Shown piece by piece: positions 1-32,000 of a stretch of 32,000 nt of DNA. The notes under the pieces were generated by a model, which was not told the origin of the DNA, made no database searches, and was given only the letters and a program-made list of their open reading frames with translations. This DNA is from Deltaproteobacteria bacterium (GTDB lineage Bacteria > Desulfobacterota > Binatia > Binatales > Binataceae), in assembly GCA_019237115.1 (NCBI GenBank), contig JAFAHS010000399.1:52018-84017 (forward strand), in the 5' to 3' direction. The position numbers and the translations under genes were made by a program. Every line of letters begins with the position of its first letter. Position 1 is the first letter of the stretch.

Positions 1-48
1 CTATCACCCCCGCGCGACCCGCGCGGCCGCCATGGACGCCGACTGAAA

Positions 49-696
49 TTGGAAAAGTTTGCCGACTTCATTCCCGCCCTGCTGATTGCCGCGTTGCCGA
101 TCCTGTTCGCGATCATCGCGCACGAGGTGATGCACGGGGTCATCGCGCTGCGGCTGGGCGACGACACCGCGCTTCGCGCCGGACGCCTGACCCTGAACCC
201 GGTTTCCCATATCGATCCATTCGGGACGATCTTCCTGCCGGTCATCCTTATGTTTCTGCATCTTCCCGTGTTTGGCTATGCGAAACCGGTCCCGGTGAAT
301 TTCTCGCGGCTTAGAACCGGACGAACCGGAATGATGGAGGTCGCCGCGGCCGGACCGCTGACCAATTTCGCGCTGGCAATTGCCAGTGCGTTCGCGCTGC
401 GCGGCCTCCTGCGGTTTGCCGGGGGCCCGTGGCAGGCGCCAATCGTCGTGCCGCTCGCCTACATGCTGAAGTATTCGGTCCTCGTCAACATCGCTCTGGG
501 GGTATTCAACCTGTTTCCGCTGCTTCCGCTCGACGGCGGACGGGTGCTCACCGGCCTGCTTCCCCTGCCGGCCGCCCGTGCCTTCGCGCGCACCGAACCC
601 TATGGATTTCTGATCCTCCTGGTGCTGCTATATACGGACTCGGTGGAAGCCGTGATCAACCCGATTATCAATACCCTGACCCGGATGCTGCTGTGA
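49..696 (+). CDS. Site-2 protease family (peptidase M50) membrane metalloprotease
   Basis: 215-aa ORF. It carries an HExxH motif (HEVMH) inside the first hydrophobic segment. NPVSHIDPFG, AAAGPLTNF and LFPLLPLDGG blocks are typical of the small M50 family. TTG start; its stop overlaps the scpA start (GTGA at 693-696). Confidence 0.85.
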   Translation: MEKFADFIPALLIAALPILFAIIAHEVMHGVIALRLGDDTALRAGRLTLNPVSHIDPFGTIFLPVILMFLHLPVFGYAKPVPVNFSRLRTGRTGMMEVAAAGPLTNFALAIASAFALRGLLRFAGGPWQAPIVVPLAYMLKYSVLVNIALGVFNLFPLLPLDGGRVLTGLLPLPAARAFARTEPYGFLILLVLLYTDSVEAVINPIINTLTRMLL

Positions 697-1466
697 GCGC
701 GGAGTCCGAAACGCCACTGCGGCCCGAACTTGAGGCAATCCCGCGCTTCAAGCTGCCGGTTTACGAAGGCCCGCTCGACCTTCTCCTGCACCTGCTGAAG
801 CGGGCCGAACTCGATCCCCACGACGTAACCGCGAGCATCATCACCGAACAATACCTCGCCTATCTGGAACTGCTCGAGCAATTGAACCTCGATGTCGCCG
901 GCGAATACCTGGTGATGGCCGCAACGCTGCTACTGATCAAGTCGTTCTCGCTGCTGCCCCATCCGGAACTGGCGGATACCGAGGACTCCGAGGAACTCAA
1001 GCGGGACCTGGTCGAACGCCTTCTGGAATATCAGCGCTATCGGGAAGCCGCCGAGAAACTGGCCGGCCGCGCGATCCTGGGCCGTGATGTTTTTGCGGCG
1101 CCGGGCGAGCCGGCACCCCAAGCCGATGGCAACCAGCCGCGCCTCACGGTGGCACTGTTCGACCTGGTCGAAGCGATGGGCGCGGTTCTGAAACGCCTCG
1201 CCGACCAGACTCCGCGTGGCATCGTGTTGCGGGACATCCCGATTGCGGAATGCATCCCAACCATCCTGACCCGATTGGAACAACACGCGCGACTAGAATT
1301 TACCGCTTTGTTCGAGGACTTGCGCGACCGCCCGCGCATCATCGCCACCTTCATGGCGTTGCTCGAACTGATGCGCCGCGGTGAAGTTGGTGCGTGGCAG
1401 GAGGTTCGCTTCGGCCCGATCATGCTCGAACGCCGCACGGTTCAACAAGTCGGGCAAGCCAAATGA
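693..1466 (+). CDS. scpA: Segregation and condensation protein A (kleisin)
   Basis: Track ORF 429..1466 trimmed to the in-frame GTG at 693, which overlaps the upstream stop. LPVYEGPLDLLLHLLKRAELDPHDV...EQYLAYLELL...GEYLVMAATLLLIKS is the conserved ScpA N-terminal region. Confidence 0.9.
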   Translation: MSAESETPLRPELEAIPRFKLPVYEGPLDLLLHLLKRAELDPHDVTASIITEQYLAYLELLEQLNLDVAGEYLVMAATLLLIKSFSLLPHPELADTEDSEELKRDLVERLLEYQRYREAAEKLAGRAILGRDVFAAPGEPAPQADGNQPRLTVALFDLVEAMGAVLKRLADQTPRGIVLRDIPIAECIPTILTRLEQHARLEFTALFEDLRDRPRIIATFMALLELMRRGEVGAWQEVRFGPIMLERRTVQQVGQAK

Positions 1467-1605
1467 CCCGCTCCTCACGAAACGAGTCGGGTTCGCGGTG
1501 CGGCTTCCTGCCTCCTACTGCCACGCGGGTGTCCGGGAGGGGGATTTTGGGCGTACAGAGCTCGGTGCACGATTAGAGAAAACAGCGGGTTTTGACGGAA
1601 AACCG

Positions 1606-2283
1606 GTGGAAGCGGAACATCTCAAATCGATTCTCGAAAGTCTTCTATTCGCTGCCGGCGAGCCGGTGTCGATGGTGCGCCTGCAGGCTGCGCTCGATGG
1701 TCCCCCCCGTGCCGAAATCCAGCAGGCGCTCGCCGCTATGACCGCGGAGTACGCCGCGAACAATCGCGGCCTCAGGCTCGAGGAAGTCGCGGGCGGCTAC
1801 CAACTGCGCACCCTGAAGGAACACGCCCCCTACGTCCGCAAGCTGCTCGCCGCGCGGCCGCCGCGGCTTAGCCGACCTCTGCTGGAGACCGTCGCGATCA
1901 TCGCCTACCGACAACCCGTCACGCGCCCCGAACTGGAGCAGCTGCGCGGGGTCGATTCCGGAGGGGTACTGGAAACTCTGCTGGAACGCCGCCTGATCAA
2001 GATCGCCGGTCGCAAGGAAGCGCCGGGAAGACCCATCATCTACGCAACCACGCCGGAATTTCTGGAGACCTTCGGACTTAAAGACCTCGACGGTCTCCCG
2101 GACCTGAAGGAATTCCAGGAAATCGGGCGCGCCGTCGAACAGGCTGAAACTGGTCCGGTAGAAAGCGTCGAGACCCATCCGCCGGACGCCGAGCAGCCGG
2201 CGGAATTTGCGAGTCCTCCCGGCGACCTCGATCTGAAGGCCAGCGAAGCAGTTCCCGTTCAAAAGCCCGACCCGGGGAAATAG
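1606..2283 (+). CDS. scpB: Segregation and condensation protein B
   Basis: LESLLFAAGEPVS, GGYQLRT, ETVAIIAYRQPVTRPELEQLRGV and GRPIIYATTPEFLETFGL blocks are typical of ScpB. The gene lies directly after scpA. Start set at in-frame GTG 1606, about 10 codons before the conserved LLF block; GTG 1498 is an alternative. The Pro/Glu-rich C-terminal tail is unconserved. Confidence 0.85.
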   Translation: MEAEHLKSILESLLFAAGEPVSMVRLQAALDGPPRAEIQQALAAMTAEYAANNRGLRLEEVAGGYQLRTLKEHAPYVRKLLAARPPRLSRPLLETVAIIAYRQPVTRPELEQLRGVDSGGVLETLLERRLIKIAGRKEAPGRPIIYATTPEFLETFGLKDLDGLPDLKEFQEIGRAVEQAETGPVESVETHPPDAEQPAEFASPPGDLDLKASEAVPVQKPDPGK

Positions 2284-2427
2284 TCCGCACCATCATATGG
2301 CGCACGATGGCGTAGTGCGGCGCATCGTCTCATGCGCATGCGATAGGCGACAAGATTTCGGACAGCTTAGGGGGACGGTGCGTTCCAGGCCTGCCTGGCG
2401 AGAAACCGGCTCTGGGACCATGCGCTG

Positions 2428-3807
2428 CTATCCGCCGGTATCCTCGAACGCTCCGACGTCGGGCGTGTAGTTCTCAAATCTCGTGTACTGGCTTAGGTAG
2501 GTCAGCTTGGCAGTGTCGGTTGGACCGTTACGCTGCTTGGCCACGATGACTTCGGCAACCCCCGGTTCTTTGGTGTCACGGTGGTACATCTCGTCGCGAT
2601 AGATAAAGCCGATTACGTCGGCGTCCTGTTCGATGGCGCCCGATTCGCGCAGGTCGGCGAGCAGTGGTCGACGGTCGGGGCGCGTTTCGACCTGGCGGTT
2701 CAGCTGCGAAAGGGCGAGCACCGGCACCGCCAACTCTTTTGCGAGCGCCTTGAAGGAACGCGAGATTTCCGAAATTTCCTTCTCGCGCGATTCGCCCGGC
2801 CGTGACGCGCGCATCAGCTGCAGATAGTCCACCACGATCAGTCCCAGATTGGATGAACGGTCACGCTTGAGCCGCCGGCACTTGGCCTTCAGCTGAATCG
2901 GGGTGATGTCGGTCGAATCATCGATGAGGATGTTGGCCTGGCTTAGGCGGTCCGCGGCGGTGATCAGCTTGGGAAAGTCGTCGTGCTTTAAGTAGCCGGT
3001 CCGGACCTTGGCGCTGTCCACCCGCGCGTCGGCGCACAGCATGCGCAAGGAAAGCTGCTCCTTGGACATTTCCAGCGAAAAGTAGGCGACTCCGACCGGC
3101 GGGTCTGCGTACATGGCCGCGTGCGCGGCGATGTTCAACGCCATCGCCGTTTTTCCCATCGACGGTCGTGCGGCGAGAATTATCAGGTCCGAGGGTTGCA
3201 GCCCCGCGGTTATCCGATCCAGGTCGATGAAGCCGGTCGGCACCCCGGTTACCAGTTCCTTGCGCTCGTACAACCGCTCGATCAGGGCGATCGACATCGG
3301 GGTAATTTCTTTCATCGAGTGGAACGAGGGCCGGATTCGCCGTTCCGCAATCTCAAAAACGCGATGCTCGGCCTCGTCCAGGTATTCGTCGACGTTGGGC
3401 GGGCCCTCGTAGGCACCGGTGGCTATTTCGGTGGAAACCGAGGCCAGGCTGCGCAGGATGGCCTTCTCGCGCACCAGTCGCGCGTAGTAGGCGATGTTGG
3501 AGGCGGTCGGAACAATCGAGGCGAGCTCGGCGATGTAGGTAGGACCGCCGATCGATTCCAGCTTGCCGTTTTTCGTAAGCCAGTCTTTCAGCGTGATCGC
3601 GTCGACCGGCGATGGCACATCGGTGAGCTCGATCATCGCGCGATAAATTTCGCGGTGCGAGTCGCGGTAGAAATCTTCGGGAACCAGAATCTCGAGCGCG
3701 TGATTGATCGCTTCGTTGTCGAGCAGAATCGCTCCCAGCACGCACTGCTCCGCTTCGAGATTTTGAGGGGGAACGCGCCTTAAGATGTCGTCCGCAACAG
3801 CCGCCAC
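2428..3807 (-). CDS. dnaB: Replicative DNA helicase DnaB
   Basis: 459 aa. N-terminus reads PPQNLEAEQCVLGAILLDNEA. Walker A is ARPSMGKTAMALN. DYLQLM, FKALAKELAVPVLALSQLNR and IIVAKQRNGPT-like blocks are present. GTG start is preceded by GGAAGGTGG. Confidence 0.95.
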   Translation of the reverse strand: MAAVADDILRRVPPQNLEAEQCVLGAILLDNEAINHALEILVPEDFYRDSHREIYRAMIELTDVPSPVDAITLKDWLTKNGKLESIGGPTYIAELASIVPTASNIAYYARLVREKAILRSLASVSTEIATGAYEGPPNVDEYLDEAEHRVFEIAERRIRPSFHSMKEITPMSIALIERLYERKELVTGVPTGFIDLDRITAGLQPSDLIILAARPSMGKTAMALNIAAHAAMYADPPVGVAYFSLEMSKEQLSLRMLCADARVDSAKVRTGYLKHDDFPKLITAADRLSQANILIDDSTDITPIQLKAKCRRLKRDRSSNLGLIVVDYLQLMRASRPGESREKEISEISRSFKALAKELAVPVLALSQLNRQVETRPDRRPLLADLRESGAIEQDADVIGFIYRDEMYHRDTKEPGVAEVIVAKQRNGPTDTAKLTYLSQYTRFENYTPDVGAFEDTGG

Positions 3808-3938
3808 CGTACCACCACCTTCCGGACCCGCACACCGATTTCAGAAGGTCGGGATTATTCGCAAACCACGAGCCGGCTTCAAGAGTCTCTTACCAATTGA
3901 CATCTTATCCCAACCGCTTTTAACAGGATATCCACAGG

Positions 3939-4655
3939 TCATCGAACCCGCCGAGGAGGCGGTTCTCTCCGCGCCAGCAGCGGTCCCAGCGCGACGCCAA
4001 ACAGGAATCCACCAATATGCGCCCACCACGCCACCCCTCCCGCAGGAGCCCCCTGTGACCCACCCATCAGGCCCGCATAGAGCTGCACCCCGAACCAAAG
4101 CAGCAGGTAGAGGACGGCGGGAACCTCGATAACCTGAATAAAAATGAACACGGGCAGAATGGTCGTGATACGGCCGCGCGGATAGAAGATGAAATAGGCC
4201 CCCAGTACCCCCGCGATGGCGCCCGACGCGCCGATAACCGGGATCTCCGAGTGGGGCGCTATCGAAATGGTTGCCACCCCGGCCGCGATTCCGGCCGCCA
4301 GGTAGAAGCCCAGAAATCGCAGGCTTCCCAGGCGCCATTCGACGCCGGCCCCAAAAATGAACAGGTAGAGCATGTTGCCGGCGACGTGCAGAACTCCGCC
4401 GTGCACAAACATCGAGGTGACCAGGGTCAGAATGGGTCGCAGCCCCGCGCCCGGCCCGTCCGGGCCCACTCCCGGCTGGAATACTTCGAGCGACGCGCCG
4501 ACCTGTGCGGGAATCATCGCATACCGCCGCACAAGAGCTTCGACTTGGGGGCCGAGCAAGACTTCGTGAACAAACACCGCCAGGTTCGCGAGAATCAGTA
4601 GCGTGTTAATCGGCGTGAAGCGGCGTTTGGTCGAGCTGTCACGCAGAGGAATCAT
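3939..4655 (-). CDS. Rhomboid family intramembrane serine protease
   Basis: 238 aa and multi-TM. HGGVLHVAGNMLYLFIFG, the catalytic Ser motif GASGAIAG and the catalytic His motif AHIGGFLFG are all present. Confidence 0.9.
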   Translation of the reverse strand: MIPLRDSSTKRRFTPINTLLILANLAVFVHEVLLGPQVEALVRRYAMIPAQVGASLEVFQPGVGPDGPGAGLRPILTLVTSMFVHGGVLHVAGNMLYLFIFGAGVEWRLGSLRFLGFYLAAGIAAGVATISIAPHSEIPVIGASGAIAGVLGAYFIFYPRGRITTILPVFIFIQVIEVPAVLYLLLWFGVQLYAGLMGGSQGAPAGGVAWWAHIGGFLFGVALGPLLARREPPPRRVR

Positions 4656-4850
4656 CCGCCAACACCCATCGCAGCACCGCGCCGTATGCTACCGGTTACC
4701 GATAGCCGTGCGCGAGACGCCCGCTTGAGGATCGGCAATTTGTATGCGAGATAGGAAACGGTCTCACTTCGTGGGACCTTAGCTGCGCAGTCGGCTCATT
4801 GGCGGCCGTCAATCGTGCGCGGTACGGGCAATCATCCAGGAGGTATTGCG

Positions 4851-5570
4851 ATGGAAATCGTCTCGCAGGAAGTCAGTGTCGGGAGCGAGAAAATGCCTTG
4901 CCATCTGGCACGCCCCGCGGCGGGCGGTCCCTACCCGGGTCTGGTCGTCGTGATGGAGGCATTTGGGCTCAACGATCACATCAGGAGCATCACCGGGCGC
5001 TTTGCGGCTGAAGGCTTCGTGGCAATTGCCCCGAATCTCTACTTCCGCCAACCCAACAACGTGGTCGCCTATAATGATCTGCCGGGCGCCTTTCGCCTGA
5101 TGGGATCGCTCAACGACGACCAGGTCGTCGCGGACATGACCGGAGCGATCAACTACCTCAAGGCCATCAAGGAGGTGAAGCCAGCGTTCGGCACCGTGGG
5201 ATTCTGCATGGGAGGACGGATCAGTTTCCTTACCGCCTGCCGCAATGCCGACGTCAAGGCGAGCGCCCCGTTCTACGGCGGTGGGATGGTGACCTCGCGG
5301 CAGCCCAGCGAGAAACCCCCCATCGCGTATGTGGAAGGTCTCAAGGCTCCGGTGCTCGCGTTCTTCGGCGGCAAGGATGCTTTCATACCATTGACCGAGG
5401 TCGACAAGTTCCGCGACGCGTTGAAGAATTCGGGGAAGACTGCGGACGTGGTCCTGTATGCCGACGCCGACCACGGGTTCATGTGCGACGATCGTCCGTC
5501 GCACCACCCGCAGCACGCCAAGGAAGCCTTTGCCAAAACCATCGCGTTCTTCAAGCAGAACCTGGGCTGA
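4851..5570 (+). CDS. Dienelactone hydrolase family protein
   Basis: Track ORF 4815..5570 trimmed to ATG 4851, which has AGGAGG 7 nt upstream. PGLVVVMEAFGLNDHI, the nucleophile-elbow block GFCMGGR and C-terminal DADHGF are typical of the DLH family. Confidence 0.85.
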   Translation: MEIVSQEVSVGSEKMPCHLARPAAGGPYPGLVVVMEAFGLNDHIRSITGRFAAEGFVAIAPNLYFRQPNNVVAYNDLPGAFRLMGSLNDDQVVADMTGAINYLKAIKEVKPAFGTVGFCMGGRISFLTACRNADVKASAPFYGGGMVTSRQPSEKPPIAYVEGLKAPVLAFFGGKDAFIPLTEVDKFRDALKNSGKTADVVLYADADHGFMCDDRPSHHPQHAKEAFAKTIAFFKQNLG

Positions 5571-5585
5571 GCGGGTCGTTGGCGC

Positions 5586-6050
5586 ATGACCGATACCACG
5601 CGGGCCGGCGCTCTGGGCCGGCCCGTTTTCTATCTGATGCTGGCCGGCACGCTCGCGCTTGTCACCGCCTGCTATTCGGCCGGTTATCGAAAGGAAATGG
5701 CAGCCACCGTCGACCTGCTGGGCGGGCTCACCGAGAAACTGGCTGATTACTGCGGTGCGGGTTTCAAGCTCGACGACCGTCAGATTTCCTCGGAGGAGAT
5801 GGGCGAGTTCTACTATGCGCTCGGCAAGGCTACGGCCTTCAGGGCGATTTGGCGCAGCCAGGCCCAAAGACCTTCCTATAAAGATTTCAGCGCCCTGCTC
5901 GAGCAGTATGTCGCTTTCGTCCATTCCGCGGACGAATACCGGCTGGGTGGTCGGGTCGACCCCGAAAAGCTCGCCGCCTTGATCGCACAACGCGATGCGG
6001 TCAGGAAGACCGCATCGCGAGTCCGCGCGGACCTGGCTTCCGAGGAATAG
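5586..6050 (+). CDS. Hypothetical lipoprotein
   Basis: 154-aa ORF with GC3-rich codon usage. The signal peptide ends in a lipobox (LALVTA|C). I recognise no family. Its stop (6048-6050) is 1 nt from the stop of the convergent nitroreductase gene. Confidence 0.55.
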   Translation: MTDTTRAGALGRPVFYLMLAGTLALVTACYSAGYRKEMAATVDLLGGLTEKLADYCGAGFKLDDRQISSEEMGEFYYALGKATAFRAIWRSQAQRPSYKDFSALLEQYVAFVHSADEYRLGGRVDPEKLAALIAQRDAVRKTASRVRADLASEE

Positions 6051-6051
6051 C

Positions 6052-6732
6052 TTAACCCTTCCAGCGATTGCCGTAACGGTCGAGGCAGACCACCTCGCCG
6101 ACCGGACGGCGGCGAATCGGCCCGAACTTGTCGCGCGGATATCCGATGGGCAGCAGCGCGTAGGTCTGGACCTCCGCGGGCAACCCAAGAATCGCCTTGA
6201 CCTCGTCTTCGAAGAACATGTGGATGGTGGTCAGCACCGTGCCGAGTCCGAAGGCTCGGCAGGCCAGGATGATATTCTGCACCGCCGGATAAATGCTCGA
6301 TCCCCCCATCCGCGCCAGGTTGCGCATTGCCGCCGCCACCTCCGGCGGCAACTTCGCCGGCTGCGCGCCGACCTGTCCCGGCTGCAGGCAGGCCACCAGC
6401 AGCACCGGGGCCTCGGCCATGTGATCGATCAAATAGGTGGCCGACGCCATCAGCTTGTCGTACTGCTTCTGATCCATGTGCTCGGGCTTGACCCGGTTTG
6501 CGTACAAGGCCATCAAGATTCCGCCGCCCTTGCGATAGACCTCGCCGAGCTTGCGGCGTTGCTCGGGGTCCTTGACCACCACGAACAGCCAGGTTTGTTC
6601 GTTGCTACCCGACGGCGCTCGAATTCCGGCCTCGAGAATCTTGCTTATCACATCGTCCGGTACGGGATCCGGTTTGAACCTGCGTAGCGCTCGTGCGGTG
6701 TTGATCGCTTCAAAAAGTCCGAACTCTGCCAT
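6052..6732 (-). CDS. Nitroreductase family protein
   Basis: 226 aa. The N-terminal AINTARALRRFKPDPVPDDVISKILEAGIRAPSGSNEQTWLFVVV block is the classic nitroreductase-fold signature. GGAG lies 9 nt upstream of the ATG. Confidence 0.85.
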   Translation of the reverse strand: MAEFGLFEAINTARALRRFKPDPVPDDVISKILEAGIRAPSGSNEQTWLFVVVKDPEQRRKLGEVYRKGGGILMALYANRVKPEHMDQKQYDKLMASATYLIDHMAEAPVLLVACLQPGQVGAQPAKLPPEVAAAMRNLARMGGSSIYPAVQNIILACRAFGLGTVLTTIHMFFEDEVKAILGLPAEVQTYALLPIGYPRDKFGPIRRRPVGEVVCLDRYGNRWKG

Positions 6733-6786
6733 GGGAACACTCCAATCTTGGTTTCGCGCGGCATGAGTATCGGCGATTGCACCCGG

Positions 6787-6820
6787 AAAAAAAAGAGCGG
6801 CCGCAGCAACCTGCGACCGC
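6787..6820 (-). terminator. Rho-independent terminator downstream of the VOC-family gene
   Basis: The minus-strand RNA reads GCGGUCGCAG-GUUG-CUGCGGCCGC. This is a 10-bp GC-rich stem with one G.U pair and a 4-nt loop, followed by UC and U8. It lies 28 nt after the stop at 6848. Confidence 0.75.
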
Positions 6821-6847
6821 CCTGTCGAGCCTTGCTGAGAACCGCGG

Positions 6848-7417
6848 CTACACGGGTGTCCGCTCCGCGGCCTTGGGCGGCTGGGGACCCATCAACATCT
6901 GGTAAACCTTCTTGGCGTCCTGCGGATCGCTGACCATCGGCCCCGGTTGGTCATGATGCTTCATGATCTTGTCGTCGGCGGTAAACTCGCGCATGGTCGC
7001 GCAATACTCCAGCAGCAGCCCGTTGGGATCGCGGAAGTAGATCGAGCGGCACCATTCGTGGTCGACCACCGGCGTCACATCGACCCCGCGCTCCACGAGC
7101 ATCGCGCGCTTGTCCTCCAACGCCTTCATGTCATCGCACCAGAAGGCAAAGTGATAGAAGGCGCCCGGCAGGCCCTGCGCGCTGTTGATATCGGTCGCCC
7201 ACTCCGCGGGAACTCCCGGAACCTTCTCCGGGCACATGAAAGCGACCAGCGAACCGTCGCCAGTGTTGAGGAAGACGTGTTTGATCTTGCCTTCCTTGCC
7301 GGTCTCGATAATGTCCGCCCAGGCGACTTCCCACCCAAGCTTCTTGATGTAGAACTCGATGGTGCGTTCGATGTCGAGCGTGGCCAATCCCAGATGATGC
7401 ACTCCGGTTCGCTTCAT
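6848..7417 (-). CDS. VOC (glyoxalase/bleomycin-resistance/dioxygenase fold) family protein
   Basis: 189 aa. The N-terminal GVHHLGLATLDIERTIEFY and later YHFAF...IYFRDPNGLLLEY blocks are typical VOC beta-alpha-beta-beta-beta modules. GGAGG lies 8 nt upstream of the ATG. Confidence 0.8.
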   Translation of the reverse strand: MKRTGVHHLGLATLDIERTIEFYIKKLGWEVAWADIIETGKEGKIKHVFLNTGDGSLVAFMCPEKVPGVPAEWATDINSAQGLPGAFYHFAFWCDDMKALEDKRAMLVERGVDVTPVVDHEWCRSIYFRDPNGLLLEYCATMREFTADDKIMKHHDQPGPMVSDPQDAKKVYQMLMGPQPPKAAERTPV

Positions 7418-7459
7418 CGCGGAACCCTCCTGAACGGCAGTTCAGACCGTATGCTCACC

Positions 7460-7488
7460 ATTTAAGTACCGCTCGCGGGGTTTGTCAA
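7460..7488 (-). promoter_or_regulatory. Candidate sigma70-like promoter for the VOC-family gene
   Basis: The minus strand reads TTGACA (7488..7483), a 17-nt spacer, then TTAAAT (7465..7460), about 45 nt upstream of the ATG at 7417. This is a consensus match only. The host sigma specificity is unknown. Confidence 0.3.
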
Positions 7489-7523
7489 AACATCTGACCG
7501 ATCGCTCGAGCACACCCGCCCTG

Positions 7524-10265
7524 CTAGTGGTTCAGCTGGGCGGCCGGCTGCCCCAGCTCTTGTCCCAGCGCCTGCATCTCGGCGCCGAACGCGGCCCAGT
7601 TCCCCGCCTTCAAAGCATCCATGGCACGATTGTAGTGCTGCGAAGCAGATTGGAGATCGCGACCCGCCGGCACTCCCGGCACCGCACCGGGCGCCGCGGT
7701 CTTCGCGAGCACCGGCGCCGCAGGCGCGGGCCCGGCGATAAACAGCGCCTGCAGGGTAGCGTCGAGCGTCTCGCCCATTACCACGCGATCGCTGTAAGAC
7801 GCGATCACTCGCTGCAATTCGGGAAGTTGTCCGTTCTCGGCGCGAATGTAGAGCGGCTCGACATACAGCAGCGAGTCCTGGATCGGAATGACAATCAGGT
7901 TTCCGAACACCACCTTGGAACCCATCTGGTTCCACAGCGACAACTGCCGTGAGATTTCCGGATTCTGGTTGATGCGCGCCTGGATCTGATATGGCCCGTA
8001 AAACAATCGATCCTTGGAAAATGAGTATTCGAACAGATGGCCGTAGTCGGCCCCGTCGCAGCGCGCTGCCAGCCACGAGATCATATTGTCACGCCCCTGC
8101 GGCACCATCGGCAGCATCAGGATGTATTCGGCGGTGGTTTCTCTCGGCAGCCGCATGATTACGTAGTAGGGCTGCATCGCGATGATCTGGTCGCCGTAGT
8201 TCTCGCGCGGAAACCCCCACAGATCCTCGCGGTTGTAGAACACCTGGGGGTCGGTCATGTGGTAGGTGCGATAGATGTCCGCCTGGATCAGAAACAGATC
8301 TTCCGGATAGCGGATGTGCAGGCGCAGGTCGCCGGGCATCTGCGACATGGGCTTGAACAGGGTTGGGAAAATCCGCTCCCAGGTCTGAATCACCGGATCC
8401 TCGGGGTCGGCCACGTAAAATTCGGTGGCGCCGGTGTATGCGTCGACCACCACCTTCACCGAGTTACGGATGTAGTTGATCTGATCGGCGTTGCGCTGGG
8501 AGTAAGGATAATGATCGCTGGTCGTGTAGGTGTCGACGATCCAGGCGATGCGCCCGTCGTGAATGACTGGGTACGGATCCCGGTCGAGCACCAGGAACGG
8601 CGCGATATACGAGATGCGCTGGGTGAGGTTGCGCCGGAACATGATCCTGCTCTTCGGCACGATGTTTTCCGTCACCAGCAGGTTGATGTCCTTGTAGAAG
8701 ATGCTGAACAGCAGGCGTCTTAGGATTCCCGATACCCCCACCCCGCCCTCGCCCTGGTAGAAGCTGAAGACATTTTCCGCGCCCTTCGGAAAGTTGAATT
8801 CCGGGGTCGCCGCGTTGACGATCGCGTAGTTGTCCGGTTCTTCGCCGAAATATATCCCCGGCTGATCGATCTTGAAGCCAACGCTGGAGACCGGCGGGAT
8901 GTCCTTGATGTAAAAGATCGGCAGTCCTTCGGAGTCTTTGTCGTTCACCGGGCCCATCGCGAGCCCCACCCCATGGGTGAATTTTAGGTGCTGATTGACC
9001 CAGGTTTGCGCGCTCTCGGGGAGCTGGTCGATGTTCATCTCGCGCGCCGAGAGCATGACCTCCGTGTAGTTGCCGTTTATCGTGTAGCGATCGATATCGA
9101 CGTCCTTGAAGTCGTAGTACAGGCGGATTTCCTGCAGTTGCCGATAGGTCGCAATCAGCGGTCGCGGATCCCACAGACGAATATTCTTGATGGTGGGCGC
9201 GTCCTGCTCGACACTCGCCATGGTGAGGGTTCCCAGCCCCCCAAACTGCTTCACGTCCACTCCGCCGAGCTTGTAGGCGCGACGCGTCATCGCGATGTTG
9301 CGCTCGATGTAGGGGCGCTCGATACGCAGTTCGTCAGGCTTGACCCACAATCGCTCGATGACCGGCTGCGCAAAATTCAGCAGGAGTGAAGGTCCGAACG
9401 AGATGATCGCCGCGACCACCAGTCGGGCCAGTCCGCGCTCGGTCAAGTTGGCAAAACAAACCACCGCGGCGAGCAGCGAGAACACGACCAGCAGCCACAG
9501 TCCGGGCTGCCACAAAATTGCGTCCACGTAGCGGAGGCCGAAAACCACCCCATTGGTGTGCAGCAGGAGATTGAAGCGCGCCAGCCAGAACCCGAAAGCG
9601 CGCTGGACGAAGAACAGTCCCAGCAGGATCGAGGCGTGCGCGGCTACCGCGGGCGCTATTCGGGGCGGGGTCTCCCTGAAATCAAGCGCTCCGCGCGCCC
9701 AGTAGACAGCCGCTGCGACCGCCCCGGCCAGGAAAATGACCAGCAGGAATGCGTCCCGCAACTCTTCAAGCAGCGGCAGCGCGAAGACGTAGAATCCGAC
9801 GTCGTGGCCAAACGCGCTTTCCTTCACGCCGAAAGGAACGTGATAGAGCGCCTTCAGATAGACGTCCCAGCTTACGGCTTCGCCCTGCGCCACGAAGATC
9901 GCGAGTACCGCGGAGGCCACGACGACGATCACCCGCCACGGCACCCGGTCGCCCAGCGTGCGGATAAGCTCCGGCAGATTTACCTCGGCGCCCTCGCCGG
10001 GTCGCCGAACTACCCGCAGGCGCTCGCGATCCCGGCTTAAGCCGACGGCCGCCAGTCCGCTGGCCACCATCGCGGCGAACGCGAACAGCCAGACCGCCGC
10101 AAAGATAGCGACTTCCGCCTTGACGGTCGTGGCAAAGACGCTTCCATAGCCGAGTGAGCGAAACCACAGCAGATCGACAAAGAACTGGTCGGTAATCGAG
10201 AGGAGGATGCCGCCCACCAGGACGACGACCGCCACGAGGCCCAGCACGATTGTCCGTGGTCGCAT
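7524..10265 (-). CDS. UPF0182 family large membrane protein
   Basis: 913 aa. About 7 N-terminal TM helices are followed by a large soluble region and an Ala/Pro-rich linker. The N-terminal FFVDLLWFRSLGY..VF motif and overall architecture match my recollection of UPF0182 (COG1615). Confidence 0.8.
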   Translation of the reverse strand: MRPRTIVLGLVAVVVLVGGILLSITDQFFVDLLWFRSLGYGSVFATTVKAEVAIFAAVWLFAFAAMVASGLAAVGLSRDRERLRVVRRPGEGAEVNLPELIRTLGDRVPWRVIVVVASAVLAIFVAQGEAVSWDVYLKALYHVPFGVKESAFGHDVGFYVFALPLLEELRDAFLLVIFLAGAVAAAVYWARGALDFRETPPRIAPAVAAHASILLGLFFVQRAFGFWLARFNLLLHTNGVVFGLRYVDAILWQPGLWLLVVFSLLAAVVCFANLTERGLARLVVAAIISFGPSLLLNFAQPVIERLWVKPDELRIERPYIERNIAMTRRAYKLGGVDVKQFGGLGTLTMASVEQDAPTIKNIRLWDPRPLIATYRQLQEIRLYYDFKDVDIDRYTINGNYTEVMLSAREMNIDQLPESAQTWVNQHLKFTHGVGLAMGPVNDKDSEGLPIFYIKDIPPVSSVGFKIDQPGIYFGEEPDNYAIVNAATPEFNFPKGAENVFSFYQGEGGVGVSGILRRLLFSIFYKDINLLVTENIVPKSRIMFRRNLTQRISYIAPFLVLDRDPYPVIHDGRIAWIVDTYTTSDHYPYSQRNADQINYIRNSVKVVVDAYTGATEFYVADPEDPVIQTWERIFPTLFKPMSQMPGDLRLHIRYPEDLFLIQADIYRTYHMTDPQVFYNREDLWGFPRENYGDQIIAMQPYYVIMRLPRETTAEYILMLPMVPQGRDNMISWLAARCDGADYGHLFEYSFSKDRLFYGPYQIQARINQNPEISRQLSLWNQMGSKVVFGNLIVIPIQDSLLYVEPLYIRAENGQLPELQRVIASYSDRVVMGETLDATLQALFIAGPAPAAPVLAKTAAPGAVPGVPAGRDLQSASQHYNRAMDALKAGNWAAFGAEMQALGQELGQPAAQLNH

Positions 10266-10274
10266 CAGGGTGAG

Positions 10275-10589
10275 CTACTGTCCGCGTGCGATCCTGCTCA
10301 CATGTTCGCGCACGACCTCGGGCGGACTGAGCCAGACCAGGATCTTGAACGCGACCACTCCGACCACGAGCCAGCCGATTTCGCCCAGGATGGGAACCAG
10401 GTCCAGCTCAATCGCCGGCGGCGACACCATGAGGAGTAACGCGAGCACCGGCACCAGCTTTGCCAGCAGCGGGACCCGCGGATCCTTCATCAGCCGCCAG
10501 AAGACCCGCACGAACTGCGGAAGGTACCCGACCAGCCTGCTCAGTTGAAGCGGCGGCAGAAAGTGCATGCGCAGGAATTGCCAGAACAT
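10275..10589 (-). CDS. Small membrane protein, DUF1232 (YkvA)-like
   Basis: 104 aa. MKDPRVPLLAKLVPVLALLLMVSPPAIELDLVPILGEIGWLVV loosely resembles the DUF1232 core (P..K......Y..sP.DliPD.iP.lG..DD). GGAAG lies 6 nt upstream of the ATG. Its stop is 9 nt before the UPF0182 start. Confidence 0.5.
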   Translation of the reverse strand: MFWQFLRMHFLPPLQLSRLVGYLPQFVRVFWRLMKDPRVPLLAKLVPVLALLLMVSPPAIELDLVPILGEIGWLVVGVVAFKILVWLSPPEVVREHVSRIARGQ

Positions 10590-10702
10590 CAGAGACTTCC
10601 CGGTAAAGCTAATCTAGCACACGAGCCGCGGGATGTTGCCATGCTTAAGGACGGCGGTTTGTCCTGGCTCGTGATAGGCTCATAGGGGAAGGAGAGCGCG
10701 GA

Positions 10703-12397
10703 TTGAAACGACGCATGGCGCTGGGCGACTTCCTGGTCGCTTACCTTCGTAAAATCGGGGTTGACCATATTTTCGGGATTCCCGGCGACCTCGCGCTCAA
10801 GCTGTTCTTTGCGCTGGGCCGCCAACACGGGATGCGGATCATCACCCTGTCGCACGAGCCGGGGGTCGGGTTTGCCGCCGACGGCTACGCGCGCGCGACC
10901 GGAAAGATCGGGGTGGCCTGCGTGACCTACGGCGCCGGGGGTCACAACATGGTCAACCCGGTGGCCGGCTCGTTCTCCGAACGGGTCCCGATTCTGGTTT
11001 TCTCGGGCGGCCCCGGAGAAGAGGAACGCAAACTCGGGACTCTCATTCACCACCAGGCCCGCGAGATCGAATCGCAGCACCGCATTTTCCAGGAAGTGAC
11101 CTGCGCGTCGCGGGTCCTGACCGATCCGCGGCGCGCCGCGCTCGAGCTGCACGAGGTAGTCAACGCGATCTGGACGGAGCAGCGTCCCGGCTATGTCGAG
11201 ATTCATCGCGACATGGTCGATCAGATCATCGAGGTGCCCGACGAGCTGATCGACTGGGACGGACATTTGCGCTCGCGCGAATCGGACGCGCGCAAGGTCA
11301 GGGAGGCGGCGCGCGAAACCGCGGCGATGTTCGGCGAGAGCCGGCATCCGATTACCATCGCGGGCATCGAGATTCATCGCTACAAGGCGTCCCGTGAACT
11401 TATCGAGCTGGCCGAGAAAATGGGCGCCCCGGTCTGCACCACTGTGCTCGGCAAGGGCGCCTTTCCGATGGACCATCCGCTTTACCTGGGCGTTCACATC
11501 GGGCCGATCAGCCCGCCTCCGATCGTGGCGCGGATGGACGAGGCCGATTTCGTCCTGAACCTCGGCTGCCTCAAGACCGACATGAATTTTGGCAACCGCC
11601 CGCCGCGGGTCATTCAGGGCAAGACCGTCTGGGCGGTCGACCGGCGCGTCGATGTCAAGTACCACACCTATACGGAGGTGGGGGTGCGCGACTTCGTGCG
11701 GGCCCTGCTGAAGGAGAATCTCCCGCACCATCGCGAAGCGGTAAGTTACGCCGACAATTTGCGCGATGTGCCGGCGCGGGACGATCAACAGGTTCGGGTG
11801 GGGCAGATCCTGCTGGCGGTGAACGAGTTTCTCGCCGATCACCGCCATTACATGGTGGTCACCGAATCGGGCGACATGCTGTTTGGCGGACTCGACGTGC
11901 GGGTGCCGCACGACGGGACCTATCTGGCGCAGGGGTTCTACGCCTCCATGGGTTTCGCGGTTCCCGCCGCGCTGGGTGCCCAGCTCGGATCCGGGTTGCG
12001 TCCGCTGATTCTGTGTGGCGACGGCGGCTTTCAGATGACCGGGCCCGAGATTTCGCACGCCGCGAGGCTGGGACTCAATCCGATCGTCCTGCTGATTAAC
12101 AACGGGGGATGGGGAATCTTCCGGCCGGTGGTCGAACGCCGCGAGCTGCTCGAGATCCCGCCCTGGCCCTATGCCAATCTGGCGCGCGACTGGGGCGGCG
12201 CCGGCTTCGAGGCCAACACCCTGTCGCAGCTGCGCCGCACCTTGACCGCGGCTGACAAGACGGAGAGCTTCGTGATCATCGACGTTCGAGTGGACCGCGA
12301 CGATCTCTCCCCGGTTACCGTCAAGTACATCAAAGCCGCCGCCAAACGTTCGCAGGCACCACGCCCGCCCAACGCGACCAAGGGTGCAGGCCAGTGA
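10703..12397 (+). CDS. Thiamine-diphosphate-dependent 2-oxoacid decarboxylase (PDC/indolepyruvate/phenylpyruvate decarboxylase family)
   Basis: 564 aa. The N-terminal PYR domain reads IFGIPGD...HEPGVGFAADGYARATGK...VTYGAGGHNMVNPVAGSFSERVPILVFSGGPG. An HH dyad (LIHHQ) and PGYVEIHRD match the PDC pattern. The ThDP motif is GDGGFQMT...NNGGWG. GGAAGGAGAG lies just upstream of TTG 10703; ATG 10715 is an alternative start. Confidence 0.85.
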   Translation: MKRRMALGDFLVAYLRKIGVDHIFGIPGDLALKLFFALGRQHGMRIITLSHEPGVGFAADGYARATGKIGVACVTYGAGGHNMVNPVAGSFSERVPILVFSGGPGEEERKLGTLIHHQAREIESQHRIFQEVTCASRVLTDPRRAALELHEVVNAIWTEQRPGYVEIHRDMVDQIIEVPDELIDWDGHLRSRESDARKVREAARETAAMFGESRHPITIAGIEIHRYKASRELIELAEKMGAPVCTTVLGKGAFPMDHPLYLGVHIGPISPPPIVARMDEADFVLNLGCLKTDMNFGNRPPRVIQGKTVWAVDRRVDVKYHTYTEVGVRDFVRALLKENLPHHREAVSYADNLRDVPARDDQQVRVGQILLAVNEFLADHRHYMVVTESGDMLFGGLDVRVPHDGTYLAQGFYASMGFAVPAALGAQLGSGLRPLILCGDGGFQMTGPEISHAARLGLNPIVLLINNGGWGIFRPVVERRELLEIPPWPYANLARDWGGAGFEANTLSQLRRTLTAADKTESFVIIDVRVDRDDLSPVTVKYIKAAAKRSQAPRPPNATKGAGQ

Positions 12398-13998
12398 GCG
12401 GAACACGAACGCGTAATTTCGACTGGGCGGTGCCGGAACATTTCAACTTTGGCGCCACCATCGATCACTACGCGGAAGATCCTCACCGGGTTGCCCTGCT
12501 GTGGGAGGACCAGGAGGGCCGGCGCGCCCGGCTGACCTTTGCCGATCTACGCGCCCAGTCCAATCGCATCGCCAACGTGCTGCAAGGGGTCGGCCTTCGG
12601 CGCGGCGATGCGGTCCTGCTGGTCCTGCCGCGGATCTCGCTGTGGCAGGCGGCATATATCGGCGCGCTCAAGGCCGGCGCCCTGGTGATCCCGTGCACCT
12701 CGATGCTGCGTGAAAAAGATCTGGTCTATCGAGCGAACCACTCTGGCGCGCGGGCAATAATCGCCGGCGTGGAAAGTGCGGCGATGGTCGGAGAACTGCG
12801 CAATCAGTGTCCCACCCTCGTTCACTACCTGATCGCCGGCAGCGAGCGCACCGGGTGGCTGGGATTGCCGGGCCTGATGCAGTCCGCGTCGCCGACCTAT
12901 CATGCGGTCAGAACGCGATCCGACGAACCCGCGATTTGCTACTACACTTCCGGCACCACCACGGAACCCAAAGGGGTTCTGCACAGTCACGCCTACACCT
13001 GGAGTCATCAATACACCGGCAGGGACTGGCTCGATGTCAAGCCGGGGGACCTGCACTGGACTACTTCCGATACGGGGTGGGCCAAGGCCGCCTATGGCGT
13101 CTTGTTCGGTCCGTGGATGAACGGCGTGACAACCTTCATGTACAACGGCCGCTTCGAACCAAAAAAAGAGCTCGAGTTGCTGAGCCGTTACCGGATAACG
13201 AGCTTCTGCGCTCCGCCCACCGAGTACCGGATGCTCATCAAGGAGGATTTGAAGCAGCAGCAATTTCCCGCGCTGCGCGCCTGCACCGGCGCCGGTGAGC
13301 CGCTCAACCCCGAGGTCATCGAAGTATGGAAAAAAGAACTGGGGTTGACGATACGCGATGGCTACGGACAGACCGAAACCATCATTCTGGTCGCGAATCT
13401 GCCCGACACGAAGACCAGGCCTGGCTCAATGGGTCTGCCGTTTGCCGGCCAGGAGGTCTGCGTGGTCGACGATGGACTCCACGAAGCCGCGGTGGACCAG
13501 GTCGGTCAGATCGCGGTCCGGGTCAAACCCAACCGTCCGCCTTCGTTGTTCCTCGAGTATTGGAAAAATACCGAAGAAACCGCCGCGGTGTTCCAGGGCG
13601 ACTACTACCTTACCGGCGACCATGCCACGCGGGACAGCGACGGTTACCTGTGGTTCGTGGGGCGCGCCGATGACGTGATCATTTCGGCCGGGTATCGAAT
13701 CGGTCCGTTCGAAGTGGAGAGCGCCCTGCTGGAGCATGCGCTGGTTCTCGAGTCCGCGGTGGTTGCCAGCCCGGATCCCGACCGTGGCGCGATCGTCAAA
13801 GCGTTCGTTCGCCTGAAACCCGGGACGCCGCGAGACGCCGCCCTGGTCCGGGAGTTGCAGGAACACGTAAAGCGCACGACGGCACCATATAAGTACCCGC
13901 GCGAGATCGAGTTCATGGATGAACTACCCAAGACCGTGAGCGGCAAGATTCGCAGGGTCGAGCTTCGCAAACGCGAAGAAGTACGCAAGCGTCACTAG
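12394..13998 (+). CDS. AMP-forming acyl-CoA synthetase (medium-chain/ACSM-like adenylate-forming ligase)
   Basis: 534 aa. Adenylation motifs are present: YYTSGTTTEPKG, DGYGQTET, YLTGDHATRDSDGYLWFVGRADDVI and PKTVSGKIRR. The GTG start overlaps the upstream stop (GTGA at 12394-12397). Confidence 0.9.
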   Translation: MSGTRTRNFDWAVPEHFNFGATIDHYAEDPHRVALLWEDQEGRRARLTFADLRAQSNRIANVLQGVGLRRGDAVLLVLPRISLWQAAYIGALKAGALVIPCTSMLREKDLVYRANHSGARAIIAGVESAAMVGELRNQCPTLVHYLIAGSERTGWLGLPGLMQSASPTYHAVRTRSDEPAICYYTSGTTTEPKGVLHSHAYTWSHQYTGRDWLDVKPGDLHWTTSDTGWAKAAYGVLFGPWMNGVTTFMYNGRFEPKKELELLSRYRITSFCAPPTEYRMLIKEDLKQQQFPALRACTGAGEPLNPEVIEVWKKELGLTIRDGYGQTETIILVANLPDTKTRPGSMGLPFAGQEVCVVDDGLHEAAVDQVGQIAVRVKPNRPPSLFLEYWKNTEETAAVFQGDYYLTGDHATRDSDGYLWFVGRADDVIISAGYRIGPFEVESALLEHALVLESAVVASPDPDRGAIVKAFVRLKPGTPRDAALVRELQEHVKRTTAPYKYPREIEFMDELPKTVSGKIRRVELRKREEVRKRH

Positions 13999-14142
13999 AA
14001 TCCACTTTTCGTCACCGGCGACGCACCAACCTTCTTAGATGAGGGCGTTCGCTTGCCGCGCGTGCTCGGCTCATCCAGCGTCAGACGACTCATAACAACC
14101 ATTGGTCAATTCGCCGTTCATATGATGCTCTCTGAATATTCA

Positions 14143-14187
14143 AGAGACCGTCAAATAACACTATCGCTCGCTTCACCGACAGTCTCT
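14143..14187. promoter_or_regulatory. Inverted repeat in the leader of the GT4 operon (possible operator or RNA hairpin)
   Basis: AGAGACCGTC (14143-14152) and GACAGTCTCT (14178-14187) are 9/10 complementary, with a 25-nt spacer. The repeat sits in a 244-nt stretch that is visibly less GC-rich. Its right arm ends 56 nt upstream of the GTG at 14243. Confidence 0.3.
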
Positions 14188-14242
14188 AAATTTGTAACCA
14201 CGCGCTTCCCGCAGGCCCCGGTTCGGTTGATGAGGAAACGGC

Positions 14243-15484
14243 GTGGAAGAAGAGAACCGGCAGAACGAGGATAGCCCCGCACCCGACCCACGACGCCACA
14301 TTTGTGTCGTCAGCGAAACCTATTCTCCGCAAGTCAACGGCGTTGCGCTTACTCTCGGGCATCTCGTCAAGGGATTGCAGGCGCTGGGGCACCGGGTCTC
14401 AATCGTACGTCCCCGACAACACAGGTCCGATGGCTGCGGCCTTGACTTAAGCGTCACGGTGGTCGCCGGCCTGCCGCTGCCCGGATACAAGGGATTGCAA
14501 TTCGGCCTGCCTGCCGGAGCGCTGTTGCAGCAGGCGTGGATGCGCAATCGCCCCGACGTAGTCTACGTTGCCACCGAAGGTCCGCTGGGTTGGTCGGCGG
14601 TTGGAGTCGCGCGCCGCCTCGCGATTCCGGTGTTCAGTGGCTTTCACACCAATTTCCACAGCTATTCTCGCTACTACCGGGTTGGATATCTACACAGCGT
14701 AGTGCTCCGCTACTTGCGCTGGTTTCACAACCGGACCCGGGGAACCCTGGTCCCCAGTTCGGATCTCCGCGACCGTCTGCAAACCCTCGGATTCAAAAAA
14801 GTCTTGTGTCTCGGCCGGGGAGTTGACAGTCAGCTGTTCGATCCTGCGCGACGGTGCGGCATCCTGCGCCGTCAGTGGGGTCTGGGAGCTGACGACCTGG
14901 CGGTCGTCTATGTCGGGCGGATAGCCGGCGAGAAGAACCTGAGCCTCGCCCTGGCGGCGTATGGGGCGATTAAACAAACCGTCAATTCCGCGCGGTTTAT
15001 AGTCGTCGGCGACGGCCCCTTGCGCAGCTCACTGCAGGCTCAACACCCGGACTTCATCTTCACCGGAATGCAGCTGGGCCCCCAGCTCGCCACGCACTAC
15101 GCTTCCGCCGACCTGTTTCTGTTTCCGAGCGAGACCGAGACCTTCGGCAATGTCGTATTGGAAGCGATGGCCAGCGGGCTCGGGGTGATTGCCTACGACT
15201 ATGCCGCCGCAAGAAGTCACATCGCCAATGGAGAGAGCGGAATCCTGGTTCCGCTCGGGGATTCCAAGGCGTTTGTGGCGGCCGCCTTAAAGCTCGCCTC
15301 CCAACCCGAGGAACTCAAGCGAGTCCGCCGCCAAGCCCGCGACTATTCCCGCTCGATCGGATGGCCACGGGTGGTCGAGCGCTTTGCGGCTCTCCTTAAT
15401 GGAAACGATGATCAAGTCCGCGGCCCCCTCCGCTCATTGGTGGGAGGCCAAAAGCTGGCTACGGCAGCACGGGGGAGAATCTAA
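14243..15484 (+). CDS. Glycosyltransferase family 4, SQD2/SqdX/Agt-like (probable lipid glycosyltransferase)
   Basis: 413 aa. The N-terminus reads ICVVSETYSPQVNGVA..L..L...GH.V.IVRP. GVDSQLFDP, VYVGRIAGEKN and the E-x7-E block FPSETETFGNVVLEAMASG are present. GAGGAA lies 5 nt upstream of the GTG. Confidence 0.85.
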   Translation: MEEENRQNEDSPAPDPRRHICVVSETYSPQVNGVALTLGHLVKGLQALGHRVSIVRPRQHRSDGCGLDLSVTVVAGLPLPGYKGLQFGLPAGALLQQAWMRNRPDVVYVATEGPLGWSAVGVARRLAIPVFSGFHTNFHSYSRYYRVGYLHSVVLRYLRWFHNRTRGTLVPSSDLRDRLQTLGFKKVLCLGRGVDSQLFDPARRCGILRRQWGLGADDLAVVYVGRIAGEKNLSLALAAYGAIKQTVNSARFIVVGDGPLRSSLQAQHPDFIFTGMQLGPQLATHYASADLFLFPSETETFGNVVLEAMASGLGVIAYDYAAARSHIANGESGILVPLGDSKAFVAAALKLASQPEELKRVRRQARDYSRSIGWPRVVERFAALLNGNDDQVRGPLRSLVGGQKLATAARGRI

Positions 15485-15486
15485 CG

Positions 15487-17757
15487 ATGTTGACTCCTGG
15501 AGCTCTTGGGAATTGGGCTGAGTGGTTCGGTTCGAGCACCGGCGCGTGGATTGCCGCGACTTTGCTCTTGCTCGGGTTGGCCGCCCTGCTGGGACGGCGA
15601 GTTATCGCGACCGTCCTCACCCTGCGGGCTTCGGCATTTACCCCGCGCATGTCGAGGCTATTGGCGCTCTGGCTGCGGCCGACCAACCACTCGCCTGCCG
15701 AATTCCTTCGCGCCGATGGAGCCGATGAACGGTGGGCGGAGATTCGCAAGCAGGCTATCAACCGCCTCGCCGGCTTCTTTCAGACCCGGTACGCAAAGTC
15801 GATCGCGTGGGGCAACGGGATACGCCAGAGCTTCTCGGATCTGCGCTTCACCGATGCCAATCGCGTCCCCTTTCCCTTCGCGCAATTCATGCGCGAACAC
15901 TTCAGCGTCTGCTCGGTGGTTACGGCCTCCGCCGGACCCCAACTTCGCGATCTCGATGGTCATTGGACTCTCGACGTGAGCGGCTCCTACGGACTCAACG
16001 TGGCTGGATTCGACCACTACAAGGAATGGATGCAGAGGGGGCTTGACCGGGTGAAGGAGCTTGGCCCGGTGCTGGGTCCCCTCCATCCCATCGTCGCCGA
16101 CAACATACGAATCCTCAAATCGATCTCGAAGCTCGATGAAGTGTCGTTCCACATGAGCGGCACCGAGGCGGTGATGGCCGCCATCCGGCTGGCCCGATTC
16201 AATACCCGCCGCAAGCTGATCGTCTGTTTCTCGGGCGCTTATCACGGATGGTGGGATGGCGTGCAGCCCGGGTTGGGCAGCGAACGCACCATCGACGACT
16301 GCCTGACGCTGAAGGAATTGAACCCGGCCTCGCTGGACGTTCTGCGCTGGCGGGCGCACGAGATCGCCGCAATCGTGGTAAACCCCGTTCAATCGTTTCA
16401 TCCCAACTCGCCCCCGCCGAGCGACGCCATCCTGCTGACCAGCGGCGTCCGCAACGCGACCGACTCCACGGCTGCTTACCGGGAATGGCTTGGTAAGCTG
16501 CGCGCCGTGTGCAGCGAACACGAGATTCCGCTCATCTTCGACGAGGTATTCAGCGGCTTTCGCCTGGCCCCCGGCGGAGCGCAGGAGTACTTCGGCGTGC
16601 AAGCGGACATGGTCGTGTACGGGAAAACGGTGGCCGGTGGAATGCCCATCGGAGTGGTCTGCGGCCGCAAAGAACTGATGGCGCGCTTTGATCCCCACCA
16701 TCCGATGCGCATCGCGTATGTGATCGGAACTTTTTCGGCACACCCCGTGGTGATGGGGGCGATGAATGAGTTTTTGAATTGGCTGGTGCAGCCGTCCAGC
16801 ACTACAGAATATGCGACGGCGAATGAGAGGTGTGCCGCGTGGGCGCGCGAGACCAACCAGTTGCTCCTGGATTCCTCACTGCCGGTGCGAGTGATGCAGC
16901 TGGCCACGATATGGACGGTGCTGTTCAAGGAGCCGGGTCGATACAACTGGCTGCTCCAATACTACCTTCGAGCCGAGGGTATCACGCTCAGTTGGGTGGG
17001 AACCGGTCGCTGTATGACCAGTCTGGATTTTACCGAGGAAGATTATCGCAGCCTGCGATCCAAGCTGGTGAGTGCGGTACGCCAGATGAAAAACGACGCC
17101 TGGTGGCTAAGCGAACAACAACAACCACAACGGGATAAACTGATGCGAACACATCTGTTTCGGGAACTCGCCGGAAGTATTGTCAGGGTGCCGAAGCCGT
17201 TGACCAGCTTTTACACCGAGATAATGCATCGCAAACATGACGACCACCTCGCGTCACATAGCAACGTGGTCAACCAGGTCCTCCACCTGCTGAGTTCGAG
17301 CACCTTCATCTTTTGCTATGTGCTGATCTTTTTCGACTTGACCCGCGCGGTATGTCTGGGACTGGCAGCGCTGTTCGTTCGCCAGTTCGGACACGCAGTG
17401 CTGGAGCCGCCCTGCCACGACAAGGAGCAGCTGCTGCTCGGATTCAACACCCGCGATAAGACGCTGATCGTTGCGGGTTACGGTCTGATTCTCGCCGCCG
17501 TGTTGATGAAGGTCCGTCCCGGTTCTTGGGGGGCCGTCGCCGGCGTGGCGCCGACGCTGGCCCATTGGTGGTTCTTCATGACGCTGGCAGTGGTACTCGG
17601 GCACGTGGCGTTTCTTGCCTGGAAGCACACCTTGAGAGACTCCCTAATCTGGTTTGTAAAACTGCTTACCGATCCTTTTACTGACATCGCGGCGTACTAC
17701 GGGAGCCCCTACCGGATTGTTGCGAATCCTCAGGGCCAGAAGCGCGAGCTCGTATAG
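15487..17757 (+). CDS. Membrane-anchored class-III aminotransferase (glutamate-1-semialdehyde aminomutase-like) fused to a C-terminal Mpo1/DUF962-like 4-TM domain
   Basis: 756 aa. There is an N-terminal TM helix (WIAATLLLLGLAALLG). The PLP fold-type-I class III core reads FHMSGTEAVMAAIRLAR, IFDEVFSGFRLAPGG and YGKTVAGGMPIGVVCG, with the Lys codon at 16624-16626. A QQQPQ linker follows. The C-terminal hydrophobic domain carries H-x4-N-x3-H (HSNVVNQVLH, 17257-17286) and FGHAVLE (17386-17406). The ATG lies 2 nt after the GT4 stop, with GGGAGA upstream. Confidence 0.8.
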   Translation: MLTPGALGNWAEWFGSSTGAWIAATLLLLGLAALLGRRVIATVLTLRASAFTPRMSRLLALWLRPTNHSPAEFLRADGADERWAEIRKQAINRLAGFFQTRYAKSIAWGNGIRQSFSDLRFTDANRVPFPFAQFMREHFSVCSVVTASAGPQLRDLDGHWTLDVSGSYGLNVAGFDHYKEWMQRGLDRVKELGPVLGPLHPIVADNIRILKSISKLDEVSFHMSGTEAVMAAIRLARFNTRRKLIVCFSGAYHGWWDGVQPGLGSERTIDDCLTLKELNPASLDVLRWRAHEIAAIVVNPVQSFHPNSPPPSDAILLTSGVRNATDSTAAYREWLGKLRAVCSEHEIPLIFDEVFSGFRLAPGGAQEYFGVQADMVVYGKTVAGGMPIGVVCGRKELMARFDPHHPMRIAYVIGTFSAHPVVMGAMNEFLNWLVQPSSTTEYATANERCAAWARETNQLLLDSSLPVRVMQLATIWTVLFKEPGRYNWLLQYYLRAEGITLSWVGTGRCMTSLDFTEEDYRSLRSKLVSAVRQMKNDAWWLSEQQQPQRDKLMRTHLFRELAGSIVRVPKPLTSFYTEIMHRKHDDHLASHSNVVNQVLHLLSSSTFIFCYVLIFFDLTRAVCLGLAALFVRQFGHAVLEPPCHDKEQLLLGFNTRDKTLIVAGYGLILAAVLMKVRPGSWGAVAGVAPTLAHWWFFMTLAVVLGHVAFLAWKHTLRDSLIWFVKLLTDPFTDIAAYYGSPYRIVANPQGQKRELV

Positions 17758-17759
17758 AC

Positions 17760-18275
17760 TTGTTGTACCTTGCTGCGGCCATTCTACTGGCGTTCGAGCG
17801 GGTAGCCTACGTATGGGTTTGGCGCTATCCGCGATCGTTCAGCGCACTTTGCGGGTTCTTTTCGGAAGAGCCGCCGGTGGTCATCCTGGAAAGAATGTTC
17901 AACTGCTTCAAGGTAATCCAGATCTCGGTGTTTCTGGCCTGGTGCTATTTCCATCCGAACCAACCACTGTGGCTGTCCGGAAACCTCGTTCCACTGACCG
18001 CGGGCGCAACCCTGATGATCGTAGGGCAAGTACTCAATTTTAGTGTTTTTTACCGCCTGGGGTCGGTCGGGGTCTTTTACGGGAACCGCTTCGGCTACGA
18101 AGTCCCCTGGTGCACGGAATTTCCCTTTTCGCTAATGGACCACCCGCAATACGTAGGAGCCCTGCTTTCGATTTGGGGCCTGTTCCTCGCTCTGCAGTTT
18201 CCGCGTCCCGATTGGTATGCGATCCCCGCGCTTGAAAGCGTGTATTACGCGCTGGGAGCCTATCTGGAACGCTGA
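17760..18275 (+). CDS. Phospholipid N-methyltransferase family protein (PEMT/Opi3-type, PF04191-like)
   Basis: 171 aa and 4 TM. GQVLNFSVFYRLGSVGVFYGNRFGYEVPWCTEFPFSLMDHPQYVGALLSIWG parallels the PEMT core (LG..G...GD.FG.....FPF...DNPMY.G). The TTG start lies 2 nt after the upstream stop. Confidence 0.75.
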   Translation: MLYLAAAILLAFERVAYVWVWRYPRSFSALCGFFSEEPPVVILERMFNCFKVIQISVFLAWCYFHPNQPLWLSGNLVPLTAGATLMIVGQVLNFSVFYRLGSVGVFYGNRFGYEVPWCTEFPFSLMDHPQYVGALLSIWGLFLALQFPRPDWYAIPALESVYYALGAYLER

Positions 18276-18309
18276 CTGCGAGTTGTTCGTTGCGGGCGGC
18301 CGGCGATGG

Positions 18310-18867
18310 TCAGCGGCTGGTAAACGAATTCTTCAGCACGTCGACCTTACCGGCAAATTCCTCGAGGTCGACCTCGGTAGTCTCCAGCAGTCGGGCGACC
18401 ATTCCCCAGAATCCGATCGACATCACTAATTCCACGATCTCGGTCGTACCCATGTGTTTCTGGAGAGCCTCCATGGTTGCGCGCCCGCCCTTTACGTTGC
18501 GCGCGACTTCATCGGTGAACTTGAGCACCAGGCGATCGATCTCACCGAAGCACCGGGCCCCTTCCCAGTTTTCAATTGCATCGACTTGTTCATCGGTCAC
18601 GCCCGCAGCCTTGGCAATCGGCACGTGCTGGGTCCATTCATAAACCGATTTGCTCACCTTCGCGGTGCGCAATATAGCGAGTTCGCGCAGCCGCGCATCG
18701 AGCTTGGATCGAGTCAGCAGCGAGTTCCCCAACATCGAGAACGGATAGAATGCAGCGTCCGAGTTCGCGATCATGCGCGCAACGTTCATCTTTACGCGCC
18801 CGCGATTCAGAATCTCGCGCGTCTTTTCCGGTACCTTGCTTTCGTCGGCATAGGGTAACAACGCCAT
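18310..18867 (-). CDS. Carboxymuconolactone decarboxylase (AhpD-like) family protein
   Basis: CMD-family pattern: RLRELAILRTAKVSKSVYEWTQHVPIAKAAGVTDEQV...DRLVLKFTDEV. Start set at ATG 18867, which has GGAGGA 8 nt upstream. The track ORF begins 6 codons earlier, at 18885. Confidence 0.85.
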   Translation of the reverse strand: MALLPYADESKVPEKTREILNRGRVKMNVARMIANSDAAFYPFSMLGNSLLTRSKLDARLRELAILRTAKVSKSVYEWTQHVPIAKAAGVTDEQVDAIENWEGARCFGEIDRLVLKFTDEVARNVKGGRATMEALQKHMGTTEIVELVMSIGFWGMVARLLETTEVDLEEFAGKVDVLKNSFTSR

Positions 18868-18977
18868 CGGCTTGTCCTCCGTCATGAGGTCGGGTCGGCT
18901 TGCGGACGCAAACCATTGCGCACTCCGGGCTGCGCAGGTTTTCCCCTTGGACCGCCCAAGATGGAAATACGATTTTT

Positions 18978-19628
18978 CTATCGGGATTGTATAGCGCGGC
19001 GAAATTCCGGCTGCAAAATGAGCATGCCAATTGCGCGCGACAATGCGACGGACAGAGATTCCGCCGGGTCGGTCTCGAGCGGAAGGAATGCCTCGCCTCC
19101 GACCGGAACCGGGGGTTCGGTCTCGATGCCGGTAGTCACGGTCGAACAGAGTTCGTGGTGCATCCGATCGGCGACGGTAAAGCGCAGTTGCACGTGCGCG
19201 GTCATGGAAAAATACTGGCCATGAATCGTGCGCTGGCGGCCGAAATGTTGGTTAACGGAAACGGATTCGATCTCGGTCGCGATCGCGAGCGGCGGATGCT
19301 CGGAGACTTCGCCTGGTGTAAGTACCGCCGCCTTCAAACCCGCGTCCGACAGGCACCGCTTCACTGCCTGCGTGATCAGCGCTCCCAGGTCCCGCACCAC
19401 CAGGGTGCGCTTCCTGGATCCATCGGCACCATAGACAGCGCCCACTTGAAACTTGCCGGCCGCCCCGGGACCGCCGGCCGGCAGGACAACGATTGATAGG
19501 GGAGACAGGACGTGCTGCGTGGCGGGGACGAATCCGGGCAGGTAATGAACCCGGAGAGGCGTTTCGCGCTGGCAACCGACCGCGGAAATTGCCGCGAAAA
19601 TCGCACCCGCAAGGAGTGCGCTCCACAA
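18978..19628 (-). CDS. Hypothetical lipoprotein
   Basis: The track ORF 18978..19730 overlaps the DedA gene at its 5' end. I trimmed it to TTG 19628, just after the DedA stop. The signal peptide ends in a lipobox (AISAVG|C). I recognise no family. The start is uncertain. Confidence 0.5.
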   Translation of the reverse strand: MWSALLAGAIFAAISAVGCQRETPLRVHYLPGFVPATQHVLSPLSIVVLPAGGPGAAGKFQVGAVYGADGSRKRTLVVRDLGALITQAVKRCLSDAGLKAAVLTPGEVSEHPPLAIATEIESVSVNQHFGRQRTIHGQYFSMTAHVQLRFTVADRMHHELCSTVTTGIETEPPVPVGGEAFLPLETDPAESLSVALSRAIGMLILQPEFRRAIQSR

Positions 19629-19636
19629 CCCCTGCC

Positions 19637-20266
19637 CTATGATTCGGGGCGACCGATAGCTTGATGTCGCTCGCGCCACCAGAAAATCACGATCCCGATA
19701 CTGAACAACACCACTCCTACCGCGACCCATCGCGACGCGACGTGGATCACGTCGGCAACTCGAAACAGCTCGTCACCAACCAGGTAGCCAACCGTAACGA
19801 TGATGAAGCACCACACCAGCGCACCGGAAACGTTCCATCCGAGAAAGCGCCAGAACGGCATACCCGCAGCGCCCGCCATCGGACCAGCCATGAAACGCAC
19901 GCCGGCAATGAAGCGGGCCATGAAGACCGCCTTGCTGCCGTGGGTCTCAAAAAAGGTCTGTAATCGGTCGTAGCGAGAGCGGGCAAACGCGAAACTGCCG
20001 GCGAGGCGGGTAAGCAGCCGTTGACCTCCGGTGCGCCCCAGCAGAAATCCGCAGCAGTCTCCCACAACCGCGCTGAAAACCGTGATGACATACACCCAGC
20101 GCAGGTCGAGAATCTCGCGGCCGGCCAGAAACCCCGCGGCAAGCATCACCGTCTCCTCTGGGACCGGGATGCCCAGATTGCCGATGAACACGCACACGAA
20201 AACTCCCAGGTAACCCCAGGTGGTGAGCCAATCCGCTATATGTTCAGGTCTCAGAATTTCGTGCAT
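19637..20266 (-). CDS. DedA family membrane protein
   Basis: Track ORF trimmed to ATG 20266. WGYLGVFVCVFIGNLGIPVPEETVMLAAGFLAG and SKAVFMARFIAGVRFMAGPMAGAAGMPFWRFL are canonical DedA/SNARE-associated blocks. Confidence 0.85.
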   Translation of the reverse strand: MHEILRPEHIADWLTTWGYLGVFVCVFIGNLGIPVPEETVMLAAGFLAGREILDLRWVYVITVFSAVVGDCCGFLLGRTGGQRLLTRLAGSFAFARSRYDRLQTFFETHGSKAVFMARFIAGVRFMAGPMAGAAGMPFWRFLGWNVSGALVWCFIIVTVGYLVGDELFRVADVIHVASRWVAVGVVLFSIGIVIFWWRERHQAIGRPES

Positions 20267-20384
20267 GCGTTCCTGGCCGCGGCACCGCCCCTGCCAAACG
20301 TGCCCCGGTAGTTTAGCTGGCCCCAAACGGCGGCGGAACTCGTCACAAGTGATGCTTCGGTCCCTGGAAAGCAGCGTGATGAGT

Positions 20385-22691
20385 TCAGCCTTTGCCGGCA
20401 TCCGCGAAGGAGGTGACCGGGCGGGCTTCATCATGCGCTCTCACGGCGGGCAGCCCACGGCGGCCGAGGACCAGGAGACCGGCCGCGACCCACAGTACCA
20501 ACCCCGGCAGCAACGGGTATACGTGCCATCGATTTGCCGCAATGTTCACTTCTGCAAGGTCGTTGCGGCGGTAGAGTTTCACCGGCAAGGACTCGTAAAT
20601 CGTTTGATAACCCGGCGGGGGATCACCCGTTCCGGGGGGCGGGCTAACTTGTTCCAGAATGTACGGCGGGGCCGCTGCCAGCGCTCGCCCGAGATCATTC
20701 ATGCCGCGGACCCGGCTGCCACCCTCCCACAAATTGTTCGGATCGTGTTGGTCCTCGATCGGGTCGTCGTTGATTCCGGTAAGCACCGGGAACTCGAGCA
20801 AAGCCCACCACTGCGAGACATTCGTGCATAGATGGAGGATATGCGTAGCAGGCGTAATTCGGCCGGCAGCGACCTCGTCGTCGAGAACCTTGATCAGGTT
20901 CATATCGGTCGGACCGAAAAGCCACCGCCGATCGGTATGACCCGTCCAGTAACCCAACGAGGCGGTATCGAGGTTAAACGCCCAGTGCTCGCTGATTGAA
21001 TGTTCAAGGGAATCGTAGTCGAGAGGATGTGGGGCCTGGCGCCACGGGTAGATCAGCAAGGCAAGCAGGATGAAAAGAGTCCCTGGACGCGACCAGCGAT
21101 CGTAAGCCAGCGCAAACAGGTATCCCGCCGGCAAGGTCAGAAAAAAAGGACACCAGTAGTCCCACAGCTTGATCCGGATGTCCGATGTCATCATGCCGCC
21201 AGCAGGGGTATGGGAGAGCGTCCGCAGGACCGGATCGAAATACTCGCCAGCAATGCCCAACAGCAGTGCTACCGCCACCAGGCCCGAGTAGCGGGTTTGG
21301 TCCGCCGGCCACTGAACCACGAACGCCGCAATCAGTCCTGCGAAGCACAACAGCGTGAGCAGTGGCAAATTGTCCGCAACCTGTTGATAAAGAGTGAATG
21401 CATTTGCGGCGTGACGATAGAGAACCGCAAGGATGAAGAACGCGATCAGCCCGCGGTTGAGCACGGCAACCAGCCGTCGATCGCGCAAGGCGGCGTCAGG
21501 AGGCATCCATCGCGCGGCCAGGCAAATTGCTGCCACGCCCGCCAATTGCCCGGCCGGGATGATCGGATACGGTGCCCGATGCCCAAGTGCGATAAGATAC
21601 TCGGGCAGCGCGACCAGGGCTGCGCCCGCCAGGGCAACGACCCCGGCGGCAAAGCGCCCAGGGTCGGACTCCGCGAGCCACAGAATCACGCCAACTCCCG
21701 CCACGATCATCGCCAAAGCACCGTCGATTGCATGCGACGCGATACTACAACCCAACATCAAAGCGCCGGCGGCAAACAGCAGCCGACTGCCGCGACTCAT
21801 AAAGAACGCAAGACCCAACGCGACAAGCGCAAAATCGACCGCCGTACCGCGCATGCCCTGGGCCCGGCGAAAGAGGCAGGTAAAGAACAGGAGGAGGCCC
21901 GCGACTCCCCCCGCAGTATCATCGAACACTGTCTTTCCGAGGCGCCAGGTCGCAAAGATCATCAGTGCGGCCATCGGCAGCATCGCTGCGCTCTCCGCAA
22001 GTGCCGCCGGATGAGTATGACTTCCCATTGCCAGAGCCGAGTAGAACAGTTCGAGCGCGGGCGTCTGAGCGTAGGGTCCCCAGCATCCGTAAGGGTCGTT
22101 GTTGAACGGGTCATAGATGCCGAACGTCAGGATCCGCTGTGCGGAAGATGGATATGAAAGCACATCCATAAACGGCACCACTGGAGAGCCAAGTTGTAGG
22201 GGCAAGTAGGAAACCGCGAGCAAGAGGACCGCAAAAGCCGCAAGCTTCTGGCCCGAAGACGGGGTCTGCAACTTCCGGTGGCGGGGCGGGTTCCGCCAAA
22301 GCCAGGCGGTCCCCAAGGCGAGAAGTCCCCACAAGGTCGCCGAATAGAAAAGCCGGATGGGTCCCAACAGGTTGCCGAGCAGAAATGCGAGGATCCAGAC
22401 ACCACCAGCGCCAACCAGAATAGCATCGAACTGCTCCAGTTCGGGCTCAATCCGCAGTGCGAGTCCGCCCAGGACCAGGGTGGCCCAACCCCAGAACGCC
22501 CATACCTTGAGAGCGGCCCACAAAGTCTCGCCGAGCAGCGGACGAATCCCCTCCCATGCCGCCGACCACGACAGATGGTATGGGAATTGGCGCAGACGAT
22601 AGATGGCGAGCAGCGTGACGATCGCGACACCCGCCCACATCACCAGCCATGCGCGTGCCTGTCCGCGCCTGTCTACCATTCCTTGCGCCAC
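20385..22691 (-). CDS. Uncharacterised polytopic membrane protein (about 14+ TM, C-terminal extracytoplasmic domain; GT-C-like architecture is only a guess)
   Basis: 768-aa ORF, strongly hydrophobic through about residue 540. A roughly 180-aa soluble region and a final TM helix follow. The antisense ORF (21000..22157 +) is Arg/Gln-rich low complexity. I recognise no family motif. The start is GTG 22691 or ATG 22679. Confidence 0.65.
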   Translation of the reverse strand: MAQGMVDRRGQARAWLVMWAGVAIVTLLAIYRLRQFPYHLSWSAAWEGIRPLLGETLWAALKVWAFWGWATLVLGGLALRIEPELEQFDAILVGAGGVWILAFLLGNLLGPIRLFYSATLWGLLALGTAWLWRNPPRHRKLQTPSSGQKLAAFAVLLLAVSYLPLQLGSPVVPFMDVLSYPSSAQRILTFGIYDPFNNDPYGCWGPYAQTPALELFYSALAMGSHTHPAALAESAAMLPMAALMIFATWRLGKTVFDDTAGGVAGLLLFFTCLFRRAQGMRGTAVDFALVALGLAFFMSRGSRLLFAAGALMLGCSIASHAIDGALAMIVAGVGVILWLAESDPGRFAAGVVALAGAALVALPEYLIALGHRAPYPIIPAGQLAGVAAICLAARWMPPDAALRDRRLVAVLNRGLIAFFILAVLYRHAANAFTLYQQVADNLPLLTLLCFAGLIAAFVVQWPADQTRYSGLVAVALLLGIAGEYFDPVLRTLSHTPAGGMMTSDIRIKLWDYWCPFFLTLPAGYLFALAYDRWSRPGTLFILLALLIYPWRQAPHPLDYDSLEHSISEHWAFNLDTASLGYWTGHTDRRWLFGPTDMNLIKVLDDEVAAGRITPATHILHLCTNVSQWWALLEFPVLTGINDDPIEDQHDPNNLWEGGSRVRGMNDLGRALAAAPPYILEQVSPPPGTGDPPPGYQTIYESLPVKLYRRNDLAEVNIAANRWHVYPLLPGLVLWVAAGLLVLGRRGLPAVRAHDEARPVTSFADAGKG

Positions 22692-22776
22692 AGAATGACG
22701 GCCGCGATCGAGGCCCCCGCCGCAGCGGCGGTCGCCTCACGGGCGTCACTTGACCACACTCCAACCCGCGGCGAAG

Positions 22777-24334
22777 TCAATGCGCCTCCGCTGGTTCGAC
22801 CGTGCCGGAAGGAACCCCCTCTTTTGGTAGGAGAAAGAGCAACGGCAGGACGACTAAGAACATCGGCACCACCAGCCAGAAACAATCGTTGTACGCCATC
22901 ATCGTCGACTGACGGTTGATCAAGGCGTTCATCATGGCAAGGTCGCGCCGCTGCCCAGGTGCACTGAACAATCCGGCACCCAGCAAGGCGTTGCGAAACT
23001 CCGCGTCGGCCTGGCGGAACGTGGGGTTGGTCGCCGAGATGGAATCGACCAGGTCCGAACGACGGAACTGCCCTCTGCGAGCCACCAGGGTCGCCAGTGC
23101 CGCGTAGGCCACGTTTCCCGCTTCGCGGCGGGTCAGAGTGTAGAGGCTGGAAGCGGCAGTCATCGCGTAGCGCGGAATCGTACTGAGCGAGACGGTCGAA
23201 AGCGTCACCATCGACGCGCCCATGCCGATACCACTCATGACCAGGATGGGCAGAAAACTCCAAAACCCGACGTACAGCGTGAAATGACCAAGCCGCCAAT
23301 AGGCATAGGCAAGCAAGAGCACTCCCGCGCCGATCAGCATGCGCGGGCTCAGCAGATTGTAAAGCCGCCCGACGATGGGCATCGCAAGCAGCATGGTCAA
23401 GGTACGTGGCATCAGAACCAGGCCCGCCTGATACGCAGGATAGTGGAGCAGTTCCTGCGTGAACTGCGGCAACAGGAAGCTTGATCCGAACAGTGCGAAC
23501 CCGATCACAACGCCCAGGCCGCAGCCAACGCTCAGTGGGACGTTTCTGAACAGACGAAAATCCACCACCGGTTCATCCTTGAAGAACATTTCCCACCCTA
23601 CCAACGCCGCCAGCGCAAGCGCCGCCACCACCGTCCCGAAAACGATCCAATGGTTGGCGAACCAGTCGACTTCCTCTCCGCGCTCGAGTACCACCTGCGC
23701 AGCGGTGAGGCCGATCGTCAGCAGGAGAATCCTTCCCCAATCGATCGCGGCGACCCCGCGTTTCAGATATGGAGGGTCATGCACGAACGCGCTCACCATC
23801 AGGATTCCCACCACACAAAACGGAACGTTGATGTAAAAGACCCACTGCCAGCCATAGTTGTCGACCAGCCAGCCGCCGACCACCGGACCGATCGCGGGAG
23901 CGGTGAAAAGTTTCCCGTGCGATGGCCTGGGAGCAGGGCATCAGGCTGCCGCCGCCGATGCCCTGCAGCACTCGGTAAAAGATGAGCTGGCCGAACGTCT
24001 TTGAGGTGCCGGCCAGCACCGAGCCCACGATAAACAGGAACATGGACAGCAGGAACAGCTGTTTGCGGCCGAGCAGCATCGTCCACCACGCCGCCATGGT
24101 GATCATGATGATCTCGGCAATCGAATAAGCGGTGGACACCCAGGTTATGGTGAGCAGATCCTGTCCGAAGCCGCCCATCATATGCGGCATGGCCACATTC
24201 ACCACCGTCGCATCCATCACCGAGAGAAAGGTGCCGATCATGACGGACCCGGCAACCAGCCATTTGCCGGAGGTTCCGTATTCGCTGCTGGCAGGGGGCA
24301 GGGTTATTCGGGGTGTTGCAACTCCGCTCGACAT
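22777..24334 (-). pseudogene. DHA2 (EmrB/QacA-type) MFS transporter, disrupted by an internal deletion plus frameshift
   Basis: Two consecutive minus-strand ORFs (23777..24334 and 22777..23883) together give a 14-TM EmrB-like protein. The N-part reads ...LQGIGGGSLMPCSQAIARETF (to about 23916) and then goes out of frame. The homologous continuation TAPAIGPVVGGWLVDNYGWQWVFYINVP starts at about 23914 in another frame. The roughly 17 residues normally between these blocks (PPxxRxxAxxxW...) are missing. Confidence 0.75.
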
Positions 24335-24484
24335 GGCAGGGCCGCGTCCGGCGACGAGGTCTTCTTCAATGTTAGCAGGCGCGGCTCGCGACCCAAGTCA
24401 CCAGATCGTGCGATCCGGTCAGTGGCACGGAGAAAGCGAGCCTGCCGCGCCGCGCCTTTTCAGGTGCACTCAGCTTCGGTCGCG

Positions 24485-25306
24485 TTATGCTTTCTTGGCG
24501 AACGGACGGTCGCGCTCGGTGAGCGCGGATTTGAGACCCCTCTCGCGGCTCGCCTTCATCCAGTTGCGCACCGTATCCGTTTGGTGCGCGATCACGTCGA
24601 TATCGGCCGAGGACTGCTCGGCCGCTCGGATGCCGAGAATGTCCAGGTAGCGGTTCACCGCCGCCTTGTGCAGCATCAGCAGCTCGGCCGGTACCAGAGC
24701 GACGCGCCGCGCGTACGCTAGGGTTTCCTCCTCGAGCTTCTCGCGCGGATAGACCCGATTCACCAGGTGCCATTCCAGCGCTTCCGGGGCGCTCATGTAG
24801 TCGCCGGTAAAGAAATATTCCTTGGTTTTGCGCGGACCCATGAGCACCGGCCACATGGAAAGGGTTGGCAAGATTCCGAGCGCGCGTCCGGCGGGATGCC
24901 CAAACTGCGCGTCCTCACTGGCAAACACGATGTCGCAGTGGCCGATGAATTCGGTGCCACCGGCCAGACAGAATCCATGGACCTGGGCGATGGTTGGCTT
25001 GGGCAAACTCCACAGCCGCTGCCAGCGTTCGATGGTTCGGTGCAAACCCAGCCGGTCGTTGGTAACGGTAAAAGTCGACCCCGGATGCTGGGTTCCCTGC
25101 AGATCGTAACCCGCGGAAAATGCCCGGCCCGCGCCGCGGATAATCAGGACACTCGCCTCCGGGTCGGCGGAATACTCGTCCATGACCTGATCAAGCTCCG
25201 CCAACAGCTTCTGCGAAAGCGCATTGAGCTTCTCGGGGCGATTCAGCGTCAGCCGGAAAATCTTGTCTTCGACCTTTTCGTAGATAACGGTCTCGTAGCT
25301 GGCCAT
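24485..25306 (-). CDS. Enoyl-CoA hydratase/isomerase (crotonase) family protein
   Basis: IFRLTLNRPEKLNAL...VLIIRGAGRAFSAGYDL...AQVHGFCLAGGTEF is a typical crotonase fold. Start set at ATG 25306, with GGAGG 7 nt upstream; the track start 25312 is a TTG too close to the SD. Confidence 0.9.
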   Translation of the reverse strand: MASYETVIYEKVEDKIFRLTLNRPEKLNALSQKLLAELDQVMDEYSADPEASVLIIRGAGRAFSAGYDLQGTQHPGSTFTVTNDRLGLHRTIERWQRLWSLPKPTIAQVHGFCLAGGTEFIGHCDIVFASEDAQFGHPAGRALGILPTLSMWPVLMGPRKTKEYFFTGDYMSAPEALEWHLVNRVYPREKLEEETLAYARRVALVPAELLMLHKAAVNRYLDILGIRAAEQSSADIDVIAHQTDTVRNWMKASRERGLKSALTERDRPFAKKA

Positions 25307-25321
25307 TTCCAAACCTCCGCG

Positions 25322-26161
25322 CTAGTTGGCTGTGAGAAAATCGATCGCGACCCGGGTTGCCTCCTGGGGCGCCTCCCAAAAAAACATGTGGCCGATGCCC
25401 TTGAGGATTTGTTTGCGCGAACCCGCGATACCCTGGTTAAGCAAGTCCGCGTTCTGCACCGGAACGATGGCGTCGTCGTCACCCTGAAGGATCAGAGTGG
25501 GCATCTTGATCTGCGCCAGCCGTGCATAGCTGTCGAACCCGCTGATCGCACCGAACTGCCGCATGAAGGTGTGCGGCGGGGTTATCGGATACTTGGCCGA
25601 CTCGATTAGTTGCTCTTCGATGAATTTCTGACCCGCCTCCGAGGCGGTGAATGCCTTTCCGCATGCGACTGAAAATGCGGCACGGGCGGCATCCGCGGGC
25701 GACATCCCGGGCTGCGGCATCAGCCTGGCGAGGTCTTCCGGTTTGCCCGGAATCGAATGCGATATGCCGCAGTTGGTGCAGCCCAGCACCAGGCGCTGGA
25801 CGCGCTCGGGGTAGGTCAACGCGTATTCCTGCGCAATCATGCCGCCCATAGAAATGCCAAAGATGTGAGTCGGCGACAGCTTGGCGTGCTCGAGAACCGC
25901 CGCAATATCATCAGCCATGTCGCGCAGCGTCCAGGCAACGTCCGGCTTGTCGCTCTCGCCGGTGCCGCGGTTGTCGATCACGACCAGCCGGAAACGATTC
26001 TCCAGCAGGTTGAGAAATCGTTCGCTCCAGGCGCGTCCCGAACCACTGAATCCCATTATGAGCGCTACCGGTGCGCCCGACCCCCGAACTTCGTAGCGAA
26101 GTTTCAAGCCGTCCTTGTTGCGCGCAAACTCGCGTATCCCCACGCTCAAATCTCCAATCAA
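25322..26161 (-). CDS. Alpha/beta hydrolase fold protein
   Basis: 279 aa. The sequence reads LRYEVRGSGAPVALIMGF...VVIDNRGTGESD. The nucleophile elbow is GISMGG. The C-terminal D...GHMFFWE block fits a Ser-Asp-His triad. The start (TTG 26161) is uncertain. Confidence 0.85.
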   Translation of the reverse strand: MIGDLSVGIREFARNKDGLKLRYEVRGSGAPVALIMGFSGSGRAWSERFLNLLENRFRLVVIDNRGTGESDKPDVAWTLRDMADDIAAVLEHAKLSPTHIFGISMGGMIAQEYALTYPERVQRLVLGCTNCGISHSIPGKPEDLARLMPQPGMSPADAARAAFSVACGKAFTASEAGQKFIEEQLIESAKYPITPPHTFMRQFGAISGFDSYARLAQIKMPTLILQGDDDAIVPVQNADLLNQGIAGSRKQILKGIGHMFFWEAPQEATRVAIDFLTAN

Positions 26162-26199
26162 CCAATGTGGCGGAACAGTAGCACGGGCCGCCGCAAAGG

Positions 26200-27051
26200 T
26201 CAGACGATCCAGCTTTTCGCCAGCTCCTCCAATTCCGCGTCGTATTTGTCCGCCGCCAGCGTGGGCGGGAATAGAACCAGTCGATGTGCGCCCGCGGCGC
26301 GGTAGGCCTCGACCGCTGCCCGCGAATCTCCGCCACCCACCGGCGAGAAGATGGTTATTTCAAGCTTCGAAAAATCGCGATTCACATCCGCGCAGAGCTG
26401 ACGCAGCTTCGCCAGTTCGGTCTTGAGATCGTCCGGCTTGAGCGCGATCGGGGCCCATCCGTCGCCAATCAGCGCGGTGTTGCGGAGCGCACGCTCGCCA
26501 CCGGCTCCGATGTGCACCGGCGGATGCGGCTTTTGCGCCGGCTTGGGATTGCTGCGAAGCGCCGGGAACTTCACAAATTCCCCTTCGAAGCTTGCTTCCT
26601 CTCGCGTCCACAGTTCCTTCATCGCGCGGATATACTCGCGCGTCATCGGCCAGCGTCGGCGAAAATCGACACCCATGATCTCGCTCTCGTCGCGCAGCCA
26701 GCCCGCGCCGATTCCGAACAACATCCTCCCACCCGAGTAGTAGTCGAGGGTCGCGACCTCTTTGGCCAGGTTGAAGGGATCACGTTCAGGGACCAGGCAG
26801 ATTCCCGTACCGAGCTTGATGCGATTGGTCGCGCCGGCCGCGAGCGCAAGTCCCACGAACGGATCGATCATGTGCGAGTAGACTTCCGGGATTTTGCCGT
26901 CGCCCCGTGGGAACGGAGTCTTGGGGTTGACCGGCATTATCGCGTGCTCGGGCAGCCAGAATGACTCAAACCCCAGAGCCTCGCACTTGCGCGCGACCGC
27001 AACCGGATGAGCGGTCGACGACGCCACGAACGCCAGCACTCCGATTTTCAT
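26200..27051 (-). CDS. Luciferase-like monooxygenase (LLM) class, probable F420-dependent oxidoreductase
   Basis: The sequence ALGFESFWLPEH...TNRIKLGTGICLVPERDPFNLAKEVATLDYYSGGRMLFGIGAGW...FEGEFVKF matches the LLM TIM-barrel pattern. ATG 27051 has GGAGG 5 nt upstream. Confidence 0.85.
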   Translation of the reverse strand: MKIGVLAFVASSTAHPVAVARKCEALGFESFWLPEHAIMPVNPKTPFPRGDGKIPEVYSHMIDPFVGLALAAGATNRIKLGTGICLVPERDPFNLAKEVATLDYYSGGRMLFGIGAGWLRDESEIMGVDFRRRWPMTREYIRAMKELWTREEASFEGEFVKFPALRSNPKPAQKPHPPVHIGAGGERALRNTALIGDGWAPIALKPDDLKTELAKLRQLCADVNRDFSKLEITIFSPVGGGDSRAAVEAYRAAGAHRLVLFPPTLAADKYDAELEELAKSWIV

Positions 27052-27375
27052 GCTCACCTCCGCCCGCGTGGGTAGAGGTACTAGTAGCGCGAATCGAACC
27101 GAGGGGGGTATCGAAACGACCGGGCCGGAGTCTCAGCGATCGCGGACGCGACCGTCATCGAGAGTCGTACACCGCCGAACCCTCGACGGCGCGTCCGGGC
27201 TCCCTGCACTCACTCCCAATGCTCAACAAAGCCCGCTCAACCACGACGACGTCGCACACCTGATGGCCAGGGTGCGCGCACGGCAGTCTTCACCGACGCC
27301 CCTTTATCTCCGAGGTGGTTGTACGGCAACGAGAGAGCTGTGGCTTTTGAAGCCGACCTTGGTTTTGCGTACCGT

Positions 27376-27615
27376 TTACAGTTCGCCGTTGAGGGCCCGC
27401 GTGGCCATCACCAGCCCGGTGGCACCCAGGGTGGAAACCATTATCGCGCTGAACAGATGATGGGCATGCACTCCGAACACGGCAAATGTCCATCCGCCCA
27501 CGATTCCGCCGAGCAATCCGAGCAAGATGTCGGCAATTACCCCGTAGCCTCTTCCGCGGATCAGCTTTCCGGCCAGCCATCCGGAAATGAGTCCGACTAA
27601 AACCGACGCAATCAT
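27376..27615 (-). CDS. GlsB/YeaQ/YmgE family (transglycosylase-associated) small stress membrane protein
   Basis: 79 aa. GLISGWLAGKL.RGRGYG...DILLGLLGGIVGGW is the family signature. AAGGAG lies upstream. Confidence 0.85.
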   Translation of the reverse strand: MIASVLVGLISGWLAGKLIRGRGYGVIADILLGLLGGIVGGWTFAVFGVHAHHLFSAIMVSTLGATGLVMATRALNGEL

Positions 27616-27882
27616 CTATGCTGCACACTCCTTTGTTGTGAGCCGGCGTCGAACCGGCTGCACAGGACTAACAGCAAAAGGTCTGCCAAGTTTCCCGATA
27701 AGCAGATCCGATGAAATTTGCGCGGTACTCGGGCGAAGGTGCCGTAATCTCACTGCGGTAGCGCCGCGTGGCCGCTGCTTTCACCAACCCGTCAGGACCT
27801 CAAGCGGTCTTCGAGGCGGGCAGCCTGGGCCCTGCCGATTCTTCGTTCGGAGAGAGGGAAACCGTCCGTGCGGAAGCGATGC

Positions 27883-28356
27883 CTACCCGCCGAAAAAATC
27901 CTTGGCGTACACGAATCTGCCCACGCCGGCGGCGCGGGCCGCCCGTTCGTCGACTTCCTGATCGCCGACCATCGTCGAGGTTTTCAGATCCACGCCGTAG
28001 AGTTCCGCGAGCTCGCTTACCATTCCGCCCTGCGGCTTGCGGCAATGGCACTTGTCGGCATCGTCGTGGGGACAGATTTGCCAGGCGGTGAGAATACCGC
28101 CGAGCTGGTTATCGAGTTCGCTCAGCGCGGCTTCGACCGCGGCCATCGTAAAGCGTCCCCGCTTGATCTTGGATTGGTTGGTCACGATGAGCAGCAAGTG
28201 ATCCCGAATGGGGGCCAGCTTTTCCGCGACGCCCGGGAGCAACTCGACAACGATCCTGCCCCGGGCATCAACCGGCAGCTCGTTATCGCGGTCGAGCCGC
28301 ACCAGGGTGCCGCCGAGGTCGAGAAACAACCCCTTGTTTCCGGTGATGTCTGCCAT
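27883..28356 (-). CDS. HAD superfamily subfamily IIIA phosphatase, GmhB/histidinol-phosphatase-like (atypical motif I)
   Basis: 157 aa. Motif II is IVTNQS. The Zn-finger-type insert CPHDDADKCHCRKP is diagnostic of the GmhB/HisB-N group. Motif IV is MVGDQEVDE. Motif I reads FLDLGGTL (DxG) instead of DxDGT. Confidence 0.8.
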   Translation of the reverse strand: MADITGNKGLFLDLGGTLVRLDRDNELPVDARGRIVVELLPGVAEKLAPIRDHLLLIVTNQSKIKRGRFTMAAVEAALSELDNQLGGILTAWQICPHDDADKCHCRKPQGGMVSELAELYGVDLKTSTMVGDQEVDERAARAAGVGRFVYAKDFFGG

Positions 28357-28381
28357 CAGGTTCGTCAGCCGATGGCTATCT

Positions 28382-29740
28382 TCACGCGGCGCGCCAGTCC
28401 AGGTGATCGCGAACGTGCGCGAAGACCTCGTCGAGGATCGCCACCCCGGTCTCGGCCTGTTCTTCGCTGATGACCAGCGGCGGATTGATCCGGACGCGCG
28501 GAAAATAGGTCATCGTGATGACTCCGCGGCGTAGTGCTTCGAGGAAAATCTGCTCGGTCACCCTGCGGCTTAGGGGTTCGCGCGTCTTGAGATCGCGCAC
28601 CAGATCGATTCCAATCAGCAGCCCTTTCCCGCGCACGTCGCCGATGAACTCGTACTTCTCTTTGAGCGTGTTCAGGCGGTGCAGCATCTGGCCACCGATT
28701 TTGCGGGAGTTGTCAACGAGCTTTTCATCCTTGATGATCTTGATGGTTTCGGCAACCGCCGCCGCGGCAAGTGGATTCCCACCGTAGCTCGAGGACGACG
28801 CGCTGGGCTTGCCGAACGGCTCCGACTTGCCGAGCTGCTCGCTCATCAGCACCGCGGACACCGGAAAGCCCGCGCCCATTCCCTTGCCCAGGGTAACGAT
28901 ATCGGGCTCTACCCCGGTATGATCAATGCCCCACATCTTGCCGGTGCGACCAAAGCCGGTAATCATTTCGTCGGCGATGAGCAGGGCGCCGTTTTCCTTT
29001 GCGACCGACTTGATCGCGGGCAGCCAATCATCCGGCGGGATTACGTTGCCGGCGGTCCCCTGCATCGGCTCGACCAGCACGGCCGCGACTTCTCCTGCCG
29101 AGGAATTCTTGATTTGGTCGCGCGCAAACTCGACGCACAGCAGACCACACGAGGGGTGCGTCAACTTGAATGGGCAGCGATAGCAGTCCGCATAGGGGAC
29201 CTGGTAGCGTCCGCCAGGCAGTGGTCCATAACCCTTCTTCGACTCGTCACCAATCAGGCCAAGTACCCCACCGGTCTTGCCGTGAAATCCTCCCCAGAAG
29301 CTTACGACCTCGTGCTTCTTGGTCGCGGAACGGGCCAGGCGCAAGCCCGCCTCTACCGCCTCGGCCCCGCCGCTATACAGATGCGAACGATTCAAACCCT
29401 TCGGGGCAACCTCCGACAGCAGCCTGAAGGCCTCGCTGCGTTCCCTGGTGGCAAAGGTTCCAACCGACAGGCGTTCGGCCTGTTTGCTGATGACTTTCGC
29501 CATCCGCGGATGTCCATGGCCGAGGCTTGCCACCGCGATGCCTGCGTAGAGATCGATGTAGGTATTGCCGTCGGCGTCGGTGAGGGTGGCGCCTTCGCCA
29601 TGGTCCAACGCGATGCCTGCCAATTGCGAGACCCGTTGGCGCCCGGATGCAACGTACTTCTGTTCTTCGTCGTAGATCTTGCGGGATTCAGGTCCTGGAA
29701 TAGCGGTCTTGATGGAGTGCAGTTTAACCTTCGGTGTCAT
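28382..29740 (-). CDS. Class-III (GabT/omega-type) PLP-dependent aminotransferase
   Basis: 452 aa. IPGPES...DADGNTYIDLYAGIAVASLGHGHP, LIADEMITGFGRTGKMWG and the Lys block TLGKGMGAGFPVSA are present. Confidence 0.9.
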   Translation of the reverse strand: MTPKVKLHSIKTAIPGPESRKIYDEEQKYVASGRQRVSQLAGIALDHGEGATLTDADGNTYIDLYAGIAVASLGHGHPRMAKVISKQAERLSVGTFATRERSEAFRLLSEVAPKGLNRSHLYSGGAEAVEAGLRLARSATKKHEVVSFWGGFHGKTGGVLGLIGDESKKGYGPLPGGRYQVPYADCYRCPFKLTHPSCGLLCVEFARDQIKNSSAGEVAAVLVEPMQGTAGNVIPPDDWLPAIKSVAKENGALLIADEMITGFGRTGKMWGIDHTGVEPDIVTLGKGMGAGFPVSAVLMSEQLGKSEPFGKPSASSSSYGGNPLAAAAVAETIKIIKDEKLVDNSRKIGGQMLHRLNTLKEKYEFIGDVRGKGLLIGIDLVRDLKTREPLSRRVTEQIFLEALRRGVITMTYFPRVRINPPLVISEEQAETGVAILDEVFAHVRDHLDWRAA

Positions 29741-29782
29741 CAGCTGTGCGCGTCACGCCCTTCCCAAACTTGGTGCTAGAGG

Positions 29783-30604
29783 CTACCGCGCACGAGCAAG
29801 CAACGAAAGGGCCCGTCGTGCTATCGCCCGGGCGGCGGGGGCGCGCACCCGGCTGAAGCTCGGCCAATCGTTGAAGTCGACTATCGCAAATCCGCGCTCA
29901 TCCAGAATGGCATCACCGCCCCAGACTTCCAGGCCAAGCGCGGCAGAGGCTTTACGCGCCGCCTCTGAAAGCTCGCGAACCGCTGCTTCCGGAATTTCGC
30001 CGGCGGCCGGCAGGGCGGTGAAGTACGCGCCGCCACCAACGCCGTAGAATTTGATGAGCGCTCCGGGGCATTCCTGCTGTACGTAGGCACGCCGCACACC
30101 GCGGCGCGCCAGGGCGTTGAGCTGGACCTCCACCTGCCCCTTCCCGACTGCTCGCTGCACGTCCTCCTCCCCCAGCGCATGCAGATCACCGCGCTTGACG
30201 AACACGGGCAGATCGAGATCGATCGCCCCCAGCACGCGGTGGTCGAGCCGTTCGTCGGTGCGAACCAGCGCCCCGGCCGGCGTGGGAACACCGGCCCGGG
30301 TGAGCCCCGGTGCCAGCAGGTCGCGATAGCAGTTGCGGATGGCGAGTGCCGAGTTGATGGCTACCGCACCGGTGCGCTCGACCTCCGCCAGGCGCCGTAG
30401 CGCCGGCTCGCTCTGGCACATCGCGAGCACCAGATCGGTGCTGACTTCGTGCTGGTCGAGAAACTCCCCGGGTGTCATCGCCCGGGTCTCGACCCCTTCC
30501 CGGCGCAATTCGGCCAGTGACTCTTCGAGGATCGCAGCGTCAGCGGCGACCTTGCCCGGCGAAAATTCCCGCTCGCGGTAGATTCCGATTGTTCGATAAC
30601 TCAT
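29783..30604 (-). CDS. ATP-grasp ligase (RimK/glutathione-synthetase-like)
   Basis: Track ORF 29783..30895 trimmed to ATG 30604, 2 nt after the upstream stop. The upstream part of that ORF overlaps the nucleotidyltransferase gene out of frame. PVFVKRGD, YVQQECPGALIKFYGVGG and LGLEVWGGDAILDERGFAIVDFNDWPS fit the ATP-grasp Lys, hinge and Mg-ligand blocks. Confidence 0.7.
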   Translation of the reverse strand: MSYRTIGIYREREFSPGKVAADAAILEESLAELRREGVETRAMTPGEFLDQHEVSTDLVLAMCQSEPALRRLAEVERTGAVAINSALAIRNCYRDLLAPGLTRAGVPTPAGALVRTDERLDHRVLGAIDLDLPVFVKRGDLHALGEEDVQRAVGKGQVEVQLNALARRGVRRAYVQQECPGALIKFYGVGGGAYFTALPAAGEIPEAAVRELSEAARKASAALGLEVWGGDAILDERGFAIVDFNDWPSFSRVRAPAARAIARRALSLLARAR

Positions 30605-30606
30605 TG

Positions 30607-31311
30607 TCAACCCGCTAACATCCGGCGCGCGGCCTCGAGGTCGGCGGCTTCGTCTATATCGATCGCCCCTTCGACTTCGATGGCAGCGAGACGAACTTGT
30701 TCTTCCAGCAACATCTGTAGGAACGCCCGCAGAGCCGCCAGTTTGCGTTCGCGAGCAGCCGCCGACCACCGGAAGATCGTGGTCGGCAACCAGTACAATC
30801 CGGCGGTGACCAGCGAAGTCTCGCGCTGTCCCAGCGAGGCTATCAACCCCGTGCTGGTTACTTCTGCAAAGAGCGGTTTGCGGTCGCCGCGCCATTTCGC
30901 AACCGCCAGCACCCCATCCGCGAGCATTGGGAACCTCGAGGCGCGCGCCTGCGTAACAAACCGACGAAACTCGGGGTCCGGAACCATTGCATCGACGGTG
31001 GCAAGCAGAAAATCTCCCGCCGGCAACGCCTCGCCCAGCACCAGCAGCGATTCCATCGAGCTTTGCGTGTCGCGAACAATCAATCGCAGCTGCCGGGGAA
31101 AGCTGCTCCCGCGTGCCAGCGAAGCGGTTTCCGAATTCACTATCGCGAGCACCTCCCGCGCGCCCGAGGACACCATCGCGCCCGCCTGGCGAGCGAGCAG
31201 CGAAACACCGCCAACCTCGACCAGCGGCTTAGGCAGTTCCACGCCGCTGGAGGCTCGCAGTCGCTCGCCCCGACCCGCGGCGATTATCGCGCCCTGGAAA
31301 CCGGTCACCAT
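30607..31311 (-). CDS. Nucleotidyltransferase (LicC/MurU/HddC-like small NTP-transferase)
   Basis: Trimmed to ATG 31311. The N-terminal AIIAAGRGERL......LPKPLVEVGG is the sugar/alcohol-phosphate nucleotidylyltransferase signature. It is 234 aa with no left-handed beta-helix tail. The start overlaps the upstream stop (ATGGTGA at 31311..31305). Confidence 0.75.
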   Translation of the reverse strand: MVTGFQGAIIAAGRGERLRASSGVELPKPLVEVGGVSLLARQAGAMVSSGAREVLAIVNSETASLARGSSFPRQLRLIVRDTQSSMESLLVLGEALPAGDFLLATVDAMVPDPEFRRFVTQARASRFPMLADGVLAVAKWRGDRKPLFAEVTSTGLIASLGQRETSLVTAGLYWLPTTIFRWSAAARERKLAALRAFLQMLLEEQVRLAAIEVEGAIDIDEAADLEAARRMLAG

Positions 31312-32000
31312 CGCAGGTTCTCGAGTTCGCCCAAAGAGGCGATCGTATAGTCCGCGCTCGCACAGTACCGGCCGTCGGCCGACCCCCCCGCGCGATACCA
31401 CACGGTGGTAAGGCCCAGCCGGTGCGCCGGCTCGCAGTCCTTCTCCGGCGAATCGCCCACCATCGCAGCGGCCGCCGGTGGCACGCCCAGCCCGCGTAAC
31501 GCCGCCTCAAAGATTCCCGGTTGCGGCTTGAAGATGCCCACCTGACTGGAATCGGTAATCGAGTCGATCATCTTCTTCATGCCGGCTTCCTGCAAAATCC
31601 GCTCGAGATTTCCGTAGAAGTTAGACACCACCCCGATCCGAAAACGCCGCCTGAGCGCCTTAAGAGTTCCCCGATTCGCGTCCAGGCCCTCTCGCGTTGC
31701 GCCGATGAAGCCTGCGGCAATCTGCTCGACGGTTCGATGGCGCCCCTTGGCATCCGATGAAGCGAACCTCGCGCGCAGCCACTGCGGACCTTCCTGGGCG
31801 AGAAACTCGACCTGATTGCCGACCAGGAAACGGATCAAATCGACCATCCCGAAACGACGGATCACCCTGCCGGCCCGGTACCCCGCCCGAGTTGCGTGCT
31901 CGAAGGCGCCATCCAGTTCCTCGCGCGTAAGGTCGATTCCCGCAGCTCGATACTGGGCCAGGAACCGGTCGAGCCAGTGCAGCGGCCCATCGAGCGTGCC
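31305..32000 (-). CDS. HAD-IA family hydrolase (5' end outside the window)
   Basis: The frame stays open to the window edge. Translation from 32000 begins GTLDGPLHWL..., the tail of HAD motif I (DxDGTLxD). Motif II is GVVSNF, the motif III Lys is in IFKPQPGIF, and motif IV is MVGDSPEKD. The track start at 31865 is an internal GTG. Confidence 0.75.
   Translation of the reverse strand, partial: GTLDGPLHWLDRFLAQYRAAGIDLTREELDGAFEHATRAGYRAGRVIRRFGMVDLIRFLVGNQVEFLAQEGPQWLRARFASSDAKGRHRTVEQIAAGFIGATREGLDANRGTLKALRRRFRIGVVSNFYGNLERILQEAGMKKMIDSITDSSQVGIFKPQPGIFEAALRGLGVPPAAAAMVGDSPEKDCEPAHRLGLTTVWYRAGGSADGRYCASADYTIASLGELENLRW

Follow-up and report, generated by a model that had tools for sequence, protein, structure and literature searches.

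A conserved operon for a GT4 glycosyltransferase, an aminotransferase::Mpo1-like fusion and a PEMT-family methyltransferase, a possible pathway to an amine-bearing membrane glycolipid

Organization of the operon

Analysis of the window, that is the whole stretch of 32,000 nucleotides under study, revealed three plus-strand genes at 14243-15484, 15487-17757 and 17760-18275, each separated from the next by 2 nt. The open reading frames, read from the sequence, extend from GTG 14243 to TAA 15484 (GT4 gene), from ATG 15487 to TAG 17757 (fusion gene) and from TTG 17760 to TGA 18275 (PEMT gene). The Shine-Dalgarno site of the GT4 gene, GAGGA, was read directly at 14232-14236 (plus strand), and the k-mers TGATGAGG and GGTGAGGG of this site were found again at the equivalent position in related loci; GGGGGAG precedes the ATG of the fusion gene. 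A convergent CMD-family gene with its end at 18310 closes the operon. The leader or promoter region of the operon (13999-14242, plus strand, 244 nt) has a GC content of 52.9% against 61.6% for the window, among the lowest 1% of 244-nt segments, and neither a match to Rfam families nor a sigma-70 consensus was found in it. The original prediction had described three genes with 2-nt gaps, a less GC-rich leader of 244 nt and a convergent gene, and the re-derived coordinates and base composition were the same. Genes for PlcP, Pst or Pho proteins were not found in the window. On the opposite strand just past the operon lie genes for a DedA-family protein and a 768-aa polytopic membrane protein, whose synteny is restricted to the closest relatives.

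Analysis of the encoded proteins

The first gene product (14243-15484, plus strand) is a retaining GT-B glycosyltransferase of family GT4, with 413 aa and no transmembrane (TM) helix, which matched Pfam PF13439, PF00534 and PF13692 (E 1e-27 to 1e-31 for PF13439/PF00534) and carries the E-x7-E block ETFGNVVLE. Its top NCBIfam matches were both sub-threshold: GpgS scored 142 bits against a cutoff of 480, and Mgs 98 bits. The protein is predicted to be a lipid glycosyltransferase. The original prediction had called it SQD2/SqdX-like, a putative label; the lipid acceptors of the best curated matches are PG for GpgS and DAG for Mgs.

The second gene product (15487-17757, plus strand) is a fusion of 756 aa composed of an N-terminal TM anchor, a class-III (PKS-AMT-like) aminotransferase and an Mpo1-like membrane domain. 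A Kyte-Doolittle scan placed the TM helix at residues 18-44 (15538-15618, plus strand), followed by RR, and the AF2 model contains a helix at 17-48 with a pLDDT of ~85; the topology predicted from the positive-inside rule is N-out with a cytoplasmic aminotransferase. The PLP aminotransferase domain spans residues 105-534 (15799-17088, plus strand), with the Aminotran_3 match (PF00202, E 6e-32) at residues 141-530. Its motifs comprise the catalytic Lys380 in YGK, SGTEA at 224-228 and D352 as the Asp of FDEV, and residues S224, G225, E227, D352 and K380 were invariant across 69 family members. The nearest solved structure is the AMT domain of MycA (6kfm/6kfu, E 3e-50), which scored 174 bits against 125 for GSA aminomutase and 71 for the sugar C-6' aminotransferases; in a search of 1.8 billion proteins, PKS-embedded AMT domains were the next relatives. 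The best NCBIfam model was hemL, far under its cutoff (172 against 527 bits), and with MycA AMT closer, the public annotation of the fusion as glutamate-1-semialdehyde aminomutase was rejected as wrong.

The Mpo1-like/DUF962 domain comprises residues 570-737 (17194-17697, plus strand), with four TM and two interfacial helices, and was assigned to PF06127 at the family level. The PF06127 score was 17.8 bits in the window's own protein, sub-threshold against a cutoff of 24, and 38.6 bits in a full-length homologue with 35% identity, while 13 of 15 diverse members of the fusion family were matched with a best E of 7.6e-10; judged from these matches the C-terminal domain is divergent but real. Alignment revealed that D586, H591, N596, H600, S603, S604, R632, Q633, G635, H636, E640, K658, W722, K725 and D729 are invariant, and with them the Mpo1-type motifs H-x4-N-x3-H and Q-x-G-H-x3-E; neither fusion domain varied in its catalytic residues across phyla. 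Yeast Mpo1 is an Fe(II)-dependent 2-hydroxy fatty acid dioxygenase of the same Pfam family, but the domain described here is very divergent from it (18 bits), is joined to an aminotransferase and lies in a glycolipid-gene context, and it likely acts on something different from free 2-hydroxy fatty acids. The AF2 model of the domain alone reached a pLDDT of 78, and the search for a solved structural relative of it found none; the full-length model of the fusion was poor (pLDDT 62) with the domain interface not readable.

The third gene product (17760-18275, plus strand) is a PEMT-family membrane methyltransferase of 171 aa (PF04191, E 1.6e-14; ICMT at E 0.023 only), in which the block LG..GVFYG..FG...FPFS...PQY.G is invariant across 19 orthologues, and none of the curated NCBIfam models matched it. 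The GT4 enzyme, the class-III aminotransferase with a membrane segment, its fusion to an Mpo1-like domain (recognized in the family, sub-threshold in the window's protein alone) and the PEMT-type methyltransferase had all been named in the original prediction and were borne out by these matches.

Conservation and genomic neighbourhood

The fusion was found with 58-75% identity in 457 species genomes of Binatia, Nitrospira, Rokubacteria, Acidobacteriota and Proteobacteria, across which its length (~740-790 aa) and architecture are kept. A GT4 gene lies at most 3 kb from the fusion gene in 74 of the 80 loci, from several phyla, and GT4 orthologues with 55-68% identity are located directly 5' of it in Binatia, Rokubacteria and Burkholderiales; in L065, L073 and L077, for which the flanks were complete, no GT4 gene lay near the fusion. 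A gap of 0-90 nt separates the fusion gene from a PEMT gene downstream of it in ~40 of the 80 loci. The conserved core consists of GT4 and the fusion, to which about half of the loci add the PEMT gene as an accessory; the co-occurrence of the whole trio, proposed earlier as a test, held for the GT4-fusion linkage across phyla and for PEMT in only about half. Since GT4 and PEMT adjoin the fusion at these frequencies, the gene arrangement is not chance adjacency. A homologue from Euglena mutabilis joins a weak N-terminal GT2-like region (PF00535, 22.4 against 23.3 bits, sub-threshold) to the same membrane aminotransferase, so that glycosyl transfer and amination would be linked a second time.

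We consider it most improbable that the three genes are mere neighbours, with GT4 making ordinary MGDG/GADG, PEMT making PC from PE and the fusion acting as a housekeeping HemL-type aminotransferase. JGI labels the whole fusion family glutamate-1-semialdehyde 2,1-aminomutase and hemL is the top NCBIfam model, but the hemL score is far below its cutoff, no GSA aminomutase is as close to the fusion as MycA AMT, and the fusion is membrane-anchored with a polytopic domain bearing its own invariant His/Asp/Glu set. Moreover, the gene junctions of 2 nt and 4 nt and the cross-phylum linkage favour a single pathway, and PC synthesis under P limitation would be counter-productive.

A PlcP-like phosphoesterase is encoded near the fusion in ~35 of the 80 loci, including four-gene plcP-GT4-AT-PEMT operons such as that of L006. 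BtaA (DUF3419, E 2e-111) and a BtaB-like methyltransferase occur near the fusion in gammaproteobacteria and Burkholderiales, while pstSCAB-phoU, PsiE and PPK genes accompany it in the isolate Nitrospira sp. KM1, and PhoX and porin O/P genes in L083. The module sits within phosphate-starvation lipid-remodelling neighbourhoods (PlcP, BtaAB, Pst, PhoX) of many soil and freshwater bacteria. This context is not visible from the window alone and was absent from the original prediction.

The adjacency of BtaA and BtaB to the fusion in 9 of the 80 loci would also suit a role in homoserine or betaine lipids instead of glycolipids, in which the fusion would turn BtaA/BtaB-made DGHS/DGTS towards a DGTA-like head group of the beta-alanine type, through oxidative decarboxylation combined with a deamination or aminomutase reaction, and PEMT would supply the trimethylammonium group. 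The aminotransferase falls in the GSA-aminomutase/beta-transaminase branch, and DGTA synthesis in heterotrophic bacteria has been stated to be unknown (PMC4796936). We regard this role as very unlikely, since BtaA is absent from most loci, the window included, the loci with BtaA/BtaB lack PEMT, a carboxylating function is absent, and the role would not account for GT4, a very consistent partner.

Further polysaccharide genes (Wzx/Wzy, undecaprenyl-phosphate transferases, nucleotide-sugar enzymes) were not found in the conserved neighbourhood, and this argues against modification of a cell-envelope glycan or a lipid A/LPS-type molecule by the trio as a membrane-level analogue of the ArnA/ArnB aminoarabinose system. 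GT4 enzymes are common in LPS/EPS synthesis, the JGI name of this one is 'glycosyltransferase involved in cell wall biosynthesis', and the DedA-family and 768-aa proteins are encoded just downstream on the other strand; however, those two are syntenic in the closest relatives only and the recurrent partners are the DAG-producing PlcP and the DAG-using BtaA, making an envelope function improbable.

Searches of the full-text literature yielded no characterized orthologous cluster and all NCBIfam matches of the operon proteins were far below their cutoffs, in agreement with the earlier claim that the trio is unlike known head-group pathways.

The upstream cis element

The leader carries a conserved cis element at 14116-14157 (plus strand), which consists of four direct-repeat units phased by 11 bp (GTTCAtatgat, GcTCtctgaat, aTTCAagagac and cGTCAaataac) and recurs upstream of the operon in Binatia. 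The motif TTCAA-N6-GTCAA occurred 16 times on both strands of the 2.48 Mb of fetched loci, 15 of these upstream of the operon. When the loci and the window were scanned with a position-weight matrix of the element (cut-off 18 bits), all 21 matches of at least 18 bits, 20 in the loci and the window's own, lay upstream of the first operon gene, including sites upstream of plcP in L003 and L006. The phased element is essentially confined to operon upstream regions; no copy was found ahead of pst genes, and its sequence departs from the Pho-box consensus of E. coli. The repeats are a PHO-box-like candidate binding site for an OmpR/PhoB-type regulator, the identity of which we infer.

Proposed pathway

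Since the conserved module adjoins phosphate-starvation lipid genes, its probable product is a new membrane lipid that bears an amine and contains no phosphorus. We tentatively propose that the operon builds the head group of a P-free, amine-bearing membrane glycolipid and forms part of phosphate-starvation lipid remodelling. By analogy with Agt-type enzymes, the sugar that GT4 would move from a UDP-sugar onto diacylglycerol is most plausibly glucose or glucuronic acid. At the cytoplasmic membrane face, the Mpo1-like Fe(II)/O2 domain would turn one hydroxyl on this lipid-bound sugar into a carbonyl, giving an intermediate of the keto-glucuronosyl-DAG type. The tethered PLP aminotransferase would convert this carbonyl to a primary amine, and the resulting zwitterionic (amino-uronic) or cationic glycolipid could replace PE; where PEMT is present, as in the window, it would N-methylate the amine to a PC- or betaine-lipid-like head group. 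A PhoB-type regulator would probably govern expression through the phased repeats. The domain assignments excepted, we infer all of these steps.

PlcP and Agt-type GT4 enzymes produce MGDG and GADG under P stress (PMC4796936; PMC8528852), and a species 2 Da below GADG, read as ketoglucuronosyl-DAG, is present in P-starved B. cenocepacia and P. aeruginosa with no enzyme assigned (PMC8528852). This is exactly the type of carbonyl that a lipid aminotransferase would need. The verified families, the operon and the cross-phylum linkage support the original reading of an undescribed amino/N-methyl (glyco)lipid pathway, of which the product and the site of amination are the conjectural parts.

Several observations count against the glycolipid pathway. 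To our knowledge the sole reaction of Mpo1 is the alpha-oxidation of free 2-hydroxy fatty acids, with no sugar oxidation, and the substrate of MycA AMT is a beta-keto acyl thioester and no sugar, with the sugar C-6' aminotransferases scoring lower. GpgS, the best match of GT4, acts on PG. In addition, the window lacks PlcP, Pst and Pho genes, the cis element is neither at pst genes nor like the E. coli Pho box, three loci lack a nearby GT4 gene and the full-length AF2 model is poor.

An amino lipid with its amine elsewhere than on the sugar is a rather unlikely product. The Mpo1-like domain would then oxidize a hydroxy acyl chain or hydroxy acid (3-hydroxy to 3-oxo, or oxidative decarboxylation of a 2-hydroxy acid, giving a keto group or an aldehyde), the aminotransferase would form a beta-amino acyl or alkyl-amine lipid, PEMT would methylate it, and GT4 would glycosylate the amino lipid or synthesize ordinary glycolipids in parallel. 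MycA AMT, the nearest solved relative (the 174 bits include the N-terminal extension), aminates a beta-ketoacyl chain, PKS-embedded AMT domains come next in the protein search, Pfam describes a fatty acid as the Mpo1 substrate (PF06127) and the domain fusion would shield an unstable beta-keto acid. Nevertheless, no acyl carrier protein, PKS, OlsB/OlsA/OlsF acyltransferase or fatty-acid hydroxylase was recurrent in the 80 neighbourhoods, while the recurrent partner is a glycosyltransferase and the eukaryotic homologue carries the weak, sub-threshold GT2-like region.

Comparison with known systems

The PlcP-Agt clusters of Sinorhizobium/Agrobacterium, SAR11, Phaeobacter, P. aeruginosa (PA3219-PA3218) and B. 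cenocepacia (plcP-agt-dagK), in which an LpxH-like metallophosphoesterase adjoins GT4, often with btaAB and pst/pho, resemble the gene company of the fusion in Nitrospira, Rokubacteria, gammaproteobacteria and some Binatia; however, they are without the aminotransferase, the Mpo1-like domain and PEMT, their products MGDG and GADG are nitrogen-free, and the window is without plcP. MycA AMT and the fusion match over residues 105-534, including the 'DLRF..AN.R' N-terminal extension and all PLP motifs, but MycA AMT is a soluble megasynthase domain with an ACP-tethered beta-ketoacyl substrate, while the aminotransferase described here is TM-anchored, joined to a membrane oxygenase-like domain and has no carrier protein nearby.

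ArnA/ArnB convert UDP-GlcA via UDP-4-keto-pentose to UDP-Ara4N, and GnnA/GnnB-type enzymes are an oxidase-transaminase pair. Both follow the chemical logic proposed here, in which a sugar hydroxyl is oxidized and then transaminated to an amino sugar, but with soluble, NAD-dependent enzymes, nucleotide sugars as substrates and aminotransferases of the DegT type, whereas the glycolipid pathway would employ a membrane-domain Fe/O2 oxidant and a class-III aminotransferase on a finished lipid.

The gpgSDF operon of P. aeruginosa (GlcNAc-PG synthase, deacetylase and flippase) also yields an amine-bearing glycosylated lipid (PMC12713373), and GpgS is the best curated match of GT4 over its full length, although with the score of 142 against 480 given above. 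Its amine comes from a pre-formed amino sugar by deacetylation, with no aminotransferase, oxygenase or methyltransferase. The PEMT-related OlsG, the ornithine-lipid N-methyltransferase, N-methylates a lipid amine and is a precedent within the broad PEMT enzyme type for methylating a non-phospholipid amine. Like OlsG and the PEMT/Opi3-type enzymes, the window PEMT is a small polytopic SAM enzyme with PF04191, but unlike them the window-type PEMT (171 aa) is always encoded directly after the aminotransferase fusion.

Organization of the operon

The operon comprises three genes on the plus strand of the window, namely a GT4 glycosyltransferase gene (14243-15484; GTG start, 413 aa), a gene coding for a fusion protein (15487-17757; ATG start, 756 aa) and a PEMT gene (17760-18275; TTG start, 171 aa). 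Stop and start codons are 2 nt apart at both junctions and the genes are tightly translationally coupled; a GAGGA ribosome-binding site is located 6 nt ahead of the start of the GT4 gene. The leader of the operon (13999-14242, 244 nt) has a GC content of 52.9% against 61.6% for the window, within the lowest 1% of windows of the same size, and a convergent CMD-family gene ends at 18310. Coordinates and GC scan agreed with the original prediction on the three ORFs, their gaps, the low-GC leader and the convergent gene. A scan of the whole window, leader included, at the Rfam gathering thresholds detected no riboswitch or other RNA family, and consensus scans for promoters and terminators were uninformative, giving 0 promoters and terminator-like sites at chance level.

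Distribution and gene linkage

Homologues of the fusion protein number in the thousands, with lengths of about 750-790 aa and identities of 65-95%, and the fusion was present in 457 GTDB species genomes among those scanned, at 58-79% identity. Carriers belonged to Binatia, Nitrospira, Rokubacteria/Methylomirabilota, Vicinamibacterales and other Acidobacteriota, Dormibacterota, Myxococcota, Burkholderiales and Gammaproteobacteria. Analysis of 80 fetched loci indicated that a GT4 gene lies at most 3 kb from the fusion gene in 74 of them. In Binatia, Rokubacteria and Burkholderiales it was found directly upstream on the same strand, with a product 47-68% identical to the GT4 of the window, while in Nitrospira, Acidobacteriota and gammaproteobacteria a 337-aa type of GT4 (about 33% identical) was encoded just downstream, usually on the opposite strand. 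A PEMT gene followed the fusion gene after 0-90 nt in about half of the loci (~40/80), and no substitute methyltransferase was found in the PEMT-less loci of this set. The conserved core is therefore GT4 plus fusion, with PEMT as an optional decoration, which fits a primary-amine product that some lineages methylate further. The predicted linkage of the three genes is thus conserved in related genomes of several phyla at these frequencies, and their mere adjacency is the less likely reading.

In the PEMT-less gammaproteobacterial loci L066, L071, L072, L074-L076 and L078, a protein of 250-270 aa with a weak HAD-hydrolase signal (PF00702, E 0.003) is encoded after the fusion. Its gene begins 0-50 nt past the fusion gene in most of these gammaproteobacterial loci (+557 in L071; absent from L070) and is a candidate alternative accessory gene.

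The GT4 glycosyltransferase

The first product of the operon is a GT-B protein that matches PF13439, PF00534 and PF13692 and has no TM helix. Fold, Glyco_transf_4 and Glycos_transf_1 domains and E-x7-E motif (ETFGNVVLE in the translation) are those of the Agt/SQD2/SqdX lipid glycosyltransferases, and the association with PlcP or Pho genes was also found in part of the loci (PlcP-like in ~35 of 80), though the window itself is without PlcP. The best curated match in NCBIfam was GpgS (142 bits over the full length, cutoff 480), followed by the monoglucosyl-DAG synthase Mgs (98 bits, cutoff 400); these were the only curated lipid-glycosyltransferase matches and both scores are far under the family cutoffs. 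GpgS is the GlcNAc-phosphatidylglycerol synthase of P. aeruginosa (PMC12713373). Source annotations of the GT4 gene give generic names only. The protein may reasonably be assigned to the lipid-type glycosyltransferases. A role of the module in an envelope glycan is less likely.

The fusion protein

The fusion protein carries one N-terminal TM helix (residues 18-44) followed by RR, and the rest of the protein is predicted to be cytoplasmic from the positive-inside rule. Residues ~105-534 form a class-III aminotransferase domain scoring 111 bits against PF00202 (cutoff 30.5). Together with this score, the Schiff-base lysine (K380, in YGK), the pyridine-N aspartate (D352) and the phosphate-binding SGTEA loop (S224-E227), all invariant in 69 homologues, place the domain among the class-III (fold type I) PLP aminotransferases. 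The closest solved structure was the aminotransferase domain of the mycosubtilin synthase MycA (6kfm/6kfu; E 3e-50, 174 bits), in an alignment that takes in an N-terminal extension that HemL lacks, while GSA aminomutases (at most 125 bits), beta-transaminases (96 bits) and sugar C-6' aminotransferases (71 bits) scored lower. PKS-embedded AMT domains were also among the relatives in a representative library.

Public annotation names the protein HemL (glutamate-1-semialdehyde 2,1-aminomutase). This assignment was rejected on score, since hemL (TIGR00713), although the best NCBIfam model, gave 172 bits against an equivalog cutoff of 527, and also on architecture, HemL being a soluble single-domain protein of ~430 aa and the fusion a 756-aa protein with a TM helix at its N terminus and four TM segments in its C-terminal domain. 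A full-length AF2 model of the fusion was too poor for use (pLDDT 62, pTM 0.49).

The C-terminal region of about 190 residues contains four hydrophobic helices. In the window protein it scored 17.8-18 bits against PF06127 (Mpo1-like/DUF962; gathering cutoff 24), while a homologue of the same architecture and 35% identity reached 38.6 bits and 13 of 15 diverse C-terminal domains matched the family at E < 0.01 (best E 7.6e-10). Residues D586, H591, N596, H600, S603, S604, R632, Q633, G635, H636, E640, K658, W722, K725 and D729 show no variation, even when Binatia are compared with very distant homologues of low GC; the putative His-rich Fe(II) site of Mpo1-like proteins is thereby represented across phyla by H591, H600 and H636 with D586, N596 and E640. 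Mpo1 in yeast is an Fe(II)/O2 enzyme, and the reaction that defines it is the oxidative decarboxylation of a 2-hydroxy fatty acid. In the predicted topology the invariant residues gather at the cytoplasmic membrane interface, on the aminotransferase side, which suggests a putative catalytic metal site and not simply an anchor. Comparison with the PDB returned no solved structure resembling this domain.

Four eukaryote-type or metagenomic homologues, P0122 (a Euglena mutabilis transcript), P0123, P0125 and P0126, are 51-53% identical to the fusion over the TM helix and aminotransferase and are without the Mpo1-like domain, carrying long N-terminal extensions in its place. P0122 (53% identical) has several TM helices and, at its N terminus, a GT2-like region that is weak and sub-threshold (PF00535, 22.4 against 23.3 bits). 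Such arrangements suggest that recombination has given the membrane aminotransferase different partner domains.

The PEMT-type methyltransferase

The third product belongs to the PEMT family (PF04191; 54.7 bits, E 1.6e-14, gathering cutoff 25), and the ICMT model gave merely 15.6 bits (E 0.023). Alignment of 19 orthologues revealed an invariant block, LG..GVFYG..FG...FPFS...PQY.G, which we take to resemble the C-terminal motif of eukaryotic PEMT/Opi3. Searches against PDB sequences gave chance matches only. Other members of the PEMT superfamily methylate O or S; from its family and its position after the aminotransferase, we infer that this enzyme would carry out SAM-dependent N-methylation of a lipid primary amine. 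The families originally predicted for the three products were confirmed at the level of GT4, class-III aminotransferase and PEMT, whose profiles were above cutoff, with SQD2/SqdX-like as a possible label for the GT4; the Mpo1-like match, below cutoff in the window protein, is borne out by most of the diverse members of its family.

Phosphate-starvation genes in the neighbourhood

The module keeps company with the Pho regulon. Its commonest further neighbour, in ~35 of the 80 loci, codes for a 280-aa LpxH-like metallophosphoesterase (PlcP-like), which scores under the LpxH cutoffs as expected of a PlcP-type phospholipase C. The PlcP-like gene is directly upstream of the fusion gene in Nitrospira, while some Binatia and Rokubacteria have contiguous plcP-GT4-fusion-PEMT operons, as in locus L006 with 4-nt and 2-nt junctions; plcP and GT4 are on the same strand in L003, L006, L039 and L061. 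The isolate Nitrospira sp. KM1 has the plcP-like/fusion pair in divergent orientation to pstSCAB-phoU, with PsiE and polyphosphate kinase close and the GT4 gene convergent, and on a 7.9-Mb contig a GT4-fusion-PEMT operon is flanked by a metallophosphoesterase gene and PhoX, with a porin O/P gene in the vicinity. Established modules of lipid remodelling under phosphate starvation combine PlcP either with an Agt-type GT4 or with BtaAB (PMC4796936; PMC8528852; B. cenocepacia preprint). In gammaproteobacteria and Burkholderiales the fusion gene lies beside BtaA (DUF3419, E 2e-111) and a BtaB-like methyltransferase; a role of the DGTS-to-DGTA type, for which this proximity might speak, is less likely.

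'PstB' matches near Binatia loci were left out as evidence since they may be generic ABC ATPases. A homology search of the window for plcP, btaA/B, pst and HAD genes found none, and no phosphate genes were among the Pfam annotations elsewhere in it. A hopanoid role of the HpnO type and an ornithine-lipid role were rejected, as no hpn genes occurred in any neighbourhood and no OlsB, OlsA or OlsF was found nearby.

In Nitrospira loci, two further genes are repeatedly found beside the plcP-like, fusion and GT4 genes, one for an alpha/beta hydrolase of 240 aa and one for a secreted TPR protein of 245 aa (L032, L034-L037, L040, L042, L050, L053, L055; also L081/L082, 13365-14117).

A phased repeat upstream of the operon

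The upstream regions of the Binatia operons share the array GTTCAyA-N15-TkTTCAA-N6-GTCAAAC, located in the window at 14116-14157 on the plus strand, 104 nt before the start codon. It consists of four units phased at 11 bp and was found de novo, after a scan for the E. coli Pho box (CTGTCAT-N4-CTGTCAT, up to 2 mismatches per half) had detected none in 37 operon-upstream regions; the array itself is no match to that consensus. Both strands of the 2.48 Mb of fetched DNA contain 16 copies of the core TTCAA-N6-GTCAA in total, 15 of them in operon-upstream regions. All 21 PWM matches of at least 18 bits, 20 from the loci and one from the window itself, precede the first gene of the operon, and where plcP leads the operon the match is upstream of plcP. 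Phased direct repeats are typical of OmpR/PhoB-type regulators, and by analogy the Binatia element would be PHO-box-like, with a regulator of this type as the candidate.

In Nitrospira sp. KM1 (L082, AP022671.1) the divergent pstS/plcP-like intergenic region (8480-8550, 8990-9030) carries CGTTAC/GTAACG-type repeats, also phased at 11 bp, e.g. ATTACGTCCACGTTACGTCCGCGTTAAC. Their units differ from those of the Binatia element and may represent a Nitrospira Pho box.

Proposed pathway

The operon thus joins a lipid-type GT4, a PLP aminotransferase of the PKS-AMT type covalently linked to a His-rich Mpo1-like domain, and a PEMT. We infer a pathway in which the GT4 would glycosylate DAG, the Mpo1-like domain would make a carbonyl on the lipid, the aminotransferase would turn this carbonyl into an amine and the PEMT would N-methylate it. 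The pathway would yield a zwitterionic amino-uronic glycolipid, which could stand in for PE and, once methylated, for PC.

Two observations favour the sugar as the site of amination, and chemistry of this type has a precedent on nucleotide sugars in the ArnA/ArnB route to aminoarabinose. The Euglena mutabilis homologue has its GT2-like region in place of a separate glycosyltransferase gene. Phosphate-starved B. cenocepacia and P. aeruginosa contain a glycolipid 2 Da lighter than glucuronosyl-DAG (GADG), made by neither Agt enzyme and read as ketoglucuronosyl-DAG in the former and named 'UGL' in the latter (PMC8528852, among other sources). Such keto-uronosyl lipids would offer a carbonyl of the kind that a lipid aminotransferase needs. 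Amination at an acyl or backbone position is nevertheless a serious rival, as the sole known substrate of Mpo1 is, to our knowledge, a 2-hydroxy fatty acid and the nearest relative of the aminotransferase aminates a beta-keto acyl chain. For amination on the sugar, we consider it possible, if still short of probable, that a hitherto undescribed class of phosphorus-free membrane lipids, amino-(uronic) glycosyl diacylglycerol and its N-methylated betaine-like derivative, is built in situ on the membrane by a new bifunctional Mpo1/PKS-type-aminotransferase enzyme in numerous uncultured and a few cultured bacteria of soil and freshwater (Binatia, Nitrospira, Rokubacteria/Methylomirabilota, Vicinamibacterales and several Proteobacteria) and apparently also in some euglenids, with the orphan 'keto-GADG/UGL' as intermediates or relatives.

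No paper in the searched literature connects PlcP, Agt or BtaA with either a class-III aminotransferase or DUF962, or describes such a lipid, and NCBIfam had no curated model covering any of the three proteins; a characterised orthologous cluster turned up in neither source. The results support the originally proposed reading of the operon as an undescribed amino/N-methyl (glyco)lipid pathway, to which the phosphate-stress context gives a sharper outline, and the module is best described as a putative gene cluster for phosphorus-free membrane lipids with an unprecedented enzyme architecture.

A major way in which microbes respond to scarce phosphorus is to replace phospholipids by phosphorus-free lipids; neutral or anionic glycolipids, betaine lipids and ornithine lipids are the known substitutes. 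If the proposal is true, a widespread route to amine-bearing glycolipids would mean a further class of lipids and, for environmental lipidomics, a new biomarker, nitrifiers such as Nitrospira included. A bacterial Mpo1/DUF962 domain would gain its first function, action on the head group of a membrane lipid would be shown for an aminotransferase for the first time, and a systematic mis-annotation of thousands of proteins labelled HemL would be corrected. Resistance to cationic antimicrobials is a further topic on which cationic or zwitterionic glycolipids have a bearing. Since Nitrospira sp. KM1 (AP022671.1, gene W02_00220) is a cultured carrier, the idea is directly testable.

Genes flanking the operon

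Synteny of the flanking genes, which code for a TPP-dependent decarboxylase, an MbcS-like acyl-CoA synthetase, CMD, DedA and a 768-aa membrane protein, is restricted to the closest relatives. Directly upstream of the operon, and syntenic in close relatives only, are the genes for the indolepyruvate/phenylpyruvate-decarboxylase-like enzyme (10703-12397, plus strand; 400 bits, cutoff 554) and the acyl-CoA synthetase (12394-13998, plus strand; 598 bits, cutoff 850), which overlap by 4 nt. The decarboxylase gene is also spanned by a longer ORF in antisense (10589-12406, 605 aa), probably an artefact of the high GC content.

The DedA/VTT-family gene (19637-20434, minus strand; PF09335) had NCBIfam matches below cutoff to DedA and the undecaprenyl-phosphate transporter UptA. 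It overlaps by ~50 nt the gene of the 768-aa polytopic protein (20385-22691, minus strand), for which no Pfam, NCBIfam or PDB-sequence match was found, and both are syntenic with the operon only in its closest relatives (L001, L002, L018). DedA proteins are candidate lipid flippases or scramblases, and a connection with the lipid operon is conceivable, though unsupported. The window also encodes a UPF0182 family membrane protein (7524-10265, minus strand; 913 aa, PF03699 924 bits) and a second class-III aminotransferase (28382-29740, minus strand) that is conventional, of soluble size (452 aa, PF00202 336 bits) and unrelated in architecture to the fusion.

Follow-up and report, generated by a model that had tools for sequence, protein, structure and literature searches.

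The five-gene operon that closes the window (the whole stretch of DNA analysed here, 32,000 nucleotides of a Candidatus Binataceae bacterium) is the Binatia version of a multi-phylum module that most likely builds and attaches an inositol-type phosphate lipid head group, which in Binatia is probably aminated. The specific reading proposed here, to which we give a probability of about one half, is a Kennedy-type pathway for a CDP-(amino)cyclitol lipid head group, of which these genes supply the cytoplasmic half. The features concerned are:

31305..32000, minus strand: HAD-IA hydrolase gene, the first of the operon, with about 10 N-terminal codons past the window
30607..31311, minus strand: alcohol-/sugar-phosphate nucleotidyltransferase, 234 aa (NTP_transf_3)
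29783..30604, minus strand: uncharacterised ATP-grasp protein, 273 aa (by its predicted fold)
28382..29740, minus strand: class-III (GabT-like) PLP aminotransferase, 452 aa (Aminotran_3)
27883..28356, minus strand: HAD-IIIA hydrolase of the GmhB/HisB-N/PNKP type, 157 aa (TIGR01662, TIGR01656)
26200..27057, minus strand: F420-dependent LLM-class oxidoreductase, a possible accessory dehydrogenase, assigned with low confidence (TIGR03619)

The five co-directional genes and their junctions lie where the first-pass annotation had placed them: ATGGTGA (31311..31305) is common to the HAD-IA stop and the nucleotidyltransferase start, the nucleotidyltransferase stop (30609-30607) and the ATP-grasp ATG (30604) are 2 nt apart, and gaps of 42 nt (ATP-grasp stop ending at 29783, aminotransferase ATG at 29740) and 25 nt (aminotransferase stop ending at 28382, HAD-IIIA ATG at 28356) separate the remaining genes. 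Its domain calls held for four genes through HMM matches, the fold of the ATP-grasp gene being given by structure prediction only. The operon had also been thought to continue beyond 32000, but only its first gene does so: no stop interrupts the HAD-IA frame between 31305 and the window edge, where it starts at GTLDG, the end of motif I, whereas full-length orthologues (242-244 aa) start MISAFLFDFGGTLDG, so that some ten codons are missing. Relatives at 77-82% identity carry their next upstream gene on the other strand, and in all syntenic relatives the genes beyond HAD-IA are divergent and encode an MlaC-like protein, a CDP-alcohol phosphotransferase (hereafter CDP-OH transferase) and a B12-radical-SAM enzyme, a divergent operon that takes the place of the kinase, isomerase or glycosyltransferase expected upstream. 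The five genes are linked in the same order in 16 to 18 of the 19 Binatia species-level loci; their arrangement is therefore not due to chance, and the idea of a dedicated, conserved multi-enzyme pathway rather than a housekeeping set is supported.

Conservation extends well beyond Binatia. Across 80 species-level loci retrieved via the ATP-grasp motif, the ATP-grasp gene is adjoined by a nucleotidyltransferase (76/80) and by an HAD-IA gene (77/80), and has a CDP-OH transferase within 10 kb in 70 loci, the four families constituting a module that is kept in five lineage groups. Module proteins also occur as domain fusions (NTP+grasp, HAD+NTP+grasp, grasp+CDP-OH transferase, and flippase-like+HAD in one open reading frame of locus L050), and a CDP-OH transferase+HAD fusion has been reported in Prevotella veroralis (PMC9246714). 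The gene order in Phocaeicola (Bacteroides) vulgatus ATCC 8482 is nucleotidyltransferase, ATP-grasp, CDP-OH transferase, flippase-like protein, HAD, MFS transporter and inositol-phosphate synthase; this locus was named a 'putative alternative inositol-lipid cluster' from in-silico prediction (Heaver et al. 2022, Nat Microbiol, PMC9246714), in a species that makes inositol phosphoceramide (PMC9246714), and was still 'not yet fully characterized' in the 2023 literature. The pathway, earlier taken as undescribed, thus has an orthologous Bacteroides cluster that is described, but whose role is predicted in silico only. Both versions share orthologous nucleotidyltransferase and HAD-IA (FD[FY]GGT) proteins, a CDP-OH transferase in the module, and an ATP-grasp gene that lies between the transferase genes in P. 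vulgatus, as in related loci; however, the published model comprises three enzymes only and never mentions the ATP-grasp gene (PMC9246714), and it is this unstudied enzyme that is missing from the gut-Bacteroides model. The Binatia version differs in adding the class-III aminotransferase, the HAD-IIIA hydrolase, the B12-radical-SAM enzyme and MlaC, in its long, AF2299-like CDP-OH transferase (only weakly similar, E about 1e-6 to 1e-11), and in having no inositol-phosphate synthase nearby. In 26 of the 41 Bacteroidota loci, such a synthase is encoded no further than 10 kb away; it shares one operon with the aminotransferase and a GFO/IDH/MocA dehydrogenase in loci L032, L061 and L062, and is found about 7.5 kb from the cluster in the Binatia-group locus L024, where it is 55% identical to that of L032. 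No synthase, GFO dehydrogenase or flippase-like gene was found within reach in the window and its closest relatives, and support for an inositol origin of the head group here thus comes from more distant relatives.

The nucleotidyltransferase reaches NTP_transf_3 with 39.5 bits (cut-off 27), and its GxGxRL...KPL signature is complete and does not vary across the alignment. The profile of its orthologues aligns over the full length with the inositol-phosphate cytidylyltransferases (IPCT) 2xme and 4mnd (E 6.5e-10 and 1.9e-9) and over a partial length with RmlA-type enzymes. It is proposed to be a CTP:(amino)cyclitol-phosphate cytidylyltransferase, although its sequence does not reveal the nucleotide specificity, a point against the proposed reading. 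Activation of a phospho-intermediate with NMP is the best-supported part of the earlier scheme. AF2299 and IPCT/DIPPS are the nearest structures to the Binatia CDP-OH transferase, whose best NCBIfam matches are inositol-phosphate-using enzymes; its score for bifunctional IPCT/DIPPS (69.8 bits) stays far under the equivalog cut-off (580). MlaC adjoins the cluster in Binatia, MlaE, MlaF and MlaD are encoded inside that of Ignavibacteriales (L062), and many lineages carry a flippase-like LPG_synthase_TM gene. This context favours an inositol-derived, probably aminated head group on a membrane lipid over the glycan decoration first envisaged.

Several known routes resemble such a scheme in part. 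In the synthase-IPCT-BEPIS system of Rhodothermus marinus, as cited in PMC4587543, and in archaeal IPCT/DIPPS, a soluble cytidylyltransferase activates a cyclitol phosphate that a CDP-OH transferase passes to an alcohol; in that citation, the R. marinus CDP-inositol route (Jorge et al. 2015) is described with synthase, cytidylyltransferase and transferase only. This three-enzyme route, as cited, counts against the reading proposed here, which leaves the need for extra enzymes unexplained. Scores of the proteins here also stay far under the equivalog cut-offs of these systems. The PIP synthase/PIP phosphatase route (BT_1523/BT_1525; mycobacteria) likewise starts from inositol phosphate, contains a dephosphorylation and yields an inositol phospholipid, but it uses CDP-diacylglycerol as donor and needs no soluble nucleotidyltransferase, and PIP synthase models are matched by the Binatia CDP-OH transferase only below cut-offs.

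What does the ATP-grasp protein do? It has no domain match in Pfam, reaches no Pfam or NCBIfam model of either the ITPK or the RimK/LysX/Ddl group, and is annotated in source records only as 'hypothetical' or 'RimK-type ATP-grasp'. Structure prediction confirmed the fold, with the AlphaFold2 model (pLDDT 96.2) at TM 0.75 to Ddl/LysX/RimK. The family is a distinct one of 893 representative clusters, with invariant residues that include K137, K185, D243 and N245, and its profile retrieves both groups from the PDB: PsnB (1.6e-5), ITPK4 (3.6e-5), RimK (5e-5) and ITPK1 (about 1e-3). The ATP-grasp fold is common to both groups, with Lys and Mg-ligand positions conserved; likeness to RimK/LysX/Ddl concerns the overall fold and central domain, that to ITPK4 and ITPK1 a C-terminal Mg-site motif, YGGD...[IV]DxNDWPSF (GxD...[IV]DxN..PSF in common), within a similarity limited to about 55 C-terminal residues. 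ITPK1 phosphorylates inositol 3-phosphate, the product of the synthase (PMC6900528). The recurrent fusions of the nucleotidyltransferase to the ATP-grasp domain (P0137, P0164, P0170, P0188, P0213, P0243, P0191) suit a kinase and a cytidylyltransferase acting in consecutive steps, and since the P. vulgatus lipid is plain inositol phosphoceramide, the enzyme appears to add nothing permanent there. It is thus probably a cyclitol (or cyclitol-phosphate) kinase.

The aminotransferase (Aminotran_3, 335.6 bits; no NCBIfam equivalog cut-off reached) marks the aminated variant of the module. Its orthologues adjoining ATP-grasp genes match at E 1e-128 to 1e-280, while an unrelated paralogue reaches 1e-57, and in L035 it shares one open reading frame with the ATP-grasp protein. 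A GFO/IDH/MocA dehydrogenase gene follows the aminotransferase gene in 15 of 15 non-Binatia loci and is restricted to aminotransferase-positive loci (20/33 vs 0/47). The F420-dependent oxidoreductase (TIGR03619, 252 bits vs 166.9), found downstream of the operon in most Binatia loci, directly adjoins this dehydrogenase gene in L006-L009, L018 and L024. By analogy, aminotransferase and dehydrogenase, sometimes with the synthase, match known aminocyclitol logic: the proposed route to the hygromycin A aminocyclitol uses a synthase (Hyg18), a phosphatase (Hyg25), a PF01408 dehydrogenase (Hyg17) and an aminotransferase (Hyg8) (PMC10949010), and synthase, HAD, GFO/IDH/MocA and aminotransferase genes co-occur in the three loci with the joint operon. 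The comparison has its differences, as the aminotransferase here is of class III, which pairs with PF01408 dehydrogenases far less often than the DegT type, the dehydrogenase is missing from the Binatia window, and the product would be CMP-activated and lipid-attached instead of part of an antibiotic. Literature searches for a lipid with an inosamine head group found none, which counts against the proposed reading.

Two hydrolases would provide dephosphorylation. HAD-IA passes the cut-offs of Pfam Hydrolase/HAD_2 and TIGR01549, and among solved structures it lies closest to PH1655/PH0459, HDHD3, haloacid dehalogenases and YihX; in its motif I, FD[FY]GGT, conserved in 82 orthologues, Gly replaces Asp+2, the general acid/base normally used by HAD phosphatases. 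HAD-IIIA (TIGR01662, 69.1 vs 44.6; TIGR01656, 85.3 vs 84.15) is Binatia-specific: 16 of the 19 Binatia loci carry it, compared with none of the 61 others, and its motif I is DL[G/A]GT. The proposed phosphatase steps are weak, because both HADs are devoid of Asp+2 and the nearest structures of HAD-IA include dehalogenases.

Other readings of the same genes must be weighed against this one. Closest to the original idea, but unlikely, is a true ATP-grasp ligase that would form an amide or ester between a carboxylate, from an amino acid or acidic metabolite, and the (amino)cyclitol in the same lipid context: the top 50 Foldseek neighbours are all carboxylate-amine ligases (Ddl, LysX/ArgX, RimK, VanA; TM up to 0.75), RimK and the ester-forming graspetide cyclase PsnB align over most of the length, the weak NCBIfam matches are RimK and LysX, and the gene adjoins the aminotransferase or is fused to it. 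Yet the family is present in 40 of 41 Bacteroidota-like modules that lack an aminotransferase, the inositol lipid reported there is unmodified inositol phosphoceramide, the D-x-N of the Mg-site motif is the form aligned to ITPK kinases, and the usual fusion partner is a nucleotidyltransferase, which needs a phosphorylated substrate. As the enzyme also occurs in aminotransferase-free modules (Bacteroidales, Sphingobacterium), it cannot depend on the amine product of that enzyme, and the suggested parallel with Campylobacter capsule amide ligases is not supported. Nor is the synthesis of a nucleotide sugar for a glycan, through half of an NDP-heptose pathway or MurU-type sugar-1-phosphate salvage, which is highly improbable even though the nucleotidyltransferase profile matches RmlA and GDP-mannose pyrophosphorylase-type enzymes best over a partial length, its sequence taken singly matches MurU over the N-terminal 50 residues, and GmhB is the best NCBIfam match of HAD-IIIA. 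This last score is 87.5 bits for a cut-off of 178, with DLGGT in the window copy instead of DxDGT; no isomerase or kinase is found in the window or any related locus, none of 88 loci has a linked GmhA/HldE-type gene or glycosyltransferase, and the universal partner is a CDP-OH transferase, not an NDP-sugar user.

The lipid nature of the acceptor may itself be questioned. A soluble phosphodiester compatible solute, like di-myo-inositol phosphate or glycerophospho-inositol, would agree with the IPCT/DIPPS and AF2299 likeness of the CDP-OH transferase, with its same long form and cytosolic N-terminal domain, and with two putative phosphatases acting on a phosphorylated intermediate; it is nevertheless improbable given the low equivalog score, the repeated linkage to MlaC/MlaDEF lipid-transport and flippase-like genes, the correlation of the orthologous Bacteroides cluster with an inositol lipid, and the mesophilic soil and gut lineages. 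There is similarly little chance that a phospho-(amino)cyclitol decorates the bacteriohopanepolyol side chain in hopanoid producers (among them Binatia and Syntrophobacteraceae), as a phospho-linked counterpart of the cyclitol-ether system hpnIJKLM, which likewise groups B12-radical-SAM, flippase-like and MlaC-like proteins about a lipid head group that bears a cyclitol. In Desulfoferrobacter suflitae the operon starts with a bona fide HpnJ gene (739 bits vs 577.6), HpnL and HpnM are the best NCBIfam matches of the flippase-like and MlaC-like proteins, and Candidatus Binatus has HpnH and squalene-hopene cyclase genes 4-9 kb downstream. However, HpnL (112 vs 196, in other lineages) and HpnM (56-68 vs 160) scores are well below cut-off, the radical-SAM protein of Binatia is no HpnJ (80 bits; 24% identical to the D. 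suflitae one), attachment here would use a CDP-OH transferase and not a glycosyltransferase, and the window contains no hopanoid genes. The core module is also abundant in Bacteroidales, in which, to our knowledge, hopanoid production is not known.

Gene order, protein families, cross-lineage conservation, fusions and the linkage to inositol-phosphate synthase and lipid-transport genes in other lineages are observed; each substrate, the kinase activity of the ATP-grasp protein, what the two HAD enzymes do and which lipid accepts the head group are inferred. The preferred CDP-(amino)cyclitol lipid pathway could proceed as follows. Myo-inositol phosphate, from a synthase encoded elsewhere in the genome, would be dephosphorylated by a HAD enzyme, and the free cyclitol oxidised by the GFO/IDH/MocA dehydrogenase in other lineages and here maybe by the F420-dependent oxidoreductase. 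The class-III aminotransferase may then convert the ketone into an inosamine-type aminocyclitol, to be re-phosphorylated by the ATP-grasp protein and turned into a CDP-cyclitol by the nucleotidyltransferase. The divergent CDP-OH transferase just past the window would transfer the phospho-cyclitol to a lipid alcohol, and the product could be modified or moved by the B12-radical-SAM enzyme and the MlaC-like protein.

The five genes of the operon lie on the minus strand where the first-pass annotation had placed them, and the junctions that it had read between them are exact:

27883..28356, minus: HAD-IIIA protein, its ATG at 28356 preceded by a 25-nt gap
28382..29740, minus: class-III aminotransferase, its ATG at 29740 preceded by a 42-nt gap
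29783..30604, minus: ATP-grasp protein, its ATG at 30604 separated by a 2-base spacing from the nucleotidyltransferase stop (30609-30607)
30607..31311, minus: nucleotidyltransferase, its start overlapping the HAD-IA stop in ATGGTGA (31311..31305)
31305..32000, minus: HAD-IA protein, its frame open to the window edge

Pfam and NCBIfam support the family assignments of four genes (HAD-IA; NTP_transf_3; Aminotran_3, 335.6 bits; HAD-IIIA), and the ATP-grasp call, which has no Pfam support, is backed by structure prediction. The operon had also been expected to run on past 32000, which is not the case: the HAD-IA frame begins at the edge with GTLDG, the end of HAD motif I, and full-length orthologues have 242-244 aa and the N-terminus MISAFLFDFGGTLDG, so that only about ten codons are absent, and relatives carry a divergently transcribed operon upstream. 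An exact protein look-up for contigs extending the window gave matches ending inside or just upstream of the ATP-grasp gene and none past 32000, and the upstream context is therefore drawn from relatives (L004, L005 and L009-L011, loci whose ATP-grasp proteins are 77-82% identical to that of the window). Their divergent operon encodes an MlaC-like protein, a 400-aa CDP-alcohol phosphotransferase and a B12-binding radical-SAM enzyme. In L004 (5084-7611, minus), which corresponds to the stretch expected just past position 32000, the phosphotransferase has a cytosolic N-terminal domain of about 190 aa, as do AF2299 and IPCT/DIPPS, and overlaps by 4 nt the radical-SAM gene, whose best family match is BchE (106 bits vs a cut-off of 481). 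A promoter and terminator scan of 27000-32000 returned nothing over shuffled expectation, and no minus-strand terminator past the operon.

A one-genome-per-species scan with the family motif [IV]DxNDWPSF yielded 594 relatives of the ATP-grasp protein, of which 80 loci were kept and their ORFs searched with the window proteins and their neighbours. Named homologues come mostly from Candidatus Binataceae and Candidatus Binatus, and the 80 loci fall into five lineage groups: Binatia, Desulfobacterota (Syntrophobacteraceae, Desulfobacterales and the isolate Desulfoferrobacter suflitae), Verrucomicrobiota, Ignavibacteria, and Bacteroidota (Phocaeicola vulgatus ATCC 8482, Duncaniella muris, Muribaculaceae and Sphingobacterium). 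The linkage of the genes, on which the idea of a dedicated pathway depended, holds among the 19 Binatia-group loci, where HAD-IA, nucleotidyltransferase and aminotransferase genes are each found in 18, the CDP-alcohol phosphotransferase in 17, and the HAD-IIIA and radical-SAM genes in 16 each. Across all 80 loci, the ATP-grasp gene has an adjacent nucleotidyltransferase in 76 and a HAD-IA neighbour in 77, with a CDP-alcohol phosphotransferase at most 10 kb away in 70.

A search of 50%-identity representatives resolved the ATP-grasp family into 893 clusters, and its long members, read by Pfam, include several types of fusion: nucleotidyltransferase with ATP-grasp (six representatives), HAD with nucleotidyltransferase and ATP-grasp (representative P0191, 802 aa), and ATP-grasp with CDP-alcohol phosphotransferase (P0269, 700 aa). 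Single ORFs also join ATP-grasp and aminotransferase in locus L035, HAD and nucleotidyltransferase in L070, and, in L050, both nucleotidyltransferase with ATP-grasp and the flippase-like protein with HAD. These fusions imply joint action of the four activities, probably at the membrane. Clustering at 90% identity places the P. vulgatus ATP-grasp protein (283 aa) in one group with the neighbouring 316-aa CDP-alcohol phosphatidyltransferase, a sign either of fused members or of an artefact of the clustering.

The P. vulgatus locus (L049) has the order nucleotidyltransferase, ATP-grasp, CDP-alcohol phosphotransferase, LPG_synthase_TM flippase-like protein, HAD and MFS transporter, with a myo-inositol-1-phosphate synthase 2 kb beyond the transporter, and is the putative alternative inositol-lipid cluster described by Heaver et al. 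2022 (PMC9246714). There, BVU_RS13095, RS13105 and RS13115 were proposed to form CDP-inositol and transfer it to lipid, which would account for the inositol phosphoceramide of P. vulgatus and Prevotella veroralis, species without the genes used by B. thetaiotaomicron; the authors describe the functions as unconfirmed, and the text makes no mention of the ATP-grasp gene lying between BVU_RS13095 and BVU_RS13105, two of the three genes it names. Source names for this protein are only "hypothetical protein" or "RimK-type ATP-grasp enzyme". The window nucleotidyltransferase, an orthologue of BVU_RS13095, matches the L049 protein over its full length (9e-26), likewise stands beside an ATP-grasp gene and conserves the catalytic signature, and the HAD-IA protein, an orthologue of BVU_RS13115, matches the HAD of L049 (phmmer E 3e-22). 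The CDP-alcohol phosphotransferase of Binatia, encoded outside the window and divergently transcribed in the 17 Binatia loci that have it, is a 400-aa AF2299-like protein that matches the Bacteroides enzyme at only 1e-6 to 1e-11. The synthase gene is absent from the window and from L004-L023, and lies near the cluster in 26 of the 41 Bacteroidota loci, as well as in L032, L039, L061 and L062. Searches of the literature for ATP-grasp enzymes in CDP-inositol pathways, for inosamine lipids and for later work characterising the alternative cluster yielded only Heaver 2022 and a review of 2023, in which the route is still described as uncharacterised. Ether inositol phospholipids are made via CDP-inositol in Rhodothermus marinus by a synthase, IPCT and BEPIS (cited in PMC4587543); as cited there, the Rhodothermus operon comprises neither an ATP-grasp nor a HAD gene, both of which belong to the present module. 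Tannerella forsythia has a BEPIS homologue and no synthase, and uses exogenous inositol only (PMC4587543).

A soluble nucleotidyltransferase together with a CDP-alcohol phosphotransferase points to a CDP-alcohol (Kennedy-type) transfer, in which the former would activate a cyclitol phosphate and the latter would pass the head group to a lipid. The nucleotidyltransferase profile aligns with IPCT over its full length (E 6.5e-10) and only partially with RmlA-type enzymes, which nevertheless score higher; nucleotide and substrate are therefore not readable from its sequence. The Binatia CDP-alcohol phosphotransferase is nearest AF2299 (E 2.5e-17), then IPCT/DIPPS, and its best family matches are enzymes handling inositol phosphate, all under cut-offs. 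Membership of the IPCT/DIPPS equivalog (NF041135, 580 bits) was rejected for both the nucleotidyltransferase (27.7) and the phosphotransferase (69.8). A CDP-(amino)cyclitol lipid head-group pathway, of a known but partly characterised kind, is the best explanation of the operon. The dedicated pathway with NMP activation proposed in the first-pass annotation is supported, with a lipid head group in place of the glycan it had envisaged as one target, and the analogy to MurU-type salvage appears wrong. Since the universal partner is a CDP-alcohol phosphotransferase, the context also argues against the analogy to the Campylobacter jejuni HS:2 glucuronamide system of aminotransferase, ATP-grasp amidoligase and HAD phosphatase; PDB sequence matches included no Cj1435-Cj1438-type chain.

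The ATP-grasp enzyme, conserved and unstudied, is the most useful lead. Pfam and NCBIfam gave it no usable assignment, no family model scoring above its cut-off, and the structure search called for earlier recovered the fold (AlphaFold2 pLDDT 96.2, pTM 0.91; Foldseek vs PDB, TM 0.75 at E ~1e-15 for Ddl, LysX and RimK). As modelled, the protein has the three-domain fold, ATP-binding Lys and Mg-binding acidic/Asn residues of the ATP-grasp superfamily, to which it belongs; K137, K185, D243 and N245 are strictly conserved, and D231 almost so. Scores for the RimK and LysX families are far under their cut-offs (TIGR00768, 24.4 bits vs 143.4; TIGR02144, 23.7 vs 275.6).

Between a kinase and a ligase role for this enzyme, we favour a kinase, with a confidence just short of even. 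In the profile search, ITPK4 (3.6e-5) and four ITPK1 sequences (~1e-3) are matched only over profile positions 202-256, where the Mg-site motif aligns; the resemblance to an ITPK motif is confined to this stretch, the C-terminal 55 residues. The Ins(3)P that the synthase produces is a substrate of ITPK1 (PMC6900528), which also favours a kinase, as does the repeated fusion to a nucleotidyltransferase, whose substrate must be phosphorylated. Moreover, the lipid reported from P. vulgatus is unmodified inositol phosphoceramide, so that the ATP-grasp enzyme does not seem to modify that lipid permanently. In the aminated variant, a kinase would be logically required if oxidation and transamination act on the free, dephosphorylated cyclitol, as in known aminocyclitol pathways. 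A ligase, which we consider rather unlikely, would agree with the 50 best structural neighbours of the model, all ligases and none an ITPK, and with RimK and PsnB profile matches equal to those of the ITPKs, but would fit less readily with a lipid that bears no permanent mark.

The class-III aminotransferase beside the ATP-grasp gene forms a specific orthologous group (E 1e-128 to 1e-280, vs 1e-57 for an unrelated paralogue in L015) and is present in 33 of the 80 loci. A GFO/IDH/MocA oxidoreductase is confined to these loci (20/33 vs 0/47), and outside Binatia it comes after the aminotransferase in 15 of 15. The order in L032 is synthase, HAD, nucleotidyltransferase, ATP-grasp, aminotransferase, GFO/IDH/MocA oxidoreductase and flippase-like protein, and in L062 (Ignavibacteriales) nucleotidyltransferase, MlaE, MlaF, MlaD, ATP-grasp, aminotransferase, CDP-alcohol phosphotransferase, GFO/IDH/MocA oxidoreductase, flippase-like protein, HAD and synthase. 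As a synthase, a phosphatase, a PF01408 dehydrogenase and an aminotransferase make up the proposed aminocyclitol route to hygromycin A (PMC10949010), we infer that the same set of enzymes in this variant would aminate the cyclitol. GFO/IDH/MocA oxidoreductase, synthase and flippase-like genes are not within reach in the window or its closest relatives; in the Binatia-group locus L024, a synthase sharing 55% identity with the L032 enzyme lies about 7.5 kb away from the cluster. Within Binatia, the lineage-specific HAD-IIIA gene takes the place behind the aminotransferase, and downstream of the operon follows an F420-dependent LLM oxidoreductase (TIGR03619, 252 bits vs 166.9), directly beside the GFO/IDH/MocA oxidoreductase gene in several Binatia loci; this F420-dependent enzyme might conceivably be an accessory dehydrogenase.

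Both HAD proteins lack the Asp+2 general acid/base of motif I, which reads FD[FY]GGT in all 82 HAD-IA orthologues and DL[G/A]GT in HAD-IIIA. The solved relatives nearest HAD-IA include PH0459 (DFVGT), HDHD3, haloacid dehalogenases and YihX, so that "phosphatase" is an assumption; pyrophosphatase and other HAD roles are possible. The last gene of the operon belongs to the HAD-IIIA subfamily (TIGR01662, 69.1 vs 44.6; TIGR01656, 85.3 vs 84.15) and conserves VTNQS, CRKP, GDQxxD and CxH..CxC. Its reading as GmhB, with the heptose pathway this had evoked, has to be abandoned (NF006506, 87.5 vs 178; TIGR00213, 58.8 vs 149.6): motif I is not the DxDGT of GmhB, and no GmhA or HldE gene was found in any locus.

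That the acceptor of the head group is a hopanoid is a minor rival reading. The first gene of the D. suflitae operon is a true HpnJ (TIGR03471, 739 bits vs 577.6), the flippase-like and MlaC-like proteins have HpnL and HpnM as best matches, under cut-offs, and HpnH and a squalene-hopene cyclase lie 4-9 kb away in Candidatus Binatus. However, the radical-SAM enzyme of Binatia (L004) is not HpnJ (80 bits vs 577.6; 24% identity to the D. suflitae protein), and the core module is frequent among Bacteroidales. In the D. suflitae locus (L040), HpnJ (7091-8551) opens an operon of HAD, nucleotidyltransferase, ATP-grasp, aminotransferase, GFO/IDH/MocA oxidoreductase and flippase-like genes, with a BREX-3 PglZ gene just upstream; the same first position is taken by inositol-phosphate synthase in L032 and L046.

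Returning to the CDP-(amino)cyclitol reading, the fullest form of it is tentative (probability roughly 0.3): Binatia, Syntrophobacteraceae and other Desulfobacterota, Verrucomicrobiota and Ignavibacteria would make an undescribed class of membrane lipid with an amino-cyclitol (inosamine-type) phosphate head group. A new ATP-grasp family would supply the missing cyclitol kinase of its bacterial Kennedy-type synthesis, and in the alternative inositol-lipid pathway of gut Bacteroides and Prevotella this kinase would be a fourth enzyme that had been overlooked. For the species of these genera that lack the B. thetaiotaomicron genes, the model of inositol-lipid synthesis published in 2022 is a three-enzyme proposal. 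The alternative module has a fourth enzyme, the unannotated ATP-grasp protein, as an integral and frequently fused component, and candidate substrates for it can now be named. The aminotransferase and dehydrogenase variant, found in a number of soil and sediment lineages, uncultured or little studied, and in one cultured carrier, Desulfoferrobacter suflitae DRH4, predicts an aminated cyclitol phospholipid, which would alter membrane surface charge. Unidentified aminophospholipids are common in species descriptions, and the predicted lipid could be one of them.

Between the operon and the F420-dependent oxidoreductase lies a gene for a 79-aa glycine-rich membrane protein (27376-27615, minus), conserved at the same position in Binatia loci and inverted in Candidatus Binatus; it has no NCBIfam match, the precomputed Pfam entry for the identical gene in L001 and L002 is "-", and by eye it resembles GlsB/YeaQ/YmgE. 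An MFS transporter at 22777-24334 (minus) is split into two overlapping ORFs (23777..24334 and 22777..23883), as it is in the independent metagenome contig L001; the split is due either to a genuine frameshift or pseudogene, or to an error common to both assemblies. At 20385-22691 (minus), a 768-aa polytopic membrane protein of no Pfam or NCBIfam family is encoded where AT skew is strongly positive (reaching +0.34 over 19-24 kb), and its syntenic neighbour in L004 has a weak YfhO match. Other genes of the window are:

429-1466: ScpA
2428-3807: replicative helicase DnaB
7524-10265: 913-aa UPF0182 membrane protein
within 12394-17757, plus: AMP-binding enzyme
within 12394-17757, plus: GT4 glycosyltransferase, best NCBIfam match N-acetylglucosaminyl-phosphatidylglycerol synthase (142 bits vs 480)
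within 12394-17757, plus: unusually long protein of 756 aa with a glutamate-1-semialdehyde-aminomutase-like class-III PLP domain (residues 141-530)
19637-20434: DedA/UptA-like protein

The stretch from 429 to 10265 is an ordinary housekeeping context, and the three adjacent plus-strand genes of 12394-17757 may represent a second lipid or glycolipid modification locus.
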